A stretch of DNA of 64,000 bases. It comes from Patescibacteria group bacterium. GTDB taxonomy: Bacteria; Patescibacteriota; Patescibacteriia; GWA2-46-9. This document shows, in pieces, positions 1-64,000 of this stretch (the first letter of the stretch is position 1; every line of letters starts with the position of its first letter). The notes beneath the pieces were generated by a model. It ran no database searches. It saw only the letters and a list, made by a program, of their open reading frames with translations, and had not been told where the DNA came from. The position numbers and the translations under genes were made by a program. The stretch spans positions 64,835 through 128,834 of the forward strand of contig JBAZXG010000003.1 in NCBI GenBank assembly GCA_041660005.1. The letters are read 5' to 3'.

Positions 1-495
1 CACAAAAATATTGAGGAACTTCTGGATGCATGGGTTGCGGTAGGTGAGCACCATAAAGTTACGTTGGTGCTTGTAGGCCCTGAAGACAGTTTTGCGAAGC
101 GGCTGCAAGATCGGCTTCGGAAAATGGAGTCCTCAGTTAGTCGGCATGTAGTTTTTATGGGCGCAGTCGGCGACGAAGAACTACGCGAGCTTTACCGCAA
201 GGCTCTATTCGTTCTCTTTCCTAGTCTCTATGAGGGCTTTGGCCTCCCGGGCGTAGAGGCATCATTGTTGGGAAAAAGTATTGTTTCTTCGGCGCGATCT
301 GTTCTTCCGGAGTCGTACGGTCGGAGTGCTGTTTATGTACCTGCTGGGAATACAGTTTATTTGGCTCGTGCATTGAACGCATTACTAGCTGACGCGCGTA
401 GCACAACGGAGCGACCCCCCATAAGTACAACTTCCATTGAACAGTTTAGGGATCAGTTACTGGTCGTGTATGACCGGGCCCTTCAGAATAAATGA
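1..495 (+). CDS. Glycosyltransferase family 1 (GT-B fold), C-terminal part; 5' end outside window
   Basis: Frame 1 is open from base 1 into ORF 64..495. It carries the C-terminal GT1/GT4-type motif EGFGLPGVEA. Confidence 0.7.
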   Translation, partial: HKNIEELLDAWVAVGEHHKVTLVLVGPEDSFAKRLQDRLRKMESSVSRHVVFMGAVGDEELRELYRKALFVLFPSLYEGFGLPGVEASLLGKSIVSSARSVLPESYGRSAVYVPAGNTVYLARALNALLADARSTTERPPISTTSIEQFRDQLLVVYDRALQNK

Positions 496-3035
496 CCATG
501 CAAAAAAAATCAGAAAAAAAAAGAAGCCAGGCAACTAAACAGAAATCCGTGATGCCTTTAAAGCGGGAAATACCCATTCGAATTACCACTGGACCGCATC
601 GCGTATCAGAATTTTTAGTAACGACGAGGCCAGCATTATTTTCTGAACCAGTATACAGAAAAAACGTACCAACAAATGCGCGGTTTAATGTTCGTGGTAT
701 TTGGATTGCGGTTCAACCCTATGTCTTTCAAATTAGCACAACGACGCTTTTCGCTTTTTTAGGATGGGTTATTGTCAGAATAGCTGTTTTGGTTTTTTGG
801 CTGCCGGATACTGCTGGCGTGATGCCGCGTGTTATTGCGGTTAAAGAAAAACGACAAAGCATTTTTGCGGGCGTACTCGCGAGCGCCAGGACTTCATTTG
901 CAGCTGTTGCTACTTCTACGAGACCAGCTACGGATGTGACGCTCTCGCCAGTCAGCCCTTTGCCTAAGCAGAGGTTACCGAAGAAGAGTACGGAACCTGC
1001 TTGGTCGTTTCAATTTTTCTCAATATGGAGAGCATTGATTCCGCGCTCACTTAGTTTTGCGGCGTTTTCCTTTGCGTTGGCGTTACCGATTTGGTTTGTC
1101 GGTCAAATTTCTATAGTGAAAGCAGTAAGTACGGACGTCATTGGTTCAATGAAAGTTGGAGTACAGTCCTTTGTGGACGGAGCTTCTTCGTTTCAGCTTG
1201 GCCAGTACGACGCAGCCGGAAGTACGTTTGAAGCGTCTCTGGAAAATTTTAAGCAAGCCAAACAACAGCTGGACAAACTACCAGTGGGTCTGACCTTCGC
1301 CGCAGCAGCTCTACCTCAGGGAGAAACGCTTGCCTCTGTTCGACATGTTATTGATGCAGCGAATGATTTGGCGGCCGTTGCTTCTGAAGTAACAACCTCA
1401 CTCGCTCTTTTTGAAAGTGAACAAAATAAAGCAGTAGGTGATGATGTCGGGTCGGCTCTTACTGCGCTGAGAAGCTTGGCAGAAAAAGCCATACCGCAAC
1501 TTACCAACGCAACTCAGTCTCTGTCTCTTGTTGATGCTGAGTCCTTGCCGCAACCGTACGCAGAATTTTTTGGCAACCTTCAGGGTGTTATTTTGCCGCC
1601 ACTCAAAGAAGCGGTGCAGAGTTTGACTTTGATTCAATTTATTGAGCCGCGACTACTTGGCGTTGATCGTCCGCAGCGCTATTTGTTTGTTTTTCAAGAC
1701 GATTACGAACTACGTGCCAGTGGCGGGTTTATGGGTAGTTTTGCTCTTCTGGATGTTTCCAAAGGGAGTATTCAGAACATTGAGTTTCCTGGCGGTGGCA
1801 GCTATGACCTTGAAGGATCTCTCGCTGTGCAGGAAAAGCCGCCACACCCACTCAGCTTAGTTGCCAGTCGGTGGGAGTTTCAAGATGCAAATTGGTGGGT
1901 AGATTGGCCGACCTCAGCAAAAAAGATTGCTTGGTTTTATGACCATTCTGGCGGCAGCACGGTTGACGGCGTTATTGCAGTCGATACTCAGTTTATGAAG
2001 CGCGTTTTGTCTATTACTGGTCCTATTGATATGCCAAAGTATGGCATTATGGTCGATGAACATAATTTCATAGAGCAAATTCTGAATCAGGTTGAAGTGC
2101 ACTACGATCGCACAGAAAATAAGCCAAAGCAAATATTAGCAGATCTTTTACCAATCGTTACACAAAAACTTTCTGAAAGATTGCCACATGATGGCATCAG
2201 CGTGTTGACAGCACTACGACAATCGCTCGCAGAAAAGCACATACTTGTTTATAGTCGAGATGCAGCGACTGAGCGGGCGCTTGATGGTCTTGGCTGGGCT
2301 GGTGCTCTTGTTGAGAGAGCTCCCCAGTCTGATTCGTTAAGCGTCGTCAACACGAATATTGCCGGACAAAAAACAGACGGGGTCATAACGGATTCGGTTG
2401 TACATAACGTAACGGCCAACAGTGACGGATCATTAGAGGTCTCTCTGGCGATCACTCGTCAACATAATGGCGTGAAAGGTACGCCGTTTACGGGCGTGCG
2501 AAATGTTGATTATATGCGCATTTATGTTCCCGAGGGTAGTCAGTTAGTGAATGCCGTTGGGTTTGAAACAATTGATCCGTCGCTTTTTAAAAGTCCAGCG
2601 CCAAATACTGTTGACGACGCAGATATTCAAGCAACTACCGCGAGCGAACATTATGACATGACGACTGGCATTACTGATTACCGTGAGCTATCGAGAACCG
2701 TTTTTGCTGGTTGGCTTACCTTGGACCCAGGACAAAAGAAAACAGTGCAACTTACTTATCGTTTACCTTGGCGTTTTTCAGAAGTTAGCAATCGCGCGAG
2801 TGTTCCTTGGCTGACTTTTTTAACTTCTGAACCCTCTAATTTAGGGTATACTTTCTATTGGGAGAAACAGCCCGGTACAGTTGAAACCACACTTAGTCAT
2901 TATTTTGTGGCGCCTGGAGAGAACCTTGATCTCGTACGCTCGTCAATTCCGCCGGTGCGAAGTGACACGGGTTGGTTGTGGCAGCTCGTTCCACGAACGG
3001 ATACAGCATTTATAACTCTATTTAAAAAGCGTTAG
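492..3035 (+). CDS. DUF4012-like membrane protein (envelope locus)
   Basis: 847-aa ORF whose ATGA start overlaps the upstream stop. It has N-terminal hydrophobic segments. The core RYLFVFQDDYELRASGGFMGSFALLDV...PGGGSYDLEG matches my recollection of the DUF4012 signature. Confidence 0.65.
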   Translation: MTMQKKSEKKRSQATKQKSVMPLKREIPIRITTGPHRVSEFLVTTRPALFSEPVYRKNVPTNARFNVRGIWIAVQPYVFQISTTTLFAFLGWVIVRIAVLVFWLPDTAGVMPRVIAVKEKRQSIFAGVLASARTSFAAVATSTRPATDVTLSPVSPLPKQRLPKKSTEPAWSFQFFSIWRALIPRSLSFAAFSFALALPIWFVGQISIVKAVSTDVIGSMKVGVQSFVDGASSFQLGQYDAAGSTFEASLENFKQAKQQLDKLPVGLTFAAAALPQGETLASVRHVIDAANDLAAVASEVTTSLALFESEQNKAVGDDVGSALTALRSLAEKAIPQLTNATQSLSLVDAESLPQPYAEFFGNLQGVILPPLKEAVQSLTLIQFIEPRLLGVDRPQRYLFVFQDDYELRASGGFMGSFALLDVSKGSIQNIEFPGGGSYDLEGSLAVQEKPPHPLSLVASRWEFQDANWWVDWPTSAKKIAWFYDHSGGSTVDGVIAVDTQFMKRVLSITGPIDMPKYGIMVDEHNFIEQILNQVEVHYDRTENKPKQILADLLPIVTQKLSERLPHDGISVLTALRQSLAEKHILVYSRDAATERALDGLGWAGALVERAPQSDSLSVVNTNIAGQKTDGVITDSVVHNVTANSDGSLEVSLAITRQHNGVKGTPFTGVRNVDYMRIYVPEGSQLVNAVGFETIDPSLFKSPAPNTVDDADIQATTASEHYDMTTGITDYRELSRTVFAGWLTLDPGQKKTVQLTYRLPWRFSEVSNRASVPWLTFLTSEPSNLGYTFYWEKQPGTVETTLSHYFVAPGENLDLVRSSIPPVRSDTGWLWQLVPRTDTAFITLFKKR

Positions 3036-3037
3036 CA

Positions 3038-4855
3038 ATGGGTAAAAGAAACATTCAGAGAAATTATCAGGATTTGGAGAGAATCTATCGCTCAGAAGGT
3101 GGTGGCAAGATGGAAACGGTTTTTGAGCAGCGTACGTCACATTCCTGGAGACGCCTGACATTTTTTCTTTTTATCCTCTTGGTCGCCGCGAGCGCTGCTG
3201 CTTGGCTGGGATTTTATGCATTTAGGACTTTGCAGCAAAATAACGGGGGAGCAGTAACGTTGCAAATTATCGCTCCTACGGAAGCGTCGGTTGGTTCAGC
3301 TGTTACCTACCGTTTCCTGGTTAATAATAAAGCGTCTGATGTGGTTAATAATGTTAATCTCAGGGTCAATTATCCGAGCGGTTTCTTGTGGCACGCCTCA
3401 AGTATTACGCCCGACGGAGAAAGTAAGAATACGTGGTCACTCGCTGCCATCCAACCGGGTGAGTCCAAAGAGGTGGATGTTGACGGGACGTTACTAGGCG
3501 AGGCGGGGAGTCTCGGCACGGTCTTTGGCACATTGACCTATAAGCTAGCGAATTTTCAGTCCGAGCTGCAAACGAGCGATTCCGTTTCTACTGCTCTCAC
3601 CACTGGAAATCAAACGCTTAGCTGGGAGGGGGACGCGCAGGCGGTTCCCGGAACAGAAGTGACGTATGTTCTTCATTACGCAAACAAGAGTAACGAACCT
3701 TTGCCACCTGCGGTACTACGCATTAATAATGTTGATGGTTTTAGCGTAACAAGTACTGATCCAAAAGTTGACGCAACGAGCGACGGTGTTTCCTGGAATA
3801 TCGATGCGTTGCCCCCGGCTGCGGAAGGGAAAGTCAGTCTTATTGGAAAGTGGAATAATACAACCGTGGGTGAGCATGCGCTTACTGCAACACTTGAAGT
3901 AGCGGGAGATCAGGGGAAGACGAATGTTATCACCAGCGCAGAGTTGAAAGTAACGGCAGTTGGTGGGGAAGCCCTCCTCAGTTTGACGGTGAATGGTCAG
4001 CAGAACCAACCAGTCGCTTCTTTAGGTGATACACTTCACCTGAACTTACATTATCAAAATATATCTGATGTTTCACTCGGCAATGCTACGGTCAGTGTGT
4101 CGTTTGATTCGAGCGTCATCAATTGGCCCGAGGTCAATCTCAGCGATGGTTCTGTTGACGGTTCGTCCACTGTTTGGACGAGTAAAGACCTTCCGATATT
4201 GGCACGCATCGTTCCTGGAGGAGGCGGGGACATCAGTTGGGATATGCCTCTTAAAAATCAGGTAAGCGTAGGAACAAATTTATCACTAACGGTGACACCG
4301 ACCCTTCATTACGAAAAGCGAGACAATGACGTTAAGCCAAACGATATTGAAGGTGCACCCGTAATCATAGCCGTAAATACGGGGTTGAATCTTGATGCGA
4401 GTGCGCGTTACTTTTTGAGCGACGGCACACCGGTTGGGTCGGGGCCGCTGCCGCCCCGAGTCGGCAGTGAGACGAGTTATCAGATAACGTGGAAGTTAAG
4501 CAGTAGTGTGCATACGCTTACCTCGGTCATTGTTACGGGCAATTTACCGACGAATGTGAAGATAGGGAGCGGTAGTGCTAGTGTTGGAACGTGGCAGAAC
4601 AATAACGGACAGCCAGAGTGGCACATTACTTCACTGCCGCCAGGGTTAGAGCCCGAAGCTCATTTTACGGTTACACTTCGTCCCGTGTCAGCCGATGCAG
4701 GGAAAATTCTTATTCTGGCGGGGAAAAACGCATTGACCGCCAATGACGATGTTACAAAAGGTCAGGTTTCTATTGCGGGCAACACCGTGACTACCAATCT
4801 CGACGGAGATACGGTAGCTAGCGGCAAGGGAATTGTTGCCGCTGGTACGCCATAA
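3038..4855 (+). CDS. Membrane-anchored surface protein with DUF11/CARDB-like repeats
   Basis: 605-aa ORF with one N-terminal TM helix (LTFFLFILLVAASAAAWLGFYAF). It carries repeated beta-rich modules of the type G-x-VTY-x-n-N-x-n-V-x-V-x-x-P-x-GF. Confidence 0.5.
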   Translation: MGKRNIQRNYQDLERIYRSEGGGKMETVFEQRTSHSWRRLTFFLFILLVAASAAAWLGFYAFRTLQQNNGGAVTLQIIAPTEASVGSAVTYRFLVNNKASDVVNNVNLRVNYPSGFLWHASSITPDGESKNTWSLAAIQPGESKEVDVDGTLLGEAGSLGTVFGTLTYKLANFQSELQTSDSVSTALTTGNQTLSWEGDAQAVPGTEVTYVLHYANKSNEPLPPAVLRINNVDGFSVTSTDPKVDATSDGVSWNIDALPPAAEGKVSLIGKWNNTTVGEHALTATLEVAGDQGKTNVITSAELKVTAVGGEALLSLTVNGQQNQPVASLGDTLHLNLHYQNISDVSLGNATVSVSFDSSVINWPEVNLSDGSVDGSSTVWTSKDLPILARIVPGGGGDISWDMPLKNQVSVGTNLSLTVTPTLHYEKRDNDVKPNDIEGAPVIIAVNTGLNLDASARYFLSDGTPVGSGPLPPRVGSETSYQITWKLSSSVHTLTSVIVTGNLPTNVKIGSGSASVGTWQNNNGQPEWHITSLPPGLEPEAHFTVTLRPVSADAGKILILAGKNALTANDDVTKGQVSIAGNTVTTNLDGDTVASGKGIVAAGTP

Positions 4856-4859
4856 TACT

Positions 4860-5228
4860 ATGGTGGCATCTCGCAGCGTACCCGTTATTGCTCGCTCAGT
4901 AATCGTAGAGCTTGCTTACAGCCCTTTCTGGTGGTACACCATCGGTTTATCTTTGCAGTTCAAACGGTTAGCCAAAGCATTGCATTACGCAAACGAATCC
5001 TCTGGATTTTCCTTGTGGTTAAAGAACCTTTTTGTGCCCATGTTCGGGCAGAATGATTTTGCGGGCAGAACGATCAGTTTTTTTATGCGAGTCTTTCAGC
5101 TGTGCGTTCGCTTCGTCATATATGTTTGTTACGTGGCGTGGGCCGTTGCGTTATTTTTACTGTATATTATCGTTCCCCCTATTATTTTATGGAAGCTCGC
5201 GGAGTCAACACTGAACTTCATAGCGTAG
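4860..5228 (+). CDS. Small integral membrane protein, hypothetical
   Basis: ORF 4833..5228. The first ATG after the upstream stop (4855) is at 4860. The C-terminal half is hydrophobic, with two predicted helices. Confidence 0.4.
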   Translation: MVASRSVPVIARSVIVELAYSPFWWYTIGLSLQFKRLAKALHYANESSGFSLWLKNLFVPMFGQNDFAGRTISFFMRVFQLCVRFVIYVCYVAWAVALFLLYIIVPPIILWKLAESTLNFIA

Positions 5229-7930
5229 GAGGCATCCCAACGCAGCAGCTGATTGTTTGCGATCAGTGTTTAGGATCGGGCATTTATCGCGGAAAGAAAT
5301 GCCGTTCGTGTTTTGGTGCTGGCACAGGGATAACCCTTGGCGGTATTAAAGCGTACGTTCCTCGAGATTTGAGCACGCGGCTACTAGAGGATGACCGCGT
5401 CTATTTACTTGCCCAAAGCGCAGTGCGCTTTACTTTTTTTATTATTGCCGTTATTTTTTTGGTTTACACAGCAGTGCGCGTGGTGGTTGGGTTAGTTGAG
5501 CAGTCGTATGGTGAGGTATATTCCATCGTGAACGCCACGGCAGGAAGTTCATTATTTTGGTTTGGAGCATTGGCTGCTCTTTACGTTTATAGCAGCATGG
5601 AGAGAGACTTGGCTGGAGCCGCGAAGGTTCCTCATAAAACATATGAACAAAAAAATATTTTTTCGTTCTTTCATCGGCAACCTAGAGCAATTAATATTTA
5701 CTCAGTATTAAGTGCTGACGCCAAGTTGCAGCTACTTCGCGCTACCCGTTTAGCCAGACGAAGAAAGGAGCATTTTTATTCTGAGCATCTTTTTCTTGCG
5801 TTGACTGTTGTTGGCAGTGTCCGCGAAATGTTTTCGCGCCTCGGCGTTGATGTCATTTCTGTTCGGGAAACGGTTGGTAGGGTACTTCGTGAGCAGGCCC
5901 ATGCAAAAACGACAACGTACGATGAGCTGGTGAAGATTTTACTTTTTTCCTATCGCGAAGCGTATATAGACCGCGGAACTAATATAGATATACCTTGTCT
6001 TTTTCTGGTAACAGCAATTGAGAGTGAACTTGTTCGCGAAGTGCTTTACGATTATGGCATCGACGATCAGAAATTGCGAAACGTCGTCCTCTGGCAACAA
6101 AACGAAAGGCTTTTGCGAAGCAGGTATCGTTATGTACGTTCTCGTAGTCGTATGCGTCCTAAAGGAAAACTTGATCGCGCCATGACGGCCCTGGCAACGC
6201 CGATGCTTGATCACTTTTCTGAAGATCTTACCGCATTAGCGCAGCGGGGTTATTTTCTCCCTGCGGTACGGCGGCAAGATGAAATTGATGCTGCTCTCCG
6301 TATTTTTGAAGGCGGTGGCGCACCCATACTGGTTGGTGAGGCGGGTGTCGGTAAGCGCAGCATACTTGAGGATATTGCTGATCGGATGGTGACCGGAGAG
6401 GTACCTGCTGTTTTGCAGGATAAACGGCTTGTTAGTTTATTGCTACCGCGAGTTGTCAGCGGAGTTACGCCCGCAGAGGCCGCCGAGCGCGTGCAGCGTC
6501 TTTTGTATGAGGCTGCACGAGCGAGGAACATTGTCCTCGCTATTAATGATGTGCATGGAGTTCGTGGTATTACGAGCGGTGGTGAAGGCAGTGTAGACTT
6601 AGCCGAGGTTTTAGCCGCAAATTTACGAACCCGGCGCGTGCCGTACTTAGCTACCAGTAAGCCCGACGAGTACCGTAAGTATCTTGAAGGTACTTCGCTT
6701 GCGGGCGTTTTTGAAACGGTACTGGTGCAAGAACCAACGATCGACGATACGATAAAAATAGTTCAGTCCCGTTTGACGATCACTGAGTTTAAACAGCATG
6801 TTTATTTTTCGTATGATGCTATTCAAAGACTTGTGAATCTGGTCAGCAAGTTTATGCCCGAGCGCCGTTTACCTAAGAAGGCGATTGAACTTCTCGATGA
6901 ACTTGCCCTTTTTGTTCGTCAGAAGAAAGGAGAATACAGCGTTATTTTGGCGGGTGACGTAGAGATGTTTTTGAGTAGTAAATTGAACATGCCGATTAAG
7001 CGCGTTGACAATAAAGAATCGTCGCTGCTTCTTTCCTTTGAAGACAGAGTACATGAACGGCTTGTCGACCAAGAGGAAGCCGTGAGCGCCGTTGCCAACG
7101 CACTCAGGCGTGCACGAGCTGAAGTTCGTGACGTGAAGAGGCCGGTCGTCAATTTACTTTTTCTTGGACCAACGGGCGTCGGTAAAACGGAGCTTGCTAA
7201 AACGGTTGCCGCTCTATACTTTGGCGACGAAGGAAAAATGGTTCGTCTTGATATGTCAGAGTTTCAAGACGCGGGTAGTGTAACGAAACTCATAGGCGGA
7301 GAAAGAAGCGGGGAACCGGGTATATTAACGCAGGCAGTCCGCAATAATCCCTTTTCCTTAGTGCTGCTTGATGAAGTTGAAAAAGCGAGTCCGGGAGTGC
7401 TCAATATATTTCTCCAAGTGATGGATGACGGACGGTTAACATCTGGCGCCGGTGAAACGATAGATTTTACGAACGTCATTCTGATTGCAACATCTAACGC
7501 TGGTGCGGCATATATTCAAGATGCAGTTCGTAATAGTGTAGCGTTTTCTGTGATTGAAAAAAATTTACGCCAGCAAGAACTCGGTAAGTTTTTTCAGCCG
7601 GAATTCATTAACCGATTTGACGGTGTCATTATGTTTAAACCGTTAACGCTTGAACACGTTTTGCAGATTACTCGTTTGCTTCTGGTGAAAATTGCCAAGA
7701 GGCTTTCTTCACAAGGAATTTATTTCGAACCCAGCGAAGAGGCGGTTGTAGAGTTAGCGCAAAAGGGCTACGACCCTGAGTTCGGTGCTCGTCCGTTACG
7801 CCGTGTTTTGCAGGACACTGTTGATTCTGAGATTGCTCGCTATCTACTTGACGGAAGGGTTAAGCGCCGCGATACTATTGTTCTTGAAGCGGGCGGAGTA
7901 ATACGTGTCAAAAAGGCAAAAAGCTTATGA
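5189..7930 (+). CDS. Clp/Hsp100-family double-AAA+ ATPase with N-terminal DnaJ-type zinc finger and two TM helices
   Basis: ORF 5102..7930; the start is uncertain and the ATG at 5189 is used here. The N-terminus has CDQCLGSG and CRSCFGAG motifs, two hydrophobic helices and a Clp_N-like repeat. NBD1 reads GEAGVGKRS / INDVH. NBD2 reads GPTGVGKTELAK / LLDEVEKA, followed by GARPLRRV near the C-terminus. Confidence 0.8.
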   Translation: MEARGVNTELHSVGGIPTQQLIVCDQCLGSGIYRGKKCRSCFGAGTGITLGGIKAYVPRDLSTRLLEDDRVYLLAQSAVRFTFFIIAVIFLVYTAVRVVVGLVEQSYGEVYSIVNATAGSSLFWFGALAALYVYSSMERDLAGAAKVPHKTYEQKNIFSFFHRQPRAINIYSVLSADAKLQLLRATRLARRRKEHFYSEHLFLALTVVGSVREMFSRLGVDVISVRETVGRVLREQAHAKTTTYDELVKILLFSYREAYIDRGTNIDIPCLFLVTAIESELVREVLYDYGIDDQKLRNVVLWQQNERLLRSRYRYVRSRSRMRPKGKLDRAMTALATPMLDHFSEDLTALAQRGYFLPAVRRQDEIDAALRIFEGGGAPILVGEAGVGKRSILEDIADRMVTGEVPAVLQDKRLVSLLLPRVVSGVTPAEAAERVQRLLYEAARARNIVLAINDVHGVRGITSGGEGSVDLAEVLAANLRTRRVPYLATSKPDEYRKYLEGTSLAGVFETVLVQEPTIDDTIKIVQSRLTITEFKQHVYFSYDAIQRLVNLVSKFMPERRLPKKAIELLDELALFVRQKKGEYSVILAGDVEMFLSSKLNMPIKRVDNKESSLLLSFEDRVHERLVDQEEAVSAVANALRRARAEVRDVKRPVVNLLFLGPTGVGKTELAKTVAALYFGDEGKMVRLDMSEFQDAGSVTKLIGGERSGEPGILTQAVRNNPFSLVLLDEVEKASPGVLNIFLQVMDDGRLTSGAGETIDFTNVILIATSNAGAAYIQDAVRNSVAFSVIEKNLRQQELGKFFQPEFINRFDGVIMFKPLTLEHVLQITRLLLVKIAKRLSSQGIYFEPSEEAVVELAQKGYDPEFGARPLRRVLQDTVDSEIARYLLDGRVKRRDTIVLEAGGVIRVKKAKSL

Positions 7931-9018
7931 TTTATGCGGTTGTTTTCATTTTTGCGGCAGTATTAACAACGGCGGTAACGCCGTTTGTTATGCGTTTCGC
8001 GCGGCGGTTTCATGTCGTAGACGATCCAAGTGTTGAAGGTGACCGGCGGATTCACGTGACTCCAGTTCCTCTTCTCGGCGGAGTTGGTATTTGGCTCGTG
8101 CTGGTTATTTGTATTGGGTATTTATCTTTTTTTAGACCGGAACTTATTTTTTACTATATTAAGCCTGTTCAGCTCGTTGGGTTTTTGGTTGGTGCAAGCA
8201 TTCTCATGGTTGGCGGCTATCTTGACGATCGTTACAAGCTTAAAACGGTGTGGAAAATTTTATTTCCTTGTGCGGCCGCGCTCTTAGCGATTTTGAGCGG
8301 CATCGGTGTTAATTTTATTACTAATCCTTTTGGCGGCGTGTGGAGGATTGATAGCATTGTGTGGTCAGTTCTTCAATATGGAAATTTTAATTACGTTCTG
8401 AGTATCGGAACGGTTTTTTTTACGCTGGTGTGGTTGATGGCCGCAATGTTTACAACAAAAGTCCTCGATGGTTTGGACGGCTTAGTTACTGGCATTGCCG
8501 CTATTGGCGCTTTAATCATTGTGGCGCTTTGCTTAAGGCCGCCGGTACTGCAGAGTGACACTGCAATTTTTGCCACAATGATTGCCGGTGCGTTTGTGGG
8601 TTTTTTGCCGTTTAATTGGTCCCCGGCAAAAATTTTTTTGGGTGAAGGGGGTAGTTTATTGGCGGGCTACACTCTCGGCATTCTCGCCGTTGTGGCCGGA
8701 GGAAAAATTGCAACCGCGGGAATTATTTTAGCGATACCGCTATTCGATGCCGTCTGGGTCGTTTTGCGCCGTGTCTTTCTAGACCGTCGTTCTCCCGTTT
8801 CTCCTGATCGTTCGCACTTGCATTTTGCGCTAATTGATCTTGGTTTAAGTGTTCGTCAGGTTGTTTCGTTCTTTTATATGATAACTCTGGCGTCTGGCCT
8901 CTTAGCACTCTTTTTACCCTCTCTGCAGAAGCTTTACGCGGTGTTCATTCTCGGTATGTTATTTTTTGTCGGTGCCGTCTATCTTTTGTTTCGAGATTTG
9001 AAAACTTCACGAGGGTAA
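7927..9018 (+). CDS. MraY/WecA-family polyprenyl-phosphate HexNAc-1-phosphate transferase
   Basis: 363-aa polytopic membrane ORF. Motifs present are DDPSVEGDRRIH, LDDRYKL, LDGLDGL and FLGEGGS. Confidence 0.8.
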   Translation: MIYAVVFIFAAVLTTAVTPFVMRFARRFHVVDDPSVEGDRRIHVTPVPLLGGVGIWLVLVICIGYLSFFRPELIFYYIKPVQLVGFLVGASILMVGGYLDDRYKLKTVWKILFPCAAALLAILSGIGVNFITNPFGGVWRIDSIVWSVLQYGNFNYVLSIGTVFFTLVWLMAAMFTTKVLDGLDGLVTGIAAIGALIIVALCLRPPVLQSDTAIFATMIAGAFVGFLPFNWSPAKIFLGEGGSLLAGYTLGILAVVAGGKIATAGIILAIPLFDAVWVVLRRVFLDRRSPVSPDRSHLHFALIDLGLSVRQVVSFFYMITLASGLLALFLPSLQKLYAVFILGMLFFVGAVYLLFRDLKTSRG

Positions 9019-9021
9019 TGT

Positions 9022-10506
9022 ATGACTAATCGCCAGCAGTATCGACTATTAGAAATGATCCCAGGCACACTGGTCTGGTTGACCTTTGCTTTGGCTATTA
9101 TTCTTTCTTTAACAAAACCACTGTGGGCTATTAGTTTAGTTATCGTGTACGATTTATATTGGCTGTTCCGTGTTAGCTATTTTGTATTTTATTTGATCCA
9201 CGCTTGGCGCCGTTACCGGCGGGAGATTAAACGAGACTGGACTCAAGAGTTACAGGAACGCTTTCCAGCAGTCAAGGAGTACTTTCATGTTATTTTTTTG
9301 CCGACCTATAAAGAACCATTTTCGGTTGTTGAGGGCACAATTGAGCGCTTAACAAAGGTCAGCTACGACCCGAAAAAATTTATTATTGTCTTAGCTGGCG
9401 AGTCAAGGGATGAAGCAAACTTTTTGCGTTATGCTAGTGACGTCATTACTCGCTATGGAGATTCATTCAAGAAAATTATTGTTACAGTGCATCCGTCGGA
9501 CTTGCCCGATGAAGTCCCTGGAAAAGGTTCAAACTTGCACTGGGCAGGTCAAAAGACCAAAGAGTACATTGACGAAGTGGGAATAGCGTATGATCGCCTC
9601 ATTGTGTCGGCCTTCGATATTGACACTATCGTGCATCCGCAGTATTTCTCCTGTCTTTCCTACACCTACCTCAGCTATCCCGATCCGCAGCATGCCAGTT
9701 TTCAACCGGCGGTTCTTTATAACAATAATCTTTGGGAGTCACCGGCGCTTGTTCGTATTGCCGCATTGGGTACAACATTTTGGCTCATGACTGAACTTGC
9801 GCGTCCGGAACGTCTCTTTACATTTTCATCACATAGCATGAGCTGGCAGGCGCTCGTAGACGTTGGTTTTTGGGACAAAAGAATTGTTACAGAAGATTCT
9901 AGAATTTTTTTGCAATGTTTCTTGCGCTATGAGGGTAACTATACCGTTGTTCCCATTTACGTGCCGGTTTCCATGGACATGGTTTCAGCAGGGAGTTATA
10001 GCGCGAGCTTGCTTGAGCTTTACCGTCAGCAGCGGCGGTGGGCCTGGGGCGTAGAGCATTTGCCATTCATGCTGTGGAATTTTCGTAAACATCCGCAAAT
10101 TCCTTGGCGCAAAAAATTGCATTATCTTTGGAATCTTGGAGAGGGGATGTATACCTGGGCAACAGCGCCAATACTGATAACTGCCCTCGGACAGTTGCCG
10201 CTCTTCTTGTCGCGCGGCGTAGTCAATGAGACGGTTTTTGCGCAAAACGCCCCAGCGGTGCTGGCGCTCTTAATGCAGCTTGCTATGGTTGGTATTTTTG
10301 TCAGCGGCATATTGGGCATGTTCCTTTTGCCGCCACCGCCGTCCGACGCAAAAGTTCATCACTATATCTTAATGCTCTTACAGTGGGCGCTGCTACCATT
10401 CACTTTGGTATTGTTTGGTTCTATTCCGGCAGTGGACGCTCAAACAAGATTAATGATTGGACGTCCGCTTGGTTTCAATGTAACTAAAAAAGTAAGATCT
10501 TCATGA
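9022..10506 (+). CDS. Membrane-embedded processive GT2-type glycosyltransferase (cellulose/chitin-synthase-like)
   Basis: 494-aa ORF with TM helices at both ends. It carries D-containing motifs (FDIDT, VTEDSRIF) and QQRRWAWG, a Q-x-x-R-W motif. Confidence 0.6.
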   Translation: MTNRQQYRLLEMIPGTLVWLTFALAIILSLTKPLWAISLVIVYDLYWLFRVSYFVFYLIHAWRRYRREIKRDWTQELQERFPAVKEYFHVIFLPTYKEPFSVVEGTIERLTKVSYDPKKFIIVLAGESRDEANFLRYASDVITRYGDSFKKIIVTVHPSDLPDEVPGKGSNLHWAGQKTKEYIDEVGIAYDRLIVSAFDIDTIVHPQYFSCLSYTYLSYPDPQHASFQPAVLYNNNLWESPALVRIAALGTTFWLMTELARPERLFTFSSHSMSWQALVDVGFWDKRIVTEDSRIFLQCFLRYEGNYTVVPIYVPVSMDMVSAGSYSASLLELYRQQRRWAWGVEHLPFMLWNFRKHPQIPWRKKLHYLWNLGEGMYTWATAPILITALGQLPLFLSRGVVNETVFAQNAPAVLALLMQLAMVGIFVSGILGMFLLPPPPSDAKVHHYILMLLQWALLPFTLVLFGSIPAVDAQTRLMIGRPLGFNVTKKVRSS

Positions 10507-11492
10507 CGGTAACTGTAGCAATTGTCACGAGAAATGGTGCAGCTTATTTGCCAAAGTTGCTGCAAAGTCTTGATGAACAAACTTTTCATGATTTCGAAAC
10601 TTCTTTCTTGGATAACGCCTCAACTGACGCATCGGTAGAAATAGTGAAGGAGTGGTTAAATAATCATCAAGGATTTCTGACAGAGGAGAGGGAGAATACT
10701 GGTTTTGCCAGCGCTTACAATAAGTTAATTCAAGATGTTACGACACCGTACATATTGGTATTAAATCAGGATGTCGTTCTTGATAAGGAATATCTTTCAA
10801 GACTCGTATCACAAGCGGTTATTGATAAGCAGGTAGGGGTATTCTCCGGTATACTTTTGCGGTTTAACATGACGAGTACTCGGCCCATTTTTACGCAGGT
10901 CATTGACGCCTTCGGTTTAAAGTTGTTTAGAACACATCGCGCCGTTGAATGGTTGCGCGGTCAAGACGTAACTGTCGCACCGAAGATCTCAATGCCTGTT
11001 TTTGGGGTGCCCGCTACTGCTGCGTTGTACAGAATGGATGCGTTAAAGAGTGTAGCAATTCAGCGATCCCATAAAACGTTATATTTTGATGATTTGTTTT
11101 TTGCTTATAAAGAAGACGTTGATATTGCCTATCGTTTGCAGTTGAAAGGGTGGGGTAGTGTAGTGGTGCCTCAGGCGGTGGCTTATCATTACCGGACGGT
11201 GAGAGGCGAGGTAGACTCAGGTTCGCTCTTTAACAGTGTTACGAAAAGCGCTAAGGTGCGGCAGGAACGCTCTGAGTTTAACAAGTACCAGTCTTACCGT
11301 AATCACTTGTTTTTTCTGTTTGGTACAGTAAAAGTGTCATTCTTTTCCCTATCTTTTTGGCTTACGCTCATATACGAAGTTGGGAAATGCGCCTATCTTA
11401 TATTTACATCATCGTCGCATTTACGCGCCTGGAAAGAGGTTTACCAAGTAAGGCGTGAACTTCGAGAAAAAAGACTTCAGGTGCAAGGATAA
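10503..11492 (+). CDS. Glycosyltransferase family 2
   Basis: The N-terminus VAIVTRNGAAYLPKLLQSLDEQTF...DNASTD is typical GT2. The start overlaps the upstream stop. Confidence 0.75.
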   Translation: MTVTVAIVTRNGAAYLPKLLQSLDEQTFHDFETSFLDNASTDASVEIVKEWLNNHQGFLTEERENTGFASAYNKLIQDVTTPYILVLNQDVVLDKEYLSRLVSQAVIDKQVGVFSGILLRFNMTSTRPIFTQVIDAFGLKLFRTHRAVEWLRGQDVTVAPKISMPVFGVPATAALYRMDALKSVAIQRSHKTLYFDDLFFAYKEDVDIAYRLQLKGWGSVVVPQAVAYHYRTVRGEVDSGSLFNSVTKSAKVRQERSEFNKYQSYRNHLFFLFGTVKVSFFSLSFWLTLIYEVGKCAYLIFTSSSHLRAWKEVYQVRRELREKRLQVQG

Positions 11493-11515
11493 AATAGTTT
11501 AATATTGAGAGTAAT

Positions 11516-12334
11516 ATGGTGGATACAATAGCTACAAGTTTATCAATTGTCATCGTGAACTATAAGACGCGCGGTCTACTGCGGCAGTTACTTTTAAGTA
11601 TTCGCAAGTTTCCACCGTCGGTACCCTATGAAGTGATTGTGGTGGACAATCATTCAATGGACGGAAGCATAGAAATGCTCCAGAGTGACTTTCCTGAAAT
11701 CGAGACTTTAGCGCTTAAGAGTAACTTAGGGTATAGCAAAGGCACGAACAAGGGTGTCGAGAGAGCGAAGTCGTCGTTTGTTCTTTTGGTAAACACGGAT
11801 ATCGTTTTTGATGGCAAAATTATCGATGGGTTAGTGCATTATTTTACACGTCACGAAGAAGTGGGCGCTGTCTCACCGCGGTTGCATAACGCTGATGGTA
11901 CACTGCAACATTCTGCGTTTCGATTTTATCATTTTATGACGCCGCTTTACCGCCGTAGTTTTCTTGCCAATACCAAAAAAGGTAAAGCCGAAATTAATAG
12001 ATTTCTTATGCTGGATTGGGATCATTCCTCGACGCGGCCGGTAGACTGGCTCATGTCGAGCTGCCTACTCATCCGTAAAAAAGCGTTCGACGAAATTCGT
12101 GGCTTTGACGAGAGATTTTTTGTTTACCTATCCGACACTGATTTTTGTCGTCGTCTGTGGTTAAAGAATTGGCAGGTGCATTATGTGGCTGACTTAGTCT
12201 TGGTTCATTATCATCGTCGAGAGTCAGCCGAGCGATTTCAGGTTAGTCTCATTCATGCGAAGGATTTTGCCGCATATTTTTTGAAATGGTCAGGAAAACC
12301 TTTGCCGCAGTATAAAATGGATCGATTGTCATAA
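11516..12334 (+). CDS. Glycosyltransferase family 2
   Basis: SIVIVNYKTRGLLRQLL...VVDNHSMDGS...NLGYSKGTN is a typical GT2 (rhamnosyltransferase-like) pattern. Confidence 0.75.
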   Translation: MVDTIATSLSIVIVNYKTRGLLRQLLLSIRKFPPSVPYEVIVVDNHSMDGSIEMLQSDFPEIETLALKSNLGYSKGTNKGVERAKSSFVLLVNTDIVFDGKIIDGLVHYFTRHEEVGAVSPRLHNADGTLQHSAFRFYHFMTPLYRRSFLANTKKGKAEINRFLMLDWDHSSTRPVDWLMSSCLLIRKKAFDEIRGFDERFFVYLSDTDFCRRLWLKNWQVHYVADLVLVHYHRRESAERFQVSLIHAKDFAAYFLKWSGKPLPQYKMDRLS

Positions 12335-12378
12335 CCCTTGCCAGTAGGGCTAGACCTTGGGTATACTGTAGTACCTTT

Positions 12379-13386
12379 ATGATTTTCAAAAAGATAGCTA
12401 TTGACCTTGGTACAACGAATACTTTAGTTCATTTACCAAAGCGGGGCATTGTCATCAACGAACCTTCGGTCGTGGCTATTTCTATTGTGGACAAAAAAAT
12501 TCTGGCCGTTGGCAACGAGGCAAAAGAAATGCTTGGCCGAACACCAGACACCATTACGGCGTTGCGGCCACTCAAAGAGGGAGTTATTGCCGACTATCGA
12601 ACAACTGAAGCCATGCTTCGCTATTTTATCAATAAGGCGCTTGGTGGTGTGCGTTTCTTTCGACCGGAGGTTATGGTGGCTGTGCCGGCGGGTATCACCG
12701 CGACCGAACGTAGAGCAGTTATTGATGCTTGTATGGCTGCAGGTGCCAAAGCTGCATTTATCATTAAGGAGCCCATCGCAGCCGCCATTGGTGCGAATAT
12801 TCCAATTGGTTCCGCTTCGGGTCATATGATTATTGATATTGGTGGTGGCACTTCTGAGATGGCAGTCATTTCACTTGGTGGCATTGTTGCGAGCACGTCG
12901 GTGCGTATTGGTGGTACAAAATTCGATGCCGCCATTTCCGAGTACATTCGTAAAAAATATAACTTAGCAATAGGGGAACGTACCGCTGAAGATATTAAAG
13001 TCGAAATTGGCTCAGCTCTGTATCTTGAAGATAAACTGCACATGGATGTGCGCGGTCGCGACATGGTGACTGGTTTACCGCAGACGGTGACCGTTACGTC
13101 AGACGACATTACGGAAGCTATTCAGGCAGAGTTGGAGGGTATCATTGAAGCAGCAAAATCAGTGTTACAAAACACACCGCCAGAGTTGTCAGCTGACGTC
13201 ATTGATAAAGGTATGGTGCTTTCTGGTGGAAGCTCGCTTCTGCGTAATATCGATCAACTACTAAGTCGGGCAACTGGTGTGCCCGCCTATGTAGCGGACG
13301 ACGCCTTGCTTTGTGTCGCTCGGGGTACGGGTATTGCTCTTGAAAATCTTGATGCCTACAAACGAAGTATTTTGGCGACTCATTAA
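12379..13386 (+). CDS. mreB: Rod shape-determining protein MreB
   Basis: IAIDLGTTNT...VINEPSVVA...DIGGGTSE...GIVLSGGSSLL are actin-like ATPase motifs. The 335-aa length is full. Confidence 0.92.
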   Translation: MIFKKIAIDLGTTNTLVHLPKRGIVINEPSVVAISIVDKKILAVGNEAKEMLGRTPDTITALRPLKEGVIADYRTTEAMLRYFINKALGGVRFFRPEVMVAVPAGITATERRAVIDACMAAGAKAAFIIKEPIAAAIGANIPIGSASGHMIIDIGGGTSEMAVISLGGIVASTSVRIGGTKFDAAISEYIRKKYNLAIGERTAEDIKVEIGSALYLEDKLHMDVRGRDMVTGLPQTVTVTSDDITEAIQAELEGIIEAAKSVLQNTPPELSADVIDKGMVLSGGSSLLRNIDQLLSRATGVPAYVADDALLCVARGTGIALENLDAYKRSILATH

Positions 13387-13389
13387 GAG

Positions 13390-13418
13390 TTGACAGGAGT
13401 TGTCTGATTAGGTAAAAT
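13390..13418 (+). promoter_or_regulatory. Sigma70-like promoter upstream of rplU
   Basis: TTGACA (13390-13395), a 17-nt spacer, then TAAAAT (13413-13418), 28 nt upstream of the rplU ATG. Confidence 0.4.
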
Positions 13419-13445
13419 CTTCTAACTTATTCTTTTTCTGATTCT

Positions 13446-13760
13446 ATGCAGGCGGTAATTAAAACAGGCGGAAAACAATACCTTGTCGCTGAAGGTCAAC
13501 GTCTCAGCATCGAGAAAATCGATGGAGAGGTTGGTGCAGTAATTAATTTTGACGAAGTACTATTGGTTGCCGATGGGGACAAAGTGGTTATTGGCACTCC
13601 TAAGGTTTCAAAGGCAAAAGTGTCGGCAAAGGTTGAAACTCAAGGAAGATCGCGAACAATTGATGTCATTAAGTATAAGGCGAAGGTGCGTTATCGCCGA
13701 AAAATTGGGCATCGGCAGCATTTCACAAAAGTGCTTATCAACAAAATTATGACCTCATAA
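13446..13760 (+). CDS. rplU: 50S ribosomal protein L21
   Basis: MQAVIKTGGKQYLVAEGQRL...GHRQHFTKV is the canonical L21 pattern; 104 aa. Confidence 0.92.
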   Translation: MQAVIKTGGKQYLVAEGQRLSIEKIDGEVGAVINFDEVLLVADGDKVVIGTPKVSKAKVSAKVETQGRSRTIDVIKYKAKVRYRRKIGHRQHFTKVLINKIMTS

Positions 13761-13777
13761 CGAGGTCATAATTTTTT
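13743..13777. terminator. Bidirectional hairpin terminator shared by convergent rplU and recR
   Basis: A 14-bp perfect stem AAAATTATGACCTC / GAGGTCATAATTTT with loop ATAAC. A/T runs flank both sides, and the stem overlaps both stop codons. Confidence 0.55.
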
Positions 13778-14371
13778 GGTATTTTTTCTTTCGGTAATCG
13801 CAGCGCCTAGAGTCACTTCGTCGGCGTACTCAAGCCGATAGCCCGCGGGCAAGCCGCGAGCAGGCTTCGTGATAGGAATGCCGTACTTTCGCAATTCTTC
13901 GACTAAGTAGGAAGCAGTCGCCTCGCCATTGGTGTCTGCATCGAACACTAAAATAACTTCCTTAACGGTTTTGTCCTCTAGGCGACGATGCAGAGACGAA
14001 ATTGAAAGCTGATTAGGGGTAATGCCGTCTATGGGGTTTAAAACACCGCCAAGGACAAAATAGAGCCCATGGTAGATGCCTGTGTCCTCGATGGCGTTGA
14101 GTGTCCTGTCGTCAGCCACAATGCAAAGTAATCCCTGCTCGCGAGAGGTAGTCGAGCAGATGACGCAAGGATTTTTTTCGCTAAACGAGTTGCACCTTTG
14201 GCAGCGAATGAGGTTTTGATGCAGACCAAGAATGGCCTCGGCCAGAATTGCAGCATCTTTTGCATTGCCGTGTATGAGCGAGTAAGCAAAGCGTATGGCT
14301 GTGCGGCGACCAATACCGGGCAGTATTAAGAAAGCATCAATCAACCGCTGTACTGGCTGCGGGTAGCGCAT
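13766..14371 (-). CDS. recR: Recombination protein RecR
   Basis: LPGIGRRTAIRFA helix-hairpin-helix, a C-x2-C...C-x2-C zinc finger (CQRCNSFSEKNPCVIC) and a Toprim region; 201 aa. Confidence 0.9.
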   Translation of the reverse strand: MRYPQPVQRLIDAFLILPGIGRRTAIRFAYSLIHGNAKDAAILAEAILGLHQNLIRCQRCNSFSEKNPCVICSTTSREQGLLCIVADDRTLNAIEDTGIYHGLYFVLGGVLNPIDGITPNQLSISSLHRRLEDKTVKEVILVFDADTNGEATASYLVEELRKYGIPITKPARGLPAGYRLEYADEVTLGAAITERKNTKKL

Positions 14372-14373
14372 GT

Positions 14374-15771
14374 TTAGAATGTTGGGCCGGCGGTTTGCTC
14401 TCGGCGTTCGAGGTTTTGGAAACTAACGCGACCTTCGTCAAAGTAAAGTTCGATTTTACCCGTTGGGCCATTGCGGTGTTTTTCGATGTGAATTTCGGCA
14501 ATGTTTTTTTCTTCAAGGGACAGGTCTCGAATACTCTTATCCATTGATTTTCTGTAGATAAACATGACCACGTCTGCGTCTTGTTCGATGGCGCCAGAGT
14601 CGCGAAGATCGGCAAGTTTAGGAATAGCCGGACTACGCGCTTCAACGGCACGCGACAGCTGCGACAGCGCTAGTACAGGAATTTGCAGTTCACGAGCTAA
14701 GCCCTTGAGGGCACGGCTAATTTCTGAAATTTCTTGAACACGACTCTCTGCTTTGCCGCGTCCTTCCATAAGCTGCAGGTAGTCAATAATGAGGAGGCCA
14801 AGTCCTTTCTCCATCTGTAGTCGGCGAGCACGCGCGCGAATATCCATGACGTTGGCGCTCGCCGCGTCATCAATATAAATTGGCGCTTCGGCAAGTACGC
14901 CCATGGCTTGCCCAATGCGAGTGAAGTCATCATTTTCGCCTTTGTCAGTAAGACGCCCAGTGCGCATTTTCCAGAGGTCAACGCCGGCCTCAGCGCAAAG
15001 AATTCTGTCGACGAGTTGCTCTTTGGACATTTCAAGACTAAAAATACCAACGGGAATTTTACCCCGCACTGCAATGTGCCTTGCTAAGTCAAGAGCGAAC
15101 GAAGTTTTACCCATGGACGGGCGAGCTGCCAAAATAATTAAATCTGATTTTTGGAACCCAGCTAGCGTGTGGTCAAGATCCTTATAGCCCGTTGGGATAC
15201 CACGTAATTTGCCACCTTGGCGGTGGAGTTCATCAATACGATCGAACGCTTCAGTGAGCAAAGACTTCATGGGACGGAAGAGGTGCTGCATGTAGCGCTG
15301 TGTCACCGACATCAATTTTTGCTCTGCTTTGTCGAGCGCTACATCAATCTCTTCATCTTCTTCAAACCCCAGGCCAGTAATTTCTATGCCGGCTTCAATG
15401 AGGCGTCGCAGTGTAGCTTTGCGCTGCACGATTTTTGCATAGTGGCTGACGTTTGAAGCTGAAGGTACGTTATTAGAAAGACTTGCTAGGTAAGAACGAC
15501 CGCCAATTTTTTCAAGTTGGTTCCTTCCTTCGAGCTTTGACGAGACACTGAGTACGTCAATCGGCTCATGTTTTGCAAACAGGTCCTGCATGGCCTCAAA
15601 GATAAGGCCATGAATTTCGCGATAAAAGTCAGCCGGCGCCACCATATCTGTCACCTGGACAATGGCATCTTTGCTGAGTAAAACAGCACCCAAAAGTGAC
15701 TGCTCGGCTTCTAGGCTTTGTGGTGGTATTTTTGAGGAATCTTCACCTTGTGTTTTTGCCATAAAGGTCAT
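14374..15771 (-). CDS. dnaB: Replicative DNA helicase DnaB
   Basis: PPQSLEAEQSLLGAVLL N-terminus, Walker A ARPSMGKTSFAL, Walker B LLIIDYLQLM. The ORF-track start at 15915 runs through tRNA-Lys, so the ATG at 15771 is used (15762 is also possible). Confidence 0.9.
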   Translation of the reverse strand: MTFMAKTQGEDSSKIPPQSLEAEQSLLGAVLLSKDAIVQVTDMVAPADFYREIHGLIFEAMQDLFAKHEPIDVLSVSSKLEGRNQLEKIGGRSYLASLSNNVPSASNVSHYAKIVQRKATLRRLIEAGIEITGLGFEEDEEIDVALDKAEQKLMSVTQRYMQHLFRPMKSLLTEAFDRIDELHRQGGKLRGIPTGYKDLDHTLAGFQKSDLIILAARPSMGKTSFALDLARHIAVRGKIPVGIFSLEMSKEQLVDRILCAEAGVDLWKMRTGRLTDKGENDDFTRIGQAMGVLAEAPIYIDDAASANVMDIRARARRLQMEKGLGLLIIDYLQLMEGRGKAESRVQEISEISRALKGLARELQIPVLALSQLSRAVEARSPAIPKLADLRDSGAIEQDADVVMFIYRKSMDKSIRDLSLEEKNIAEIHIEKHRNGPTGKIELYFDEGRVSFQNLERREQTAGPTF

Positions 15772-15842
15772 TACACTGTAGCGCCAACTCCGTATACGTT
15801 CAAGTTGCGGAATTGGGTATCTTTCAATATACTGCAGTCCAT

Positions 15843-15914
15843 GCCCCGGTAGCTCAGTGGTAGAGCAGTGGCCTTTTAAGCCAATGGTCGCAAGTTCGAT
15901 CCTTGCCCGGGGCA
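15843..15914 (+). tRNA. tRNA-Lys (anticodon UUU)
   Basis: Manual cloverleaf: acceptor GCCCCGG/CCGGGGC, D arm GCTC-AGTGGTA-GAGC, anticodon loop CTTTTAA, T arm GCAAG-TTCGATC-CTTGC. No CCA is encoded. Confidence 0.92.
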
Positions 15915-15924
15915 AAAAAACTTT

Positions 15925-15949
15925 AAGGAAAACCGCCTGGGTTTTCCTT
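15925..15949 (+). terminator. Hairpin downstream of tRNA-Lys
   Basis: 9-bp stem AAGGAAAAC / GTTTTCCTT with loop CGCCTGG. The downstream T-tract is weak. Confidence 0.4.
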
Positions 15950-16120
15950 AATATTCCTTTCCCTCCTTAGAGGACGTTCGAATTTTTCTTCGCTTCCACA
16001 ACTGTCATAGCCAGATTGTGGTTCTCGAAAAATTCTCACTCAGCAGTAGACCTTTCGATACAACTTCATGCCTGTCCGCCTTTGGCGGAGCTTTCTAGAA
16101 TAACTCTTTCCCTTGCCATT

Positions 16121-16924
16121 ATGAATCAAAAGAAATTTATCATAACAGTGTTCGCTGTCTGTGCAATAATTGTCATTGGAGCAGTTGGGTATGTTGTTGT
16201 AAATACGCGAGTAGCTGCGCCAACTTCCAATACAGTATTTACTCCAACACCAGTTTCTACGCCAACTCCGACGACAGGGGAATCTTCAAACTTACTCACG
16301 GCACCATTGGCTGGTGGTGAAGTTAACACAAGTGGGTACCGGTATGAGTTTGCACATAAGCAGGATCCGCCTGGGAATACGTTGAATGACCACTTGGTTT
16401 TTGTATCACCATCTGGAGAGAAAACCGTTGTTCCTGATAGCATCTGGTTTCAAATTTATGCAGCAACTGCTTTTGATAAAACCGAAAAGCAGGGTGGTCA
16501 AAACTTAACAAGTTTTTATATGCCCGTTCACCCCACAAACAAGGATATAATTTTTCTATCAACAGAAGAACCTTTAGTTGAAACATTTTCAAGAATAACA
16601 AATAGGATTTACTCTTATAATCTGAAAACTTCTGAGCTGAAAGAGGTTTATTCTGAAACCGTTGAAAATAATTCTCCAATGAATCCGCATAGTGCTAGAA
16701 TTTTGAGAACTGTAGGTACTGATGGTTCTAAGGTTCTTGTGCTTTATGATGATTATGAGAATTCTCCCGGACCTTGCACAAAAATTTGGTACCACTACAA
16801 AGACCGAGTGGCATATCTCGAACTCGCTGATGTGCAAGGGGGATTAAAGTCGTACACTGTACCTTCATACAAAGTTGAAGAAGGTCGAGTCGACTCTGAC
16901 AAGTGCTTACAAGAACTTCAGTAA
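16121..16924 (+). CDS. Hypothetical membrane-anchored or secreted protein
   Basis: ORF 16016..16924. The internal ATG at 16121 gives MNQKKFIITVFAVCAIIVIGAVGYVVV (signal anchor) followed by a T/P-rich linker. No family recognised. Confidence 0.45.
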   Translation: MNQKKFIITVFAVCAIIVIGAVGYVVVNTRVAAPTSNTVFTPTPVSTPTPTTGESSNLLTAPLAGGEVNTSGYRYEFAHKQDPPGNTLNDHLVFVSPSGEKTVVPDSIWFQIYAATAFDKTEKQGGQNLTSFYMPVHPTNKDIIFLSTEEPLVETFSRITNRIYSYNLKTSELKEVYSETVENNSPMNPHSARILRTVGTDGSKVLVLYDDYENSPGPCTKIWYHYKDRVAYLELADVQGGLKSYTVPSYKVEEGRVDSDKCLQELQ

Positions 16925-17009
16925 GTGTTGAGGAAGAAAAAATCAATAGCGGGAACTTTGAATTACGTTGACGAAAGCAGTAAATTTTGGTACTCTCGAA
17001 GTAATATTT

Positions 17010-17414
17010 ATGCGTCGATACATTGCAGGTCTCACAATCATCATGCTTCTGGCACTTAGTGTCGGCTATACAGTTATGCCAATGGATATGGATGACATGG
17101 TTATGGATAAAATGGCTGCAACTGGTTCAGTGATTATGTCAGCCGTACACTGCTCAATGGACGGGTGCTTAACAGAAAGCTCTGCCACGGTACCCAGCGT
17201 GTCATGTTTGGAACATTGTTTGGCAGCGGGCAGCAAAGCGTTACCGAATAGTCTCCCTATGACGGAGCGTACTATTGGAATCAGTCTCATTTTTGGTTTA
17301 GCTGCAGCTTTTGCTTTTGTAAAACCACGAACCAAGAAGTTGCAGCAGCGCCTTCTTGCTTTTCAAGAACTATTTCGTTTGCAACAATTGTCGACCGTTG
17401 TACTGCGCGACTAG
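17010..17414 (+). CDS. Small membrane protein with Met-rich and Cys/His-rich segments (possible metal-binding accessory protein)
   Basis: ORF 16968..17414 with an ATG at 17010. It has an N-terminal TM helix, MPMDMDDMVMDKM, then HCSMDGC...SCLEHC and a second TM helix. It lies directly upstream of the copper locus. Confidence 0.4.
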   Translation: MRRYIAGLTIIMLLALSVGYTVMPMDMDDMVMDKMAATGSVIMSAVHCSMDGCLTESSATVPSVSCLEHCLAAGSKALPNSLPMTERTIGISLIFGLAAAFAFVKPRTKKLQQRLLAFQELFRLQQLSTVVLRD

Positions 17415-17477
17415 CGATATCACGGACTAGCTAGGCTTTTGTATTAAGGCCTGGATTTATTTACTGTGATTTATGCT

Positions 17478-19085
17478 ATGCGCATATTAAAGTTTAACGT
17501 TACAAATCTTCATAAGGACAACGCAGCATCGTTTGAGACTGCGTCTCTTGCGCACCCTGGGGTTAAGCAAGTGGAGACCTGGCAGGGGCGTGCTGAGATT
17601 AAAGTTGATGATTCTGCAAATCAGTCCGCTCTCATAAATGAGCTCAAAGCAAACGGTTTTGAGTTGGTGGTCAGAGAGCAGGTGGACAAACCAACGAGTG
17701 TAACTAAAGTGCATGTTGATGGTATGACGTGCAGAAGTTGCGAACTAACTATCGAGCGGAAGCTCATGAAATTACCTGGTGTGGCAAAGGTGGACGCCAA
17801 CGCGGGAAATGGAAAGGTACGTTTGTTCTGCTACGACGCCGCGCCGAACTTGAAAGTACTACAGAATGCTCTTGGTGATGAGAAATACACTGTGCGTCCG
17901 TTTGAAAGCAAGACTGCTCATCAGAAAAGTCAGCTCAGCAAGCAAAACGAGGGTAGGCCATCGTTTGGTAAACTAATTGTTTTGTTTGGCGGCGTTTTTG
18001 TTGTTGGGTGGTTCCTCTCTCGACTAGGGCTCTTCAGTTCTAATTATCAAATTGGAACGAGTGTCGGTTTCACTGCTGCTATTGTGTTGGGCCTTATTGC
18101 CGGCAGCTCGTCTTGCCTTGCGGTTGCTGGAGGGCTCTTACTCTCATCAGCTTCAAAGTTCCACGAACGGTATGGCAACCAGACATTTGTACATCGCATG
18201 CGCCCTGTTGGTCTCTTCATCACTGGTCGCATTCTTTCGTACGGAATGCTAGGAGGACTCATTGGATACCTCGGCAAATCGTTAACACCGTCGCCATTAA
18301 TAACGGGCGCACTCACCATACTCGCTGCGCTCTACATGTTGACGATGGGTCTCGACATGCTTCACTTAGCGCCACGCTGGCTAAAAGCATTGATGCCGAG
18401 AATGCCGAAATCAATCGGTCACAAAATTATGGATGCCGAAGGTAAAGATCACTGGGTTACCCCGTTTTTGCTGGGCGGCGCAACATTCTTTTTGCCGTGT
18501 GGCTTCACACAATCTCTGCAGCTCTACGCCCTAACTACCGGTAGCTTTACGAGCAGTGCCATAACCCTCGCTGCGTTTGCCTTAGGAACAGCTCCGGCAC
18601 TCTTTGCTCTCGGCTGGGCTTCGAGCTCACTCAAAGGCAAGTCCGGTCGATTATTCTTTCAGTTCGCTGGCGCAGTTGTCATTGTTCTTGGCCTCCTCAA
18701 CATTCAGAACGGGTTAGCAGTGAGTGGCTACTCTTTGTCACTGCCGAGCTTTGCCGTTAGTAGCCGAACTGCAACGGCAGGAAGCGTTGATGATAGCAAT
18801 GTCATTTTTGACGGCAAGACTTCGAACATCAAGATGCGGCTCACTGATTCTTCTCCATACTATTCGCCAAGCGATGAATTCACTGTTCGGGCAGGATACC
18901 CTGTGCACATACAAATTGACGGCTACGGTACAGGATGCCGGGCGGTGTTCCAAATTCCTCGTCTTAACGTTGAGACACTTCTAGATAAGCAAGTAAACAT
19001 CGTTGATTTTACTCCGACAAGGGCAGGCGACTATACGTTCAGCTGTTCCATGGGTATGTATCGCGGCACCTTACGTGTCATTTAA
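17478..19085 (+). CDS. Fusion protein: degenerate HMA-like repeat + HMA (GMTCRSC) + 6-TM DsbD_2/TauE-like domain + C-terminal cupredoxin-like domain
   Basis: ORF 17466..19085 (GTG at 17466 or ATG at 17478). It has the HMA motif VDGMTCRSCELTIE, TM helices with FFLPCGFTQS, and a C-terminus ...GTGCRAVF...YTFSCSMGMYRGTLRVI. Confidence 0.7.
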   Translation: MRILKFNVTNLHKDNAASFETASLAHPGVKQVETWQGRAEIKVDDSANQSALINELKANGFELVVREQVDKPTSVTKVHVDGMTCRSCELTIERKLMKLPGVAKVDANAGNGKVRLFCYDAAPNLKVLQNALGDEKYTVRPFESKTAHQKSQLSKQNEGRPSFGKLIVLFGGVFVVGWFLSRLGLFSSNYQIGTSVGFTAAIVLGLIAGSSSCLAVAGGLLLSSASKFHERYGNQTFVHRMRPVGLFITGRILSYGMLGGLIGYLGKSLTPSPLITGALTILAALYMLTMGLDMLHLAPRWLKALMPRMPKSIGHKIMDAEGKDHWVTPFLLGGATFFLPCGFTQSLQLYALTTGSFTSSAITLAAFALGTAPALFALGWASSSLKGKSGRLFFQFAGAVVIVLGLLNIQNGLAVSGYSLSLPSFAVSSRTATAGSVDDSNVIFDGKTSNIKMRLTDSSPYYSPSDEFTVRAGYPVHIQIDGYGTGCRAVFQIPRLNVETLLDKQVNIVDFTPTRAGDYTFSCSMGMYRGTLRVI

Positions 19086-19096
19086 CTAAGTAATAT

Positions 19097-19309
19097 ATGG
19101 CTACAACATCATTCAGTATCACTGGCATGCACTGTGAGTCATGCAAAGGTCTCATCGAAGACGTGGTAATGGACGTGCCGGGCGTTATGAGTTGCAGTGT
19201 CAATCAGGAGACGAATTCTGGTACAATAGAGCATAGTGAATCGTTTAATTTTGGTGACCTCGTGAAAGAGATTGAAGCACTGGGTCCTTACCGAATAGCA
19301 AAAATATGA
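19097..19309 (+). CDS. copZ: Copper chaperone CopZ-like HMA protein
   Basis: 70 aa with [14 protein letters not shown] (GMxCxxC). It is adjacent to and overlaps copA. Confidence 0.8.
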
Positions 19310-21489
19310 AAACCGTAACTTTCCAGATTAGCGGAATGCATTGCGCTTCGTGCGTCATAAAAAACGAGCGCAGCTTAAAGAAGATTGCTGGTGTCCAAAA
19401 CGCTAGCGTCAACTTTGCCATGAGTAACGCAACGGTAGAGTTCGATGAAAAATTGGCTTCAGAAAAGGCGCTGCATCACGCAGTCGAAAAAAATGGTTAC
19501 AAAGTGCTGACCGAAGAGCATGCCAAGGACCACAAAGACCACATGCAGCATGAGTTCAAGGCGACAAAACAGCGTGCGCTTGTCGCTCTGGCGCTTGCGC
19601 TGCCGGCAGTGGTGCTAGCAATGTCAGGAGTTGTTCTTCCGTACTCACTCGCCGGGTACAATCTTAGCGTGTTGCTGCAAGCTATTTTTGGAAGTACCGT
19701 TGTTTTGGTTCTTGGTTGGGAGTTCCATGTGAATATGTTGAAGCAAGCTAAAATGCTTTCGGCTGACATGGATACGCTGATTTCAATTGGCACGCTCGCA
19801 GCAGTCGGCTATAGCGTATGGGCAGTTGTGACAGGGTTAGCGCAACTTTATTTTGAGACGGGCGCTGTGATTACTGCGCTCATTTTGCTCGGGCGCTACT
19901 TCGAGGCGAAAAGCCGCGGACAAGCAAGTGAAGCCATTGAAAAGTTGCTAGAGCTCGGCGCAAAAAGTGCACGATTGATTGATGCGGAAGGACATGAGAA
20001 GGAAGTGCCAATTGAAGCCGTAAGAATAGGCGACATTTTGCTCGTAAAACCCGGAGAGAAAATTCCTGTGGATGCAACAATTACTCAAGGGGCGACCAGT
20101 ATTGATGAATCGATGTTAACCGGAGAGAGTATGCCCGTTGATAAACAGGTTGGCGACAGTGTTTTTGGTGCAACCATTAACATCAATGGTGCGGTGCAAG
20201 TTCGTGCCGAAAAAATTGGTAGCGATACCGTTCTTGCTCAAATTGTAAAAATGGTGAATGACGCGCAGGTACAAAAAGCGCCCATGCAAAAATTGGCAGA
20301 TAAAGCATCGAGCATCTTTGTACCATTTGTTCTTGTCTTTGCCGTACTCACCGGGGTTGTTTGGTATTTTTTGACTGGGGACATTACGCAAAGCATTATT
20401 CCAGCCGTAGCTGTTTTGGTCATTGCCTGTCCTTGCGCCTTGGGTTTGGCAACGCCGACGGCAATTATGGTGGGCACTGGTTTAGGTGCTAAGCGGGGCA
20501 TTCTCATAAAGAACGGCGAGTCACTAGAGCGCGGAAAGAAAATTGACGCAGTGCTTTTCGACAAAACAGGAACGCTTACAGAGGGAAAGCCAATTGTGAC
20601 CGATGTTGTTACCCTTTCAGAGTTATCTGAGGACAGTATTCTGCTCTACGCGGCGAGCCTCGAAAAACTTTCGGAACACCCTCTAGCTTCAGCTATTGTC
20701 AACGCCGCGACGGACAAAAAAATTGCCTTAAAAAAGGCAGACGCTTTCAAGAACGAAGCAGGCAAAGGTGTACGAGCTATAGTAGACGGAGAAAACATCA
20801 TCGTCGGTAGTACGCGTCTCATGGCGGAAGCTGGAATTTCTTCGGGGGATTATCTTTCAAAAGTTGAGGCGCTTGAGCTGCAGGCAAAAACAGTAATTGT
20901 GGTCATTAAAAATAACGTTCTCGTTGGTCTCATTGCGATTGCCGATACCTTAAAGTCAGATGCCAACGATGCGGTAGCGAAACTTCGTGCTATTGGTATT
21001 CAAACCATCATGATTAGTGGCGACAACCAAAAAACAGCGGAGGCGATTGCGCGTAGTGTCGGGATTGAAAAAGTTTTTGCTGGAGTGCTGCCACACGAAA
21101 AGGCAATCAAAGTGAAAGAGTTACAGCAAGCCGGTCTTAAGGTGGCATTTGTTGGAGATGGTATTAACGATGCGCCAGCGCTGGCAGAGGCCGATCTTGG
21201 CATCGCCATGGGCACAGGAACGGACATTGCGATTGAATCAGGTAATATCGTTCTCGTTAAAGGTAATCCTTCGAAGGTTGTTGAGGCACTTCTTTTGTCT
21301 CAGTTAACCTTTCGAACGATTAAGCAAAATATGTTTTGGGCGTTCTTCTACAATATCGCTGCGCTACCCCTAGCAGCGCTTGGGCTCTTGAATCCGATGA
21401 TCGCAGCGGGGGCTATGGCGTTTTCGAGCGTCAGCGTTGTTGGAAATAGTCTTCGCATCAAAAGGTTTAATAGAGCGAATGCTCGCTAA
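19306..21489 (+). CDS. copA: Copper-translocating P1B-type ATPase
   Basis: N-terminal HMA GMHCASC, TGES, the CPC motif ([12 protein letters not shown]), DKTGTLT and GDGINDAP; 727 aa. Confidence 0.92.
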
Positions 21490-21499
21490 CTATTTCTTT

Positions 21500-21643
21500 A
21501 TGTTTCATGAAGAAGTGTCCCCGTCCGAGGCAACTGAAGAAAATGCGAAAATGTATTTTTTTTCCGGCGTTGCCGTTGGTATTCTTTCGCTTTGCACTAT
21601 CGGATTTTTCGTGCTTCTTGCGGTGATGTTTGCGTCTAAGTAG
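21500..21643 (+). CDS. Possible 47-aa single-TM peptide downstream of copA
   Basis: ATG at 21500 within ORF 21437..21643, with the hydrophobic segment FFSGVAVGILSLCTIGFFVLLAVMF. No other support. Confidence 0.25.
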   Translation: MFHEEVSPSEATEENAKMYFFSGVAVGILSLCTIGFFVLLAVMFASK

Positions 21644-21671
21644 TTAGGGCAGTTTGTTTGCCCTCGTTTGC

Positions 21672-21749
21672 AGCGGTAACGTTTCTCTCTAAAAGGTCGT
21701 GTCGTATTCGATCCATGAGGGCGAAAACGTTACCGCTTTCGGTTTTTTT
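21672..21749 (+). terminator. Long-stem hairpin plus T-run closing the copper locus
   Basis: 13-bp stem AGCGGTAACGTTT (21672-21684) / AAACGTTACCGCT (21725-21737) around a 40-nt loop, followed by TTCGGTTTTTTT. Confidence 0.4.
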
Positions 21750-21763
21750 GTTACAATTCATGC

Positions 21764-22402
21764 ATGACCAAAAGTTCTCCTATTGAACTTCGAGAGAGCG
21801 AGCGCATTATAGAGGTGTTCAGCCAATACTGGCTTCGCTTCGGACTTATATTGGCTTCGCTTGTTGTTCTCTTCACGCTGCCATTTTTCTTTCTTTGGCC
21901 TCTCTTTAAGCTTGGCTACTTTGGCTTAGCTATCTTTGCGTTTCTTGTGTTTACTCTTGCTGTGCTTATGCTTCGCGAATTCTATAAGTGGAGAAACACC
22001 ACGCTTATTGCTACCACGAAAAGGATTGTCGTTAAGGAGCAGCGGGCACTTTTCAACAGTATTACCTCGGAGGTTGCGCTTACCACTCTAGCCGACGTTG
22101 AGGAGCAGAGAAGGGGATTTTGGCAAACCGTTGCCGGTTATGGCACGGTCATTCTGCGAGCCGATGGTCGAACTGACCCTATCTACTTTCATCATGTGGG
22201 TCGCCCTCATTTTGTGCGTCAGATGCTTTTGGAACTACGAGATACAACACCCGACAATGTTACAGAGCTTACCGGTGAGTGGTGGTGGGACAGATTTGTT
22301 CAGCTTGAAGGTAAGGAACAACACACCTTACTCGCAAAAGCGCGCTCACTTATGGGTGAAGATAAATGGCGAGAACTTTTTCGACCATACCCTGACGCAT
22401 AG
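21764..22402 (+). CDS. Membrane protein with bacterial PH-like (bPH_2/YdbS-type) domain
   Basis: Two N-terminal TM helices, then TTKRIVVKEQRALFNSITSEVALTTLADVEEQRRGFWQTVAGYGTVILRADG, which resembles the bPH_2 pattern. Confidence 0.55.
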   Translation: MTKSSPIELRESERIIEVFSQYWLRFGLILASLVVLFTLPFFFLWPLFKLGYFGLAIFAFLVFTLAVLMLREFYKWRNTTLIATTKRIVVKEQRALFNSITSEVALTTLADVEEQRRGFWQTVAGYGTVILRADGRTDPIYFHHVGRPHFVRQMLLELRDTTPDNVTELTGEWWWDRFVQLEGKEQHTLLAKARSLMGEDKWRELFRPYPDA

Positions 22403-22404
22403 TT

Positions 22405-22794
22405 ATGAAATTACCCGTTTTACGTTTGAACAGAGAACAATTATTACCATGGGGTCTTGGCCTGCTTATTGCCCTTCTGGTTATTGGGAATGTTAAATTG
22501 GTGATTAAGCGCTACCAAATACAGAAAGAATCTGATAAGTTATATGCGGAGCAGCAAAAGCTTCGGGACTCCAATAGTGATTTAAGTAAGTTACTGGAGT
22601 ACGTGCGTACTCCGGCATTTGTTGAAGAGGAGGCAAGACTACGTTTTAATTTGGCAAAACCAGGAGAAAAAATTTTTATTGTTCCAGAGGGAAACGAGAA
22701 TGCAGAGGGTACAAATAGTGAAACAGGGGGTTCCAGTAGTAACAATGGCACCTGGTTTTCTAACTGGTGGCAGCATTTTTTTGGTAATAAATAA
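22405..22794 (+). CDS. Septum formation initiator family protein (FtsB/DivIC-like)
   Basis: One TM helix, a coiled coil, then RTPAFVEEEARLRFNLAKPGEKIFIV, typical of FtsB/DivIC. Confidence 0.65.
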   Translation: MKLPVLRLNREQLLPWGLGLLIALLVIGNVKLVIKRYQIQKESDKLYAEQQKLRDSNSDLSKLLEYVRTPAFVEEEARLRFNLAKPGEKIFIVPEGNENAEGTNSETGGSSSNNGTWFSNWWQHFFGNK

Positions 22795-22796
22795 CT

Positions 22797-23726
22797 ATGT
22801 CTGACAGTAAAGAAAAAGATTTGAACAAGCCGGCATTTGATGAACCGACAAGGAAGCGGATGCATGAAGTGGTTCTCGCTTGGTTGCAGAAACACGGTTC
22901 GGAAAGTAATGTCAGCACGCCAACTATCGCGTCTGCGCGAGTACCATCGAGCCCTTTACCTGTTGAGGAGAAGCCCAAAAAAGAGCTGAAGACAGCCGTG
23001 CGTCGGCAAACGAGCGCACCGCAAGAAATAAAAAAACAAGCCGTGATACTCGACCCGTCACACGAGCTTGCTTCTCCGCGCATGCCACTTCTGTTAACGT
23101 CGGGTAGTCACCTGCATACACTACTTAGAAAATTCGTTACTGTTGCGGTGTATGCATTTGTTGGTGTTCATATTTTGGCCGCGCTACTTGTTTACGGGTT
23201 TAAGCAAACGAACGGTGTCGCGCAAGTGTTATCCAACTTTGTGCCGTTGCCTTACGCTTTTGTGAGTTATCATCCAATTTTTTATAGCGAAATCAATAAA
23301 GAGACTGACGCACTCGACCTTTTCTACAGTCAACAGACGGCTCAGAATGTTCGCCGACCAACAAGAGACGACATTCATAGATTGGTCACTACTGCTATAA
23401 CGCGGCGACTCGTTGCAGAGGAATTGGCGCGTCGTCGAGGAATTTGGGTTACAGAAAAGGATATTGATGCGGCACTCGCAAAAGTTGTTGAACAGGCAGG
23501 TTCACTTGATAAAGTTAAAGGCTCTATCAAACAACTTTGGGGCTGGCGCCTCAGCGAATATCGCTACTACGTACTTCGTCCGTATCTTGTTAAGGAGCAG
23601 TTGTTGGTTGCGTTCTCTGAGGACCCGATTATCAAGCGCGAGTTACCAGCCGGTAGCAGCATCCAGTCGCTCGATCGCTACCTCGATAAAGTTGCCCCTA
23701 CAATGCTGAAGCAAGTTGGCCCGTAG
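22797..23726 (+). CDS. Hypothetical membrane-anchored protein
   Basis: 309-aa ORF with a central TM helix (VAVYAFVGVHILAALLVYGF). No family recognised. Confidence 0.4.
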   Translation: MSDSKEKDLNKPAFDEPTRKRMHEVVLAWLQKHGSESNVSTPTIASARVPSSPLPVEEKPKKELKTAVRRQTSAPQEIKKQAVILDPSHELASPRMPLLLTSGSHLHTLLRKFVTVAVYAFVGVHILAALLVYGFKQTNGVAQVLSNFVPLPYAFVSYHPIFYSEINKETDALDLFYSQQTAQNVRRPTRDDIHRLVTTAITRRLVAEELARRRGIWVTEKDIDAALAKVVEQAGSLDKVKGSIKQLWGWRLSEYRYYVLRPYLVKEQLLVAFSEDPIIKRELPAGSSIQSLDRYLDKVAPTMLKQVGP

Positions 23727-23986
23727 GGTCGACTATTAGGGGGCTTTATTTTAGTCCAATACCTCGACGGCTTGCCGCGAAATTAAAATAAAACTAAAAT
23801 ATCCCGCGTAGCTCCCTGACCGGCCGTAGCCTTGCTGTGTCCTGCCGTAGTTTTGTACGAAGGAGGAGCGAAGGAGGTTAGCGAAGTGGGATTACTTATG
23901 CACATACCCCGTCCGCACGCGGCGGGGGTGATTGATCAGTTGATTTACTCGTGTCATAATTAGTTCATTATTTAACATTCAAAACT

Positions 23987-24550
23987 ATGAAAAAAGGACT
24001 AATAATAGGAGCAGTTATCGTTGTTGGTTTGTTTCTTTACAGCTTCAGCATTTACAACCGCATGGTGACCAGTTCCGAGGCGGTGGACGGGCAGTGGGCT
24101 CAAGTTGAGACGCAGTATCAGCGCCGATTTGATTTGATTCCAAACTTAGTGGAGTCAGTGAAGGGGATTTTCGAACAAGAAAAGTCAGTCTTTGGTCTTA
24201 TTGCAGAAGCGCGCACCAAGTACGCCGGTGCTGTGGCTAGCGGAACGGTTGCCGAAAAAGTAGCGGCCACGAACCAAGTTGAGTCGGCCTTAGCTAGACT
24301 CTTGGTTGTGGTAGAGAATTACCCTGAGCTTCGTTCTTCAGAAAGTGTGCAGACCTTAATGGCGCAACTAGAGGGTACTGAAAACCGGGTAAGCGTTGAG
24401 CGGAAGCGCTTTAACGATCAGGTGCGCGATTACAACGTTCTCATTAAGCGTTTTCCAGCAAGCGTGCTAGCGCGCATGTACGGATTTGACGTCAAAATAT
24501 ATTTTGAGTCAGTGAGCGGCGCAGAGACAGCACCTAAGGTTGAATTTTAG
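23987..24550 (+). CDS. lemA: LemA family protein
   Basis: N-terminal TM helix, then YNRMV...EAVDGQWAQVETQYQRRFDLIPNLV...ENYPELRS...RKRFNDQVRDYN, the canonical LemA pattern. Confidence 0.9.
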   Translation: MKKGLIIGAVIVVGLFLYSFSIYNRMVTSSEAVDGQWAQVETQYQRRFDLIPNLVESVKGIFEQEKSVFGLIAEARTKYAGAVASGTVAEKVAATNQVESALARLLVVVENYPELRSSESVQTLMAQLEGTENRVSVERKRFNDQVRDYNVLIKRFPASVLARMYGFDVKIYFESVSGAETAPKVEF

Positions 24551-24576
24551 CGACAATTTTGTAGCTTCGTTTGTTC

Positions 24577-25446
24577 ATGCGTAAAAAATACGCCGCCGCG
24601 CTATTTGCGTTACTCTTAACGCCGTTAATAGCGGCGGCGTATTTTAGTCCTGGTATACCAACGGGGTTTGTTAATGATTTTGCCAGTGTTTTGTCTGCTG
24701 ACCAAAAGCAATCACTGGAGTTAAAACTTTCCAATAACAATAAAACAAGCGGCAATGAAATTTCGGTCGTAACAATTCAAAGTTTGAAAGGGGATACGGT
24801 TGAAAACTATGCAGTAGAATTATTTAAAGAGTGGGGGATTGGTAAAAAGGGGAAAGACAACGGCGTTTTGCTACTCGCTGCAATAGAGGACAGAAAAGTA
24901 AGAATAGAGGTTGGCTATGGTCTTGAAGGGTCGCTCACAGACGCACAAAGTTATTGGATCATTCAAAATGATATTGTCCCAAATTTTAGGAGCACGAAAT
25001 ACTACGCAGGATTAAATTTGGCAACGAACCATATCATTGCGGTAACCAGCGGCGAGCAACTGCCAGTAGCGCAAGACCAGTCTTCAAACACACTTCCCGT
25101 AGACTGGAAACTGTTCGCTTATTTAATTTTCTTTATTCCCTTGTGGTTGGCTAGTGTTCTCGGTCGATCAAAGTCATGGTGGACCGGTGGACTTCTTGGT
25201 GGTGCTGTGGCGATTGTCGGTGGCTTAATAATGGGTTTTTTGTATTTTGGTTTAATTGCTTTTGTTATTTTGGTTCCACTGGGTCTTTTCTTTGATTTTA
25301 TAGTTTCTAAATCGTACACAAAAGGTAAGGCACGTGGGCATATCCCTTGGTGGATTGGCGGCGGCAAAGGTGGGATGGGTGGCGGAGGTTTCGGCGGATT
25401 TGGCGGCGGTTCATCTGGTGGTGGCGGTGCAAGTGGGGGATGGTAA
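24577..25446 (+). CDS. TPM domain-containing protein with Gly-rich C-terminal tail
   Basis: Signal peptide, VNDFASVLSADQKQSLE...EISVVTIQSL...NGVLLLAAIEDRKVRIEVGYGLEG, TM helices and a GGGGFGGFGGGSSGGGGASGGW tail. This is the usual lemA neighbour. Confidence 0.8.
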   Translation: MRKKYAAALFALLLTPLIAAAYFSPGIPTGFVNDFASVLSADQKQSLELKLSNNNKTSGNEISVVTIQSLKGDTVENYAVELFKEWGIGKKGKDNGVLLLAAIEDRKVRIEVGYGLEGSLTDAQSYWIIQNDIVPNFRSTKYYAGLNLATNHIIAVTSGEQLPVAQDQSSNTLPVDWKLFAYLIFFIPLWLASVLGRSKSWWTGGLLGGAVAIVGGLIMGFLYFGLIAFVILVPLGLFFDFIVSKSYTKGKARGHIPWWIGGGKGGMGGGGFGGFGGGSSGGGGASGGW

Positions 25447-25477
25447 TTAAAATCGGGCGGCGGAAAACTAATTTAGG

Positions 25478-25506
25478 TTGACGGACACGATAAAATGTGC
25501 TAGTAT
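25478..25506 (+). promoter_or_regulatory. Sigma70-like promoter with extended -10
   Basis: TTGACG (25478-25483), a 17-nt spacer, then TGcTAGTAT (-10 at 25501-25506), 31 nt upstream of the ATG at 25538. Confidence 0.4.
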
Positions 25507-25537
25507 ATTGATGTTAATTCATATATAAATAACTTAT

Positions 25538-25999
25538 ATGGGAGAACGCGAGCACACAGGTGACATTCCTGCAGATTGGAATAAAGATGCAAAGGAAGTT
25601 AGTCCTGATGATTGGGCGAGGGCTCGAATGGGTCTTGGTACGCCACCACAAGTTGAGGTTGATAAAGTTCGATCAGTGAGCGAACAGCTCAAAAATTTAC
25701 GTGATGCTTTACCTATTGCTGGGAAGCTTGAGTTTGTCGATCGTTTCCGGAAGAAATATCCGGATGCAGGAGCCGATATAAACCCACGTCAAGATATAAC
25801 CGCAGAAGAAGTCGATGAGTTATACATGAAATGTCTTACACGAGTCATGGACATAGAAGCACAAAGAGGGGGTAGTCGCTATGCTTATGAGGAACCACTA
25901 CAAAAACTTAGAGAGGAAGCGCCTGTTGTTTTTACAGAACCCACAAAGGCACAAGCACCCGAATCAACCGATGCTGCTGAGGTAAGTAGTGCGGAATAG
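25538..25999 (+). CDS. Hypothetical acidic protein
   Basis: 153-aa ORF bracketed by its own promoter-like element and a strong terminator. No family recognised. Confidence 0.4.
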   Translation: MGEREHTGDIPADWNKDAKEVSPDDWARARMGLGTPPQVEVDKVRSVSEQLKNLRDALPIAGKLEFVDRFRKKYPDAGADINPRQDITAEEVDELYMKCLTRVMDIEAQRGGSRYAYEEPLQKLREEAPVVFTEPTKAQAPESTDAAEVSSAE

Positions 26000-26021
26000 T
26001 TAGAAAAGAACACTCAACAAA

Positions 26022-26049
26022 AGAGCGACCACAAGGGTCGCTCTTTTGA
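26022..26049 (+). terminator. Rho-independent terminator
   Basis: 10-bp stem AAGAGCGACC / GGTCGCTCTT with loop ACAAG, followed by TT. Confidence 0.65.
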
Positions 26050-26113
26050 TTATGTTTAATTTATATATAAGTCCTCTTAATACAGTCTTCAAACCAAGTT
26101 TAACTTGGTACTC

Positions 26114-26171
26114 ATCTTGGCCCAGTCAAACTGGGCACACCTGCGTCAAACCAAGTTTGACTTGGTGGAGC
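26114..26171. repeat. 58-bp hairpin-rich repeat, copy A (abuts the 3' end of tRNA-Thr)
   Basis: ATCTTGGCCCAGTCAAACTGGGCACACCTGCGTCAAACCAAGTTTGACTTGGTGGAGC is identical base-for-base to 27282-27339. It contains the hairpins CCCAGT-CAA-ACTGGG and ACCAAGT-TTG-ACTTGGT. Confidence 0.95.
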
Positions 26172-26241
26172 CACCTCCCGGATTTGAACCGGGGACCTCT
26201 ACTTTACGAAAGTATTGCTCTACCAGCTGAGCTAAGGTGGC
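26166..26241 (-). tRNA. tRNA-Thr (anticodon CGU), CCA encoded
   Basis: The reverse complement folds as GCCACCT-TA-GCTC-AGCTGGTA-GAGC-A-ATACT-TTCGTAA-AGTAG-AGGTC-CCCGG-TTCAAAT-CCGGG-AGGTGGC-T-CCA. Confidence 0.92.
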
Positions 26242-26263
26242 AAAAGTTGTTTCAACTATGTTA

Positions 26264-27199
26264 TTAGTTATTTGGCTGTGTCCAGCAATGTATTCCGCTC
26301 GACATTGTTGCACAGAGTTTGTAGTGTTGTCCATCCTCAGAGGCGACATAAGTAAAACGTTTGAGCTGAATTTGATTGTCTTTATCTGTTGACTCGTCTA
26401 ATGTAATTTGCGCTTCAAGGAGTGTTTTCGGGTAAATCTTATATCTCAAGTAGAATAAATCAAGTTCAGCTCGCAAGAATTGACTCTTTCCCGATAACAT
26501 TTCGTCACTTGTATTAATTGAAACATTCACTTGTTGAATCATGTTAACAATTCCAAATGCAATTACTAAAACAACGACAATTATCGATACACCCGTAACA
26601 AATTGTTCAACTGCAAGGGATTTTCTGGATCGATTAATAATTATTTCTTTGTGCTGGAAACAATAAAGCAGCAGATAGTAAACGACAATAATATCAACCC
26701 CATGCAAACAAGTAAGATATGAATTGATTGAGTTGTAAGAAATAAGGAGATAGAGAAGAAAACCAAAAATATTGATTCCGGTAACCCAATTAACAATTTG
26801 TTTTGATCGGGTAGCATCAATTTGGCTTGTCTTAATTACACTATTTGTTGCAATCCAAATTGCAAACGAACTTGCCGAAAGATAAAGAAGTGCCACGAGT
26901 AGTAGTAGTGCTGCACGTGTTAGTTGCTGAGTAACGTCAGGAAGAAAAAAATTAACTAAGATACTGCCGAAGGTAAATACAAACGAACCGACAGCTAGTC
27001 GTGTAATTATTATGGTCCTTACTTGCCAGAATAAGCTTCGTTGAGATGGTAGGATGGGTGGTGTTGTAGGAGAAACTTCCATAAGGGTAAGGGTTATTTT
27101 CTTGGAGCGCTGCTTATCGCGAGACAATGACCTTATCATCAGGCAGTGGTTCATTCGATAACTCTGAGTACCGCAAACGTAATATTTATTGCTATCCAT
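26264..27199 (-). CDS. Hypothetical polytopic membrane protein with pilin-like C-terminal module
   Basis: 311-aa low-GC ORF with an uncertain start and about 5 hydrophobic helices. The last ~130 aa resemble a type IV pilin-like module (see findings). Confidence 0.5.
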   Translation of the reverse strand: MDSNKYYVCGTQSYRMNHCLMIRSLSRDKQRSKKITLTLMEVSPTTPPILPSQRSLFWQVRTIIITRLAVGSFVFTFGSILVNFFLPDVTQQLTRAALLLLVALLYLSASSFAIWIATNSVIKTSQIDATRSKQIVNWVTGINIFGFLLYLLISYNSINSYLTCLHGVDIIVVYYLLLYCFQHKEIIINRSRKSLAVEQFVTGVSIIVVVLVIAFGIVNMIQQVNVSINTSDEMLSGKSQFLRAELDLFYLRYKIYPKTLLEAQITLDESTDKDNQIQLKRFTYVASEDGQHYKLCATMSSGIHCWTQPNN

Positions 27200-27205
27200 A
27201 TGCCT

Positions 27206-27222
27206 GCGACGTCTGACGTCGC
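27206..27222. promoter_or_regulatory. Perfect 8+1+8 palindrome just upstream of ORF 26264..27199
   Basis: GCGACGTC-T-GACGTCGC, 7 nt upstream of the annotated ATG on the minus strand. Operator-like; its function is unknown. Confidence 0.35.
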
Positions 27223-27281
27223 ATACATAAAATATAATTACCTATCCCGTCAAACAAGACAGAATGTTTGACTTGCTAGGA

Positions 27282-27339
27282 ATCTTGGCCCAGTCAAACT
27301 GGGCACACCTGCGTCAAACCAAGTTTGACTTGGTGGAGC
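27282..27339. repeat. 58-bp hairpin-rich repeat, copy B (abuts the 3' end of tRNA-Gly)
   Basis: Identical to 26114-26171. Similarity continues in degenerate form for about 20 bp to the left (GTTTgACTTGcTA vs GTTTaACTTGgTA). Confidence 0.95.
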
Positions 27340-27407
27340 GGGATACGGGAATCGAACCCGTGCCTAAACCTTGGGAAGGTCTCGTACTGCCATTATACTA
27401 ATCCCGC
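27334..27407 (-). tRNA. tRNA-Gly (anticodon CCC), CCA encoded
   Basis: The reverse complement folds as GCGGGAT-TA-GTAT-AATGGCA-GTAC-G-AGACC-TTCCCAA-GGTTT-AGGC-ACGGG-TTCGATT-CCCGT-ATCCCGC-T-CCA. Confidence 0.9.
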
Positions 27408-27582
27408 GCAAAGGAACAGCTAAAACGTTAAATGTAAAAGGACTTTGCGTCCCGAGTGTATCGAGGGGCTACCTTAATCTTAACGCCCTGAGCGAAGTCG
27501 ACCTATGGTGAGCGTATAATTACTAGCTATTCGCTTTTTTCAATCATCACAATTTGCTATACTATATTGTACCAAACATCAG

Positions 27583-28302
27583 ATGACAAGCGAACCAAAA
27601 AATAAACAAAAAAATCAACCCATGATAGAGCTGAAAGGCGTGAGCAAGCTCTATGGGGACAATATTACTGCATTGCAAAGTGTCAGTTTTAGTATTGTTC
27701 CTGGAGAACTCGTGTCCGTCGTCGGCAGATCTGGAGCTGGCAAGAGCACTATTGTTCGGTTATTACTTGCTGAGGAGAAGGTCTCGCGCGGCAGCATCAG
27801 CGTCGGTGGCTGGGACATAACAAATGTTTCGCGTCGCGACGTACCGCAGTTGCGTCGGCAGATTGGCACGGTTTTTCAAGACTTTAAATTGCTTCCCAAA
27901 AAAACTATTTTTGAAAATGTTGCCTTTGCGCTCGAGGTGAGTGGAGAAGCATCAAAGATTATTCGTGAAGTGGTGCCGCAAGTTTTGCAACTGGTCGGTT
28001 TAGGTAACCGCTTGCATCAATACCCGGCGCAACTTTCTGGCGGTGAACAGCAGCGTGCCAGTATTGCGCGTTCACTCATCCATCGTCCGAAGCTGTTACT
28101 TGCTGACGAACCGACAGGGAATCTTGACTCGATTAACACCGCAGAAATTATTGATCTTCTAAAAAAGATTAATGATCTTGGCACCACCGTGGTGCTGGTA
28201 ACGCACAACCGCGACGTAGTGAATACTTTGCGTAAGCGCGTTATCACGCTCGACAAGGGAACTATTATTTCAGACCAAGCTGTTGGTCGTTACGTTTTAT
28301 AA
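27583..28302 (+). CDS. ftsE: Cell division ATP-binding protein FtsE
   Basis: Walker A GRSGAGKST, ABC signature LSGGEQQR, Walker B LLLADEPTGNLD. It is followed directly by ftsX. Confidence 0.9.
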   Translation: MTSEPKNKQKNQPMIELKGVSKLYGDNITALQSVSFSIVPGELVSVVGRSGAGKSTIVRLLLAEEKVSRGSISVGGWDITNVSRRDVPQLRRQIGTVFQDFKLLPKKTIFENVAFALEVSGEASKIIREVVPQVLQLVGLGNRLHQYPAQLSGGEQQRASIARSLIHRPKLLLADEPTGNLDSINTAEIIDLLKKINDLGTTVVLVTHNRDVVNTLRKRVITLDKGTIISDQAVGRYVL

Positions 28303-28320
28303 TTGAGAATTGAGGTCATT

Positions 28321-29235
28321 ATGATTGCTGCTACACATAGAGTCCTACGTTTTGCTCTCCAGTCAATGTGGAGAAATTTATGGTTGACCATTGCCACAGG
28401 CGCCACAATTGCCCTCACGGTTTTTTCTCTGAGCAGTCTTCTGGCTATTCACGTTGGCATTGCACAAGTTGTTCGGTCGGTCGAGAGTCAGCTTGATCTT
28501 ACGTTGACACTTTACCCAACCGTCACGGAGTCACAAGCAAATACCCTCGTTGTTGCCATCAATGGACTCCCAAATGTAAAGAAAGTTACCTACGTATCTA
28601 AGGAGCAAGTGCTCGAAGAGCAAAAACAAAGTGGCGACGCCGAAGTGCTACGGTCGCTAGAAGCGATCGGGGAGAACCCTTTTGGCGCGTCACTCATTGT
28701 TGAAGCCACAGACTCGAAGGCGTATCTCGCGATCATTGACGAGCTAAAAAAAGAGCAGTACTCCGCGCTTATCGAAGGCCAAGAAAAGCACTTTGAAGAG
28801 AACAAGAATTTTTTGCAGAATTTCTCCAATTTTGCCGATAAGGTCCGCTATGCAGCACTGGCTGTAACGGCTGTATTTGCCCTTATAAGCGCCTTAATGG
28901 TGTTTAATGCCGTACGGGTAGCGATTTACACACAGAGGGAGGAAATCACGGTTATGCGCCTCGTCGGAGCGACAAGTTCATTCATTCGTGGACCATACCT
29001 CGCCGAACTATTTATTTACTCTGTTACGTCAGTCATTATTGGCGGTGCGTTATTCATGGGTCTGCTGTATGCCGGCCAACCCTATCTATCAACGTATTTT
29101 GGTCAGGAAAATGTTAACTTACTCGGATATTTCCAAGACAATGCACTCCTTATTTTTGGCGCTCAATTTGTAGGGCTAATGCTTTTGAGCATGGTCAGCG
29201 CGTCACTGGCAGTGCAGCGATATTTGAGCGTTTAG
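28321..29235 (+). CDS. ftsX: Cell division permease FtsX
   Basis: ORF 28303..29235. The ATG at 28321 is preceded by GAGG. Topology is TM1, a periplasmic loop domain, then three C-terminal TM helices, typical of FtsX. Confidence 0.85.
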   Translation: MIAATHRVLRFALQSMWRNLWLTIATGATIALTVFSLSSLLAIHVGIAQVVRSVESQLDLTLTLYPTVTESQANTLVVAINGLPNVKKVTYVSKEQVLEEQKQSGDAEVLRSLEAIGENPFGASLIVEATDSKAYLAIIDELKKEQYSALIEGQEKHFEENKNFLQNFSNFADKVRYAALAVTAVFALISALMVFNAVRVAIYTQREEITVMRLVGATSSFIRGPYLAELFIYSVTSVIIGGALFMGLLYAGQPYLSTYFGQENVNLLGYFQDNALLIFGAQFVGLMLLSMVSASLAVQRYLSV

Positions 29236-29296
29236 TGTATCTAAACGCCCGCTGTTTACTGAAATCACAATAATCGTTACTATAAGGCGCACCTGA

Positions 29297-29370
29297 TGGG
29301 GGATCGTCTAATGGTAGGACAGCGGCCTTTGAAGCCGTGAATCATGGTTCGAATCCATGTCCCCCAGCCA
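29297..29370 (+). tRNA. tRNA-Gln (anticodon UUG), CCA encoded
   Basis: TGGGGGA-TC-GTCT-AATGGTA-GGAC-A-GCGGC-CTTTGAA-GCCGT-GAAT-CATGG-TTCGAAT-CCATG-TCCCCCA-G-CCA. The U1-A72 pair is typical of bacterial tRNA-Gln. Confidence 0.92.
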
Positions 29371-29407
29371 AAAATCCTGGGCCCCCTTTACGGGGCTGAG
29401 GATTTTT
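29371..29407 (+). terminator. Hairpin terminator immediately after tRNA-Gln
   Basis: AAAATCCT-GG-GCCCC-CTTTAC-GGGGC-TG-AGGATTTT followed by T. Confidence 0.6.
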
Positions 29408-29418
29408 GATTGTAGGAG

Positions 29419-29681
29419 TATAATGGATTCGAACTTAGCATCACCCCGTGGCGGGTTTCTCGAGGGCCGAGGGGCCCTCGAAGTGGGGGTCGGGGTGAGG
29501 CGGTATGGTTCTAGGAGCTCCGCTAGCCGGCGGGGCGACGGAATCCTGTCCCCAGGTTGGAGATTTTTTGTTTGAGAGATACAATGAATTCGAAGCGGGA
29601 AGGTGTTCCGCCAGAGGCGGACAGGATGGGAAGCGAAGCGACTGGTTCTAGGCCCGTTTAACGGGCCGGAATCCATGTCCC
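29419..29681 (+). repeat. Two tandem GC-rich structured units carrying degraded copies of the tRNA-Gln 3' end
   Basis: Unit 1 is 29419-29553 and unit 2 is 29580-29681. Each reads TAyAAT-GrATTCGAA ... stable hairpin ... TGGTTCTAGG-hairpin-CGGAATCC(A)TGTCCC. Compare tRNA-Gln CATGGTTCGAATCCATGTCCCCCA. Confidence 0.6.
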
Positions 29682-29789
29682 TTCAACGAGCACCGGCGAA
29701 GTTGGTACAGAGCGCACCAGCGCGAATGTAATACTTTGCCAATGGACTATCTGCGTATAAGGCGGTTCGAATTGCTTGTTAATTGACCT

Positions 29790-30515
29790 ATGTTATTCAC
29801 GAAAAAAGAAATTTTAGATGAAATAAGACGTACCGCAGAAGAAAACGGGGGTATACCCTTAGGCATGGACAGGTTCAAAAAAGAAACTGGGATAGGCCCA
29901 TTTGACGTAAGCAGATATTGGCCACGCTTTGGTGATGCGATAAGTGAAGCTGGATTGACGCGAAACGAACGATGGACACGTTATTCTGACGATCTTTTAA
30001 TAGAGAAGTCAATTGAAAAAATAAGGAAGTATGGTAGGTACCCAACCTTGAATGAATTATTTGTGGAATTTAATCAGGGTGATGATTTTCCGTTTCACAT
30101 ATTCAAAAAACGTTCTCAACCTTACATGGTAAAGAAAATACTTGAATACTGTCATAGTAGAAACGGTTATGAAGATGTCATTCAGGCTTGTGAACCTATT
30201 CTTAAAAAATTGAACAGTAAGGATGACCTATATAGTGATACCAAAAAGACCGAAAAAATTGGTGAGGTTTATCTCTTTAAATCCGGTAAATACTATAAGA
30301 TTGGAAAAACAAATGATACCGTGCGACGTGGAAAAGAACTTCGAATTCAACTGCCTGAAAATTTAAAGCTAATTCATTCAATTAAAACTGATGACACAAG
30401 TGGTATTGAAACATATTGGCACAAAAGGTTTGAGGGTAAGAGGATGAACGGTGAATGGTTTGATTTAAGTGCAGCAGATATTAAATCCTTTAAAAGCTGG
30501 AGGCGTATAGCTTAG
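29790..30515 (+). CDS. GIY-YIG superfamily (T5orf172/MUG113-type) protein with two N-terminal homing-endonuclease-associated helical repeats
   Basis: N-terminal repeats KKEILDEIRRTAEENGGIPL...RFGDAISEAGL and a second degenerate copy. The C-terminus reads GEVYLFKSGKYYKIGKTNDTVRRGKEL...YWHKRFEGKRMNGEWFDL. Confidence 0.65.
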   Translation: MLFTKKEILDEIRRTAEENGGIPLGMDRFKKETGIGPFDVSRYWPRFGDAISEAGLTRNERWTRYSDDLLIEKSIEKIRKYGRYPTLNELFVEFNQGDDFPFHIFKKRSQPYMVKKILEYCHSRNGYEDVIQACEPILKKLNSKDDLYSDTKKTEKIGEVYLFKSGKYYKIGKTNDTVRRGKELRIQLPENLKLIHSIKTDDTSGIETYWHKRFEGKRMNGEWFDLSAADIKSFKSWRRIA

Positions 30516-30594
30516 GTTCATTTATTATCTTAAGGTAGGTTTCGCATTCCGAAGAGTATTGGATTAATTGTGCGTGTTTTAATGAAATTGTTAT

Positions 30595-31140
30595 ATGGAT
30601 GAGAAAAACGAAGAAAGACTAGCTCCAGATGGTCTGCCGAAGCATTTTAAGATTGAGTGGAATGAGCCATTTTCTGTCTCCACTGGATCAACACCAGGAT
30701 CGTATTCTTCTGTTTCGATTCCAGTTGATTCCACAAAGTTGAAATCGGCAAAAATAAACACAGGTGGTAGTGGCGGTGTGATATTCGAAGATACGCCAGT
30801 ATATAAGTTTAAAACTACAAATTTAAAAATTAAAGACGGTAACTCTTGGGCCCATGTACGTACAAAAGTTGATTCAAGGGGAGATTATATTGATGTAATT
30901 TTTGGAAATTCAATAAACCCTCGACATTCACACATAGGATTTGAATTATCAGCTCCGCTTTTTTTAGAAATGCGAAACAAAGGCACTATTAATACAGAAT
31001 CTGCCGCTGAGGAAGGTGTAGGAGTGACCGCAGGTTCGCTTAGCTTAAAGGATACTCCTACAGGGAAATTAGTAAGACTCGACTTCGCATTAAATCTAAG
31101 TAGTAATGAAATAGAGATAACTGATTTTATTTTTATTTAG
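30595..31140 (+). CDS. Hypothetical protein (cassette gene B)
   Basis: 181-aa soluble, beta-rich ORF in the low-GC block. No family recognised. Confidence 0.45.
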   Translation: MDEKNEERLAPDGLPKHFKIEWNEPFSVSTGSTPGSYSSVSIPVDSTKLKSAKINTGGSGGVIFEDTPVYKFKTTNLKIKDGNSWAHVRTKVDSRGDYIDVIFGNSINPRHSHIGFELSAPLFLEMRNKGTINTESAAEEGVGVTAGSLSLKDTPTGKLVRLDFALNLSSNEIEITDFIFI

Positions 31141-31152
31141 TGTTTAAAGACA

Positions 31153-31629
31153 ATGACAAATATAGCTTGGAATTTAAGAAGCATCGTAATTTATGAAAAA
31201 ATCACTAACAAAGAATCCGGAAATTCAGGAGAACAAGAGATTGTGGATCTTGTACCGTGTCCGAATTGCGGTAAGAAGTTGATGAAACTTCCCCCGAACT
31301 ATCCTTTATATGACGTTCAATGCACGGGGTGCTCTTTTCGTGCCCAAGTAAAGACAAACCAGAGCAAACCAAAGTCCGTCGTTTTTGGTGCAGGATGGCA
31401 AATTATGAACAAGGTGTTGAAGTCTGGTTATATGACACCGCCCCTATTTCTTAATTTTAAGTGGCTAGAAAAAAGCATTCAAAGACAGGAAGTCCGTTTT
31501 TATCCGTTTGTACCTAAAAAGAATCTCTCCAACTACCGTCTTTCTAATACAGCCAGACGCGCCAACTACGAAATGTTTACTTATACAGGGATGGACAAAC
31601 TTCCATATTTTTCAGTATTTAAAAAATGA
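31153..31629 (+). CDS. Zinc-ribbon PD-(D/E)xK-like nuclease, DpnI/Dam-replacing-family-like catalytic domain only (cassette gene C)
   Basis: CPNCGKKL...YDVQCTGCSFRAQVKT...GAGWQIMNKVL...PPLFLNF...LSNTARRANY is colinear with my recollection of the DpnI N-terminal domain. There is no winged-helix C-terminal domain. Confidence 0.5.
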   Translation: MTNIAWNLRSIVIYEKITNKESGNSGEQEIVDLVPCPNCGKKLMKLPPNYPLYDVQCTGCSFRAQVKTNQSKPKSVVFGAGWQIMNKVLKSGYMTPPLFLNFKWLEKSIQRQEVRFYPFVPKKNLSNYRLSNTARRANYEMFTYTGMDKLPYFSVFKK

Positions 31630-31662
31630 TAAGGTGTTTAGAAATTATAATTAGTGAATAAT

Positions 31663-32535
31663 ATGGATCAGTCTTCCGTGTTGGCTTTAGCAAGTTTATC
31701 AAAAGATATAGCACAGCTTAATTTAGGATACTTAGGAATATCAGTAGCAATTCTTGGTGCGCTTGGTGGGGTTTTTGTTTATTTTAACTTAAATCCCTTG
31801 AAAGAAAACTTAAGCAAACAAGAAAAGAAAATCGAAGATTTAAAAGCCGAAGCACACAGCTTATTAGATGAATCAAAAGTTCAATCTGAGAAAACACTTG
31901 AAGATTTTGCAATAAGTCAGTTTGATAAAACGAGCCTACTTCTTAAACAGCAAAAAAATGAAATTGACTTAGAGACAAAAAATAAGATACAAGATTCTCA
32001 TAGTTTGTTATCGGATAAAATTGAAAATATTTCAGAAAGTAAAGACCTGAAACTTAAAGAAATTATTCTTTCGGAGTCTAATAATAATTTAGCTATCCTA
32101 GACAAAAATCTAACCCTGAAAATTAGTACGACCAAAGAGGATGTTCTTAAAGAAATTAAGTTAGTGAATGCTGGGATAAATGCAAAAATTAAGGAATTAA
32201 GTGAAAAAGTCATAGAATTGCAGGTTTATAAATACAGTAAAGAAGGACAGATGGGTGCAATAATTTATTCTATTGAGTTGCTTGAAAATGCGATAGAAGA
32301 TTATTTTAAAACGAAAAAAGAACTTGTTAATAAGTTGGAAAATTCATCTGACGACAAGACGTTTGGGTGGAAAGTTAATTATAGGTTAGAGGGTTTAATA
32401 AAGGAAATTGGTGATTCCAAATTGGAGGAGGATGAAGTCAAAAAAATTCTTATACAAATATCAAAAATTGAAAATGAAAGTGTTTTTAAGGTTTTAGCTG
32501 GAGAACTTAAGAAAAAAGTTTTGTATAAAAATTGA
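31663..32535 (+). CDS. Single-pass membrane protein with long K/E-rich coiled coil (cassette gene D)
   Basis: TM helix LGYLGISVAILGALGGVFVYF, then about 240 aa of heptad-like K/E/L-rich sequence. GTG at 31654 is an alternative start. Confidence 0.5.
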   Translation: MDQSSVLALASLSKDIAQLNLGYLGISVAILGALGGVFVYFNLNPLKENLSKQEKKIEDLKAEAHSLLDESKVQSEKTLEDFAISQFDKTSLLLKQQKNEIDLETKNKIQDSHSLLSDKIENISESKDLKLKEIILSESNNNLAILDKNLTLKISTTKEDVLKEIKLVNAGINAKIKELSEKVIELQVYKYSKEGQMGAIIYSIELLENAIEDYFKTKKELVNKLENSSDDKTFGWKVNYRLEGLIKEIGDSKLEEDEVKKILIQISKIENESVFKVLAGELKKKVLYKN

Positions 32536-32590
32536 AGTTCCATTTTATCTGCAAACATACTAACTTGTAATAGATAATTTACCAATAAAT

Positions 32591-33538
32591 ATGGAAAATA
32601 TTGCAGAAAAATTCTTCAATTCCTTTACTAAAATGGAAGATATCGAAAAATTAATTAGCGAAGGAGAAACCGAAGGCCAATATCTAGAATGTAAAAGCCC
32701 TCAGGGTCCATATTTTGACAAAGGATTGAAATCACAGCTAGCAAAAGAACTCTCTGCTTTCGCTAATGCAGGTGGTGGGGTTATTTTATTTGGTGTTTCT
32801 ACCACAAAACATAAGCATTCTGAAACAGATGTTTTGTCTCAGATTGAAGAAGTGGGAGCAGTTAAAAAATTTAGAAAAGAACTTGACGTGATCACAACAA
32901 CCTTAATTGAACCATCTATAATATCTTGTAGGTCAAAAGTTATTTTTAGAAATCCTTCTGATTCTAGGGGAGTAGTAGTAACTTTTGTTCCTCCAACTCC
33001 TGGTGATCCAATTAGAAGTAACCTTGACCGTGAGTTTTATATAAGAATTGGGGATGATTCAAGCAAAATGCCATATGAAACCGTAAAAAAAATGTTTGCT
33101 GGGACAGCAGGTCCAGAATTATCAGCGTTGTTTAATGACAGATTAGTAAAGTTAGAAGGTGATGGATCATGGAAAATTCCAATAATTTTAAGTAACGAAT
33201 CTAGTGCTGCAGCCAAAGACACAGAAGTTTCAGTCACGGTAATAAATGGTAGTGCCTGTGAAACTATTAGTGGAGAAATCTTCAAGGATCAGTCAAATGT
33301 AAACCCTGGGTCAAAAGTATTTATGACTGATATCGATAAGCCAATTTTTAGGGGAAAGAACGTTGTGGTCGGCTATATAGTTGTAAAAATGAAAAAAGCA
33401 AAGTTTTATAAAAGAAATTTAAATCTCAAAATAGATATATTTGCTAGTAATATGAGGGCTAAAACATATACGATAACAATAAAACTCGCAAAAAAGGGCT
33501 TTTCTGTAATGAAAACTAAGTCTGAATATTTATACTAG
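32591..33538 (+). CDS. AlbA_2/Schlafen-type putative nucleic-acid-binding domain protein with unknown C-terminal domain (cassette gene E)
   Basis: EGETEGQYLECKSPQ...LAKELSAFANAGGGVILFGVS matches the AlbA_2 (PF04326-like) pattern as I recall it. The C-terminal ~170 aa are unassigned. Confidence 0.55.
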   Translation: MENIAEKFFNSFTKMEDIEKLISEGETEGQYLECKSPQGPYFDKGLKSQLAKELSAFANAGGGVILFGVSTTKHKHSETDVLSQIEEVGAVKKFRKELDVITTTLIEPSIISCRSKVIFRNPSDSRGVVVTFVPPTPGDPIRSNLDREFYIRIGDDSSKMPYETVKKMFAGTAGPELSALFNDRLVKLEGDGSWKIPIILSNESSAAAKDTEVSVTVINGSACETISGEIFKDQSNVNPGSKVFMTDIDKPIFRGKNVVVGYIVVKMKKAKFYKRNLNLKIDIFASNMRAKTYTITIKLAKKGFSVMKTKSEYLY

Positions 33539-33689
33539 GATCATACTCGAGGCGCTTTCTTTTGCCGTAACAAAAGAGTCAGCAATAACATTGTAAAGTA
33601 ACGAGTCAAAAGGTTAGTGCTCGAAAACGGCAGCAAAAATTCCTCCCTCCACGGTTGGAACTTTCCCCCTCGCGAGATACAATTTAAAC

Positions 33690-33935
33690 ATGCCTAAAAC
33701 AGCCCCATCTTTCACACATAAAGTTCCAGCGGACTTCCGAAGGGCTATTGGCTCTACCCCTCGCGCGAAAGCGGTATGGGATGATATCACTCCAATAGCA
33801 CGCAATGAGTGGATTTGCTGGGTAACATCCGGCAAAAAAGCCGAGACGCGAAATATCCGGATCGCAAAAGCACTTTCAAAACTAAGTGGAGGAATGCGCA
33901 GACCTTGCTGTTGGGCCAGCTGTCCGCACCGTTGA
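33690..33935 (+). CDS. YdeI/OmpD-associated family protein (short form)
   Basis: VPADFRRAIGSTPRAKAVWDDITPIARNEWICWVTSGKKAETRNIRIAKALSKL...RRPCCWASCPH is a typical YdeI C-terminal domain. Its GC is normal, unlike its neighbours. Confidence 0.7.
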   Translation: MPKTAPSFTHKVPADFRRAIGSTPRAKAVWDDITPIARNEWICWVTSGKKAETRNIRIAKALSKLSGGMRRPCCWASCPHR

Positions 33936-33973
33936 GAAAAACAGGTAAGTTTTCTGCCATAGTGGTAACAAAT

Positions 33974-34495
33974 ATGCAGCCCTATAGATTTAGTCCAATA
34001 GAAAATAAAGAACAGTTGTTAGAAGCTATAGAATATACGCATTTTAAATGTTTTGAGTTATGCAAAAAGAACTTTGGCAGATATCTTCCCGTTGCCGGTA
34101 ATATCGGAATATTTTCTCATTATGATGATGAGTATGAGTTTCTTACAAAGTTAAGAGAAGAACTAACTGAAAAGTCCGATAATTGGAACCATAAGTATTA
34201 CCGTCTTCTCGAGCCTATAAGAATTGCCGCAAAGGGTGATGTGCCTGATACTGTATATACTTATCTCTATATTCGTAAACCAGATAAGCATAAGGAAGTT
34301 GGCGATGTTGATTTTGTCTTGGGTCTCAATGAATTTAGTGAATTAAAAGACTCTTTACATCACAGCAAGGAAATCAAAGGTATAGAAGTATTCGACCGCG
34401 TTGACCTTGATCTAATTAAACTGTTCGACTCCGATACTGATGTCCTTTCTTTTATCGGGACGAAGAACATGACCGAAAATATACGACCATTATGA
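33974..34495 (+). CDS. Hypothetical protein
   Basis: ATG at 33974 inside ORF 33809..34495; the upstream part overlaps ydeI in another frame. Low GC. No family recognised. Confidence 0.4.
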   Translation: MQPYRFSPIENKEQLLEAIEYTHFKCFELCKKNFGRYLPVAGNIGIFSHYDDEYEFLTKLREELTEKSDNWNHKYYRLLEPIRIAAKGDVPDTVYTYLYIRKPDKHKEVGDVDFVLGLNEFSELKDSLHHSKEIKGIEVFDRVDLDLIKLFDSDTDVLSFIGTKNMTENIRPL

Positions 34496-34749
34496 CCCCA
34501 TACAAACACACGCAAATTGGATATCTGATGCTGGTTGTTACGTTTTGTGTGCTGGTGCTCTTCGCATGGGCGCAAATTACGGTTCGGCTTGAGCCGCCCT
34601 CTGCCGACTCTGGAGCAAATTTTGCCATTACTGCGATAATGGTATTAGTTCTGTTTATTGTAACCGATTTCCACCGTCAAAATAAGACCGGAATCATGTC
34701 CACGGGGGCTATGGCCTATACCGTGCTTATCCTCTTATTCTTGTGTTAG
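34492..34749 (+). pseudogene. Truncated duplicate of the 5' part of gene 36310..36774
   Basis: The first 168 nt (34492-34659) are about 89% identical to 36310-36477 by hand alignment with 18 mismatches. The reading frame then diverges and stops after 85 codons. Confidence 0.6.
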
Positions 34750-34779
34750 TTCCAATTATAGTATATAATTTAAACCAAA

Positions 34780-34799
34780 GGTACCCATATTTGGGTACC
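34780..34799. promoter_or_regulatory. Inverted repeat (candidate AbiEi operator) upstream of abiEi
   Basis: GGTACCCA-TATT-TGGGTACC, 48 nt upstream of the ATG at 34847 and just downstream of a TATAGTATATAAT stretch. Confidence 0.45.
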
Positions 34800-34846
34800 A
34801 ATATCGTACAAATCATCAATTTACTTGTAGTGAGCAAAGTCGCACT

Positions 34847-35494
34847 ATGGAAAAAGACTACATTTTAGACTTAATGAGATCAAAGAAGACTGTCTTTACT
34901 TTTAAAGACCTTATTTTGCTTTGGGGAGAATCTGACGTCAATTTTGTTAAGAAGAAGATTCATCGCTATGTTAAAGCTGGCAAAATGAACGCTGTACGCA
35001 GAGGCATTTACTCCAAAGATAAAAATTACGATAAATACGAGTTAGCTACAAAAATATATACTCCTTCATACGTCAGCATGGAGACGGCTTTAGGCGCGGC
35101 CGGAATTACTTTTCAGCTGTACGGGCAGATTTTTATTGCGTCATATACCACCAAAGAAATTGAGTGTGATGGGCAGAAATATTCTTATAAGAAAATAAAG
35201 GATACCATTCTCACCAATCAGGCTGGTATAGAGTCAAGAGAAAATTACAGTATCGCTTCGCGCGAAAGAGCATTTTTGGATGTTATCTATCTCAATAAGG
35301 ATTATCATTTTGATAATCTCTCGGCTTTGAATTGGGAAAAAGTATACGAAATCTTACCCATTTATCGTGGTAATAAACGTATGGCTAAGATGGTGAAAAT
35401 GTACCATAAAGCATTTTCTGCCGACTTGTCCGCCGAAGCCGCAGCGCAGGCGGGAGGAGGTCCGCCTCTAGCAGAAAGAATTCCAACTAGATAA
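34847..35494 (+). CDS. AbiEi-family type IV toxin-antitoxin antitoxin
   Basis: The N-terminal wHTH-like segment (FTFKDLILLWGESDVNFVKKKIHRYVKAGKMNAVRRGIYS) and its position directly upstream of an AbiEii gene support the call. Confidence 0.75.
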   Translation: MEKDYILDLMRSKKTVFTFKDLILLWGESDVNFVKKKIHRYVKAGKMNAVRRGIYSKDKNYDKYELATKIYTPSYVSMETALGAAGITFQLYGQIFIASYTTKEIECDGQKYSYKKIKDTILTNQAGIESRENYSIASRERAFLDVIYLNKDYHFDNLSALNWEKVYEILPIYRGNKRMAKMVKMYHKAFSADLSAEAAAQAGGGPPLAERIPTR

Positions 35495-35501
35495 TAATCA
35501 T

Positions 35502-36206
35502 ATGGCTCTTGATACCGCAAAGCATAAAAATGTTCTCATAAAAATCCTCAAGGATATCTATACTGACGCAACCATTAGTCCGATCTTAGGATTTAAGGGT
35601 GGGACAGCTGCTACATTTTTCTATAACCTCGACCGCTTCTCGGTGGATTTGGATTTTGATTTACTTGATTCAGACAAAGAGAACTACGTGTTTGGTCGTG
35701 TTAAAGCAATTATTGAGAATTATGGCAAATTAAAAGAGTCACGAAAGAAAAGATTCAATCTTTTTTATATTCTTTCTTATGACGACAAAGATATTAACGC
35801 CCAAAACGTCAAGGTAGAAATTAATCGCCGTGAATTCGGTTCAAAATATTCGGTGGAATCATTTCTTGGTATCTCGATGCAGGTGATGGTGAAAGAAGAT
35901 ATGGTTGCACATAAACTTTGTGCTATGTACGAACGGATTGGTAAGACGAATCGCGACATTTTTGATGTTCAGTTTTTCCTTTCGCACGACTGGCCTGTTA
36001 ATAAAAAAATTGTTGAGAATCGTACAGGTGTCTCGTATGCAGAATTTTTGAAAAAGTGTATTGATGTAATGGAAAAATTCGATGACAGCAATGTACTTTC
36101 CGGTATGGGTGAATTACTCACTGAGAAACAGAAAGCATGGGCAAAAACAAAGCTTAAGTCAGAGGCGTTGTTTTTGCTTAGGTTAGCTCTGGAGAAGGAA
36201 AAGTAA
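35502..36206 (+). CDS. AbiEii/AbiGii-family nucleotidyltransferase toxin (DUF1814)
   Basis: LGFKGGTAATFFYNLDRFSVDLDFDLLD is the characteristic GGTA...R.S.D.D motif block; 234 aa. Confidence 0.85.
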   Translation: MALDTAKHKNVLIKILKDIYTDATISPILGFKGGTAATFFYNLDRFSVDLDFDLLDSDKENYVFGRVKAIIENYGKLKESRKKRFNLFYILSYDDKDINAQNVKVEINRREFGSKYSVESFLGISMQVMVKEDMVAHKLCAMYERIGKTNRDIFDVQFFLSHDWPVNKKIVENRTGVSYAEFLKKCIDVMEKFDDSNVLSGMGELLTEKQKAWAKTKLKSEALFLLRLALEKEK

Positions 36207-36309
36207 ACTTATATGCCAAATATAATCGCCGACAAAACCAAAAAACAGACTTACTATAAGTGCACTTCACTCACTATCCTCGGCAATAAGGTGATCACAG
36301 AATAGATTT

Positions 36310-36774
36310 ATGACTTCCTACAAACACACGCAAATTGGATATTTGATGCTGGTTGTCACGTTTTGTGTGCTGATGCTTTTCGCATGGGCTCAAATTACGG
36401 CCCGGCTTGAGCCACCCTCTGTCGACTCTGGAGCAAATTTTGCCGTTACGAGCATCATGGTATTAGTTCTGTTTATTCTTTCATCATTTGCGACGCTCAC
36501 AGTGTCGATTGATGAAAATTATCTTCGAGTTAAATTTGGCTATGGTATTTTCGCCAGGAAGTTTGAATTGAATCAGATAGCTTCAGTTAAAACAGTAAAG
36601 AATCACTGGTACTACGGATGGGGGATAAGGTTGTGGTTCTGGCCCAAAATGTGGATTTTTAATGTTTCCGGTTTTGATGCAGTCGAGCTCGTTATGAAAA
36701 ATGGAAAAATCTACCGCATAGGAACAGACGTTCCAGGAGAGCTTGAGACTGCGATCAAAGCGGTGTTAAAGTAA
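36310..36774 (+). CDS. Small membrane protein (two TM helices plus a soluble C-terminal domain), intact paralogue of 34492..34749
   Basis: 154-aa ORF beginning MTSYKHTQIGYLMLVVTFCVLMLFAWAQI, with a C-terminal beta-rich domain. No family recognised. Confidence 0.55.
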   Translation: MTSYKHTQIGYLMLVVTFCVLMLFAWAQITARLEPPSVDSGANFAVTSIMVLVLFILSSFATLTVSIDENYLRVKFGYGIFARKFELNQIASVKTVKNHWYYGWGIRLWFWPKMWIFNVSGFDAVELVMKNGKIYRIGTDVPGELETAIKAVLK

Positions 36775-36783
36775 TTTGGAATT

Positions 36784-37203
36784 GTGCCCACCAATAAACA
36801 AAAAATTCTAGAGTTCATCAAAGCACATCATATTGCCGTTGTTGCCACGACGGATACTGAAAAACCTGAAGCAGCAGTTGTTGAGTACGGCGAGACCGAT
36901 GAACTGGAACTCATTATTGATACCTTCATTTCTTCACGAAAGAGCAAAAATATTTTGCATAACCCAAACGTCGCTCTTGTCATCGGTTGGGACAATAACA
37001 TAACCCTTCAGTATGAAGGTGAGGCGACCGAACTAAAAGGTAGTGAGCTAGAAAAAAGCAAGGAGATATATTTTAAAAAGAACCCGCGTGCAAAAGAGTG
37101 GGACGGTCGTGAAGGAATAGTATATTTTAAAATCATTCCAAAATGGATCCGATATTCTGATTTGAATAAACACCCATGGGAAGTTTTTGAGATCAATCTA
37201 TAA
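36784..37203 (+). CDS. Pyridoxamine 5'-phosphate oxidase family (FMN-binding split barrel) protein
   Basis: IAVVATTDTEKPEAAVVEYG...NPNVALVIGWDNNITLQYEGEA...YFKIIPKWIRYSD fits the PNPOx-like pattern. GTG start. Confidence 0.65.
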   Translation: MPTNKQKILEFIKAHHIAVVATTDTEKPEAAVVEYGETDELELIIDTFISSRKSKNILHNPNVALVIGWDNNITLQYEGEATELKGSELEKSKEIYFKKNPRAKEWDGREGIVYFKIIPKWIRYSDLNKHPWEVFEINL

Positions 37204-37282
37204 ATGATTACTGGGTTATTAAACCTCTTTGATTTAGTACAATTTACAGGGTACACTCAGTTTCGATTGATAGGGTCAAAAT

Positions 37283-38215
37283 ATGATTGAAAAAAGAGGA
37301 CAATTTAATCCAGAGGTAAAGCTACCACCCGAAACTGAAAGCGACATGGCTTCAATTCGTTTGGAATTCTTTCGCCATGACGATAAAGAATCTGAAGCAG
37401 GTGACCCTTCGGTTCGTCTATCTCAACGTGGTCGGGTACATGCCACCGAAGCTGGCCTAACTAAAAATGCGCACGCGGAAGTCGCTTTAGCTTATGGCTC
37501 GTTAAAGGATAGAACAGCCGAAACAGCATTGCGACATGCGTTGGCGCGGCGAGAGGAAATTCAGCCAACGCACTCTTTGGAGGATATTCAGAGAATTGTT
37601 GATCAAGAATTAAATGTTGGGAAAAAAGGTAAAAAACTTATTAAAAACAGAGTATTACCGCAATTAAATTTGAATAATCGTGGTACGGCGCAATATCGTC
37701 AACAGTGGTTGCAGCACTACAAAGAAAGTAAGGATGCCTTGCGGTTTGTTTATCACGATAGTGATCGGTTAGCACAAGAGTTAAATGACAAAAAATCAAC
37801 TTCTTATTCCCGAGCAGCTGGTAATGTGGCTGAGTTAATTCAAAAGTATATTGGCATCCTGCCACGCTGGCAGGAAATTGTTAAACAGAATCCCGATAAG
37901 TACAAAAGATTCCGCGATGAGTTGCAGAGGTTTTTTTGTTCTCATCACGCCGTATTAGAGCCGTTCTTAATGAAAGTTATTGAACGGACCGAAGGGGAAG
38001 AGGGGGTTGAAAAATTTATTGAGTCGTTGCCAAACAAAAATGGGTTTGGTTTAAGTGAAGGTTATTCGGTTACCATAACAGGGCACGATGGTCAGCCCAC
38101 TGTTACTTTAAAGTACGGCGACAAGGAGTGGGTTATACCGACAGAAATGGTGAACGAAATTGTTCGAGAAAGAGATGAATTCAATCATCTGATAGATAAT
38201 AAATCTTCAGTATGA
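37283..38215 (+). CDS. Hypothetical protein, possible divergent histidine-phosphatase-superfamily member
   Basis: N-terminal IRLEFFRHDDKES...LSQRGRVHATEAG resembles the RHG...LT.G..QA motif block. The remaining ~200 aa are unassigned. Confidence 0.35.
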   Translation: MIEKRGQFNPEVKLPPETESDMASIRLEFFRHDDKESEAGDPSVRLSQRGRVHATEAGLTKNAHAEVALAYGSLKDRTAETALRHALARREEIQPTHSLEDIQRIVDQELNVGKKGKKLIKNRVLPQLNLNNRGTAQYRQQWLQHYKESKDALRFVYHDSDRLAQELNDKKSTSYSRAAGNVAELIQKYIGILPRWQEIVKQNPDKYKRFRDELQRFFCSHHAVLEPFLMKVIERTEGEEGVEKFIESLPNKNGFGLSEGYSVTITGHDGQPTVTLKYGDKEWVIPTEMVNEIVRERDEFNHLIDNKSSV

Positions 38216-38742
38216 AATTTATTTTTGTAAGGCACGGAGAAACGGATTGGAACAAAAAAGGTTTGTTGCAAGGTCATAATGACACAGAGTTAAACAAAAC
38301 GGGCATACAACAAGCGGTTCAGTTGTTGCCCACTCTGGAAAAATATCATTTTGACGTTATATACTCGTCATCCCTAAAACGTGCTTACGAAACAGCAAAA
38401 ATAATAAGTAATCACTTTAATGTGCCCATAATTATCAGCGATCACCTAAAAGAAAAGAATTTTGGCTCACTTGCGGGTAAAAGCTGGCAAGAAAACAGCG
38501 AAGCGACAGGAAAAGATTTAAAAACTATCGATCGGCGTCAGCAGTACGACTATAGTCCATATGGTGGCGAAACAGCAGAGGAAGTTAAGGCAAGAGTTAA
38601 AAAGTTTATTGAAGAGGTAAAAATAAGCGGTTACAAACAACCATTGGTTATTAGTCACGGAGGTATCATTAGAGTGTTGCGTCCTTATTCCGATGAGGTA
38701 CCGAAAGTTATGAATGCCTCGGTTCATCAATTTGATCTTTAG
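38212..38742 (+). CDS. Histidine phosphatase family protein (phosphoglycerate-mutase-like)
   Basis: FIFVRHGETDWNKKGLLQGHNDTELNKTGIQQA...SSSLKRAYETA...VISHGGIIR is canonical. The ATGA start overlaps the upstream stop. Confidence 0.85.
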   Translation: MKFIFVRHGETDWNKKGLLQGHNDTELNKTGIQQAVQLLPTLEKYHFDVIYSSSLKRAYETAKIISNHFNVPIIISDHLKEKNFGSLAGKSWQENSEATGKDLKTIDRRQQYDYSPYGGETAEEVKARVKKFIEEVKISGYKQPLVISHGGIIRVLRPYSDEVPKVMNASVHQFDL

Positions 38743-38751
38743 TGAATAATA

Positions 38752-39210
38752 ATGCGTACCATTAACCGAGACATCGTTTCTGTTTTGTTGCTTTCCAAAG
38801 AGGGTAAGTTACTTATTGGGCTGCAGTCTTTAAATGAATATAATGTTTACCCAGGATGTTGGGGTATTATCGGCGGAGGTGTCGACAACGGTGAAGACCA
38901 AAGAACTGCACTTAATCGCGAAGTATTAGAAGAGTCTGGTGTTGATATTCAAAAATACCATGCGGAGTTGATTGATGTAGCCGGTGGTGAAGCAGAAAAA
39001 ACTTTAAGAAACACGAATGAACGCGTTCTTGTAAAAATGAAGTTCCATGTTTACAGGGTCGTCATGGACGATAAAAACTCAAACGATATCACGGTAACGT
39101 TAAACGATGAGCACTCTGCATATCAGTGGCTATATTCATCTGAATTGAGTCAATTAAAACTTGCGCCTCCATCAGAAGCTTTATTTAAAAAACTTGGATA
39201 TTTGCAATAG
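38752..39210 (+). CDS. NUDIX hydrolase
   Basis: Nudix box GGGVDNGEDQRTALNREVLEESGV (G-x5-E-x7-REVxEExG). Confidence 0.85.
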   Translation: MRTINRDIVSVLLLSKEGKLLIGLQSLNEYNVYPGCWGIIGGGVDNGEDQRTALNREVLEESGVDIQKYHAELIDVAGGEAEKTLRNTNERVLVKMKFHVYRVVMDDKNSNDITVTLNDEHSAYQWLYSSELSQLKLAPPSEALFKKLGYLQ

Positions 39211-39221
39211 TGTAATTATCA

Positions 39222-39509
39222 ATGATCTCCCTACTCAAAAAACCGAGTGCCTGGATTCCAATAGTTATTCCGCTACTCTTTTTTGCCTATATAGTTATTG
39301 CAATTTCTTTTTTTGAAATAGTGCGAGAGAAAGACGAAGGAGTTGGTGCGCACCTTTTTCAGTTGTGGCTCCTCATTGAACCGTTTATGGTTGGATATTT
39401 TGCTATTCGTTGGTTGCCGCGTGCACCGAAACAAGCAGTTACGATTCTAGTCATTCAGGTTCTCGCTGCACTTTTGCCTATATCAACAGTTTTCGCTTTT
39501 AAGCTATAA
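39222..39509 (+). CDS. Small membrane protein, hypothetical
   Basis: 95-aa ORF with three hydrophobic helices. Confidence 0.4.
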   Translation: MISLLKKPSAWIPIVIPLLFFAYIVIAISFFEIVREKDEGVGAHLFQLWLLIEPFMVGYFAIRWLPRAPKQAVTILVIQVLAALLPISTVFAFKL

Positions 39510-39520
39510 AGAACGAAACT

Positions 39521-40348
39521 ATGAAAGTTCTGTTACTCGGAGCAAATAGTTATGTCGGTTCACGAGTTTATTTAGAACTAAAAAAGGATCATGAAGTAGT
39601 TGGCACATTTCACAACAAAAAACTTTTTACGAATCTCGTCTTTCTTGATGTTACCGATAGGCAAGCGGTAATGGATCTTATTATTAAAGAAAAACCGAAC
39701 GTAATCGTTCACTGTGCAAATCAGGCGAGTAATAGGTGGTGCGAAGAACATTTAGAAGATGCCGTTAAGATTAATCGGGAGGCAACAAAATTTATTGTAG
39801 AGGGGGCGAATATTGTTGACTCAAAAGTAATTTATGTTTCTTCCTTCGCGGCGATTTCTCCGACTAACTTGTATGGAATAATGAAAGAGGAGTCAGAACG
39901 GATGATTAAAACGGTTCGTTCGGGTTACGCAATAATCCAGCCGGGGGTAATAGTTGGTATTAGTCCAAAGATAAAAAAGGAAGATGGATTTTTTAGTTCT
40001 CTTATGGAAAATTTAAATGACAATAAGCCGGCCGAGTATGACAATATCAAAAAGTATCAACCAACCTATTTGGGTCATATTTGCGAAGTAATCAAGTTGA
40101 TTTTAGAAAGAGGTCTTTGGAATAAAACATTTCCCGTAGCATCACTAGGCGTTAAAACAAAGTATGAATTAGCAAAAGACATCTTATCTCCTTTTGGAAT
40201 AACAGTAGAAGAAGTTGAAGGTAGTCACACGATTACTAAGAAAAAGACACAAGGCCTAAAGGAACTAAACGAATCGAGTCTGCCGGTCTACACATATATG
40301 CAGACCATTGAGAAGGTTGTCGAAGAAATTAAAGCCAGTAACTGTTGA
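39521..40348 (+). CDS. NAD-dependent epimerase/dehydratase (extended SDR, RmlD-like)
   Basis: N-terminal Rossmann MKVLLLGANSYVGSRVY and a YxxxK-type region (NLYGIMKEESE). Confidence 0.65.
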   Translation: MKVLLLGANSYVGSRVYLELKKDHEVVGTFHNKKLFTNLVFLDVTDRQAVMDLIIKEKPNVIVHCANQASNRWCEEHLEDAVKINREATKFIVEGANIVDSKVIYVSSFAAISPTNLYGIMKEESERMIKTVRSGYAIIQPGVIVGISPKIKKEDGFFSSLMENLNDNKPAEYDNIKKYQPTYLGHICEVIKLILERGLWNKTFPVASLGVKTKYELAKDILSPFGITVEEVEGSHTITKKKTQGLKELNESSLPVYTYMQTIEKVVEEIKASNC

Positions 40349-40351
40349 ACT

Positions 40352-40963
40352 ATGAAAATCTTCCTCGCCACAACCAACGGTGGGAAAATTGAGCGGCTTA
40401 CGAAACTACTAAAACAGATCAACGTAGACATTGAAGTTTATACTCCGGCAGATTTACACATAGAAATTCCCGAAATTGTGGAAACTGGAAAATCTTTACT
40501 CGAGAATGCAAAGACTAAGGCCCGCGCATATTTTGGCAAAGTTCAAATGCCTATTCTTGCAAACGACACAGGTTTTTATGTAGAGGGGGAGGGGTTCATT
40601 GATGCGCCTAAACGGGAAGCGCTTGGAGAGGCCAGCGAGGGTACGTTGTCCTTAGAAGAGATCTCTAAAAAAATGGCAGATTTTTGGAAAGGTATAGCCA
40701 TTAAACACGGCGGCAAAGTAGACGCGTCATGGATTGAATCTTTTGTGGTTCTCTACCAGGACGGCACAATGAAAGAAGCTGAGTCCCGTAGAGATGTTGT
40801 TTTGACGAACCAAGAGTTTGGTACACCGCACGTACAAATGCCGGTACGTGCCCTCTATTACTCAAAAGTCACTAATAAACCCGCCATTCAACATACTAAA
40901 GAAGAGGAGATTCAAGAGATGAAGCCGATCATAGATGCTTTAGTCAATGTGTTAGAATATTGA
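40352..40963 (+). CDS. Non-canonical purine NTP pyrophosphatase (Ham1/RdgB/ITPase family)
   Basis: MKIFLATTNGGKIERL...ETGKSLLENAKTKA...DTGFYV is a Ham1-like pattern. Confidence 0.65.
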   Translation: MKIFLATTNGGKIERLTKLLKQINVDIEVYTPADLHIEIPEIVETGKSLLENAKTKARAYFGKVQMPILANDTGFYVEGEGFIDAPKREALGEASEGTLSLEEISKKMADFWKGIAIKHGGKVDASWIESFVVLYQDGTMKEAESRRDVVLTNQEFGTPHVQMPVRALYYSKVTNKPAIQHTKEEEIQEMKPIIDALVNVLEY

Positions 40964-41029
40964 TTTTGGAAGCGTAGGGATGGTATTTGGCGCTTGACAG
41001 TAAATAACCGTTGTATATACTATAGATAT

Positions 41030-41305
41030 ATGAAAACTATTATCAACGTGAAAGCAGATAGGGACACAAAAATTAAAGCGCAACGTTTAGCAAAAGAGCT
41101 TGGATTACCTCTAAGCGTTGTTATTAACCAGTATTTAAAGGACTTTATACAGCAGGGTAAAATTACATTTTCGCAACCCTTGATGCCAAATACCAGAACT
41201 CGAAAGATGCTTGATCGGGTATTGGCTGACATCAAGAAAGGTAAGAATGTATCTCAGAGCTTTAACAATGCAAAGGATTTGATTGCTGACTTAAGAAAGA
41301 AGTAA
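41030..41305 (+). CDS. RelB/DinJ-family type II antitoxin
   Basis: ATG at 41030 in ORF 40994..41305. MKTIINVKADRDTKIKAQRLAKELGLPLSVVINQYLKDF is a ribbon-helix-helix DinJ pattern. The stop overlaps the toxin start. Confidence 0.75.
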   Translation: MKTIINVKADRDTKIKAQRLAKELGLPLSVVINQYLKDFIQQGKITFSQPLMPNTRTRKMLDRVLADIKKGKNVSQSFNNAKDLIADLRKK

Positions 41306-41565
41306 TGTTGGTGCGTTATCACCGAGACTTTAAGAAGCAGTTTCAGAAATTAACTTTAAAGCAACAAAGCCAGTTTGATGAAAGGTTGGCCATTTTTAGC
41401 AATGATCCTTTTGCGTCGCAGTTGAATAATCATTCATTGCGGGGTGTTTACCAGGGCTGTCGCAGTATAAATATTTCCGGTGATCTACGAGTGATCTATG
41501 TTGCTGACAATGAAGGCGTTGCGTTACTTATAGCCATTGGAACGCATAGCCAGCTTTATGGGTAG
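41305..41565 (+). CDS. RelE/YafQ-family type II toxin (mRNA interferase)
   Basis: 86 aa with FKKQFQKL...HSLRGVYQGCRSINISGDLRVIY...IGTHSQLY, the typical RelE/YafQ pattern. Confidence 0.8.
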   Translation: MLVRYHRDFKKQFQKLTLKQQSQFDERLAIFSNDPFASQLNNHSLRGVYQGCRSINISGDLRVIYVADNEGVALLIAIGTHSQLYG

Positions 41566-41567
41566 CT

Positions 41568-42113
41568 ATGATTAAAGTTGTAACTGTTCATGGCAGGTTC
41601 CAGCCGCCGCTACATAAGAATCACTGGAACTATATTAAAGCAGCTTTTGGCGTTGCAGAAAAAGTTATTATTCTTATCACTAACCCCAACCTGTCTGAAA
41701 AAGCTGTACCTGAAGCTGAACACAGAAATAAAGCTGATAATAATCCGTTGTCGTACGATGAGAGAGTAAAAATCTTTAAATCTTTTTTTGACAACATTGG
41801 CATCGCAAAAAATAGGTATGAATTCAAACCTTTTGATATTACCGACGAGAAGGAGTGGAGGAAGTTAGACAAGGGCACTCCAAATATGGTTAACGTGTAT
41901 AGTGACTGGAGTAATTCGAAGCTAGAAAAATTTAAAACACATGATCTTAAGGTTATTCGACTAGATCTTCAGCCGTTGGACGGTGTATCTGGAACACGTA
42001 TTCGTGAAATAATCTGGCGAAATATTGACGCATCTCAGATGCGAAATGAGTTGTTAAAAGCAGGGTATATGGAAGAAGCAATTCCAGGTCTTTTTGAAGT
42101 ATTGGGTTATTAG
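41568..42113 (+). CDS. Cytidylyltransferase-fold nucleotidyltransferase, NMN adenylyltransferase-like
   Basis: VHGRFQPPLHKNH (variant of GRFQP.H.GH) and a C-terminal SGTRIRE (ISSTxxR-like) motif. Confidence 0.55.
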   Translation: MIKVVTVHGRFQPPLHKNHWNYIKAAFGVAEKVIILITNPNLSEKAVPEAEHRNKADNNPLSYDERVKIFKSFFDNIGIAKNRYEFKPFDITDEKEWRKLDKGTPNMVNVYSDWSNSKLEKFKTHDLKVIRLDLQPLDGVSGTRIREIIWRNIDASQMRNELLKAGYMEEAIPGLFEVLGY

Positions 42114-42135
42114 TAAGAAGTGATATAATACTTCT

Positions 42136-43182
42136 ATGACAAACACTCAAAACAATCTTCATAGTTTCTGGCAGCGCACCTCGTGGCTTACGGTTATATT
42201 GGCAATTTTAACGGTTGTTACTTTCATTGCTGTATCGAACCCGGGTGTTCGATATGCGGTGCAACTCGGAACGCGAGGAGTAATGATGGAAAATGCAGGT
42301 AGCTCAGGGGCGGTGCCTTCGGTGCCTGCTGATGTTTCAACGAAGAGTATTGATGGATTGAACTATCCCGAACAAGGCATGATGGATTTGAGTTATCCGT
42401 ATCCATACCAAAATCCTGATGTACCAGTGACCGATACGCGTGAACTCATGAAAACCTATTACAGCGCGTCAATGAGGACTCGCGACGTGCAAGGTCTCAC
42501 GCGACGCGTTGAAACAACGGTTCGTGGGTACAGTGGGCGGATAGATCAGCAAGCAAGTTCGCCAAAATACGGTTTCATTAGTTTTTCCGTACCGCAGAGT
42601 AAGTACGACGCATTCCGAACCGAACTTGAAAGTATGGTTGGTAGCCGTTTCCTCACAGTTAATATCTCATCTCAAAATCTTTTACCGCAGAAGCTAAGTA
42701 TTGAGGAACAACAAACGCAGGCCGACAAGGCCCTAGCGGATTACACTATGGCACGTGAAGATATTACAACCGCGCATACAGCTGCCGTGCAATCCCTGCA
42801 GTCGAAAATTGACGACGATGAACAGCAATTGATTGCACTTCGAGCCAAACCAGAAACACCAAAAATACTGGCAGAGATACAGGCGGTGTCGAGTGACTTG
42901 GCATTACAGAAAAGGCGGCTCGATAGTGAAAACGCTTTGTATTCGACGCGTCTAAAAAACGCTGATAGGAATATTAAGTTTGCAGAGGATCGGCAAAAGG
43001 CAGTTCAAACGCAAGATAAGACACTACTGGACAACGTTGCAACGGTAACCGGCATCGTTTCTGTTCAATGGATTAGTTTGTGGAATACTGTTCTGCTCTA
43101 TCTACCCGGTTACTCAATTCCATCAATTTTTGCCGTACTGACGATTTTTTCAGTTGTTTGGGACCGCCGAAAACTTAGCTAG
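42136..43182 (+). CDS. DUF4349-like membrane-anchored protein
   Basis: N-terminal TM helix, a central domain plus coiled coil, and C-terminal TM helices. The architecture and the YYSASMRTRDVQGLTRRVETTVRGYSGRI segment resemble DUF4349. Confidence 0.45.
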   Translation: MTNTQNNLHSFWQRTSWLTVILAILTVVTFIAVSNPGVRYAVQLGTRGVMMENAGSSGAVPSVPADVSTKSIDGLNYPEQGMMDLSYPYPYQNPDVPVTDTRELMKTYYSASMRTRDVQGLTRRVETTVRGYSGRIDQQASSPKYGFISFSVPQSKYDAFRTELESMVGSRFLTVNISSQNLLPQKLSIEEQQTQADKALADYTMAREDITTAHTAAVQSLQSKIDDDEQQLIALRAKPETPKILAEIQAVSSDLALQKRRLDSENALYSTRLKNADRNIKFAEDRQKAVQTQDKTLLDNVATVTGIVSVQWISLWNTVLLYLPGYSIPSIFAVLTIFSVVWDRRKLS

Positions 43183-43184
43183 GT

Positions 43185-43991
43185 GTGCATAGCTCACTAG
43201 CGGACAAAGAGTTTAAAGAATTCGCAGAAGACTTCGCAAGGCGCGCAGGCGGTATAATGCGCGAGAACTTCAGTTTGGGTATGCGAAAAGACTGGAAGTC
43301 AGACGGCGGTCCCGTTACTGAGACTGACTTAAGTATAAATTCTCTTTTGATTAGCGAGGTTAAAAAACGATTTCCAGACCACAGAATTTTAGCTGAGGAG
43401 CAAAGCGATTTAAGTGGTAGTTCCCCTTATACATGGGTCTGCGATCCTGTAGACGGCACTATACCATTTTCGCACGGTATACCAATTTCAACTTTTTCTC
43501 TCGCTTTAACTAAAAATGGTGAGAGTATCTTAGGTGTTGTTTATGATCCTTTTCAGAGTAGACTGTACTCGGCAGTCAAAGGTGAAGGCGCCTTTATGGA
43601 CGGGAACAAAATGCATGTTTCAACGAAAGATCAATTGAAGTTGTCCGCCGGAGAATATGAGATGTTTGAGATGGCGAAATACGATGTTAACAAACTACAA
43701 GAGCGGCTAACAAACGAGGGGGTTAAATTGATGCGGTTGTGTTCTGTGGTTTATCCGTCAGTATTAGTAGCCGCTGGGGAACTGGCTTTCACGATTTTTC
43801 CTCACACCACAGCTCATGATGGGGCTGCAATTAAAGTAATCGTTGAAGAGGCGGGCGGAAAGGTGACAAATATTTTCGGTGAAGAGCAAGCGTATGATAC
43901 AGAAATTGAAGGATTTATTGCCTCAAACGGTTTTCTACACAAAACGCTAGTTGACCTGTGCAAAGAACTAGTCGTACCGCAAAAAAAATGA
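43185..43991 (+). CDS. Inositol monophosphatase family protein
   Basis: ILAEEQS...WVCDPVDGT...VEEAGG motifs. GTG start. Confidence 0.85.
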   Translation: MHSSLADKEFKEFAEDFARRAGGIMRENFSLGMRKDWKSDGGPVTETDLSINSLLISEVKKRFPDHRILAEEQSDLSGSSPYTWVCDPVDGTIPFSHGIPISTFSLALTKNGESILGVVYDPFQSRLYSAVKGEGAFMDGNKMHVSTKDQLKLSAGEYEMFEMAKYDVNKLQERLTNEGVKLMRLCSVVYPSVLVAAGELAFTIFPHTTAHDGAAIKVIVEEAGGKVTNIFGEEQAYDTEIEGFIASNGFLHKTLVDLCKELVVPQKK

Positions 43992-44000
43992 AGCAGTCTG

Positions 44001-44354
44001 TTATCTTCCCGCCTGCCTGGTGTTGAAAATGTTCGGAGAATAGAAACCAGTAAATTGCTTGACCCTATGCATGTCGCCTGTTTCGTAAAGTACGGCGGCG
44101 AGAACTTCTTGATCACTCAGAATAGTTACTCTTTCACGTAGTGCACAATAAAGCGCAACCTCAGCCGGTTCTAAGGCAATGCCTGTATATCGAGCCATGT
44201 TTTCAGCCTGCCCACGCGAATTTGGGTTAAGCACGAATTCAGGATTTCCCGTAAGCTCACGAGCAGCTTGAAGCACGTCCTGGTTGAATTGCGGGCGGCC
44301 TTCAGTTGTGAGACCTCCGGGCGCGCCTTCGTGATTTTCGGGAGAATCTATCAT
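44001..44354 (-). CDS. Hypothetical protein
   Basis: 117-aa ORF convergent with the IMPase gene. No family recognised. Confidence 0.35.
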   Translation of the reverse strand: MIDSPENHEGAPGGLTTEGRPQFNQDVLQAARELTGNPEFVLNPNSRGQAENMARYTGIALEPAEVALYCALRERVTILSDQEVLAAVLYETGDMHRVKQFTGFYSPNIFNTRQAGR

Positions 44355-44460
44355 AGGATAAATATATGTTGAGTCTGTGAATTTAGCAACCAGTCAGCAA
44401 TTTGGAGATATTAACTTTGGGCGATACAATGTTTTCATAACATTCAAGAAGAATACCTCT

Positions 44461-45669
44461 ATGACAGAGCCGACACTAGATAAGCAAACAAACAAGAGAA
44501 TTTTTGGATTGCCAAAAAATATTTTCTTTCTTGGTCTCACCAGCTTTTTTAACGACTTTTCTTCAGAGATGGTGTTCTCGGTTTTTCCTGCTTTTTTTAC
44601 GTCGGTTTTGAAAGCCGGTGCTGGCGCTCTTGGCTTAGTCGACGGCATAGCTGAAGGGTTGTCAAATCTTTTCAAAATTTATTCGGGGGCTCTCTCTGAT
44701 AAATTTCAAAACAGAAAGCAGCTCATCGTTATAGGTTACACACTTTCTGTTCTTACCCGCCCTTTTTATGTTTTGACGTCAGTCGTTTCAGGTGCTCTCG
44801 GACTTCGTGTTTTAGATAGGGTAGGGAAGGGGCTTAGAGACGCACCACGAGACGCAATTATTTCACTCTCGTCACCAAAAGAAGAACTCGGTAGGTCTTT
44901 TGGGTACCATCGCACCATGGATACACTTGGCGCAATTCTCGGCCCACTGGTCGCTTACTTTATACTCAAGAATTATCCACTGCGTTTTAGTGCGGTTTTT
45001 ACGACTGCTTTTTTTGTTGGCATCATCGCCATTGGTACATTATTTTTTATTTCTGACATTGCGTTACGTACCTCAAGCCGCCCCGTAAGTATTACTGATG
45101 TTTTTAAAAAAATACCACCAAAGTTCAAAATTTTCTTGTTCTCCATTTTTGTCCTTTCACTCGGCAGCATACCAATTGCCATTCTTCTTTTGAAAACGCA
45201 ATCGATTGGTTTAATGATCGCTGATATCCCGTTGTTTTATATGGTCTACAACCTGTCATACGCAGGGTTCTCAATAACAGCTGGTAGGGTGAGCGATAAA
45301 GTCGGTGCGAAAGCCGTTATCTTTGTTGGCTACGCCATTCTCTTGGTGAGTTATTTATTTCTTTACGAAGCAAACACTGCCTGGGTATTAGTTGCTAGTT
45401 TTTTTATTCTTGGCCTCTTTCCTGCGCTTACTGATGGCGTGCAGCGATCTTTGGCGGCGCAACTGACAACAGAAGAACTTAGGGGCGGTGCGCTTGGCCT
45501 TTTGAATGCTGCAGTTGGTATCGGTGCGCTTTTTGCCGGCGTTGGTGGTGGTTATTTATGGCAAGTATACGGCTCGGGATTTGCATTCTTCGCTGCTGGC
45601 GTTGCTATCGTTATTGGGCTATTCTTGTTTTTCTATTCAACGAGAACTGAAAATGCAGTTACAAACTAA
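44461..45669 (+). CDS. MFS transporter
   Basis: ATG at 44461 in ORF 44377..45669. About 12 TM helices and MFS loop motifs (GALSDKFQNRK, GRVSDKVGAK). Confidence 0.8.
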   Translation: MTEPTLDKQTNKRIFGLPKNIFFLGLTSFFNDFSSEMVFSVFPAFFTSVLKAGAGALGLVDGIAEGLSNLFKIYSGALSDKFQNRKQLIVIGYTLSVLTRPFYVLTSVVSGALGLRVLDRVGKGLRDAPRDAIISLSSPKEELGRSFGYHRTMDTLGAILGPLVAYFILKNYPLRFSAVFTTAFFVGIIAIGTLFFISDIALRTSSRPVSITDVFKKIPPKFKIFLFSIFVLSLGSIPIAILLLKTQSIGLMIADIPLFYMVYNLSYAGFSITAGRVSDKVGAKAVIFVGYAILLVSYLFLYEANTAWVLVASFFILGLFPALTDGVQRSLAAQLTTEELRGGALGLLNAAVGIGALFAGVGGGYLWQVYGSGFAFFAAGVAIVIGLFLFFYSTRTENAVTN

Positions 45670-45700
45670 CTCGTGCCCGTATTAAAAGTAATTTCAATGC

Positions 45701-46474
45701 ATGAAAGTCATTAATAAAAAAATTCCGTCAAGTCAGGGCAACCTTGCCGCGGTTGTGCATTACCCGAACTCAGTGACGGATAAGCTTGCAATACTTTGCC
45801 CTGGTTTTTTAGATACAAAAGATTATGCACATCTGGTTGCTTTAGCTAACGAGCTTAGTAAAGTCGGGTATACCGTTGTTCGATTCGACCCCACAGGAAC
45901 ATGGGAAAGTGCAGGGTCGATTACCGACTACACCACAACTCAATATCTAGCGGATATTAAAAGCGTTCTTGAGTACATGCTCCAGGAGCGACCGTACACG
46001 CACGTTTTTCTTGGTGGGCATAGTCGCGGGGGTTTCATGTCACTATTGTATGCAGCTCGAGACACAAGAATCAATAAAGTTTTAGGAGTTATGCCGTCTT
46101 CCGGACGCAGATATACAGAGGATGTTCGTGATGCATGGAAAACAACTGGCTTTTACATCTCAAAAAGAGATGTACCTGGCAGTCCGAGCGAGATACGTGA
46201 ATTTCGTGTTCCTTATTCTCATCTGGAGAACAGAGACCAGTTCAATATTTTTGAAGATGTCAAAAAGATAACTTCTCCAGTTGTTTTGATTGCAGGTGAA
46301 AGGGATACGTTAGTGTTGCCAGTAGACGTTAAGAAGATTTTTGACAGCGCCAATGAGCCAAAGAAATTTGTCGTAATTCCAAAAATTGGGCACAGTTACC
46401 GTCACGACGAAAACGAAATCAAGGTTGTTAATAACATCATCTTGGACGAACTTTTGACTGAACGCGTGGTATAA
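45701..46474 (+). CDS. Alpha/beta hydrolase
   Basis: Nucleophile elbow GGHSRGG, a later D (GERDTLV) and H (GHSY). Confidence 0.75.
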   Translation: MKVINKKIPSSQGNLAAVVHYPNSVTDKLAILCPGFLDTKDYAHLVALANELSKVGYTVVRFDPTGTWESAGSITDYTTTQYLADIKSVLEYMLQERPYTHVFLGGHSRGGFMSLLYAARDTRINKVLGVMPSSGRRYTEDVRDAWKTTGFYISKRDVPGSPSEIREFRVPYSHLENRDQFNIFEDVKKITSPVVLIAGERDTLVLPVDVKKIFDSANEPKKFVVIPKIGHSYRHDENEIKVVNNIILDELLTERVV

Positions 46475-46482
46475 TTAGACTC

Positions 46483-47379
46483 ATGAAAACACTACCTCGT
46501 CTTGGCCTTGGTACCTGGAAATCTGAACCCGGCAAAGTCGGCGCTGCCGTAACGCACGCCATAACGAATTGTGGTTATCGGCATATTGACTCAGCCGCAA
46601 TTTATGGTAATGAAAAAGAAATCGGCGAGGCATTAAGTAAACTATTCACGACAAAGACCATCACGCGCGAAGAATTGTTCGTTACGAGCAAGCTCTGGAA
46701 TAACATGCATAAAAAAGAACGGGTGCGCATGGCCTGTGAGAAAACACTAAAAGACCTACAGCTTGATTATCTTGACCTTTACCTTATGCACTGGGGCGTA
46801 GCTATGCCCGAAAGTGGTCAGTCCTTTGATGAGGAAGGTCTTCTTGTCACCGAAAAAACATCAATTCGCGAAACCTGGGAAGCTATGGAAGAGTTAGTTG
46901 ACGCTGGCTTAGTGCGGAGTATCGGCGTTGCAAATTTTACCGCACCGATGCTTCTCGATCTTCTAAGCTACGCCAGGGTTTTACCAGCCATGAACCAAAT
47001 TGAGTTGCATCCCTATATTCAGCAACCCGAGCTCGTTCAATTTTGCACTGAGAGAGGCATACAGGTGACTGCTTATTCACCACTTGGCTCACGGGGTAAT
47101 ACTGAAAAACGAGGATTGCCTTCGCCGCTCGACGACGCAACAATCATATCTCTTGCAAAGCAACACAATAAAACGCCGGCGCAGATTGCACTTCGCTGGG
47201 CAATTCAGCGCAAAACAATACCAATACCGAAAAGCGTAACGCCGAAAAGAATTAAAGAAAATTACGATGTCTACGACTTTGAACTATCAGAGAGCGACAT
47301 GCAAGCAATACGGCAAATAGACAAAAATATGCGGTTCATTGATCCGAGTTTATGGTGGAAAATTCCTTACTTTAATTAA
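46483..47379 (+). CDS. Aldo/keto reductase
   Basis: LGLGTWKS...GYRHIDSAAIYGNE...SKLWN...LMHWG are canonical AKR motifs. Confidence 0.9.
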   Translation: MKTLPRLGLGTWKSEPGKVGAAVTHAITNCGYRHIDSAAIYGNEKEIGEALSKLFTTKTITREELFVTSKLWNNMHKKERVRMACEKTLKDLQLDYLDLYLMHWGVAMPESGQSFDEEGLLVTEKTSIRETWEAMEELVDAGLVRSIGVANFTAPMLLDLLSYARVLPAMNQIELHPYIQQPELVQFCTERGIQVTAYSPLGSRGNTEKRGLPSPLDDATIISLAKQHNKTPAQIALRWAIQRKTIPIPKSVTPKRIKENYDVYDFELSESDMQAIRQIDKNMRFIDPSLWWKIPYFN

Positions 47380-47398
47380 TAGGTACTAACTTTACAAA

Positions 47399-48331
47399 AT
47401 GAAAAAATCTTCTATTGGAGCATTGCTCATCATGCTAGCTGCCGCGCTCTGGGCGCTTGATGCGCTCATTCGCACAACATTGACAACGACGATTCCATCA
47501 ACCTGGATTGTTTTTATTGAGCACTTTGTCGGTCTCATTGTTCTTTTGCCATTTCTCATTCGTGAGCGGAGTGTTTATAAAACGCTGACAGTAAAAGATT
47601 GGCTCGTTGCCGTTGGACTCACGCTCGTGAGCAGTGTATTCGGTACATTACTCTTTACACAGGCGCTGGCACTGAGTTTTGTGAACTTCGATTTTGCAAC
47701 GCCGGTACTCCTACAGAAACTTCAACCACTTTTTACCATTGCCGTAGCGGGGCTTTTCTTAAGAGAGAGAGTGAGTCTGCGTTACCTGTTCCTAGTGCCT
47801 GGTGCATTTATTGGCAGCTACATGATCAGTTTCGGGACTGAGCCGATTACGTTTCAACTGGCCGGAAAGGAACTCGTCTATGTTTTAGCTATTGGGGCTG
47901 CAGCTGCTTGGGGGAGCGGTACGGTGCTAAGTAAGTCCTTACTTAATAAAATGAACTATTCAGCAGCCACGGCACTTCGGTTTCTTCTTGCGATTCCGTT
48001 AAGTCTTGGTGTTGCCCTATATCTCGATCCGCATTATTCCGTTATGGGCTTGCAGTTTGCCGAATTGTGGCGTTTTCTATTGATTGCCCTGACCACTGGA
48101 GCTGGCGCAATTCTTATCTACTATCGAGGGCTGCGCCATACAACCGCAAGTGTGTCGACTATTGCTGAGCTGACGTTTCCCATTGTGAGCATTTTGATTG
48201 CCATAACCTATCTCAACCCCTATGGAGAGCCGCAGCACCTTACACTCGCCAATATTTTTGGTATACTTATTTTGCTCTCCTCCATCTTAGGCATTGGTTT
48301 TGATAGGGAAGCAGTTAAACAACATAGCTAA
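47399..48331 (+). CDS. EamA/DMT-family transporter
   Basis: 10 TM helices in two EamA-like halves; 310 aa. Confidence 0.75.
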   Translation: MKKSSIGALLIMLAAALWALDALIRTTLTTTIPSTWIVFIEHFVGLIVLLPFLIRERSVYKTLTVKDWLVAVGLTLVSSVFGTLLFTQALALSFVNFDFATPVLLQKLQPLFTIAVAGLFLRERVSLRYLFLVPGAFIGSYMISFGTEPITFQLAGKELVYVLAIGAAAAWGSGTVLSKSLLNKMNYSAATALRFLLAIPLSLGVALYLDPHYSVMGLQFAELWRFLLIALTTGAGAILIYYRGLRHTTASVSTIAELTFPIVSILIAITYLNPYGEPQHLTLANIFGILILLSSILGIGFDREAVKQHS

Positions 48332-48333
48332 TT

Positions 48334-48678
48334 ATGTATCTACTCTACCGATGGTTACTCAGCGCGGTTGCACTGCTCCTGGCAGCAGCAATTATTCCTG
48401 GAATACACGTTGATGGTTTGTTTTACGCGTTGATTGTTGCCCTCATTCTCGGTTTTGCGAACGCGATTTTGCGTCCCATTATTGTCTTACTGACCTTACC
48501 GATCAACATTTTAACACTCGGCTTATTCACTTTTGTTATTAATGGATTTCTTTTCTGGTTTGTGTCCATTGTTACCGAAGGTTTTGTCGTTGATAATTTT
48601 AGCAGTGCCTTTTTAGGGGCAATCATTGTGTCGGCTATCAGTTGGTTTGGTAGTAAAACATTACTTGCGGAAAAATGA
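48334..48678 (+). CDS. Phage holin family 4 (YvlD-like) membrane protein
   Basis: GFANAILRPIIVLLTLPINILTLGLFTFVINGFLFW is the typical Phage_holin_4_2 pattern. Confidence 0.7.
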   Translation: MYLLYRWLLSAVALLLAAAIIPGIHVDGLFYALIVALILGFANAILRPIIVLLTLPINILTLGLFTFVINGFLFWFVSIVTEGFVVDNFSSAFLGAIIVSAISWFGSKTLLAEK

Positions 48679-49124
48679 GGAGGCGTAAACTCTACGGATC
48701 CCTCGCGTTTATTTGTCTGTTGCTCATAGTTGGCGTCTCTCTTGTATGGACAACAACTCGGTTGCCGAAAGCGAGTGTCCTCATTAATGGCGAACGAGTA
48801 AATGTAGATATTGCAACAACGGAAGCGAGTCGTCAGCAAGGACTTTCGGGTCGTCAATCAATTGGACCAAACAATGGGATGCTTTTTATTTTTGAGTCTA
48901 CGGGTCGACCAGGAATCTGGATGAAAGACATGCGGTTCGCTATCGACATTGTTTGGCTTGATGATACTTGGCTGGTCGTGGACAGCACAAAAAACGCTGC
49001 ACCCGCGAGTTATCCAGAAATTTTTGAAACCAAAATGGATGCCCGTTATGTCTTGGAGCTACCCGCCGGATGGCTCGACCGTCATAATGTAAAACTTCTT
49101 GATCACGTTTTGTTGATTCCGTAA
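48675..49124 (+). CDS. DUF192 domain-containing protein
   Basis: QGLSGR...GMLFIF...WMKDMRFAIDIVWLD...VLELPAG is the DUF192 pattern. Confidence 0.75.
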   Translation: MRRRKLYGSLAFICLLLIVGVSLVWTTTRLPKASVLINGERVNVDIATTEASRQQGLSGRQSIGPNNGMLFIFESTGRPGIWMKDMRFAIDIVWLDDTWLVVDSTKNAAPASYPEIFETKMDARYVLELPAGWLDRHNVKLLDHVLLIP

Positions 49125-49151
49125 AAAAATAAAATAGAATAAAATTTAGGT

Positions 49152-50834
49152 ATGCCAATCATTTTTATACAACTCAGCGCAGTTTTGTGCATCGCTACCC
49201 TTGTTTCGTGGCTGATGAAGCGGCTCGAGCAGCCGCTGATGGTCGGTTACATTCTTACCGGTATCATTATTGGGCCAGCTCTTCTTGGGTTGGTACACCA
49301 ATCAGATGCCATTGAAACGTTTGGAAAAATCGGTGTTGCCTTTTTACTTTTTCTCGTTGGTCTTCGGTTGAAGCCAAAGATGATTCGCGAGGTGGGAATG
49401 ATTGCTTTGTTGACCGGCCTCGGTCAAATTGCGGTAACAGCTTCTCTTGGTTTTTTGTTGGCTCAGTCCCTTGGTTTTTCGTTTATTCCTGCTCTTTATG
49501 TGGCTATTGCCTTCACCTTCTCAAGTACGATTGTTATTCTGCAGCTTCTGTACACGAAGGAGGAGCAGGACACATTGTACGGGCGCATCGCTACCGGCTT
49601 TATGCTGGTTCAAGATATTGTGGCCATGGTGCTTCTGCTTTTGTTATCGAGCACAGTCAAAAATGGAAGCATGAGTTTATTCATAGCCCTTGTTTTTGTA
49701 AAAGCGTTCGTCATCATTTTTTCAGTCTACCTTTTAACTGTTTACCTCATCCCAAAAATTGATCGTTTTTTTGCCGAATCACGGCAAGTGCTTTTTTTGT
49801 TTGCCCTCTCTGTATGTTTTTTGTTTGCCACCATTTTTTCGATTTTAGGTTTTTCTTTTGAGCTCGGTGCCTTTCTTGCGGGTGTCCTTCTTTCTGTCTC
49901 GCCGTACCATCGCGACATTGCCTCACGCATCAGTACGTTGCAGGATTTTTTTCTAGTGATGTTTTTCATTGTCCTCGGCACACAGGTCATTCCGGCGACG
50001 CTCGTTGGAAACTGGACGTGGATTATTTTGTTCTCACTCTTTATTCTGATTGCTGATCCCTTGGTTGTTATTTTAATCATGCGGCCGTTTGGCTACACCT
50101 TGCGCACCAGCTTTTACACAGGACTAACTGCGGCGCAAATTTCTGAATTTTCTCTTGTTCTTTTGGCTACCGGAGTGAATCTTGGTCATATCCCGGAAAA
50201 TATTTTTGGTCCAGCGACCATGGTGGCGCTCATAACCATATTTGCCTCATCGTACATGATTATGAATAATGAGCGAATTTACAATTTCTTTGAGCGCCCA
50301 CTCAAGTTCATTTTTGGTGTAGACGCAACTTGCGAAATACCTCAAGTGCTGCGAAAGGCGGACACGATTTTATTTGGCTGCCACCGACTTGGCTCCGGTA
50401 TTGTTGACGCACTGGAAACCATGCAAACAGATTTTTTTGTAGTCGACCATAACCCTGAAACGATAAAAATTTTGTCGCAGGGCAAAATTAAAAGCATATT
50501 TGGCTCAGCCGATGATGTTGCTTTTTTGGCTTCACTGCCGATTAAAAACGCACGTCTCATTATTTCAACCGTTCCAGAAGGGCAGGTTAACTTAACGCTC
50601 GTGAACTTTGTGCGCCAAATAAACAAGGATGCTGTTGTTATTTGCGTTTCCTATCACGAATCTCAAGCAGAAGAACTCTATGTCGCCGGTGCAACGTATG
50701 TTGTTATTCCCCCTTACCTTGGGAAACGCTACCTTATCGATCTTCTTAAAACACATCAATTTGATGACTCAAGCTACAGAAGAGAGCGACTAAAGCACCG
50801 AAAAGACCTTAAATATTTGAAAGAAATGCTGTAA
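49152..50834 (+). CDS. Cation:proton antiporter (CPA2/Kef-type) with C-terminal RCK/TrkA-N-like domain
   Basis: About 12 TM helices followed by the Rossmann-like ILFGCHRLGSGIVDAL...FVVDHNPE. Confidence 0.8.
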   Translation: MPIIFIQLSAVLCIATLVSWLMKRLEQPLMVGYILTGIIIGPALLGLVHQSDAIETFGKIGVAFLLFLVGLRLKPKMIREVGMIALLTGLGQIAVTASLGFLLAQSLGFSFIPALYVAIAFTFSSTIVILQLLYTKEEQDTLYGRIATGFMLVQDIVAMVLLLLLSSTVKNGSMSLFIALVFVKAFVIIFSVYLLTVYLIPKIDRFFAESRQVLFLFALSVCFLFATIFSILGFSFELGAFLAGVLLSVSPYHRDIASRISTLQDFFLVMFFIVLGTQVIPATLVGNWTWIILFSLFILIADPLVVILIMRPFGYTLRTSFYTGLTAAQISEFSLVLLATGVNLGHIPENIFGPATMVALITIFASSYMIMNNERIYNFFERPLKFIFGVDATCEIPQVLRKADTILFGCHRLGSGIVDALETMQTDFFVVDHNPETIKILSQGKIKSIFGSADDVAFLASLPIKNARLIISTVPEGQVNLTLVNFVRQINKDAVVICVSYHESQAEELYVAGATYVVIPPYLGKRYLIDLLKTHQFDDSSYRRERLKHRKDLKYLKEML

Positions 50835-50878
50835 ACTAACAGTAATAAGTAGTAAATAACAAATAACTGATTTACATT

Positions 50879-51979
50879 ATGCTAAATATCGTTTCCCACT
50901 CGCGAAGCGTTCGACCATCGCTCTACTTTGCTGCCGCGGGTTTTTTTATCGCCGTGGGTATATTAGTCAATGTTAGTCCCTTACGTTTATTGCGGGCAAC
51001 TGACACGCCGTCTCCTGAAGAATCAGCAATTGTGAGTATCATTGCACATTCGTTACCGAGTGTCGTTAGTATAGTCGGCGTACAGGACCAAGGTCAGACG
51101 AGTAGTGTTGTTGGTCGCGGTTCAGGTTTTGTTGTCAGCAAAGATGGCTTAATTCTCACAAACAAGCATGTTGTTGAGCAGCCGAACCTGACGTACCGCA
51201 TTTTTTTTGATGACGGTCGGAAATTCACCGCAAAGGTTGTAGCACGCGACCCATTGAACGATATCGCCATCCTTAAAATTCCTGGCAACAACTTTACGTC
51301 ACTAGCGCTTGGTAACTCAGACAATGTGAAAATTGGTCAAACAACGATTGCTATCGGCAATTCACTGGGAGCATACGAGAATAGCGTGACGAAAGGGATT
51401 GTTAGCGGTCTTGGGCGGTTTATCAATGCAAGTAATGATCTCACCGGTAGTACCGAGACGATCGAAGACGCTATTCAGACTGACGCTGCTATTAATCAGG
51501 GGAACTCCGGTGGGCCGCTTCTTAATTCGCGCGGAGAAGTGATGGGCATTAACACTGCCATCGTTTTACAGGGTAGGGGAGTAGGATTTGCTATTCCCAT
51601 TAACCTTGCTAAAAACGCCATTAGTTCTTACCAAAAAAACGGAAGAATTGTTGAGCCATACCTTGGTGTTCGTTACGTATCCATTAATGCAGAATTTCAA
51701 GAGACCAACAAACTACGCTACGACTATGGCGCCATGGTGAGCTCTGGCACTGATGCACGCTCGCCATCAGTGATAGCTGGAAGCCCCGCCGCGATTGGTG
51801 GACTGCAAGACGGTGATATCATCCTCAGTGTGAACAACGTGTTAATCCGTGGAAAAAATACGCTGCGTGACATTATTACAACGCATAAACCTGGTGATAA
51901 GCTAACGCTCGTGGTAGCTCGGGCTGGCAGTGTTTTGAACATAGTGGTTACGCTTGTTGAAGTTCCTGCAGCGCAGTAA
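50879..51979 (+). CDS. HtrA/DegP-family serine protease with PDZ domain
   Basis: Catalytic triad context TNKHVV, NDIAILK, GNSGGPLL, and a C-terminal PDZ (GLQDGDIILSVNN). Confidence 0.9.
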   Translation: MLNIVSHSRSVRPSLYFAAAGFFIAVGILVNVSPLRLLRATDTPSPEESAIVSIIAHSLPSVVSIVGVQDQGQTSSVVGRGSGFVVSKDGLILTNKHVVEQPNLTYRIFFDDGRKFTAKVVARDPLNDIAILKIPGNNFTSLALGNSDNVKIGQTTIAIGNSLGAYENSVTKGIVSGLGRFINASNDLTGSTETIEDAIQTDAAINQGNSGGPLLNSRGEVMGINTAIVLQGRGVGFAIPINLAKNAISSYQKNGRIVEPYLGVRYVSINAEFQETNKLRYDYGAMVSSGTDARSPSVIAGSPAAIGGLQDGDIILSVNNVLIRGKNTLRDIITTHKPGDKLTLVVARAGSVLNIVVTLVEVPAAQ

Positions 51980-53199
51980 TGGCAAAAAAAGTTCTTATCT
52001 TAGGAAGCGGTTTCGGTGCGGTTTACACCTATCGCGCCTTGCGAAAAGCATTCCGTACCGACAAGGAAATTACCGTCACTATTCTTGCCAAAACGAACTA
52101 CTTTTTATTCAGTCCAATGCTGCATGAAGTAGCGACGGGCGGGTTAGACCAACGTGATATCGTACAATCGATACGAGGCATATTGAACTGCTGCCAGGAT
52201 GCCTTTATTGAATGTGAGGTTAGTGGTATTAATGCTGAAACAAAAAGAGTTAGCACCAACAGGGGCGAGTTTTCCTATGATTATCTGGTTGTTGCGGTTG
52301 GTGCAAACGCATCCTTTTTTAATGTCCTTGGCGCCGCAGAGTTTGCGCTGCCCTTGAAAACTCTGCACGATGCGCTAGCTATTCGTTCCAAAATTCTGTC
52401 ACTACTTGAGGAGTCACTTTCAACAAAAGACCAGGAAGAACGTCGACGACTTTTACGCTGGGTTGTTGTTGGCGCTGGTCCAACAGGGGTTGAGCTTGCC
52501 GCTGAAATGGTGGAATTAGCTGAATCGTTCGCTAAGACTGCTCCAATGGGTACTAAATTTGAAATCGATACACAATTACATCAGTCAAGTAATCAGATAC
52601 TAGCAACCTTTGACCCTAAAGTGCAAAAAGTGGCCGCATCGGTTCTGAGAAAAAAAGGTGTAATCATAAATTTAAATAGCAAAATTATCGAGGTAAAGAA
52701 GAATGGCGTGACACTAGCAAGTGGAGAGTTTTTACCTGCGGGTGTCGTCATCTGGACAGCTGGAGTAGCAGCCGTTCCGCTCATCTGTAATCCAACGACT
52801 ATCCTGAATGACCGTCAGTGTATAAAAATTACGCAGTATTTAAACACTATAGAGTACCCAGAAATTTTTGCGGTTGGCGACGTTGCCTATGTACCCGGTG
52901 TCCCGCAAACGGCGCAGGCCGCCGTAGCTGAGGCCATAGTAGCAGGTAAAAATATTTTGGCTATGGTCAAAGACAAACCGCTTATTCCTTTTCACTTTAA
53001 AGAAAAAGGTACCCTTGTTTCGTTGGGTCAATGGAGGGCCGCCGGTATGCTCTATGGGGTTAAGATTGAGGGCAGATTTGCCTGGTGGCTATGGAGAACG
53101 ATTTATCTTTTTAAACTGATTGGCGTACGGAACCGCATTCGTGTTGCTATAGACTGGACGCTGAACCTTTTTTTCTTGAGAGATATATCGCAGATCTAA
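51979..53199 (+). CDS. Type II NADH dehydrogenase (NDH-2)-like FAD-dependent oxidoreductase
   Basis: Two dinucleotide folds, VLILGSGFGAVY and VVVGAGPTGVELAAE, plus GDVA near the C-terminus. Confidence 0.8.
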   Translation: MAKKVLILGSGFGAVYTYRALRKAFRTDKEITVTILAKTNYFLFSPMLHEVATGGLDQRDIVQSIRGILNCCQDAFIECEVSGINAETKRVSTNRGEFSYDYLVVAVGANASFFNVLGAAEFALPLKTLHDALAIRSKILSLLEESLSTKDQEERRRLLRWVVVGAGPTGVELAAEMVELAESFAKTAPMGTKFEIDTQLHQSSNQILATFDPKVQKVAASVLRKKGVIINLNSKIIEVKKNGVTLASGEFLPAGVVIWTAGVAAVPLICNPTTILNDRQCIKITQYLNTIEYPEIFAVGDVAYVPGVPQTAQAAVAEAIVAGKNILAMVKDKPLIPFHFKEKGTLVSLGQWRAAGMLYGVKIEGRFAWWLWRTIYLFKLIGVRNRIRVAIDWTLNLFFLRDISQI

Positions 53200-53325
53200 T
53201 CCGAGCGAGATTCACTGTGTTATGGCGCGTCAATTTTATGAATTTTTTAAAGCAATTGAGTTGACGAAAATGCTAATTTGGGTTAAACCTATAGGGCATT
53301 TATTTACCCGAACAGTCATTTTGCA

Positions 53326-53805
53326 ATGAATAATTTGGGCTCACAAGCTGTTTTAACGGAGAAGGGAAGGAAAAAGGCAGAGGAGGAGCTGTCATTGCTT
53401 ATAAATAATAAACGACCCGAAGTTTCTGAAAAAATTCGCACCGCTAAAGAAATGGGCGATATTTCTGAAAATGCTGAATATGCCGCAGCGAAAGAAGAGC
53501 AGAGCTTCAACGAAGCGAGAATCCTAGAATTACAAAATTTACTTAAGACCGCCGAAATTGTTACAAACACTGGGAGCGGAAAAAACAGTACGGTTAGTGT
53601 AGGTGGTACGGTGGTCGTTCGCGACAACGGAGGCAAAGAGCGAAGATTTACAATCGTCGGAGTTAACGAAGCGAACCCCAAAGAGGGAAAAGTAACCAAT
53701 GAGTCCCCGGTCGGACAAGCGCTCATTGGTCAAAAAAAGGGCGATACCGTTCAGGTTGAAACACCAAACGGAATAAAATCACTAACAATTCTTGAGATTT
53801 TGTAG
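53326..53805 (+). CDS. greA: Transcription elongation factor GreA
   Basis: LTEKGRKKAEEEL...AKEMGDISENAEYAAAKEEQ...SPVGQALIGQKKGDTV is the canonical GreA pattern. Confidence 0.9.
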   Translation: MNNLGSQAVLTEKGRKKAEEELSLLINNKRPEVSEKIRTAKEMGDISENAEYAAAKEEQSFNEARILELQNLLKTAEIVTNTGSGKNSTVSVGGTVVVRDNGGKERRFTIVGVNEANPKEGKVTNESPVGQALIGQKKGDTVQVETPNGIKSLTILEIL

Positions 53806-53811
53806 GTTACT

Positions 53812-55299
53812 ATGGCTGAACCACACGACGAGCTTACCGTAAGGCGAGAACGCTTGGAACATATTATTGCTAGTGGACTTGATCCTTATCCAAGTACCAG
53901 TAGCAGAACCCATGCTATTGACGCAGTTAAACAGGACTTCGATGCACTTCTAGCTGGAAAAGAAGTCGTTACTATAGCGGGTCGTGTTTTAGCCATACGT
54001 GAACATGGTGGCTCTACTTTTCTTTCCCTTAACGACGGGACGGGAGACTTGCAGGGCTACATGAAGCAGGATGTGGTTGGCGACACTAGTTATTTATTGC
54101 TTCAAGATTTAGACGTCGGCGATTTCATTGAAATAACGGGCACACTATTTATAACGAAGCGAGGCGAGAAATCAATTTTGGCCTCTGTTGGGCATCGTAT
54201 GCTCGCAAAATCCTTGCGACCGCTCCCAGAAAAGTGGCACGGGTTAGCGGATACTGAATTGAGACTCCGAAAGCGGTATCTTGACCTCATTGTGAACGAA
54301 GAGATGCGGGACCGCATGTATAAGCGCTCAGCAGTAATTTTGGCAATGCGAAATTTTATGAACAGTAACGGCTTTCTTGAAGTCGAGACGCCAACACTGC
54401 AGCCCATTTATGGCGGCGGTCTCGCTCGTCCATTTAAAACCTACCACAATACACTTAAAAGAGAGTTCTATTTGAGAATATCTGATGAGATGTACTTGAA
54501 ACGGCTCTTGGTTGGCGGCGTAGAAAAAGTCTATGAAATTACAAAAGTTTTCCGCAACGAAGGCATCGACAGAGATCACAACCCTGAGTTCACTATGTTT
54601 GAGTCGCAAACAGCATACAAAAATTACGAATGGGGGATGGACTTTTTCGAAGCTATATTCGAGCATGTGGCAACGTCCGTTTTTGGAAAAACAATAATTG
54701 AATACCAAGGAGTAGAGTTAAACTATAAGCGGCCATGGAAACGGGTGCGCTTTATTGATGCTGTTCAAGAAGTTACCGGCCTCGATGTTTCTAAATGCAG
54801 CACCCCAAAAATCGCTAAAGATGAAGTGAAGAAATTGTTACCAAAAGAACTGGCGGAAAAGCTTACGCCGCTCGAAACGGTGGGTGAAATACTGGCTTTA
54901 GCTTTTGAGGAATTAGTTGAATCCACTTTCATACAACCCACAATAGTTTATGACTACCCGGTTGAGGTTTCGCCACTGGCAAAGAAAACACCGGATAAAA
55001 AATTTGTAGAAAGGTTTGAAGCGTTCATTATGGGTAGTGAAGTAGGTAATAACTATTCTGAGCTCAATGACCCAGTGGACCTGGAAAAACGCTTTATTGA
55101 CGAGAAAAGGAAAGAAAAAGCTGGATTTACAGAAGCACACCAAACCGACTACGAATACCTGGAAACAATTCAGCATGGTATGCCGCCCGCTTGTGGTTTA
55201 GGAATTGGAGTGGATCGCATGATTATGTTCATGACGAACGCAAAGAACATTAAGGAGGTTATTCTTTTCCCAACGCTACGCCCTAAGGAAGACGAATAG
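53812..55299 (+). CDS. lysS: Lysine--tRNA ligase (class II)
   Basis: OB-fold N-terminus, RKRYLDLI, FLEVETPTLQ, FRNEG, GLGIGVDRMIM. Confidence 0.92.
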   Translation: MAEPHDELTVRRERLEHIIASGLDPYPSTSSRTHAIDAVKQDFDALLAGKEVVTIAGRVLAIREHGGSTFLSLNDGTGDLQGYMKQDVVGDTSYLLLQDLDVGDFIEITGTLFITKRGEKSILASVGHRMLAKSLRPLPEKWHGLADTELRLRKRYLDLIVNEEMRDRMYKRSAVILAMRNFMNSNGFLEVETPTLQPIYGGGLARPFKTYHNTLKREFYLRISDEMYLKRLLVGGVEKVYEITKVFRNEGIDRDHNPEFTMFESQTAYKNYEWGMDFFEAIFEHVATSVFGKTIIEYQGVELNYKRPWKRVRFIDAVQEVTGLDVSKCSTPKIAKDEVKKLLPKELAEKLTPLETVGEILALAFEELVESTFIQPTIVYDYPVEVSPLAKKTPDKKFVERFEAFIMGSEVGNNYSELNDPVDLEKRFIDEKRKEKAGFTEAHQTDYEYLETIQHGMPPACGLGIGVDRMIMFMTNAKNIKEVILFPTLRPKEDE

Positions 55300-55300
55300 T

Positions 55301-55732
55301 ATGGAAAAGAAAGTTCTGATTTTCGGGACCTTTGATCTATTGCATCCTGGACACCTTAGTTTTTTAAAAGAGGCAGGCGACATCGGTTCGGTTGTCGTTG
55401 CGCTGACGCCTGACGCATTGTTGGTTACCTACAAAGGAAGGCCTGCAGTTAACCCGTATGCCGTAAGAAAAAGACGCCTTGAACGGCTTACCTGGGTGCA
55501 GGAAGTAGTCAGCGCAGATGCAATCCCAAATACGTATAGTATTTTGATGCGGGTTAAGCCCGAAGTCATTTTGCTCGGTTACGACCAAGGACACCTAGCA
55601 AAGCAGCTCACTACCCGCATTCGTGAGTACCATCTGAAGATTGACATTGTTATCGCGCGTCCTTATAGAGCTTCTATTTACCGTTCGTCGCTTTTTCGTG
55701 TACCAATGATAAAGGTTAAAGCTGCTGTCTAG
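55301..55732 (+). CDS. Cytidylyltransferase-like nucleotidyltransferase
   Basis: VLIFGTFDLLHPGHLSFL contains the (T/H)xGH motif; 143 aa. Confidence 0.65.
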   Translation: MEKKVLIFGTFDLLHPGHLSFLKEAGDIGSVVVALTPDALLVTYKGRPAVNPYAVRKRRLERLTWVQEVVSADAIPNTYSILMRVKPEVILLGYDQGHLAKQLTTRIREYHLKIDIVIARPYRASIYRSSLFRVPMIKVKAAV

Positions 55733-55779
55733 TTGCGCTGATAGCAACACACGCTATACTTAAAACATGCTTGATAAGT

Positions 55780-57063
55780 ATGCTTGATATTGAGATTCTT
55801 CGTAAACAACCACAGATAGTCATCGCCTCACTGAAAAAAAGGGGAGGGGATGTGGTAAGGGTTGATGAACTGATTAAATTGGATAATGCTTGGCGTTCAA
55901 AAACTGAAGAAGTTGAAGCACTGCGTTCAAAGCAAAAAACTTTATCAAATGAGCGTCGCATTGATGAGGCAAAGATCAATAAAGAGGCTATTAAGCAGGC
56001 CGAGAGCGAACTTTTAGAACTTCAGAGTATGCGTGATGCCGCTTGGATCGCTATTCCAAACATCTTGCATGAGGATGTACCCGAAGGAAAAGATGATTCA
56101 GAGAACAAGGTTATAAAGACGTGGGGTGTGCAACCGGCATTTACCTTCCCGCCGAAAGATCATATGGCGCTCGGTGAGTCACTGGATATTATTGACATGG
56201 AGCGCGCGGCTGAGGTTACGGGTGCTCGGTTCTACTACCTTAAGGGAGATGGGGCGCTGCTGGAGTTTGCATTACTCCACTATGCTATGTCGCGCTTAAC
56301 TGACGAAGCATGGATAGCTAAAGTTGCAGCTGCTGCGGGTGACGGTGTCAGCACGAAAACTTTTATACCGGTTATTCCTCCGGTGATGGTACGTCCGGAT
56401 GTTTTCGTTAAAATGGCGCGCCTACAACCCGGCGTCGACGAAGATGAGCGTTATTATATCCCGTCTGATGACCAGTACCTCATTGGCAGCGCGGAACATA
56501 CACTGGGTCCGCTCCACATGAACTCAACACTGAACGAAGATGACTTGCCCATACGGTATGTCGGTTTTTCTACCTGTTTCAGGCGCGAAGCCGGCTCTTA
56601 CGGAAAAGACACCAAAGGTATGATTCGCGTGCATCAGTTTGACAAGGTAGAAATGGAGACTTTCGCTACTGCGGATATGGCCACGCAGGAGCAAAACTTT
56701 TTAGTCACTGTTCAAGAAACGTTACTACAAGAACTTGGCTTGCCGTATCAAGTCGTGGCAGTGTGCGGCGGTGATATTGGTAGCCCTGATGCTCGACAAA
56801 TTGATTTGGAGTGTTGGATGCCCGGACAGCAGAAATATCGAGAAACAAATTCGGCTGATTTGGTCAGCGACTACCAAGCAAGACGCTTAAATACAAAAGT
56901 TCGTCGTAAAGAAGGCGTTGAATTCGTGCATATGAACGACGCAACAGCTATAGCCATGAGTCGCATCATTGTCGCTCTTTTAGAAAACTACCAGCAAGAG
57001 GATGGCACCATTGCCGTTCCGCAGGTTCTTCGTCCATTTATTGGCAAAGATAGGATCAGCTAA
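55780..57063 (+). CDS. serS: Serine--tRNA ligase
   Basis: N-terminal coiled-coil arm and class II motifs (FRREAGS, RVHQFDKVE, NDATAIAMSR). ATG at 55780, or TTG at 55771. Confidence 0.92.
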   Translation: MLDIEILRKQPQIVIASLKKRGGDVVRVDELIKLDNAWRSKTEEVEALRSKQKTLSNERRIDEAKINKEAIKQAESELLELQSMRDAAWIAIPNILHEDVPEGKDDSENKVIKTWGVQPAFTFPPKDHMALGESLDIIDMERAAEVTGARFYYLKGDGALLEFALLHYAMSRLTDEAWIAKVAAAAGDGVSTKTFIPVIPPVMVRPDVFVKMARLQPGVDEDERYYIPSDDQYLIGSAEHTLGPLHMNSTLNEDDLPIRYVGFSTCFRREAGSYGKDTKGMIRVHQFDKVEMETFATADMATQEQNFLVTVQETLLQELGLPYQVVAVCGGDIGSPDARQIDLECWMPGQQKYRETNSADLVSDYQARRLNTKVRRKEGVEFVHMNDATAIAMSRIIVALLENYQQEDGTIAVPQVLRPFIGKDRIS

Positions 57064-57081
57064 ATTGCTGCAATTCTTGTT

Positions 57082-58251
57082 ATGCAGCTTGATCCGAAGA
57101 CCGTTGAACTATCAAAAATTAAACAGATAGAACTGCTAGCGTCGGCGAGGCCCGATACTGTCTCCTTGGCTCAAGGAATACCATCATTTGACACGCCAGA
57201 CGAAGTCAAGCGTTTTGCTATTCGTGCCATCGAAGACGGTCGCGTTGCTAAATATTCGCTCGCCCCTGGTCTCATTGAACTACGTGAAGCCATTGAAGAA
57301 TCGCTGATTAAAGACAGTATGCACTACGACTCCGAAGAAGAAATAATTGTAACCGCAGGTTCAATCGAGGCAATAAGTGCGACCATGCTGGCGTTGTTAC
57401 AATCCGGCGATGAGGTCATTCTGTTTTCACCCAGTTATGTTTCTTACCGTCAGTCAATTTTATTGGCAAAGGCCAAACCGGTTTATGTACCTCTCGACGA
57501 AGAGCATGAGTGGAGCATCAATTTTGAAGCGCTTCTTGCGGCACTTACTTCGAATACGCGAGTCATTCTGATTTGTAATCCTAATAACCCAACCGGCAGC
57601 ATTTTTAAAAAAGACGATCTTCTTAAAATCGCGCAAATCGCTGAGAGCCGTAATCTTTTCGTTGTACTCGATGAGGTGTATAAAGATTTTATATACGATA
57701 ATCGTACGTTTTACTCACTAGCTACCGAAAGCAAATACCGTGACCGCGTCATTCGCGTCTATAGTTTTTCAAAAGCGTATGCAATGACCGGCTGGCGTAT
57801 TGGTTATTTACATACAAGTAAGGAGCTAGCGAGAAGAATTTTGGCCGTTCATGACGGTTTGGTAACATGCGCTCCGGTTGTGTCGCAGTACGCCGCACTT
57901 GGCGCGCTGACTCTTCCCGCAGCATCTTGGCAGGTTTATCTTGGCGAGTATAAAGCCCGTCGGGACCTCCTTGCGTCTTACCTTGATAAAATTGTAGGGT
58001 TAACCTACACCATGCCAACTGCCTCGTACTTTTTCTTCCCAAAAATTAATCGAAACGTGGTTAACAATTATGCTGATTCCGAAACTTTTGCCCTGCAAAT
58101 GCTCAGTATCGCAGGCGTTGCAACTGTCCCGGGTTCTGCATTCGGCCCAAGTGGAGAAGATCATCTTCGCCTATCTTTTGGCAGGGATCGGGAAACAATA
58201 AGTAAAGGCATGGAAAGAATGATGACATTTTTTAAATCACATGCCGACTAG
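57082..58251 (+). CDS. Class I/II pyridoxal-phosphate-dependent aminotransferase
   Basis: NPNNPTG, DEVY and SFSKAYAMTGWRIGY (PLP lysine). Confidence 0.85.
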   Translation: MQLDPKTVELSKIKQIELLASARPDTVSLAQGIPSFDTPDEVKRFAIRAIEDGRVAKYSLAPGLIELREAIEESLIKDSMHYDSEEEIIVTAGSIEAISATMLALLQSGDEVILFSPSYVSYRQSILLAKAKPVYVPLDEEHEWSINFEALLAALTSNTRVILICNPNNPTGSIFKKDDLLKIAQIAESRNLFVVLDEVYKDFIYDNRTFYSLATESKYRDRVIRVYSFSKAYAMTGWRIGYLHTSKELARRILAVHDGLVTCAPVVSQYAALGALTLPAASWQVYLGEYKARRDLLASYLDKIVGLTYTMPTASYFFFPKINRNVVNNYADSETFALQMLSIAGVATVPGSAFGPSGEDHLRLSFGRDRETISKGMERMMTFFKSHAD

Positions 58252-58987
58252 CTTAGTTAAAAATATTGTTCGAGTTTATCTTGGTGTTCTCGCACGCACG
58301 CGGGTTTTACGCAGTCAGTCTTACGTTGTTGTCGTGTCGGGTATTAACGGCAAGACAACCACAAAACGAGCAATTTACGACGCACTTAAGGATAGGAACT
58401 GCAATGTCTTCATGTCGGAAATGAATTACAATACGGATATTGGTTTACCCTTAACGATTCTTGGCTTAACCCCTCCACCAAGAAAGGCAGGGGAGTGGGC
58501 TATTGCCCTCTGCAAGGCCGCGATGAGTTCTCTGTTTGGAAAGAAACTTCCAGAATTCTTAGTTGTGGAATTTGGTATTGCAGACAAGGGTGACATGAAT
58601 AAACTTCTCACTGTAGTGAAGCCAAACATTACTGTTGTTACGAATACTCATTATTCGGACTTTAACCCCAATACAACACTTGATGAACTGGCGCACGAAC
58701 TGTCAGTGCTTGCAGCCGCAACTTCTACCAGGGGTCTTGTGGTTCTCGGGGGCGATAATGCTTACGTTGATGCATTGCGCTCTGCTACCAAAGCAAGAAC
58801 GGTAACGTTCGGTTTTGAAAAAAATAACGACATTGTTATTTCAAAAACAGACGAGACGGTGGATGGTACAACCATTTTAATCAACAATAAAGAGTACACT
58901 GTTGCATCATCGGGGAATAATCATTTTTATGCTTTTACTGCTGCTCAGCTCGTCAGCGACTTCATTTTCAAAAAAATAAAAGAATAA
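58241..58987 (+). CDS. Short Mur-ligase-family protein (central ATPase domain only)
   Basis: P-loop SGINGKTTTK, VVEFGIADKGDM, VVTNTHYSDF. At only 248 aa it has no C-terminal Mur ligase domain. Confidence 0.55.
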   Translation: MPTSLVKNIVRVYLGVLARTRVLRSQSYVVVVSGINGKTTTKRAIYDALKDRNCNVFMSEMNYNTDIGLPLTILGLTPPPRKAGEWAIALCKAAMSSLFGKKLPEFLVVEFGIADKGDMNKLLTVVKPNITVVTNTHYSDFNPNTTLDELAHELSVLAAATSTRGLVVLGGDNAYVDALRSATKARTVTFGFEKNNDIVISKTDETVDGTTILINNKEYTVASSGNNHFYAFTAAQLVSDFIFKKIKE

Positions 58988-58992
58988 CGTGT

Positions 58993-59817
58993 ATGTTCGA
59001 TAAGCTACACTGGCGCTACCAACCAAAGAGAGTTTCGCCCTATAGAGACAATACTAAACAGGTGATAAAAAAGGGGTTGCGACCTTTCTGGATAGTTGTT
59101 TTTATTATTATCGCAGGTATTGTCTACCTACTCTTCGGCACTCGTTTTTTTTATATTAATAAGATCAATGTCCAGGGGACTCGCTATCTTGAAAAGCAAC
59201 AAATTGTCGACAAAGTTAACGCGCTATTACAGCATCGTCGTTGGTTCATTATCCCTGAGTCAAATATCTTCTTTACGCCAGTGGCGCAGATCCAGAGCGA
59301 CTTAACGGATATACGTTTAGAACGTATCAGCGTAACTCGCTCATTTCCAAGTACGTTGAATATTCAAATTACCGAGAAGCAGGCCAGTGCCTTCTGGAGC
59401 TCTGGTAACCGATGGTATGAGCTCGATAAAAACGGATTTATCATGAGCGAGGTGGTCAAACCCAGCGATAATAGTGTCAAAATTACCTTTGCGAACTCCT
59501 TAGAGCCGGCAGAAATTGGTAAGCAGGTAATAGACCCGAAACTTCTTGAGGAGGCGCTAGCTATTAAAGCGAACTTGCCAGACCTGCCAGTAACCGCGCT
59601 TGATGTATTTGTGATTGATCCTGCGAACCCATACACGATCAGTTTCAGAAACAAACAAGGTGCACTCATTTATTTTACGACCGAACTTTCGCTACAAACG
59701 CAACTTCAGAAACTGACAATTTTTAACAATGACAAAAATAGAACGGAAGCCGGTTGGCAGGATAAAATTCATTACATTGACTTAAGATACGGCACAACAA
59801 AAGTCTATTATCAATAA
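58993..59817 (+). CDS. ftsQ: FtsQ-type cell division protein (POTRA domain)
   Basis: N-terminal TM helix, then POTRA-like INKINVQGTRYLEKQQIVDKV and an FtsQ-like beta domain. Confidence 0.65.
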   Translation: MFDKLHWRYQPKRVSPYRDNTKQVIKKGLRPFWIVVFIIIAGIVYLLFGTRFFYINKINVQGTRYLEKQQIVDKVNALLQHRRWFIIPESNIFFTPVAQIQSDLTDIRLERISVTRSFPSTLNIQITEKQASAFWSSGNRWYELDKNGFIMSEVVKPSDNSVKITFANSLEPAEIGKQVIDPKLLEEALAIKANLPDLPVTALDVFVIDPANPYTISFRNKQGALIYFTTELSLQTQLQKLTIFNNDKNRTEAGWQDKIHYIDLRYGTTKVYYQ

Positions 59818-60393
59818 ATTATTGTGCGACACATAGATATTCTGCAGACGATCGAGAGGGCACAGAGTAGTTCGAATAGTCGAGTCTATATAAATGATGA
59901 TAGAAAGGACCCTGTCCTATGGACAAAAATCTTCAACGCAAGGCTTGCGTTAGTCATATTAAGTCCCGATGGACTATCTGGTTAATAACTTAAATTTAGA
60001 CTCAATTCAAGGCTTTTAAATGCCCTGGGCTGCGTTCAATCTGAACCAGCTAAGTGTTTATACCTTTGACACGTTCTTGTTGGACTTCGGTAATTATAAT
60101 CGTTGCTGATAATCAGACATGGAGAATTTCTACCTAGGCACACTCTCTATAAGAAAGAAGACACTAAACTAGAAATGTAGGGTCAGAAGAAAATGGGCGG
60201 TAACGACTTACTTATGGATAACCATTACTTTAGTGTCGTATAAGATATATTGTGCGACTCATACATAATATAACTTATGAAGTTAAAACTACTCCCCTAT
60301 AGTATTTACACCCGCGGAGATTGTCTGAATCTCGCGCGGGTGTAATCGTATCGCCTCCTTCTTGTAACTAATTATTGTCTGGTTGCGTGGCGG

Positions 60394-61485
60394 CTATCTT
60401 GTGGTGTGTAACTCGCCGGCGAATGTTCCCCGGAATTCGACTTGCGGCTCGTCTCCGCGGCGGTTCACCACTTGGCCTATCTGGATGGCAGACTCCCCGA
60501 CCGGTCGCAGGCGCGGTGAACAACGCAGCTCGCCGTTTTCGACCACGCTAACCATCTGGATACCTTGATTGAAGACGTGATCCATTTCATCAGGATCGAT
60601 CTGGCCGACGAATTGAGCCATCCGCAGTATCGGCGGCCGATCCCAGGCATCGCGATTCAGTACGACCTTGAGCGTCGACGGGAGAATGCGCGGGATGTTC
60701 TCGACGAGACCGCCGCCCGTGATGTGAGCATGAGCCGCAAAAACGGTACCCAGCTTACGCTCAGCCTCGCAGGCGTCGATGTACATCTGCGTCGGTACCA
60801 TCAGCGCGTCAGCGAGAGTGTCGTCGAGATCTGACCAGTACTTTGCAAGTCGGCGCAGAACAGTTCTCGGACCGGCATTCAGCCCGAAGACTCGCCGCAG
60901 TAGCGAATAGCCATTCGCTCCCGGTCCCTTCGAGGGCCAACCGTAGACACATTGTCCAGCTTTGACCGCTCCGGTAATCGTTCCGGCAGAAAAGCCGATG
61001 CCGAAAGCAGCGATGTCGAAACCGTTTGCTCTCCGGAACATTCCCGGATGCTCAGCTGTTTCTCCACCGATCAGTCTGCACCCGGCAGCCTTGCAGGCAG
61101 CGATGACGCCGTCGATCACCTCGATGTGGTCTTCTGGCACGAGCTTCGCGACCGCCAGATAGTCGAGGGCAAAGGCGGGTTGGTGGCCCGCGCAGTACAG
61201 GTCGACCAGAGCCATGGCGCCAGCATCGCTCCCGACCCCCTTGTAGTAGCCGCGACCAAGCACTGCAGCGATGTCCGGCTTTGTGCCCGCGCCATCGGTT
61301 GATGCCGCTAAGCGCGCTACCCGCCGACGAGCGCTCCGAGGAATCAATCCCCCGCCAGCAAACCCGCCGATTTCATCCCCTCCGCCTGGCCAGGCCTTCT
61401 CTATTCGTGCTTTCACGAGATCCTCGAAGACACCTGCCGCAGAAAGGCTGACTCCGGCTTGTTCGTACAGTCTTGCAGTTGTCAA
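60394..61485 (-). CDS. purM: Phosphoribosylformylglycinamidine cyclo-ligase (AIR synthase, PurM), compositionally foreign
   Basis: STDGAGTK, GGETAEHPGMF and HITGGGLVENIPRILP match PurM motifs. TTG start with an AAGGAG Shine-Dalgarno 9 nt upstream. A spot count gives 39/60 GC at 60661-60720. Confidence 0.85.
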   Translation of the reverse strand: MTTARLYEQAGVSLSAAGVFEDLVKARIEKAWPGGGDEIGGFAGGGLIPRSARRRVARLAASTDGAGTKPDIAAVLGRGYYKGVGSDAGAMALVDLYCAGHQPAFALDYLAVAKLVPEDHIEVIDGVIAACKAAGCRLIGGETAEHPGMFRRANGFDIAAFGIGFSAGTITGAVKAGQCVYGWPSKGPGANGYSLLRRVFGLNAGPRTVLRRLAKYWSDLDDTLADALMVPTQMYIDACEAERKLGTVFAAHAHITGGGLVENIPRILPSTLKVVLNRDAWDRPPILRMAQFVGQIDPDEMDHVFNQGIQMVSVVENGELRCSPRLRPVGESAIQIGQVVNRRGDEPQVEFRGTFAGELHTTR

Positions 61486-61677
61486 TGTCGTTCACTCCTT
61501 ATAGAAACGTCTCACGGTTGATCCGTGGCGGAAACATCTTATCACTTAACTCAAATTTTGCAATTGATTTTTTAATAACTACTGTACTCGTTGCGCCGCG
61601 TAGCTTTTGTTTCCCTTACTTTAATGCTTTAAAGTATTGATGTATTTCGAAAGACAATCAAGACTTAGCTTATTAAG

Positions 61678-62430
61678 CTACTCCTTGATCGACGCACTAA
61701 AACTTTCACCTCGAACGTAAAGATAGTCGCTGCTCGTCTCACGCTGATGACGGATAGACAAGTACACCATCAAAAAAGCGGCGCAGTACAGTATTCTAAA
61801 AACGACGAGTTGCCAGTCAGAAACAACCTTTGCGAGGTCAATAGCTCCTAAGAAAATATACAGAAGAATGGCACTGTTATACAGCAATTCATAACCCGAA
61901 GCCCTGCTTTTTTTCATTTTCCATTCACGGTATTTTGTTACTGAGTCATAGAGAAGTAAAAGCGCCAGCACCGCTATTGAAACGCGAAACAGTATGGCTG
62001 AAACCGGGTTAGCTACCGCTTCTGTTGTAAAAAAAGTTATGGGTTCAAAAATTACGCCGTTGGGTTGCGCCAAAAACCAACTCCCTATAACAGAAACAAT
62101 AAATGAAAGGAACGCTAAAATACGTGCAATGCGAACGTTTTTAAAAACTTTCAATCCTACGTAATAGTAGAGTGGTATACCGCTCAAAAAAACAGTCGCC
62201 TGACTGAAAACCGCTGAGGTAAAGCGTGGAAAATCCTCAACTCCAACTCCTAATAGAGTATTTCGGTACGCGTTCTGAGCCCATAGGAGGCCCGTAGCGA
62301 GCCAGAACAGCCCATAAGCACTCATAATATGGCTAAGATGCTTAGAAAAGAGCTCATAAACTAATATAAATGCAACCACTGATACGACAGCGGTTACAAA
62401 TGCATGGAAAATGAGCCCAATGCTTACCAT
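61678..62430 (-). CDS. Hypothetical polytopic membrane protein
   Basis: 250-aa ORF with about 7 hydrophobic helices. No family recognised. Confidence 0.45.
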   Translation of the reverse strand: MVSIGLIFHAFVTAVVSVVAFILVYELFSKHLSHIMSAYGLFWLATGLLWAQNAYRNTLLGVGVEDFPRFTSAVFSQATVFLSGIPLYYYVGLKVFKNVRIARILAFLSFIVSVIGSWFLAQPNGVIFEPITFFTTEAVANPVSAILFRVSIAVLALLLLYDSVTKYREWKMKKSRASGYELLYNSAILLYIFLGAIDLAKVVSDWQLVVFRILYCAAFLMVYLSIRHQRETSSDYLYVRGESFSASIKE

Positions 62431-62439
62431 GGTGAAATT

Positions 62440-63660
62440 TTACGGAAGGTAACGCACAGGGTCAACCGAAACGCCGTTTTCATGAACCTCGAAGTGAAGG
62501 TGCGGCCCAGAGCTGTACGGTCCGGTACCTGGTGCGCCAGGAGTAGCGCCAGAAAGTGCAATAACCTGACCCTGAGTTACAAAAGTATCTTGGGCAACAA
62601 GCGCGCTCGATATGTGGCCGTACACGGTCGTCAATCCACCGTCGTGAATCAAGGCAATATACCAATAATTTCGAGGGTTACCTGTTTTAATTTTTGCGAC
62701 ATAACCGGATGCCGCAGCCCGAATTGGTGTCCCCTGCGCAGCTCTAATATCGATTGCATTGTGCTCAAAAAGGTAACGAAGCGGATAGTCGGGGTCTCGG
62801 AAATTGGTTGTAACTTTGTTCTTGGGAACTGGCCAAATAAGTCTTGGTGCGGGACCGTTGGTTTGCACGCCTTCCGCCTTCAACTTATCACGGACAGTCT
62901 GTTCTAAAGCGGCAACTTCTCTATTGGCTTGCTCTTGCTGATCTTTAACTTGTTGCAATAGCGCTGAGAATCGTTGTTCGGAGGACTTTGTTTGATCCAA
63001 AACATATCTCTTCAAAGACTGCCGATCCTCTAAGTCTAGAGACTGCTGACGTAGATCATCTGTCGCTGAAATAAGCTCCCCGCGCTTATTTTCAATTTGC
63101 TTTTTTTCGTCAGCCAACGCTTGCCGTGTTGCGTCTACTTCAACAATGACATTGTCGAGCTTATTTTGAAGCGTTTGTAGGTTTTGCAGATGACTGTAAA
63201 AAGTAGAAAAATTTTGCGTCGTAAAAAGTGCTTGCAGTGGCGAACGGCTTCTCTCACGAACCAAATAACGAAGTAGCGAACCAAGATCTGCTCGAAGTGA
63301 AGTCAGTTTATCTTGCTTGTCGTTAATTTCAGTTTCCAGGTTGCTTATTTCTAAATTCACTTTTTCAATATTTAACTGACCAGTCTCAATGTTAATTTGG
63401 GTTTTAGAAATTTGGTCACTGAGTATGCCTAACTGGTTTGCCAAGGTACGTTTTTCACTTTGCTTTTGCTTCAAACTTTTTTGGTACTCTGCTGCTTGCT
63501 CCTGCAGCTTTTTCATTTCTTCTTGCTTGGCGTTTATCTGCTGCTGCAGTGCGGTTATTTCATTACTGTCTGCGGCAAATACGTTGAAGCTGTACATCGG
63601 CAACAGTGAAAAGATTACAGCCACAAAAATTGTTAGTATGCCGTGCTTAATCATTTGCAT
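62440..63660 (-). CDS. M23-family metallopeptidase with N-terminal coiled coil (EnvC/PcsB-like)
   Basis: Signal anchor, about 230 aa of Q/E/L-rich coiled coil, and a C-terminal M23 domain with HNAIDI and GPHLHFEV. Confidence 0.85.
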   Translation of the reverse strand: MQMIKHGILTIFVAVIFSLLPMYSFNVFAADSNEITALQQQINAKQEEMKKLQEQAAEYQKSLKQKQSEKRTLANQLGILSDQISKTQINIETGQLNIEKVNLEISNLETEINDKQDKLTSLRADLGSLLRYLVRERSRSPLQALFTTQNFSTFYSHLQNLQTLQNKLDNVIVEVDATRQALADEKKQIENKRGELISATDDLRQQSLDLEDRQSLKRYVLDQTKSSEQRFSALLQQVKDQQEQANREVAALEQTVRDKLKAEGVQTNGPAPRLIWPVPKNKVTTNFRDPDYPLRYLFEHNAIDIRAAQGTPIRAAASGYVAKIKTGNPRNYWYIALIHDGGLTTVYGHISSALVAQDTFVTQGQVIALSGATPGAPGTGPYSSGPHLHFEVHENGVSVDPVRYLP

Positions 63661-64000
63661 TGGTTAATTTTACGAGCGCACTGTCAATACGCTCCAGGAC
63701 AGACGCCTTTCCTATTACGCACGCAATGGTAAATGGACTTGGGCTAACCGCTTCGCCAGAAAGCGCAGTCCTGAGTGGCCACAGGGTCTCCCCTACTCCC
63801 AAATTGTCTTTGGTTATTGTAGCCCGTAATTCGCTCTCGAATTTTTGCTCCTCAAAAAAGTTATCACCTAAATTAGTTACCCACGCACGAATAGCACGTA
63901 ATCGTTCAATGGTTGTATCTTTATTTGATTTTTTGGGTACGAGGAGTGCTGGGTCGTAGTCAAAATTTGGATCAAGATAAACCTTCAGTGCGTCTGGTAG
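63647..64000 (-). CDS. gltX: Glutamate--tRNA ligase, C-terminal part; 5' end outside window
   Basis: The minus-strand frame is open from 64000 to a TAA at 63647-63649. Its translation ...ETLWPLRTALSGEAVSPSPFTIACVIGKASVLERIDSAL resembles the GltX anticodon-binding C-terminus. Confidence 0.6.
   Translation of the reverse strand, partial: LPDALKVYLDPNFDYDPALLVPKKSNKDTTIERLRAIRAWVTNLGDNFFEEQKFESELRATITKDNLGVGETLWPLRTALSGEAVSPSPFTIACVIGKASVLERIDSALVKLTNAND

What the first reader, a model, noticed from the sequence alone, without database searches (positions are those of the whole stretch)
5189..7930. Membrane-anchored Clp/Hsp100 ATPase with DnaJ-type zinc finger and a degenerate first AAA+ module
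Seen in sequence: ahead of a ClpA/B-like two-ring ATPase the ORF encodes two CxxCxGxG motifs (CDQCLGSG and CRSCFGAG), the signature of the DnaJ cysteine-rich zinc finger. Two hydrophobic helices and a Clp_N-like repeat follow. In NBD1 the Walker A is GEAGVGKRS, with Arg where Thr/Ser normally follows the Lys. The Walker B region is INDVH, with no catalytic Glu after the Asp. NBD2 is canonical (GPTGVGKT and LLDEVEKA). I see no long ClpB M-domain and no IG(F/L) ClpP-docking loop. Inference: this is a membrane-tethered unfoldase or disaggregase driven by one active ring, with a built-in DnaJ-like substrate-binding finger. I cannot tell from memory how widespread this is in CPR genomes.
Basis: partly seen in the sequence, partly recalled or inferred. 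Interest (0 to 1): 0.5.

Follow-up and report, generated by a model that had tools for sequence, protein, structure and literature searches.

The report
Membrane-anchored one-motor Clp ATPase family
This gene encodes a membrane-tethered relative of the Clp/Hsp100 protein-unfolding machines in which the first ATPase ring is dead and the usual substrate-gripping loops are missing; it is always encoded next to a small unknown membrane protein in a few hundred Patescibacteria species, so it is probably a previously undescribed kind of membrane-associated ATP-driven machine, not an ordinary chaperone.

Summary
ORF 5189-7930 (913 aa) has two CxxCxGxG motifs, a hydrophobic hairpin, a Clp_N-like domain, a degenerate NBD1 and a canonical NBD2. 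It has no M-domain and no ClpP-docking loop.

New findings:
- The protein belongs to a discrete Patescibacteria-restricted family: 273 species genomes by one exact motif, and about 255 clusters at 50% identity.
- In all 77 orthologs compared, NBD1 lacks the Walker-B Asp-Glu pair, the pore-loop Tyr and the Arg fingers.
- The NBD2 catalytic residues are invariant across the 43-sequence family alignment.
- The NBD2 GYVG pore loop is deleted in the window protein, and an aromatic G[YFW]xG is absent in 68/77 orthologs.
- A 122-aa membrane protein with no known relatives (4860-5228) lies directly upstream in 77/81 loci.
- A WecA-like glycosyltransferase follows in 43/66 loci, and the mraZ-rsmH-ftsL genes often lie upstream.

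Verdict: this is a real, conserved and apparently undescribed architectural variant of Clp/Hsp100. "One active ring, membrane-tethered" is supported. "Unfoldase/disaggregase with a DnaJ-like substrate finger" is not. The missing pore-loop aromatics argue for a non-threading, Torsin-like remodeller working with its partner protein. Function remains inferred.

The parts
4860..5228 (+). SMALL: 122-aa membrane protein of unknown family, the conserved partner gene. It overlaps the CLP start by 40 nt.
   Evidence: It lies directly upstream of CLP in 77/81 orthologous loci. The family has 574 clusters, all 112-140 aa, all 'hypothetical' and without Pfam domains. There is no Pfam, NCBIfam or PDB match. 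AlphaFold2 (pLDDT 92.4) gives a helical hairpin, 2-48 and 67-121, with an invariant tip PMFGQxDWxGR. Lys and Arg are concentrated in residues 30-85.
5189..7930 (+). CLP: 913-aa membrane-anchored Clp/Hsp100-derived ATPase. This is the finding.
   Evidence: AlphaFold2 gives pLDDT 82.8. Foldseek top hits are ClpC, ClpB and ClpA.
5258..5323 (+). Two CxxCxGxG motifs (CDQCLGSG and CRSCFGAG), a putative single-zinc ribbon within the beta region at residues 21-56.
   Evidence: Pfam DnaJ_CXXCXGXG is sub-threshold only.
5426..5497 (+). Hydrophobic helix 1 (TM1, about residues 80-103).
   Evidence: Kyte-Doolittle peak 2.63. AlphaFold2 helix 63-104. Family mean 2.23.
5540..5596 (+). Hydrophobic helix 2 (TM2, about residues 118-136). 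It is weaker and rich in aromatic residues.
   Evidence: H17 is 1.36 in the window and 1.67 as a family mean. The positive-inside pattern supports a hairpin. AlphaFold2 helix 117-143.
5693..6058 (+). Clp_N-like helical N-domain (residues 169-290).
   Evidence: Pfam Clp_N at 191-233, 23.5 bits. PF02861 is precomputed in most family members. AlphaFold2 helices span 170-288.
6059..6244 (+). Family-specific basic linker helix with the signature motif (D/N)(R/K)AMTA(L/V/I)ATP. LDRAMTALATP is at nt 6170-6202.
   Evidence: The pattern retrieved 273 species genomes and 255 representatives.
6245..6988 (+). NBD1 (D1), a pseudo-ATPase module. It contains the P-loop GEAGVGKRS (6335-6361), the pore-loop-1 remnant GVTPAEAAERV (6458-6493), the Walker-B site VLAINDVH (6533-6556) and the Arg-finger site LAGVFE (6698-6715).
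   Evidence: Register from the alignment to ClpC. Family tables are: 0/77 have Asp-Glu, 0/77 have the pore-loop Tyr and 0/77 have ERRF.
7031..7633 (+). NBD2 (D2) large domain, catalytically complete. It contains Walker A GPTGVGKT (7166-7189), the shortened pore loop LIGGERSGEPG (7289-7321), Walker B LLDEVEKA (7364-7387), sensor-1 ATSNAG (7487-7504) and the Arg finger PEFINRFD (7598-7621).
7634..7903 (+). ClpB_D2-small domain with sensor-2 GARPLRR (7784-7804).
   Evidence: Pfam 77.4 bits. Invariant G866, A867, R868 and R872.
7927..9018 (+). GT4: a WecA/MraY-superfamily polyprenyl-phosphate sugar-1-phosphate transferase. Its start overlaps the CLP stop (ATGA).
   Evidence: Pfam Glycos_transf_4. 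NCBIfam gives WecA 90 bits and MraY 54 bits, both below their cutoffs. It lies downstream of CLP in 43/66 loci.

Best explanation
Shown. The ORF encodes a member of a discrete, Patescibacteria-restricted family of Clp/Hsp100-derived double-AAA+ proteins. From N to C it has a cytoplasmic two-CxxC zinc-ribbon module, a two-helix membrane hairpin (N-in/C-in), a Clp_N-like domain, a family-specific basic linker, a degenerate first AAA+ module (D1), a catalytically complete second module (D2) and the D2-small domain. It has no M-domain and no ClpP-docking loop. It is encoded as a unit with a roughly 120-aa membrane protein of unknown family (SMALL). AlphaFold2 predicts SMALL as a long helical hairpin whose invariant tip faces the cytoplasm.

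Inferred mechanism. The protein forms a membrane-tethered ring in which D1 is a structural ring. D1 may still bind nucleotide, but it cannot hydrolyse it. D2 is the only motor. The window protein and most of its family have lost the aromatic pore loops of both rings. I therefore think it does not thread polypeptides like ClpB, ClpA or ClpC. It more likely uses D2 ATP cycles to switch or remodel a membrane-embedded assembly, in a Torsin-like mode. The zinc ribbon and Clp_N domain would be the docking sites, and SMALL the obligate partner, either a regulator, an adaptor or the remodelled client.

Probable field of action. The recurrent neighbours are a WecA-like transferase, mraZ-rsmH-ftsL, DUF11/DUF4012 surface proteins and MreB. 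They point, weakly, to cell-envelope or division biogenesis.
For: Architecture..

A discrete family. Homologs at 37-67% identity cover 78-98% of the query (most 96-98%). Scores then drop sharply from 597 to 412 bits and coverage to 62%, where ordinary ClpB/ClpC begin. The family-specific motif finds 273 species genomes. It also finds 255 representatives among 1.84 billion, and the full-length ones are 850-960 aa with the motif at a constant position.

Dead D1 in all 77 orthologs. None has the Walker-B Asp-Glu pair, none has KYRGEFE and none has ERRF. The P-loop Lys is even replaced by Arg, Val, Ile or Ser in some clades.

Live D2. K666, T667, D728, E729, N770, R809 and R868 are invariant in the 43 aligned family members, and Walker-B DE-x-EK is also present in all 77 orthologs. 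D2 is the most conserved domain, with column identity 0.74 against 0.57 for D1.

Pore loops. GYVG is deleted in the window protein, and an aromatic is kept in only 9/77 orthologs. The role of aromatic pore loops in Clp/Hsp100, and their absence in the non-threading Torsins, is summarised in PMC7175109.

No M-domain and no ClpP loop..

Partner. SMALL is upstream in 77/81 loci with overlapping or abutting genes. Its AlphaFold2 hairpin has pLDDT 92.4 and a Lys/Arg-rich middle.

Context..
Against: There is no experimental datum for any family member.

Oligomeric state, zinc binding, membrane insertion and the SMALL-CLP interaction are all inferred. AlphaFold2 was run on monomers only.

Nine of 77 orthologs keep a G[YF]xG loop in D2. 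The ancestral protein was therefore probably a threading motor, and a non-canonical grip in the trimmed loop cannot be excluded.

Unlike Torsins, D2 keeps its own Arg finger, so the Torsin analogy is only partial.

The envelope or division context is not universal. GT4 follows in 43/66 loci and the dcw head is present in 25/82. Other loci have tRNA synthetase, TGT, M16 peptidase or AI-2E genes next door.

TM2 is only moderately hydrophobic in the window protein.
Confidence: 0.5

Rival explanations
1. The protein is a membrane-tethered threading unfoldase or extractase, analogous to FtsH without its protease or to Msp1. It pulls membrane or aggregated proteins through its pore using the D2 motor, and the zinc finger captures substrates.
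For: D2 has a complete catalytic set. The protein is tethered to the membrane. Nine of 77 orthologs keep a G[YF]xG pore loop and a canonical Lys-Thr P-loop in D1, so the ancestor probably threaded. Clp_N and zinc modules serve as substrate or adaptor sites in ClpA, ClpC, ClpX and ClpE (established knowledge).
Against: In the window protein and 68/77 orthologs the D2 loop is shortened by 4-6 residues and has no aromatic or bulky hydrophobic residue. The D1 loop has no Tyr in any member. In ClpB and Hsp104, loss of the D2 pore Tyr abolishes threading (established knowledge; see PMC7175109 and its references).
Confidence: 0.28
2. It is an ATPase partner of ClpP, a ClpA/ClpC/ClpE-like protease component that happens to be membrane-anchored.
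For: The best PDB sequence hits are ClpC (394 bits). ClpA aligns in a single stretch, and ClpA also lacks an M-domain. ClpE and ClpX carry N-terminal zinc modules.
Against: There is no conserved [LIV]-G-[FL] loop, and the region has ClpB length. The NCBIfam ClpA score is 426 against a cutoff of 993. The pore loops are absent. No clpP gene was seen in the window or in the 80 loci.
Confidence: 0.03
3. It is a ClpB-type, DnaK-coupled protein disaggregase.
For: The highest NCBIfam score is to ClpB (470 bits). The D2-small domain matches, and the ClpP-loop region has ClpB length.
Against: The M-domain is entirely absent, 66 residues against 186-189. The score is far below the ClpB cutoff of 1232. 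D1 is dead, the pore loops are missing and the protein is membrane-anchored.
Confidence: 0.03
4. It is a decaying Clp paralog, or the N-terminal module is an annotation artefact.
For: Many canonical motifs are lost. There is no Shine-Dalgarno sequence before ATG 5189, and the gene overlaps its upstream neighbour by 40 nt.
Against: The ORF is intact, and orthologs occur in 273 species with a constant length. The D2 catalytic residues are invariant. The N-terminal module, the hairpin and the synteny are all conserved. The same overlapping ATG is present in the closest relative.
Confidence: 0.02
5. It is a component of an anti-phage defence system, pairing an AAA+ protein with a small membrane effector.
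For: PADLOC gives D2-only hits to DolB (94 bits) and PDC-M37B. The pairing with a small TM protein resembles some abortive-infection pairs.
Against: The hits cover only the generic Clp D2 region, and SMALL has no PADLOC hit. The module sits in a conserved core-genome neighbourhood (mraZ-rsmH-ftsL ... rplU, recR, dnaB) across hundreds of species, not in variable islands.
Confidence: 0.03

Closest known systems
ClpA / ClpC / ClpB (class I Clp/Hsp100 AAA+ unfoldases)
   Same: It shares the Clp_N domain, the two tandem AAA+ modules with AAA_lid_9, AAA_2 and D2-small, and a complete D2 catalytic set. Identity in the Foldseek alignments to ClpC, ClpB and ClpA is roughly 24-38%. Like ClpA it has no M-domain. 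Like ClpB it has no ClpP loop.
   Different: It has an N-terminal zinc-ribbon module and a transmembrane hairpin. D1 lacks Walker-B Asp-Glu, the pore Tyr and the Arg fingers. The D2 GYVG loop is deleted. It falls below every NCBIfam equivalog cutoff. It has an obligate small membrane partner gene.
Torsin ATPases with LAP1/LULL1 (eukaryotic ER and nuclear envelope)
   Same: Both are Clp/Hsp100-D2-related AAA+ proteins that lack aromatic pore loops. Both are membrane-associated and depend on a membrane-spanning partner (PMC7175109). This is an analogy of mode of action.
   Different: Torsins have a single AAA+ module, lack an Arg finger (supplied by the cofactor) and sit in the ER lumen. Here there are two modules, the D2 Arg finger R809 is invariant, the topology is cytoplasmic, and the partner is unrelated.
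ClpE and ClpX N-terminal zinc-binding domains
   Same: All have a four-Cys zinc module at the extreme N-terminus of a Clp ATPase. In ClpX it is used for adaptor and substrate docking (established knowledge; ClpE is among the PDB hits).
   Different: Here the two CxxC pairs are 10 residues apart and carry the Gly pattern of DnaJ knuckles. ClpX has a spacing of about 18-19 residues (my recollection, not tested). Here the module is followed by a TM hairpin. No sequence similarity to these domains was detected.
DnaJ cysteine-rich domain (PF00684) and plastid DnaJ-like zinc-finger membrane proteins (LQY1, OR, BSD2 type)
   Same: It has the CxxCxGxG signature. The spacing of the two repeats resembles DnaJ repeats 3-4. 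It is a membrane-anchored context, as in LQY1 and OR (my knowledge).
   Different: It has only two repeats, so one zinc centre. Pfam gives 15.4 bits against a cutoff of 32.7. There is no J-domain. Only 35/77 orthologs keep the strict pattern and 20/77 lack the module.
PEX1/PEX6, NSF and FtsH (AAA+ machines with one inactive ring or a membrane anchor)
   Same: They follow the same logic of one structural, non-hydrolysing ring plus one motor ring (PEX6 D1, NSF D2). Membrane attachment is by a small membrane partner (PEX15/PEX26) or by an N-terminal two-TM hairpin (FtsH).
   Different: They belong to different AAA+ clades, and all keep aromatic pore loops in the active ring. FtsH also carries a protease domain.

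Membership tests
Clp/Hsp100 class I (two-ring) AAA+ superfamily | Clp_N domain followed by two AAA+ modules with AAA_lid_9, AAA_2 and ClpB_D2-small | tested here: met
   Pfam hits above their cutoffs. One-stretch alignment to ClpA residues 5-725. Foldseek to ClpC, ClpB and ClpA with E down to 1e-55.
Clp/Hsp100 class I (two-ring) AAA+ superfamily | Both modules carry functional Walker A (GxxGxGK[TS]) and Walker B (hhhhDE) motifs | tested here: not met
   D1 has GEAGVGKRS and AINDVH. None of 77 orthologs has Asp-Glu. D2 meets this feature.
Clp/Hsp100 class I (two-ring) AAA+ superfamily | Aromatic pore loops (D1 KYRGEFE and D2 GYVG) | tested here: not met
   Both are absent in the window protein. 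The D1 Tyr is absent in 77/77 orthologs, and a D2 aromatic is kept in only 9/77.
ClpB/Hsp104 disaggregase | Coiled-coil M-domain of about 120 aa inserted in the D1 lid | tested here: not met
   There are 66 residues between the anchors, against 186-189 in three canonical ClpB. ClpC residues 405-459 have no counterpart.
ClpB/Hsp104 disaggregase | Score at or above the NCBIfam equivalog cutoff (TIGR03346) | tested here: not met
   470 bits against a cutoff of 1232.
ClpA/ClpC/ClpE (ClpP-coupled) | [LIV]-G-[FL] ClpP-docking loop in D2 | tested here: not met
   The region has ClpB length and no conserved tripeptide. The window's VAF is not conserved in the family.
ClpA/ClpC/ClpE (ClpP-coupled) | Score at or above the NCBIfam ClpA cutoff (TIGR02639) | tested here: not met
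   426 bits against a cutoff of 993.
DnaJ cysteine-rich zinc-finger domain (PF00684) | Four CxxCxGxG repeats forming two zinc centres, and a Pfam gathering score | tested here: not met
   Two repeats only. 15.4 bits against a cutoff of 32.7, E=0.022.
DnaJ cysteine-rich zinc-finger domain (PF00684) | CxxCxGxG knuckle signature | tested here: met
   CDQCLGSG and CRSCFGAG, which are non-random. The strict pattern is kept in 35/77 orthologs and a four-Cys motif in 57/77.
DnaJ cysteine-rich zinc-finger domain (PF00684) | Zinc binding and client binding | not testable with these tools
   This needs metal analysis and binding assays.
Torsin-like non-threading AAA+ | No aromatic pore loop | tested here: met
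   The Torsin property is taken from PMC7175109.
Torsin-like non-threading AAA+ | No intrinsic Arg finger, with catalysis completed by a membrane cofactor | tested here: not met
   R809 in PEFINRFD is invariant in 43/43 sequences.
Membrane-anchored protein (bitopic hairpin, N-in/C-in) | Two TM helices with a positive-inside charge distribution | tested here: inconclusive
   TM1 is strong and TM2 moderate. Lys+Arg counts are 4.3, 0.65 and 4.9. AlphaFold2 predicts a helical hairpin. No dedicated TM predictor or experiment was available.
SMALL-CLP two-gene module | Conserved adjacency on the same strand across the family | tested here: met
   77/81 loci. Gene calls in L001 and L003 place SMALL 2-6 nt upstream of CLP.
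SMALL-CLP two-gene module | Physical interaction of the two proteins | not testable with these tools
   No multimer prediction or experiment was available.

The most novel reading that the evidence does not exclude
A bacterial counterpart of the Torsin principle. It is an Hsp100-derived, pore-loop-less, membrane-anchored AAA+ ring with a pseudo-ATPase scaffold ring. Together with an obligate small membrane partner of a wholly unknown family, it acts as an ATP-driven organiser of the divisome or the envelope-glycan machinery in a large branch of Patescibacteria. It may substitute for division or envelope factors these reduced genomes lack.
Probability: 0.2. Interest if true: 0.8.

Novelty: new variant of a known kind. 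Interest (0 to 1): 0.6.

Why it matters
Clp/Hsp100 machines are textbook soluble threading motors. A conserved lineage that is membrane-anchored would be a natural experiment in how an unfoldase scaffold is repurposed. This lineage has a permanently dead first ring. It has discarded the substrate-gripping loops while preserving every catalytic residue of the second ring.

It also defines a two-gene module (SMALL plus CLP) that marks a large group of Patescibacteria. Cell-envelope and division biology in these organisms is almost entirely unknown, and many conserved genes have no assigned function.

Public annotations currently call these proteins 'ClpA/ClpC/ClpB' or 'AAA family ATPase'. That probably overstates what is known and may mislead metabolic or proteostasis reconstructions of these genomes.

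Tried and rejected
1. Alternative downstream start that would remove the zinc and TM region. There is no in-frame ATG, GTG or TTG between 5189 and 5369. The AGGAGG at 5227-5232 is not followed by a usable start. The N-terminal module is conserved.
2. GT4 as MraY. NCBIfam scores are higher for WecA (90-144 bits) than for MraY (50-68 bits), and both are below their cutoffs. I call it WecA-like only.
3. A mur/dcw cluster elsewhere in the window (44-58 kb). These are housekeeping genes.
4. MurE/MurF/MraY downstream of CLP in loci without GT4. They are a class II tRNA synthetase, an M16 peptidase and an AI-2E transporter.
5. Identity of SMALL. No Pfam, NCBIfam, PDB-sequence or Foldseek-PDB relative was found. 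There were only sub-threshold DUF4873 hits in 12/76 members. The afdb50 library was unavailable.
6. Defence-system membership. Only generic D2 hits appeared in PADLOC.
7. Literature. Four searches found no description of a membrane-anchored or zinc-finger Hsp100 in Patescibacteria. The library is incomplete, so prior description elsewhere cannot be excluded.
8. The window's 'VAF' as a ClpP loop. It aligns to the ClpC VGF motif but is not conserved in the family, and the loop insertion is missing.

Full report
OBSERVATION

The longest ORF covering the finding runs from GTG 5102 to the stop at 7930. The ATG at 5189 gives a 913-aa product. That product is identical to a deposited protein named only 'AAA family ATPase [Patescibacteria group bacterium]' or 'ATP-dependent Clp protease ATP-binding subunit'.

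Pfam finds Clp_N (191-233, just above its cutoff), AAA_16 (362-420), AAA_lid_9 (518-580), AAA_2 (651-811, 162 bits) and ClpB_D2-small (819-898). DnaJ_CXXCXGXG reaches only 15.4 bits against a cutoff of 32.7. NCBIfam scores for ClpB (470), ClpA (426), ClpK, ClpG and ClpV are all far below the equivalog cutoffs.

The two motifs CDQCLGSG (residues 24-31) and CRSCFGAG (38-45) contain four of the protein's five cysteines. Composition predicts 1.3e-4 such motifs, and 2 of 20,000 shuffles produced even one.

REGISTER OF THE ATPase MOTIFS

The register comes from the HMMER alignment to B. subtilis ClpC.

In NBD1:
- The P-loop is GEAGVGKRS against GEPGVGKTA.
- The Walker-B site is AINDVH against FIDELH, so Asp becomes Asn and the catalytic Glu becomes Asp.
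- The pore loop KYRGEFE is replaced by a shorter GVT-PAEAAE.
- The Arg-finger pair ERRF is AGVF.

In NBD2, Walker A, Walker B, sensor-1 (TSN), the Arg finger (NRFD) and sensor-2 (GARPLRR) are canonical. The pore loop GYVGY is deleted, giving LIGGERS----GEPGILT.

ClpC residues 405-459, its M-domain, have no counterpart, whereas ClpA aligns in a single stretch. Against three canonical ClpB the segment between the D1 lid and D2 is 66 residues instead of 186-189. The ClpP-loop region has ClpB length.

START CODON AND N-TERMINAL MODULE

There is no in-frame start between 5189 and 5369. The closest ortholog, a Candidatus Uhrbacteria genome, has the same ATG embedded in the same codons of the upstream gene. 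The zinc motif, both hydrophobic helices and the N-domain are conserved in homologs at 37-67% identity.

AlphaFold2 with the 43-sequence alignment gives pLDDT 82.8. It predicts short strands at 21-56, helices 63-104 and 117-143, a helical N-domain at 170-288 and a long linker helix at 293-321.

TM1 is strongly hydrophobic and TM2 only moderately so (1.36 in the window, 1.67 family mean). Across 77 orthologs, Lys+Arg average 4.3 in the 20 residues before TM1, 0.65 in the loop and 4.9 after TM2. That fits an N-in/C-in hairpin with both the zinc module and the ATPase in the cytoplasm.

A DISCRETE FAMILY

About 43 clusters at 90% identity cover 78-98% of the query (most 96-98%) at lengths of 768-933 aa, most 870-930. 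Scores then drop from 597 to 412 bits and coverage to 62%, where ordinary ClpB/ClpC begin.

The linker carries a family-specific motif, (D/N)(R/K)AMTA(L/V/I)ATP. Scanning one genome per GTDB species with that exact pattern gave 273 confirmed genomes. A profile of the 70-residue linker found 255 representatives (E ≤ 1e-3) among 1.84 billion. The full-length ones are 850-960 aa with the motif at residues 245-310.

Named records are Uhrbacteria, Magasanikbacteria, Komeilibacteria, Falkowbacteria, Buchananbacteria, Kuenenbacteria and Parcubacteria/Patescibacteria. Thirty-two records are titled 'uncultured Gammaproteobacteria'. They share the same synteny, and one is a complete chromosome of only 931 kb, so I take those titles to be placeholders.

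FAMILY-WIDE MOTIF CENSUS

The census covers the window protein plus 76 complete orthologs, with three canonical ClpB as reference.
- D1 Walker-B Asp-Glu: 0/77.
- D1 pore-loop Tyr: 0/77.
- D1 ERRF Arg fingers: 0/77.
- D1 P-loop: Lys followed by Thr or Ser in 21 orthologs. In the rest, Lys is followed by Arg, Lys, Asp, Met, Gln, Glu or Asn, or is itself replaced by Arg (12) or by Val, Ile or Ser (5).
- D2 Walker B DE-x-EK: 77/77.
- D2 pore loop with an aromatic G[YFW]xG: 9/77, all with a canonical Lys-Thr or Lys-Ser in the D1 P-loop except one (Lys-Arg). The rest are shortened by 4-6 residues with no aromatic.
- Zinc motif: 57/77. The strict DnaJ-like pattern is in 35 and a 10-residue spacer in 45.

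In the 43-sequence alignment K666, T667, D728, E729, N770, R809 and R868 are invariant. D2 is the most conserved domain, with column identity 0.74 against 0.57 for D1, 0.41 for Clp_N, and 0.31-0.35 for the TM and zinc regions.

NBD1 is even more degenerate than described.

NEIGHBOURHOOD

The ORF upstream (4860-5228, 122 aa; 'SMALL') overlaps the CLP start by 40 nt. It has no Pfam or NCBIfam match. Orthologs of it lie directly upstream of CLP in 77 of 81 loci.

Its family comprises 574 clusters, all 112-140 aa, all unnamed. It has no PDB sequence hit or Foldseek hit with E below 1. AlphaFold2 (pLDDT 92.4) predicts two long helices, 2-48 and 67-121. They are joined by the invariant loop PMFGQxDWxGR. 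The C-terminal 80-112 is strongly hydrophobic, the N-terminal 1-28 mildly so, and Lys and Arg cluster in 30-85. The conserved tip is therefore predicted to be cytoplasmic.

Downstream, a Glycos_transf_4 gene overlaps the CLP stop (ATGA). It scores better against WecA than MraY but below both cutoffs. It follows CLP in 43/66 loci.

The commonest wider order is mraZ-rsmH-ftsL-like-SMALL-CLP-GT4-DUF192-rplU, with recR and dnaB nearby. Another set, including the window, has DUF4012-DUF11-SMALL-CLP-GT4 followed by three GT2 genes and mreB. Loci without GT4 have housekeeping neighbours. Only the SMALL-CLP link is universal, and the envelope or division flavour is suggestive, not proven.

INTERPRETATION

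Shown: the protein is a conserved, membrane-anchored, Clp/Hsp100-derived protein with a pseudo-ATPase D1 and a catalytically complete D2. It has no M-domain, no ClpP loop and, in this lineage, no aromatic pore loop. It is encoded with an obligate small membrane partner.

Inferred: it forms a ring at the cytoplasmic face of the membrane, with D1 as scaffold and D2 as motor.

Aromatic pore loops are what let Clp/Hsp100 proteins grip and thread substrates. Their absence in Torsins is the basis for doubting a threading role there (PMC7175109). I therefore favour a non-threading, switch-like or remodelling action on a membrane assembly that includes SMALL. The zinc ribbon and Clp_N would be the docking modules.

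It probably describes the ancestor. For the window protein it needs an unknown substitute for the pore loop.

ClpP coupling, DnaK-coupled disaggregation, pseudogene status and a defence role are each contradicted by specific tests.

COMPARISON AND NOVELTY

By fold and sequence the protein is a Clp/Hsp100 class I relative. It fails the defining features of ClpB (M-domain), of ClpA, ClpC and ClpE (ClpP loop), and of functional two-ring Hsp100s in general (D1 motifs and pore loops).

The zinc module carries the DnaJ knuckle signature but is not a DnaJ cysteine-rich domain by Pfam, and it has only one potential metal centre. N-terminal zinc modules in ClpX and ClpE are the nearer functional precedent.

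The functional analogies are Torsin with LAP1/LULL1 (no pore loops, membrane partner), PEX1/PEX6 and NSF (one structural ring), and FtsH (two-TM anchor). Four literature searches found no description of this architecture.

I rate it a new variant of a known kind, of moderate-to-high interest. It is robustly real and conserved, its motif pattern is surprising, and its function is unknown.

Noticed in passing
window 29790-42000: GC content falls to 0.35-0.40, against 0.44-0.49 elsewhere. ORFs here hit T5orf172/MUG113, Schlafen AlbA_2 and the AbiEii toxin, and many have no Pfam match. This is probably an acquired defence or mobile island.
   Followed up: partly
window 5227-5232: A perfect AGGAGG overlaps the SMALL stop codon (TAG 5226-5228), inside CLP codons 13-15. 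No canonical in-frame start follows within 5-13 nt. ATG 5189 itself has no Shine-Dalgarno sequence.
   Followed up: partly
window 492-4855: Two large predicted surface or envelope proteins, DUF4012 (847 aa) and DUF11 (605 aa), precede the module. The same pair recurs upstream of SMALL-CLP in several orthologous loci.
   Followed up: partly
window 9022-13386: Three family-2 glycosyltransferase genes are followed by mreB, directly downstream of the WecA-like GT4. Together they look like an envelope-glycan gene block.
   Followed up: no
window 17466-21489: A heavy-metal pair. One protein combines HMA, DsbD_2 and a cupredoxin-like domain, and it is followed by a P-type ATPase with an HMA domain.
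   Followed up: no
window 23987-25446 and 27583-29235: A LemA plus TPM-domain gene pair and an FtsE/FtsX pair. An M23 peptidase lies at 62440-63660 on the minus strand.
   Followed up: no
loci L006, L007, L015 and others (32 of the 80 loci, L005-L084): These records are titled 'uncultured Gammaproteobacteria' (binchicken MAGs). They carry the Patescibacteria-type module and synteny, and one is a complete 931-kb chromosome. The titles look like placeholder or mislabelled taxonomy.
   Followed up: partly
P0259 (1231 aa): An outlier in length that carries the family linker motif at residues 269-338. It could be a fusion or extended variant of the family.
   Followed up: no
L008, L018, L024, L040, L043: A queuine tRNA-ribosyltransferase (TGT) gene recurs shortly upstream of SMALL in these lineages. 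An SLT transglycosylase (L018) and a D-Ala-D-Ala ligase (L015) also occur there.
   Followed up: no

Follow-up and report, generated by a model that had tools for sequence, protein, structure and literature searches.

A 58-bp repeat behind two tRNA genes is probably the hairpin leader of small GIY-YIG nuclease cassettes in Patescibacteria

The window, that is, the whole 64-kb stretch of Patescibacteria DNA analysed here (64,000 nt of contig JBAZXG010000003.1), contains two different minus-strand tRNA genes, placed by both ARAGORN and Rfam, that run directly into the same 58 bp (Table 1). As the initial annotation had reported, copies A and B of this repeat carry the same letters throughout, with a start-to-start distance of 1168; by arithmetic, ~1e-26 exact 58-mer repeats are expected by chance in 64 kb. 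It was also correct that only TGGAGC, 6 nt, is tRNA-derived (GCT + CCA in the tRNA sense), and that both copies carry the hairpins CCAAGT-CAA-ACTTGG and GCCCAGT-TTG-ACTGGGC. Beyond the 58 bp the copies are still alike (11/16 matches), since each is followed by another hairpin of this family. Beside copy A this further hairpin had been described as well, and it is present (26094-26108), but its centre reads GTTTAAC, not GTTTGAC. The terminator that lies past it is common to the convergent gene 25538-25999 and the tRNA-Thr transcript.

Table 1. Features between the two tRNA genes and their trailers, in order of transcription of the minus strand (positions in the window)
Feature	Position	Strand	Remarks
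tRNA-Gly(CCC)	27334..27407	-	ARAGORN + Rfam, 64.7 bits; CCA encoded here
Copy B of 58-bp repeat	27282..27339	-	GCT + CCA + 52-nt double-hairpin module
Copy B hairpin h1'	27319-27333	-	CCAAG-TCAAA-CTTGG
Copy B hairpin h2'	27288-27304	-	GCCCAG-TTTGA-CTGGGC
Degenerate h1 of ordinary cassette leader	27260-27275	-	CAAGTCAAACATTCTG; alignments A1, A4
Degenerate h2	27244-27260	-	GTCTTG-TTTGA-CGGGAT; sense strand pairs through G-U only
AT-rich box of cassette leader	27230..27239	-	AATTATATTT; conserved columns in A1 and A4
Palindrome just 5' of ATG	27205..27223	-	TGCGACGTCAGACGTCGCA; the family's conserved GACGTCWGACGTC box
GIY-YIG nuclease gene stub	27175..27199	-	ATG + 7 codons, MDSNKYYV
Low-GC ORFan membrane-protein gene	26264..27082	-	NCBI WC817_02960, 272 aa
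tRNA-Thr(CGU)	26166..26241	-	ARAGORN + Rfam; CCA native
Copy A of 58-bp repeat	26114..26171	-	Solo double-hairpin module after tRNA-Thr
Copy A hairpin h1'	26151-26165	-	
Copy A hairpin h2'	26120-26136	-	
Third same-family hairpin	26085..26108	-	CCAAG-TTAAA-CTTGG plus TTTGAAGAC
Bidirectional intrinsic terminator	26018..26048	.	13-bp stem, T-runs on both strands

The gene enclosed by the two copies is of low GC (0.32-0.37 vs 0.45-0.49 in the surroundings) and had been read as a single AT-rich membrane-protein gene. The composition stands, but the ORF (26264-27199) begins with eight codons of a GIY-YIG nuclease: the frame of WC817_02960 is open upstream up to the GIY-YIG ATG at 27199, and homology to an intact GIY-YIG gene ends at 27175. 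Searches with WC817_02960 returned only the protein itself among 5.8e9 proteins and eight weak, distant matches among 1.84e9 representatives; this ORF, the only one between the repeats, had no Pfam or NCBIfam match. The palindrome said to precede the enclosed gene is there, with a geometry of 9+1+9 (27205-27223) and not 8+1+8. Between this palindrome and copy B, we found the AT-rich box and two degenerate hairpins, the latter aligned with L072, L076, L077 and L079 (A1 and A4). Model R1 gave 88.4 bits over 27205-27276, a stretch that was one of its training sequences. From its sequence, the AT box AATTATATTT may be a -10-like element. A sigma-70 promoter pairing TTGACG of h2 with the AT box was dropped because its spacing, 11-12 nt, is too short. 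A candidate pseudo-tRNA in 27100-27175, ending in GCGCTCCA, was likewise rejected, because its acceptor does not pair and neither ARAGORN nor Rfam called it.

The module recurs on metagenome contig L070, which matches window 27175-27381 with 95.7% identity over 207 bp. There, tRNA-Gly(GCC) is followed by the same hairpin module, in which the 58-bp repeat is identical to copy B, then by the same palindrome and by a GIY-YIG gene that is intact and encodes 93 aa. Apart from the tRNA, the shared block contains only four mismatches, all transitions, and the homology collapses at 27175. The L070 nuclease, P0122, matches Pfam GIY-YIG (PF01541, E 1.7e-15) and is MFA5954345.1, on a 238-kb contig; it stands 121 accession numbers from the window's MFA5954466/7, and this numbering points to P0122 being encoded by the same MAG as the window. 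Roughly 570 homologues of this nuclease were retrieved. The source genome has at least three modules, each abutting a different tRNA: an intact cassette at Gly-GCC on the other contig, copy B at Gly-CCC, where the cassette is cut after eight codons and the unrelated low-GC ORFan gene comes next, and the solo copy A at Thr-CGU. With a flank divergence of ~2.5%, zero differences in 52 nt are not unusual, so that the identity can be accounted for without selection. L070 also shares a 20-nt inverted match with window 27087-27106 (E 0.018), which was put down to chance.

A repeat common to several loci can mislead an assembler, and we considered whether the arrangement is such an artefact. The module does occur at least three times in the genome, and the stretch where tRNA-Gly(CCC) joins copy B (27259-27340) was seen in one assembly only, that of the source contig. 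However, window 26216-27258 is found again at 100% in L088, an independently made Logan assembly, with the SNPs specific to copy B included and the ORFan gene confirmed; the join of module and leader is also found in L070, which comes from another sample; and a read is longer than the 58-bp repeat. An artefact is, in our view, highly improbable.

Comparison with homologous genes suggests that the 58-bp repeat is probably the hairpin leader of tiny GIY-YIG cassettes that follow tRNA or tmRNA genes in Patescibacteria. The cassettes are ~350 bp long, lie directly after the CCA on the tRNA/tmRNA strand, and encode UPF0213-like nucleases of 83-101 aa. A tRNA or tmRNA gene stands directly upstream in 8 of the 9 independent homologous GIY-YIG contexts. 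Homologues with 72-84% identity follow tRNA-His (L072, L076, L078), tRNA-Arg (L077), tRNA-Gly-CCC (L079) and tmRNA (L080-87), and more distant ones follow tRNA-Ala (L035, L025). In the exception, L067, the GIY-YIG gene is located upstream of a tRNA, not downstream, and no upstream tRNA was found there that would fit the rule.

The leaders of these cassettes share a common order: two hairpins (loops TCAAA and TTTGA), the AT box, the GACGTCWGACGTC palindrome and the ATG. The stems covary and the loops are conserved. In leader alignment A4, 96% of the cells are paired and both sides have changed in 9 of the 18 pairs, a result reached by none of 500 shuffles. R1 also finds cassettes outside its training set (L035, 33.6 bits; L025, 32.6 bits; L078, 28.9 bits). 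Relative to the other cassettes, that of the window and L070 has a 57-nt insertion exactly between the CCA and h1, and on this alignment the 52-nt module appears to be a lineage-specific extra hairpin pair wedged between the CCA and the ordinary leader.

Across the protein family 33 columns do not vary, and the YxY, YIG, R, H and E positions are among them. The catalytic motifs are intact in P0122 and its homologues, and the window keeps the eight-codon stub only. Family members consist of the catalytic domain, with no DNA-binding domain; their best matches among solved structures in the PDB are 1zg2 (BH0048), E 1.9e-4, and 1ywl (EF2693), E 6.4e-3. In five further homologues the palindrome box is translated, reading 'TSDV', as part of an N-terminal extension. 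Viral collections yielded no GIY-YIG relative and no mini-hairpin, and four viral palindrome matches were discarded as high-GC coding sequence without tRNA or GIY-YIG.

The module lies in the tRNA trailer, always on the transcribed strand and directly after the CCA, and its stems are kept as hairpins; folding of the repeat gave z-scores of -3.3 and -4.3. The conserved h1/h2 loops, GUCAAAC and GUUUGAC, are complementary 7-mers and so allow alternative pairing, and the degenerate h2 in the window pairs only through G-U, on the sense strand. Taken with the covarying stems and conserved loops, these properties would suit a functional trailer RNA whose identity is kept by selection, whose role would be to signal processing, hold off 3' exonucleases, or serve as an insulator/attenuator between the tRNA and the message downstream, and a trailer/terminator had been among the options of the initial annotation. 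However, the module has no U-tract, and the intrinsic-terminator scan called neither h1' nor h2', its only calls here being 27263-27241 (weak tail) and the true terminator. An Rfam search of the trailer matched the tRNAs and no other family at E <= 1. The module is absent after the window's tRNA-Lys and tRNA-Gln and from the orthologous tRNA-Thr and tRNA-Gly of relatives, which have ordinary terminators or a short spacer instead, and identity over 52 nt is not unusual at the flank divergence given above. We regard a selected trailer RNA as unlikely. The idea that GTCAAAC is a genome-wide uptake-like signal was dropped, as it is not enriched outside both loci (14 observed vs 10.8 expected).

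At tRNA-Gly(CCC), orthologous sites show a presence/absence polymorphism, with L002 and L004 lacking a cassette there and the window and L079 having one. In L002, whose FtsE is 86% identical, tRNA-Gly(CCC) and tRNA-Thr(CGU) stand side by side with 270 bp between them; in L004 the gap is 28 bp. In both relatives, tRNA-Gly(CCC) ends in GCT followed by GAGG, without an encoded CCA; the cassette-bearing genes of the window and L079 encode it. Given that the tRNAs are adjacent and the Gly CCA is lacking in L002 and L004, ~1.09 kb plus 'CCA + 52 nt' were added in the window lineage. tRNA-Thr(CGU) adjoins tRNA-Gly(CCC) in L079 as well, and in this comparison it is the ancestral neighbour.

This history bears on the possibility, raised in the initial annotation, that the two copies are att-like sites able to loop out a 1.1-kb element with tRNA-Thr and the membrane gene. 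Integrative elements that target tRNA genes have att sites in tRNA 3' ends (PMC2718499, a general survey), and the direct repeats around a low-GC gene beside tRNAs are reminiscent of them. Yet neither an integrase nor a recombinase is encoded between the repeats, and tRNA-Thr, as an ancestral resident, already belonged to the empty site. All but 6 nt of the repeat lie outside the tRNA, the two tRNAs that share these 6 nt differ, and the third copy stands at an unrelated tRNA with another downstream gene. The 207-bp block shared with L070 ends inside an ORF and not at a second att site. An excisable element of this kind is hardly credible.

Hairpins of the same type also occur away from tRNAs. 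Some leaders that are otherwise collinear differ by the presence of mini-hairpins of 18-20 nt (L035/L025, in two different loops; L078/L076; L076/L072); these lie on the 3' side of TTTGA (or TCTAA), and TTTGA is also their own end. A metagenome scan gave 51 distinct instances, most of them not near tRNAs, with an exact TTTGA on the unsearched side in 26/51 and an outer stem that covaries, 5 bp or longer, around 16/51; the 55 motif loci had no recurrent flanking gene or protein family. Three strict matches were present in one 724-kb contig, and the remaining 62 kb of the window contained no further hairpin unit. When the 21-mer GTCAAACCAAGTTTGACTTGG was compared with genome contigs, the one match, in L001 of a Paceibacterota MAG, did not lie at a tRNA. 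The initial annotation had held that many non-tRNA sites would make the motif a generic REP element. The 15-20-nt hairpin unit does occur at many such sites, but the 52-nt module was located after tRNAs only in the data covered, namely the 64 kb and one paralogous contig, on which its copy number and the rule that it always follows a tRNA are also based.

Palindromic REP, BIME and REPIN elements are known together with RAYT transposases (PMC2817692, PMC3733652, PMC3116915), and one end of a REP palindrome is marked by a conserved tag, GTAG or CGTC (PMC3733652). The hairpin units resemble them as extragenic palindromes of 15-40 nt that occur singly, in pairs or in arrays of alternating orientation and show insertion-like polymorphisms. 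The double hairpin could accordingly be an autonomous REP/MITE-like element, mobilised in trans (for example, by a single-strand transposase) and preferring positions 3' of CCA and TTTGA loops; its association with GIY-YIG genes would be incidental because both gather in the same safe havens. The coming and going of mini-hairpins between leaders, the metagenome instances just described, with no shared neighbouring gene, and the insertion of the module itself between the CCA and an older leader all favour such an element. In contrast to REP sequences, which number tens to hundreds per genome, the units are of very low copy number; they are flanked by TTTGA or CCA without a GTAG or CGTC tag, favour tRNA ends and the insides of hairpin loops, and have no transposase candidate, and no RAYT, in view. 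Furthermore, their stems vary between copies and their loops are conserved, the reverse of copy-paste repeats. A REP/MITE-like element at tRNA ends was the option of the initial annotation that came closest to the evidence, but it is incomplete, the module being probably the leader of a GIY-YIG cassette. We consider an autonomous element a tentative possibility. It overlaps in part with the cassette explanation.

Single-strand hairpin elements of the IS200/IS605 type go in on the 3' side of a short target motif and do not duplicate the target. The TTTGA/TCTAA to the left of the mini-hairpins and the TTTGA at their end may be likened to such a pair of target and cleavage motifs. However, at 18-20 nt the units are far smaller and no TnpA-like gene was identified, so that the likeness is one of analogy only.

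We favour as the likely source of the perfect identity a recent non-reciprocal copying between tRNA 3' ends within the genome, the copies belonging to a decaying family of selfish cassettes. The cassette would be transcribed by read-through from the tRNA promoter, and its hairpins, with their GUCAAAC/GUUUGAC loops and covarying stems, would together with the GACGTCWGACGTC palindrome provide recognition, processing or operator structures. As the presumed catalyst of copying, the putative nuclease would cut cassette-free tRNA ends, and repair templated by a cassette-bearing copy would spread the element as happens with free-standing homing endonucleases; under purifying selection for the tRNA, only junctions at the discriminator/CCA boundary would survive. 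For spread to non-homologous tRNAs, ordinary two-sided homologous repair is not usable. Copy A has no recognisable cassette remnant besides a weak R1 match to 26024-26108 (21.5 bits, E 0.008), which implies that the 52-nt module could move or be selected apart from the nuclease gene. From its sequence, the third hairpin with TTTGAAGAC may be the leftover of a former cassette leader.

The Seg proteins of phage T4 are free-standing GIY-YIG homing endonucleases, and SegB lies within the T4 tRNA gene cluster (PMC2330249). Like these, the cassettes seem to be small selfish GIY-YIG genes among tRNA genes, are present or absent at conserved sites, and have a flank that is copied with the gene, here the CCA and the leader. 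They differ in that their nucleases, as predicted from sequence, are 83-101 aa with the catalytic domain alone, unlike characterised homing endonucleases; in that they are chromosomal, in Patescibacteria; and in their structured hairpin leader and left border exactly at the tRNA/tmRNA CCA. The proteins share their size and single domain with UPF0213/COG2827 (BH0048, EF2693), although the similarity is modest; E. coli YhbQ is another small GIY-YIG protein of that group. To our knowledge, the small UPF0213/COG2827 proteins are widespread and structures have been solved, with no agreed function. Our literature search found no tRNA-end linkage or conserved leader described for them, and no account of tRNA-linked small GIY-YIG genes or of Patescibacteria palindromic repeats.

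The position at the tRNA/tmRNA CCA, the covarying leader, and the gain and decay at orthologous sites together lead to a testable hypothesis of selfish nuclease cassettes that target tRNA ends. In very small genomes, such cassettes would account for the local gene-turnover hot spot between tRNA-Gly and tRNA-Thr, and their arrival for a tRNA gene gaining an encoded CCA; the site also suggests where the ORFan gene may have been captured. A bolder proposal, which we think doubtful, is that UPF0213-type GIY-YIG genes in Patescibacteria form an undescribed class of minimal, ~350-bp mobile elements that insert exactly 3' of the tRNA/tmRNA CCA and supply it where it is missing, their GTYWRAC-centred hairpins being structure-specific nuclease sites that spawn the 18-20-nt mini-hairpins into TTTGA loops. 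Gain of CCA in DNA could even reflect an RNA-templated or tRNA-primed step, and the hairpin-in-hairpin mini-insertions may report an unknown DNA transaction. Repeats of this kind are also a source of MAG fragmentation.

The initial annotation described an identical repeat at the ends of two different tRNAs, and this proved to be real: the two copies match over 58 bp with no differences, at a start-to-start spacing of 1168 in the window, and an arithmetic estimate places the chance expectation of an exact 58-mer repeat in 64 kb at ~1e-26. At each tRNA, only GCT + CCA is tRNA-derived. Read as a transcript, each copy continues from the CCA into CCAAG-TCAAA-CTTGG, TTTGACGCAGGTGT, and GCCCAG-TTTGA-CTGGGC, and the repeats fold more stably than shuffled sequences (z-scores of -3.3 and -4.3). 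The GC content of the enclosed gene is 0.32-0.37, compared to 0.45-0.49 in its surroundings. A Logan contig from an independent assembly (L088) is identical to window positions 26216-27258, and we consider it very improbable that the repeat arose as an assembly artefact. The hairpin noted beside copy A is present, with its centre being GTTTAAC rather than GTTTGAC-based, and the palindrome before the enclosed gene is 9+1+9, not 8+1+8.

Positions of features in the window and in compared contigs
Feature	Contig	Position	Strand	Remark
Bidirectional terminator	window	26018-26048		between 153-aa ORF and tRNA-Thr
Weak covariance-model match	window	26024-26108		3' of copy A; E 0.008
Hairpin beside copy A	window	26094-26108		
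58-bp repeat, copy A	window	26114-26171		after tRNA-Thr
tRNA-Thr(CGU)	window	26166-26241	-	ARAGORN + Rfam
Block shared with L070	window	27175-27381		207 bp
Palindrome before enclosed gene	window	27205-27223		
58-bp repeat, copy B	window	27282-27339		after tRNA-Gly
Encoded CCA of tRNA-Gly(CCC)	window	27334-27336		
tRNA-Gly(CCC)	window	27334-27407	-	ARAGORN + Rfam
Non-coding stretch	window	29400-29640	+	after tRNA-Gln
Second low-GC island	window	29790-33500		GC 0.28-0.39
First gene of second island	window	29790-30515		
Cassette-free tRNA-Gly(CCC) without CCA	L002	7517		
Cassette-free tRNA-Gly(CCC) without CCA	L004	6373		
Stretch upstream of tRNA-Thr	L002	6230-6900 and 7095-7107		
GIY-YIG gene before tRNA-Val(CAC)	L067	363-612		
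Solo TTTGA-loop hairpin	L080	3448-3504		

The window lies on a 154 kb contig of a Patescibacteria MAG with locus tags WC817_, to which Candidatus Uhrbacteria CG10 is the closest relative found in the protein database (FtsE identity, 86%). The locus order is LemA, TPM, the 153-aa ORF, the bidirectional terminator, tRNA-Thr, an ORFan membrane gene, tRNA-Gly, ftsE, ftsX, and tRNA-Gln, with tRNA-Thr, the ORFan gene, and tRNA-Gly all on the minus strand. In the related contigs L002 (Uhrbacteria CG10) and L004, tRNA-Gly(CCC) and tRNA-Thr(CGU) adjoin on one strand, 270 bp and 28 bp apart, respectively. There, tRNA-Thr has an encoded CCA with an ordinary terminator hairpin directly 3', and tRNA-Gly ends in GCT followed by GAGG, without CCA. 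Because of this arrangement in the relatives, we deduced that ~1.09 kb was added between the tRNAs in the window and that the window tRNA-Gly gained CCA + 52 nt, a double-hairpin module; the junction of this gain falls inside the natively shared GCT. An encoded CCA in tRNA-Gly(CCC) is found only in the window and in L079, both with a GIY-YIG cassette (a small nuclease gene plus hairpin leader) 3' of it, and the CCA appears to arrive together with the cassette.

The suggestion that the repeats bracket a loop-out unit containing tRNA-Thr is contradicted by these relatives, in which tRNA-Thr and tRNA-Gly are ancestral neighbors, and we give hardly any credence to the repeats being att sites. It is also rather unlikely that the module is a selected tRNA trailer RNA, since it is missing from orthologous tRNAs, has no U-tract, and shows an identity between copies that is not unusual given 2.5% flank divergence. 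Upstream of tRNA-Thr, L002 has 1.6 kb in which no gene is called; this stretch contains a run of N and resembles fragments of a glycoside-hydrolase/alpha-amylase gene, so that it may be a pseudogene or reflect a gap in the assembly.

Copy B is part of a truncated cassette. L070, a 1785-nt sequence from the metagenome scan, shares 95.7% identity with the window across a block comprising the 3' 48 nt of tRNA-Gly (GCC in L070, CCC in the window), the 52-nt module, a further hairpin region, the palindrome TGCGACGTCAGACGTCGCA, and the codons MDSNKYYV. Outside the tRNA, four transitions are the only differences within this block. The L070 ORF carries on as an intact 93-aa GIY-YIG nuclease (Pfam E-value 1.7e-15), whose best solved relatives are the UPF0213 proteins 1zg2 and 1ywl. 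In the window, homology breaks off at 27175, past which the GIY-YIG reading frame enters the unrelated ORFan gene, whose product has only a self match among 5.8e9 proteins and 8 weak matches among 1.84e9 representatives. The L070 protein is NCBI MFA5954345.1, on a 238-kb contig; its accession is 121 numbers away from those of the window proteins, MFA5954466/7. From this numbering we infer that both belong to the same MAG, which would then have at least three module copies located at the CCA ends of different tRNAs.

Contexts were taken for GIY-YIG homologs at 72-84% identity, plus the more distant genes L035, L025, and L067. Every homolog at 72-84% identity is immediately preceded by a tRNA or tmRNA gene of the same orientation: tRNA-His (L072-75, L076, L078), tRNA-Arg(GCG) (L077), tRNA-Gly(CCC) (L079, where an HD-domain gene, then a 74-aa ORF, then tRNA-Thr(CGU) come next), or tmRNA (L080-87). 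L035 and L025 follow tRNA-Ala(GGC). The sole exception among the 9 independent contexts (8/9) is L067, where the gene ends exactly at the 5' start of tRNA-Val(CAC), a tRNA without encoded CCA that has a mini-hairpin 25 nt past it. The aligned cassette proteins have 33 invariant columns, catalytic positions among them, and the N-terminal 'TSDV', which is translated palindrome, occurs in five further homologs. Besides its cassette after tmRNA, the L080 genome has a solo hairpin, GACACG-TTTGA-CGTGTC, ~20 nt after tRNA-Ser(CGA) and without a GIY-YIG gene.

The cassette leader runs CCA, h1, h2, ATTATATTT box, palindrome NCGACGTCWGACGTCGN, ATG, where h1 is stem-TCAAA-stem, h2 is usually GTCCCG-TTTGA-CGGGAC, and the two loops are complementary. 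In seven cassettes, 96% of cells are paired and 9/18 pairs have changed on both sides, a level reached by 0/500 shuffles; this covariation supports the leader hairpins, although with seven related sequences it falls short of proving that they are under selection. A covariance model from the seven recovered three left-out cassettes at 33.6, 32.6, and 28.9 bits, and its only strong match in the window is the copy B leader. Alignment to other cassettes shows 57 nt inserted in the window/L070 leader at the precise boundary of CCA and h1. This insertion consists of two hairpins with new stems, one h1-like (loop TCAAA) and one h2-like (loop TTTGA). Of the older hairpins that follow, h1 is missing its 5' arm and h2 pairs on the sense strand via G-U only. 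Copy A has the same two hairpins after tRNA-Thr, then a third family hairpin, and no nuclease gene. The three centres, GTCAAAC, GTTTGAC, and GTCWGAC, show single-base differences.

A metagenome scan for CCAAGTYWRACTTGGTTTGA yielded 66 loci with 51 distinct instances. Of these, 26 carry an exact TTTGA at the side not searched for, and 16 are enclosed by an outer stem that varies in sequence and spans 5 bp or more. The majority are not near tRNAs, and no common neighboring gene was found at these loci. Mini-hairpins of 18-20 nt are present or absent between otherwise collinear leaders, sitting in hairpin 1 (L025), in hairpin 2 (L035), in the h2 loop (L078), or behind the palindrome (L076). This variable presence, together with the sites away from tRNAs, indicates that the small unit acts like a miniature insertion without tRNA specificity. 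All copies seen of the 52-nt module itself lie at tRNA ends. A REP/MITE-like hairpin element that acts autonomously and does not depend on the nuclease is a tentative possibility that partially overlaps with the explanation we prefer; the module hairpins resemble REP/BIME elements (PMC2817692, PMC3733652) but fail on copy number and end tag. Among the options initially raised, a REP/MITE-like element targeting tRNA ends came closest, except that the leader belongs to a GIY-YIG cassette.

The metagenome loci L005-L069 contain a widespread Patescibacteria-type motif, TTTGA-CCAAGTCWGACTTGG-TTTGA, made up of three TYWGAC hexamers at 10-bp spacing. Often it is nested in a hairpin whose complementary outer stem varies, an arrangement that looks like the insertion of a 20-nt hairpin into a TTTGA loop. 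The 724-kb contig Ga0209515_10000002 (L009, L020, L021) has three copies of a ~75-nt palindromic element, CGTCATTCTGG...CCAAGTCTGACTTGGTTTGACTTGG...CCAGAATGACG, each with a mini-hairpin at its centre and a MITE-like look.

The cassette family is fixed to tRNA/tmRNA 3' ends and has a conserved structured leader; orthologous sites are occupied or empty, the CCA appearing jointly with the cassette. Decay is seen in the window as a stub and a solo module, and there has been recent copying between paralogous tRNA ends. In the nuclease-spread model that we prefer, transcripts started at the tRNA promoter may read through into the GIY-YIG gene and so express it, the nuclease would break cassette-free tRNA ends, and repair would copy the cassette into them. 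The CACGGGTTCGATTCCCGT..CCCGCT that tRNA-Gly isoacceptors have in common could provide the left homology arm, and selection on the tRNA would eliminate junctions other than those at the CCA boundary. The palindrome is a possible operator or target mimic, for which I-TevI autorepression is a precedent. The weak points of this model are that the protein consists of the catalytic domain alone and that homology is lacking on the right-hand side.

Closest in way of working are free-standing GIY-YIG homing endonuclease genes; T4 segB, located in a tRNA cluster, promotes inheritance of that region (PMC2330249). Unlike homing endonucleases, the cassette proteins have no DNA-binding domain, and cleavage by them is putative; the L070 nuclease belongs to the UPF0213-like single-domain GIY-YIG proteins. 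In the paper library searched, we came across no account of small GIY-YIG cassettes linked to tRNAs, nor of these palindromes in Patescibacteria. The finding, best read as a selfish GIY-YIG gene joined to miniature palindromic repeats, offers a testable role for an uncharacterised protein family and documents hairpin-in-hairpin insertions.

After tRNA-Gln(UUG), the window has a GC-rich (0.54) non-coding stretch of modest fold stability (z -2.2), with a sub-threshold resemblance to the Rfam Actinomyces-1 RNA (28.5 bits vs a gathering score of 39.1; E 0.11); ORFs on both of its strands look spurious. The second low-GC island starts ~420 bp past this tRNA. Its first gene encodes a homing-endonuclease-associated HNH_repeat and a MUG113/T5orf172 domain, which has a GIY-YIG-like nuclease fold, and judged by its sequence it looks like another tRNA-end-linked nuclease gene.

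Follow-up and report, generated by a model that had tools for sequence, protein, structure and literature searches.

tRNA-Gln and the structured units behind it

The locus belongs to the window (the whole 64,000-nt stretch of DNA analysed, from a Patescibacteria group bacterium, GCA_041660005.1), in which the syntenic block tRNA-Thr/tRNA-Gly/FtsE/FtsX/tRNA-Gln is closed by the tRNA-Gln gene as its last conserved element. The following features were found at this gene and immediately behind it (window coordinates, strand in brackets):

29297..29370 (+), tRNA-Gln(UUG) with encoded CCA (ARAGORN; Rfam tRNA, 64.9 bits)
29371..29426 (+), terminator-like hairpin (29380-29397, with a T-run), then a TATAAT box
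29427..29556 (+), unit 1, structured element derived from tRNA-Gln, its GC-rich body enlarged, with the tail CCTGTCCCCAGG
29557..29585 (+), promoter-type motif TTGGAG-N-GATACAAT between units 1 and 2
29586..29691 (+), unit 2, with a predicted closing stem, hairpin CCGCC-AGA-GGCGG and a long T-arm hairpin (covariance model R1, 88 bits)
29764..29773 (+), T-loop-like string GGTTCGAAT(Y), the second of only two in the window, with the T5orf172 start codon 17 nt further on

Units 1 and 2 represent two copies of a GC-rich conserved structured element of about 100-130 nt, the 3' part of which corresponds to the T-arm and acceptor strand of tRNA-Gln with a TAG-hairpin-CG insert in the T-loop. In unit 1 the signature of this insert, GTTCTAG-hairpin-CGGAATC, spans 29508-29545, and in unit 2 the consensus fold and pair counts identify the long hairpin as the T-arm carrying the insert. 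Paired cells make up 81.7% of the long hairpin, compensatory changes are seen at three pairs, and two invariant G.U pairs fix the strand of the units, each of which has its own predicted promoter-like and terminator-like signals. The order of parts (acceptor-like stem, hairpin, linker, T-arm hairpin and the 3' strand CCCCCAG(CCA)) is reminiscent of tRNA-like RNAs, tRNA pseudogenes and tmRNA, but a hairpin takes the place of the T-loop, an anticodon arm is lacking, the CCA is not conserved, and the units were called neither by ARAGORN nor by the Rfam tRNA and tmRNA models (RF00005, RF00023) at gathering or E<=10 thresholds. The Rfam search with unit 1 returned only a weak match to Actinomyces-1, whose 28.5 bits lie below the gathering score of 39.1.

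The element is conserved in the distant relative L006, where it follows a tRNA-Gln identical to that of the window at 74 of 74 positions, FtsX being only 53% identical; the tRNA tail, the region 29371..29426 and the start of the unit together show 93% identity over 75 nt to L006 11488-11562. The units scored 88-116 bits with the covariance model. The pattern GTTCTAG-N8-30-CGGAWTC occurs twice in the window (0.00 expected), twice in L006, once in L001 (L003, also a match, duplicates the DNA of L001) and in none of the remaining loci. The L001 version adjoins tRNA-Gly and is built on the T-arm of that tRNA.

The low-GC cassette and the AbiE module

Downstream of the units there are a gene cassette of deviating composition and a toxin-antitoxin module:

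29790..30515 (+), first cassette gene, T5orf172/MUG113 nuclease (GIY-YIG superfamily) with an N-terminal HNH_repeat below the cut-off (Pfam)
30595..31140 (+), 181-aa cassette protein with no family match
31153..31629 (+), DpnI-like methyl-directed restriction endonuclease domain (Pfam DpnI, 7.5e-11; PADLOC mREase_II, 9e-8)
31654..32535 (+), 293-aa protein without a family name, lowest GC of the cassette (29.7%)
32591..33538 (+), last cassette gene, Schlafen AlbA_2 domain protein (Pfam, 5e-12)
33655..33683 (+), the promoter-type motif of 29557..29585 in the form TTGGAA-N-GATACAAT, preceding the YdeI-like gene
33690..33935 (+), YdeI/OmdA-family small protein, 51% GC (Pfam)
33974..34495 (+), 173-aa protein without a family name
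34492..34749 (+), truncated membrane-protein gene copy, homologous only at 34492-34659, with a unique tail
34847-35494 (+), AbiEi antitoxin (PADLOC, 4.8e-59)
35502-36206 (+), AbiEii nucleotidyltransferase toxin (PADLOC, 6.1e-76; Pfam AbiEii, 2.1e-15)
36308..36774 (+), intact membrane-protein gene (36310-36774), the first 170 nt being the right repeat copy

The cassette (29790-33538) has a GC content of 34.1% vs 38-47% in the neighbouring genes and a GC3 of 24-39%, and shows the atypical composition and accessory gene content known from integrative islands. Defence-type genes behind tRNA-Gln comprise those of the T5orf172/GIY-YIG nuclease, the DpnI-like endonuclease and the Schlafen-AlbA_2 protein, together with the adjoining AbiEi and AbiEii genes, whose adjacency identifies a type IV toxin-antitoxin (abortive infection) system of the AbiE kind. 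No recombinase was detected among the ORFs of 29.3-36.8 kb and their neighbours (Pfam, NCBIfam, PADLOC), in agreement with the original prediction of an islet devoid of an integrase. Nor does the cassette resemble an integron array, as no IntI was found among the ORFs searched and the intergenic spacers, only 12-79 nt long, are too short for attC sites. The island had been proposed to extend over about 5 kb, to 34.70 kb; its foreign-looking and variable character is borne out, but the cassette ends compositionally at ~33.55 kb, about 1.1 kb before the repeat motif at 34688. No repeat matching this composition step was found; the string at 33655..33683 was a candidate for a repeat closing the cassette on the right, but was rejected as a promoter motif that is also present at 44402.

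The AbiE pair is bracketed by a repeat of its own: 34490-34659 and 36308-36477 are 89% identical over 170 nt. The left copy forms the start of the truncated membrane-protein gene, whose start codon overlaps the stop codon of the preceding ORF (ATGA).

Copies of the repeat motif and the joint at 34688

The motif GAATCC(A)TGTCC, which is taken here to be the 3' tail of the conserved tRNA-Gln-derived element, with its acceptor-like closing stem and the long hairpin as its T-arm, occurs in the window in four copies of the same orientation; all four, as originally reported, were recovered by sequence reading and pattern searches:

29351-29363 (+), copy 1, tRNA-Gln 3' end, GAATCCATGTCCC
29539-29553 (+), copy 2, unit 1, CGGAATCCTGTCCCC
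29666-29681 (+), copy 3, unit 2 tail, CCGGAATCCATGTCCC
34688-34701 (+), copy 4, orphan unit-tail motif, CCGGAATCATGTCC

Simulating the window 200 times with a first-order Markov model gave an expectation of 0.02 for the 16-mer at up to 2 edits, vs four occurrences observed, and the 13-mer CGGAATCATGTCC, chosen independently because it is the 3'-terminal sequence common to the two L006 units, was expected 0.0015 times on both strands; a chance origin of the copy at 34688-34701, which had been claimed to exceed random expectation, is unlikely. Of the 14 nt of this copy 13 are identical to the 3' terminus of either L006 unit, and in a Smith-Waterman scan of the whole window (128 kb on two strands) with the unit 1 3' end as query it was the top non-self match, with a score of 21 vs a background of 10.6 +/- 2.3. 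It resembles the units rather than the tRNA, with which it has only 8 nt in common, and these align elsewhere on tRNA-Gln (positions 43-50), out of register. From the window's own units it differs by an indel.

The paralogue match of the truncated gene ends at 34659, and hence the motif starts 29 nt past the breakpoint, precisely as had been noted before. The motif-bearing tail of the ORF 34492-34749 is conserved in none of 55 homologues, so that the resemblance cannot be ascribed to conserved coding sequence. Position 34688 is a joint distinct from the cassette end and tied to the 170-nt gene-fragment duplication around AbiE.

We consider it improbable that the match at 34688-34701 is nevertheless coincidental, the stretch being merely fast-evolving and rearranged, with an unrelated local duplication, and the units being resident small-RNA genes with no role in acquisition. 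The match is indeed confined to 13-14 nt with an indel, the motif was picked after the fact, the covariance model run with filters off detected no remainder of a unit around 34688, and other apparent similarities failed their controls (that of TGTAACCGATT... to L006 and that at the 33.6 kb junction); yet the expectations given above, the rank of the match in the scan, and the position of the copy, in the orientation of the units, 5 kb downstream and 29 nt from a recombination breakpoint, all speak against coincidence.

Variability of the site and the T5orf172 nuclease

In five of five relatives examined the order FtsE-FtsX-tRNA-Gln is kept and the genes immediately downstream are unrelated, each relative having different genes after tRNA-Gln. 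None of the 25 ORFs of 29.8-46.5 kb is present in L001/L003. In the closest relative that the searched collections yielded (FtsX 82% identical), tRNA-Gln is followed by other accessory genes, and synteny is regained only at window position 46504. An empty site, with tRNA-Gln directly followed by the sequence right of 34701, was found in none of the relatives, the nearest having an insert of its own.

The product of the first cassette gene combines a nuclease domain of GIY-YIG type (MUG113, 9.5e-16; T5orf172, 7.6e-7) with a separate DNA-binding module (HNH_repeat, 4.7e-4, below the Pfam cut-off), the combination typical of homing endonucleases, and is a candidate free-standing homing endonuclease. 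It has more than 2000 homologues, the closest of which (67% identity) is encoded behind an aminoacyl-tRNA synthetase gene. In two distant lineages, L012 and L021, homologues of 61% identity are encoded at most 1 kb behind tRNA-Gln, FtsX of L012 being only 28% identical. In L021 the gene is bracketed by a 70-nt repeat (79% identity), and in L014 it sits inside an island with a large serine recombinase. The gene follows tRNA-Gln in L012, L021 and the window, lies elsewhere in L014 and L018, and is absent from L001, L006, L010 and L011. This recurrence could be a matter of vertical inheritance with losses.

A tRNA gene cluster is where SegB, the GIY-YIG homing endonuclease of phage T4, acts. T5orf172 proteins have been described as a GIY-YIG subfamily of free-standing homing endonucleases found at boundaries of genetic exchange beside conserved genes, a behaviour known from phages (PMC10448857). 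The locus shares with such genes the nuclease with a repeat-type DNA-binding N-terminus, the mosaic edge, the conserved neighbour, and a patchy distribution combined with higher conservation than that of the neighbours, but lies on a bacterial chromosome instead of a lytic phage and is followed by several kb of cargo. Spread of the cassette by homing as such would imply that the nuclease cuts tRNA-Gln-proximal DNA lacking its gene, that repair copies the gene together with the cargo, the conserved tRNA and units serving as a homology arm in double-strand-break repair, and that the units, their T-arm broken up by a hairpin, might be decoys or cleavage-resistant versions of the target. The domain composition, the position as the leftmost cassette gene (some 100 nt away from unit 2, just past the T-loop-like string), the location of three of five independent homologue contexts within 1 kb behind tRNA-Gln and the high conservation relative to FtsX would suit such a process, which we still regard as distinctly unlikely: cleavage by this protein is a prediction, the two other contexts (the synthetase gene and the serine-recombinase island) differ, the three tRNA-Gln genes are unlike in sequence and anticodon (UUG vs CUG), flanking direct repeats as in L021 are not normally created by homing, and vertical inheritance with repeated loss is an alternative to it.

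Proposed origin of the locus

Transfer RNA loci are classical integration sites; 18 defence hotspots of E. coli are located in them (PMC10121019), and for tRNA-linked islands there is the sublocation scheme of Williams (2002), cited in PMC10121019. A tyrosine or serine integrase, since lost or acting in trans, might have put one or more islands into the tRNA-Gln 3' end, with the units and the 34688 copy as successive attL/attR scars. As in tRNA-linked islands and prophages, foreign low-GC and defence-rich DNA lies here 3' of a tRNA, with direct tRNA-3'-like copies downstream in one orientation; moreover, the unit block of L006 lies between CCCCCAGCCA copies, the last of which is followed by TCTTGAGATAGGTT, the sequence that directly follows the tRNA in the unit-less L001, and the L014 homologue of T5orf172 provides an example of an island with a recombinase. 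We nonetheless hold this scenario to be doubtful. Unlike in those elements, no integrase was found in 29.3-36.8 kb, and the repeats are part of a larger element, conserved with its extra structure and its promoter and terminator signals across very distant genomes; since their T-loop is interrupted, the units could not be used as T-loop att cores. The distal repeat, an orphan of 13-14 nt, is out of register with the tRNA, the composition boundary lies 1.1 kb away from it, and the gene-fragment duplication at 34688 is not explained by integration into a tRNA. The earlier island interpretation is partly supported, its view of the repeats as plain att copies of the 3' end of the tRNA not being so.

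The best reading of the locus is a mosaic built by recombination rather than a set of simple integration scars. More specifically, we see about an even chance that the tRNA-Gln site is a recombination hotspot into which foreign DNA with accessory and defence genes came in two or more steps, that the islet is integrase-less and that the motif is a unit tail. Foreign segments would recombine in via short stretches common to donor and recipient, anchored in the tRNA and units, in tRNA trailers or in the 5' end of a neighbouring gene, either as a circularised fragment by a Campbell-type single crossover or by homology on one side with an illegitimate joint on the other. By either route each module would come to lie between direct repeats of native sequence, long but imperfect, the copy at 34688-34701 would be an orphan tail brought into a recombination joint, and the left-edge nuclease may promote such events through cleavage of alleles without its gene. 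The mechanism is supported by the long direct repeats that flank AbiE (170 nt), ORF311 with tRNA-Thr (58 nt, perfect) and T5orf172 of L021 (70 nt). Against it count the shortness of the orphan motif, just 13-14 nt with no other unit remnant, and the composition step at ~33.55 kb with no matching repeat. Thirteen to twenty nucleotides are insufficient for a RecA-dependent crossover, and the joint on the tRNA side would consequently need whole-unit homology or another enzyme.

Campbell-type and homology-facilitated illegitimate recombination of foreign DNA are established concepts; here, too, a native segment is directly repeated on the two sides of the inserts, and, as judged from the anatomy of the locus, the identity between repeat copies (79-100%) fits a donor-versus-recipient origin. 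It is a rather remote prospect that the units constitute an undescribed Patescibacteria family of tRNA-derived elements serving as portable landing pads or nuclease-resistant decoys for integrase-independent capture of defence cassettes behind tRNAs; if true, they would be tailored to the T-arm of the neighbouring tRNA (Gln type, Gly type) around a conserved TAG-hairpin-CG T-loop insert, and would mediate capture and exchange possibly together with the T5orf172 nuclease. With the defence-island hotspots of bacterial pan-genomes, such as those of E. coli (PMC10121019), the site has in common a conserved flank (FtsEX-tRNA-Gln) with different content in each genome examined, and restriction, abortive-infection and toxin-antitoxin genes; it differs from them in that the host has an ultra-small Patescibacteria genome, the site is marked by structured repeats that are probably tRNA-derived, and the modules lie between long imperfect native repeats.

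Repeat copies downstream of tRNA-Gln

The original prediction held that repeats of the tRNA-Gln 3' end delimit an integrase-less island at window positions 29346-34701. Sequence reading and pattern searches recovered all four same-orientation copies of GAATCC(A)TGTCC at the predicted positions, within the following gene order.

Features of the locus (window positions)
27583-28302: FtsE
28303-29235: FtsX
29297-29370, + strand: tRNA-Gln(UUG), with motif copy 1 at its 3' end
29539-29553: motif copy 2, in unit 1 (29427-29556), CGGAATCCTGTCCCC
29666-29681: motif copy 3, in unit 2 (29586-29691), CCGGAATCCATGTCCC
29790-33538: low-GC cassette of five same-strand genes
Cassette gene 1: T5orf172/MUG113 GIY-YIG-type nuclease with an HNH_repeat N-terminus
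Cassette gene 2: protein without assigned family
Cassette gene 3: DpnI-like methyl-directed restriction domain protein
Cassette gene 4: second protein without assigned family
Cassette gene 5: Schlafen-AlbA_2 protein
3' of the cassette: YdeI-like gene, 51% GC
Then: 173-aa gene without assigned family, its stop overlapping the shortened membrane gene
34492-34749: shortened copy of the membrane gene
34688-34701: motif copy 4, the orphan motif, CCGGAATCATGTCC
Then: AbiEi/AbiEii pair (strong PADLOC matches)
36310-36774: intact membrane gene

The first 170 nt of the shortened membrane gene (34490-34659) are 89% identical to the intact gene, with complete divergence beyond. As the homology ends at 34659, the fourth motif copy starts 29 nt past the breakpoint, just as had been predicted. 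We also accept that this copy is unlikely to be a chance match. Markov simulation of the window (200 runs) put the expectation for the unit-2 16-mer, up to two edits allowed, at 0.02; for the 13-mer CGGAATCATGTCC, the exact 3' end of both units found in the related locus L006 (JGI Ga0172380_10000104), it is 0.0015. In a Smith-Waterman scan of the window, 34688 was the top non-self match for the unit-1 tail. With tRNA-Gln, the fourth copy shares only 8 nt, out of register and aligned to tRNA positions 43-50; it is best read as an orphan unit tail and not, as proposed, a duplicate of the tRNA end. The unit covariance model, run with filters off, found no further unit remnant around 34688.

The motif is not conserved coding sequence of an intact homologue either, because the ORF tail that carries it is unique: 55 homologues align only to the first ~60 residues, and none shares the tail. 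Numerous "truncated" homologues of the membrane protein, considered as signs of a recurrent breakpoint, proved on alignment to belong to a normal ~143-aa family, cut short by contig ends or frameshifts, and the short homologues sit in unrelated gene contexts. Similarity of 34659-34684 (TGTAACCGATT...) to L006 11478-11503 was rejected, being inside shuffle noise.

The units as a conserved tRNA-derived element

Each unit is preceded by a -10-like box (TATAAT or TACAAT) overlapping a terminator-like hairpin, starts with (G)GATTCGAA, an inverted T-loop string, and ends in a T-arm-like sequence with an insertion, GGTTC-TAG-hairpin-CG-GAATC(C)ATGTCCC. In L006, whose FtsX and FtsE are 53% and 66% identical to those of the window and whose tRNA-Gln is identical in 74 of 74 positions, the tRNA is likewise followed by two units of this build. 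At 93% identity over 75 nt, the segment 29360-29434 (tRNA tail, terminator, -10 box and unit start) matches L006 11488-11562 far more closely than neutral intergenic DNA would be expected to at such a distance; the unit element is ~92-93% identical between these genomes, although their FtsX proteins are only 53% identical.

Unit 2 and the L006 pair of units served to build a covariance model, in which they themselves score 88-116 bits. The consensus fold is closed by a GGGG/CCCC stem with CAG(CCA) after it, and further contains a CCGCC-AGA-GGCGG hairpin and a 17-pair hairpin formed from the split T-arm. Over five unit copies, standard pairs occupy 81.7% of the pair cells versus 74% in shuffles, of which 4 in 500 reach 81.7%. 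Compensatory changes are seen in three inner-hairpin pairs, and the invariance of two G.U pairs fixes the unit strand as the tRNA strand. The fifth copy comes from the closest relative, L001 (Candidatus Uhrbacteria CG10_48_11), where it lies behind tRNA-Gly, between it and tRNA-Thr (7321-7407, - strand), and uses the T-arm of this adjacent tRNA-Gly as its framework, GCGGGTTC-TAG-TCCGCCAGTAGGCGGA-CG-GATTCCGC, with the TAG-hairpin-CG insertion of the Gln-type units. In the window the signature GTTCTAG-N8-30-CGGAWTC is present at two places, against 0.00 expected; L006 likewise has two and L001 one, and the remaining fetched loci have none. Locus L003 gives a match too, being identical DNA to L001. 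Given the conservation in L006 and L001, the covariance model, the fold, the pairing and the signature, the motif noted earlier is the tail of a conserved, structured, tRNA-derived element and not a bare att core.

Rfam and ARAGORN recognised the tRNA alone over the units region, and with no above-threshold match the units were rejected as tmRNA, tRNA pseudogene or known small RNA; unit 1 gave a sub-threshold Rfam match to Actinomyces-1 (28.5 bits vs a gathering score of 39.1). Their layout resembles that of tRNA-like RNAs, yet they fail the tRNA and tmRNA models. The locus reveals a conserved tRNA-derived element recognised by no RNA database. If expressed, the units would represent a new class of tRNA-like RNA; if they mediate or mark gene capture, they would offer a new means of locating islands and horizontal transfer in lineages that have not been cultured.

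The variable site behind tRNA-Gln

Across the genome and metagenome collections, L001 (= L003) was the sole organism with an FtsX above 53% identity (82%); exact-protein look-ups of the window FtsE, the membrane protein and P0001, representative of the 100%-identical FtsX cluster, returned no match. Nucleotide synteny between the window and L001 runs through tRNA-Thr, tRNA-Gly, FtsE, FtsX and tRNA-Gln, ends at the last tRNA base and restarts at window 46504, in an aldo-keto reductase gene. Between these blocks L001 carries 1.6 kb of its own DNA (an unassigned gene, a MazE-like gene and a PD-(D/E)XK gene), and 0 of the window's 25 ORFs at 29.8-46.5 kb are present there. The empty site that integration would predict in relatives was not recovered: no such allele for this insert exists in the collections searched, and the closest relative has filled the position with its own insert. 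Elsewhere the units are followed by unassigned, methyltransferase and restriction-modification genes (L006), and tRNA-Gln by an EamA transporter (L010 and L011) or by T5orf172 and a peptidase (L012). Since synteny stops at tRNA-Gln and the downstream content differs in every genome seen, the tRNA marks where a conserved block ends, and the position downstream of it, judged from these sequence comparisons, behaves as a hotspot.

At the corresponding position the closest relative lacks the whole 17 kb after tRNA-Gln (29371-46500), in which ordinary-looking genes (PNPOx, histidine phosphatase, NUDIX, RmlD-like, inositol monophosphatase, MFS) occur along with a RelB/YafQ toxin-antitoxin pair at 40994-41565.

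The foreign-looking cassette and its candidate nuclease

The cassette has 34.1% GC (GC3 24-39%), whereas neighbouring genes have 38-47%. The prediction of one or more islands ending at ~34.70 kb holds for the foreign-looking low-GC cassette but not for its boundary, as the composition step lies at ~33.55 kb, 1.1 kb upstream of the orphan motif. The absence of an integrase inside the segment was borne out, no ORF of the locus searched having a recombinase domain.

The stretch 33636-33683, which matches the unit 1/unit 2 junction at 17 of 17 specified bases, was considered as the right-hand direct repeat of the cassette and rejected. It carries TTGGA-N16-GATACAAT, found three times in the window (0.08 expected), before unit 2 (29557-29585), the YdeI-like gene (33655-33683) and also an MFS transporter gene (44402-44430), and the sequence upstream of the motif was not a significant match in a whole-window scan. 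The similarity reflects a promoter type in common and does not amount to an att-like repeat. A perfect palindrome with 8-bp arms, GGTACCCATATTTGGGTACC (34780-34799), precedes AbiEi by 48 nt and is a possible operator through which AbiEi could be autoregulated.

The left edge of the cassette is the T5orf172 gene. T5orf172 is a GIY-YIG subfamily described as free-standing homing endonucleases located beside conserved genes at boundaries of genetic exchange (PMC10448857); our locus, with its candidate nuclease, is alike in domain make-up and position. A homologue with 61% identity lies 55 nt behind tRNA-Gln(CUG) beside FtsEX in L012, where FtsX is just 28% identical, and another ~0.8 kb behind tRNA-Gln(CUG) near FtsEX in L021, a Kaiserbacteria contig. 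Of two further homologues, one follows an aminoacyl-tRNA synthetase gene and the other lies within a serine-recombinase island. The recurrence behind tRNA-Gln is suggestive of a site preference; vertical inheritance with losses is a possible explanation of the same distribution. On viral contigs only distant T5orf172 domains were found.

Repeat-bracketed modules and a possible mode of entry

The 170-nt duplication of the membrane-gene 5' end (89% identity) flanks the AbiE pair on both sides. A second case, at 26114-26171 and 27282-27339 (- strand features), is a perfect direct repeat of 58 nt, present behind both tRNA-Gly and tRNA-Thr, in which the final 3 nt of the tRNA are joined to a 55-nt trailer with two hairpins. 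This repeat encloses tRNA-Thr and a low-GC (37%) 311-aa ORF (26264-27199) that is absent between tRNA-Gly and tRNA-Thr in L001 and L006; this ORF is a second integrase-less insertion behind a tRNA within the window. L021 offers a third case, 70-nt direct repeats of 79% identity (4831-4900, 5725-5794) on either side of its T5orf172 gene. Three features point towards recombination on shared sequence rather than a resident integrase: the long imperfect repeats of native DNA around the modules, the conservation of the units and the tRNA across distant lineages, and the T5orf172 gene at the left edge of the cassette.

Bracketing direct repeats arise when a circularised foreign fragment recombines by one crossover with a homologous stretch of the resident DNA, and one-sided homology with an illegitimate joint leaves an equal trace; by either of these established routes the foreign modules may have entered. 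For the AbiE segment, the donor order would have been unit, AbiE, membrane gene, and the incoming fragment would have extended from just upstream of the unit tail to nt ~170 of the membrane gene. Such an extent would jointly account for the orphan tail, the 28-nt filler and the duplicated gene start. The units and tRNA-Gln may serve as the recombination anchors, natural ones because they are the sole sequences of the locus conserved across distant lineages. Phage origin was rejected, the unit signature occurring on no viral contig and the unit DNA matching no phage record, and integron cassettes were excluded, IntI and attC being both absent.

Taken together, the repeats and an integrase-less, foreign-looking islet at tRNA-Gln stand from the original prediction, but not their reading as simple tRNA-end att duplications: the "tRNA-end repeats" belong to the structured element, as copies and in one case as a relic, and the locus is a mosaic accessory islet at a tRNA-Gln hotspot. 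Because Patescibacteria have tiny genomes with few recognisable mobile elements, their acquisition of defence genes is poorly understood; the locus provides an example of a tRNA-anchored hotspot filled without a detected integrase, its modules bracketed by long imperfect native repeats. It behaves like tRNA-linked genomic islands and defence hotspots, of which E. coli has 18 in tRNA loci (PMC10121019). Unlike integrase-mediated tRNA islands, it has no defining integrase among the ORFs searched. Its far repeat matches the unit tails over 13-14 nt and the tRNA over 8 nt, out of register. The islet is a variant of this known kind of island, and it is the unit family that may be new.

Other tRNA-linked elements

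In L021, a HicBA pair beside T5orf172 ends at a T-arm-like repeat, TTCGAGCTC(G/A)AGACG(G/A)TCAACC (4909-4930, 6278-6299). L010 has, at 1857-2025, the 5' fragment of a tRNA-Gln with the same sequence as in the window; a CCCGCGAGCGGG hairpin is inserted in its D-loop, and its anticodon loop is interrupted by a complete second tRNA-Gln with a flanking 13-bp inverted repeat (TCCCGTACATTCC / GGAATGTACGGGA).

A conserved ~130-nt element without an Rfam match is found after the terminators that belong to tRNA-Lys, tRNA-Gly and L006 unit A (window 15916-16110; L006 4501-4640, 8800-8920(-) and 11304-11480; L001 7410-7516(-)); it contains AATATTCCTTTCCCTC (a 22-nt exact window/L006 match), a variable hairpin and CTCACAA(A)TTTCTTCACTC. 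Also 3' of tRNA-Lys, window 16071-16089 holds a reversed copy of the first hairpin of the unit (TCCGCC-TTT-GGCGGA, flanking CCTGT), identical to unit 2 in 18 of 19 nt (BLAST E 0.005).
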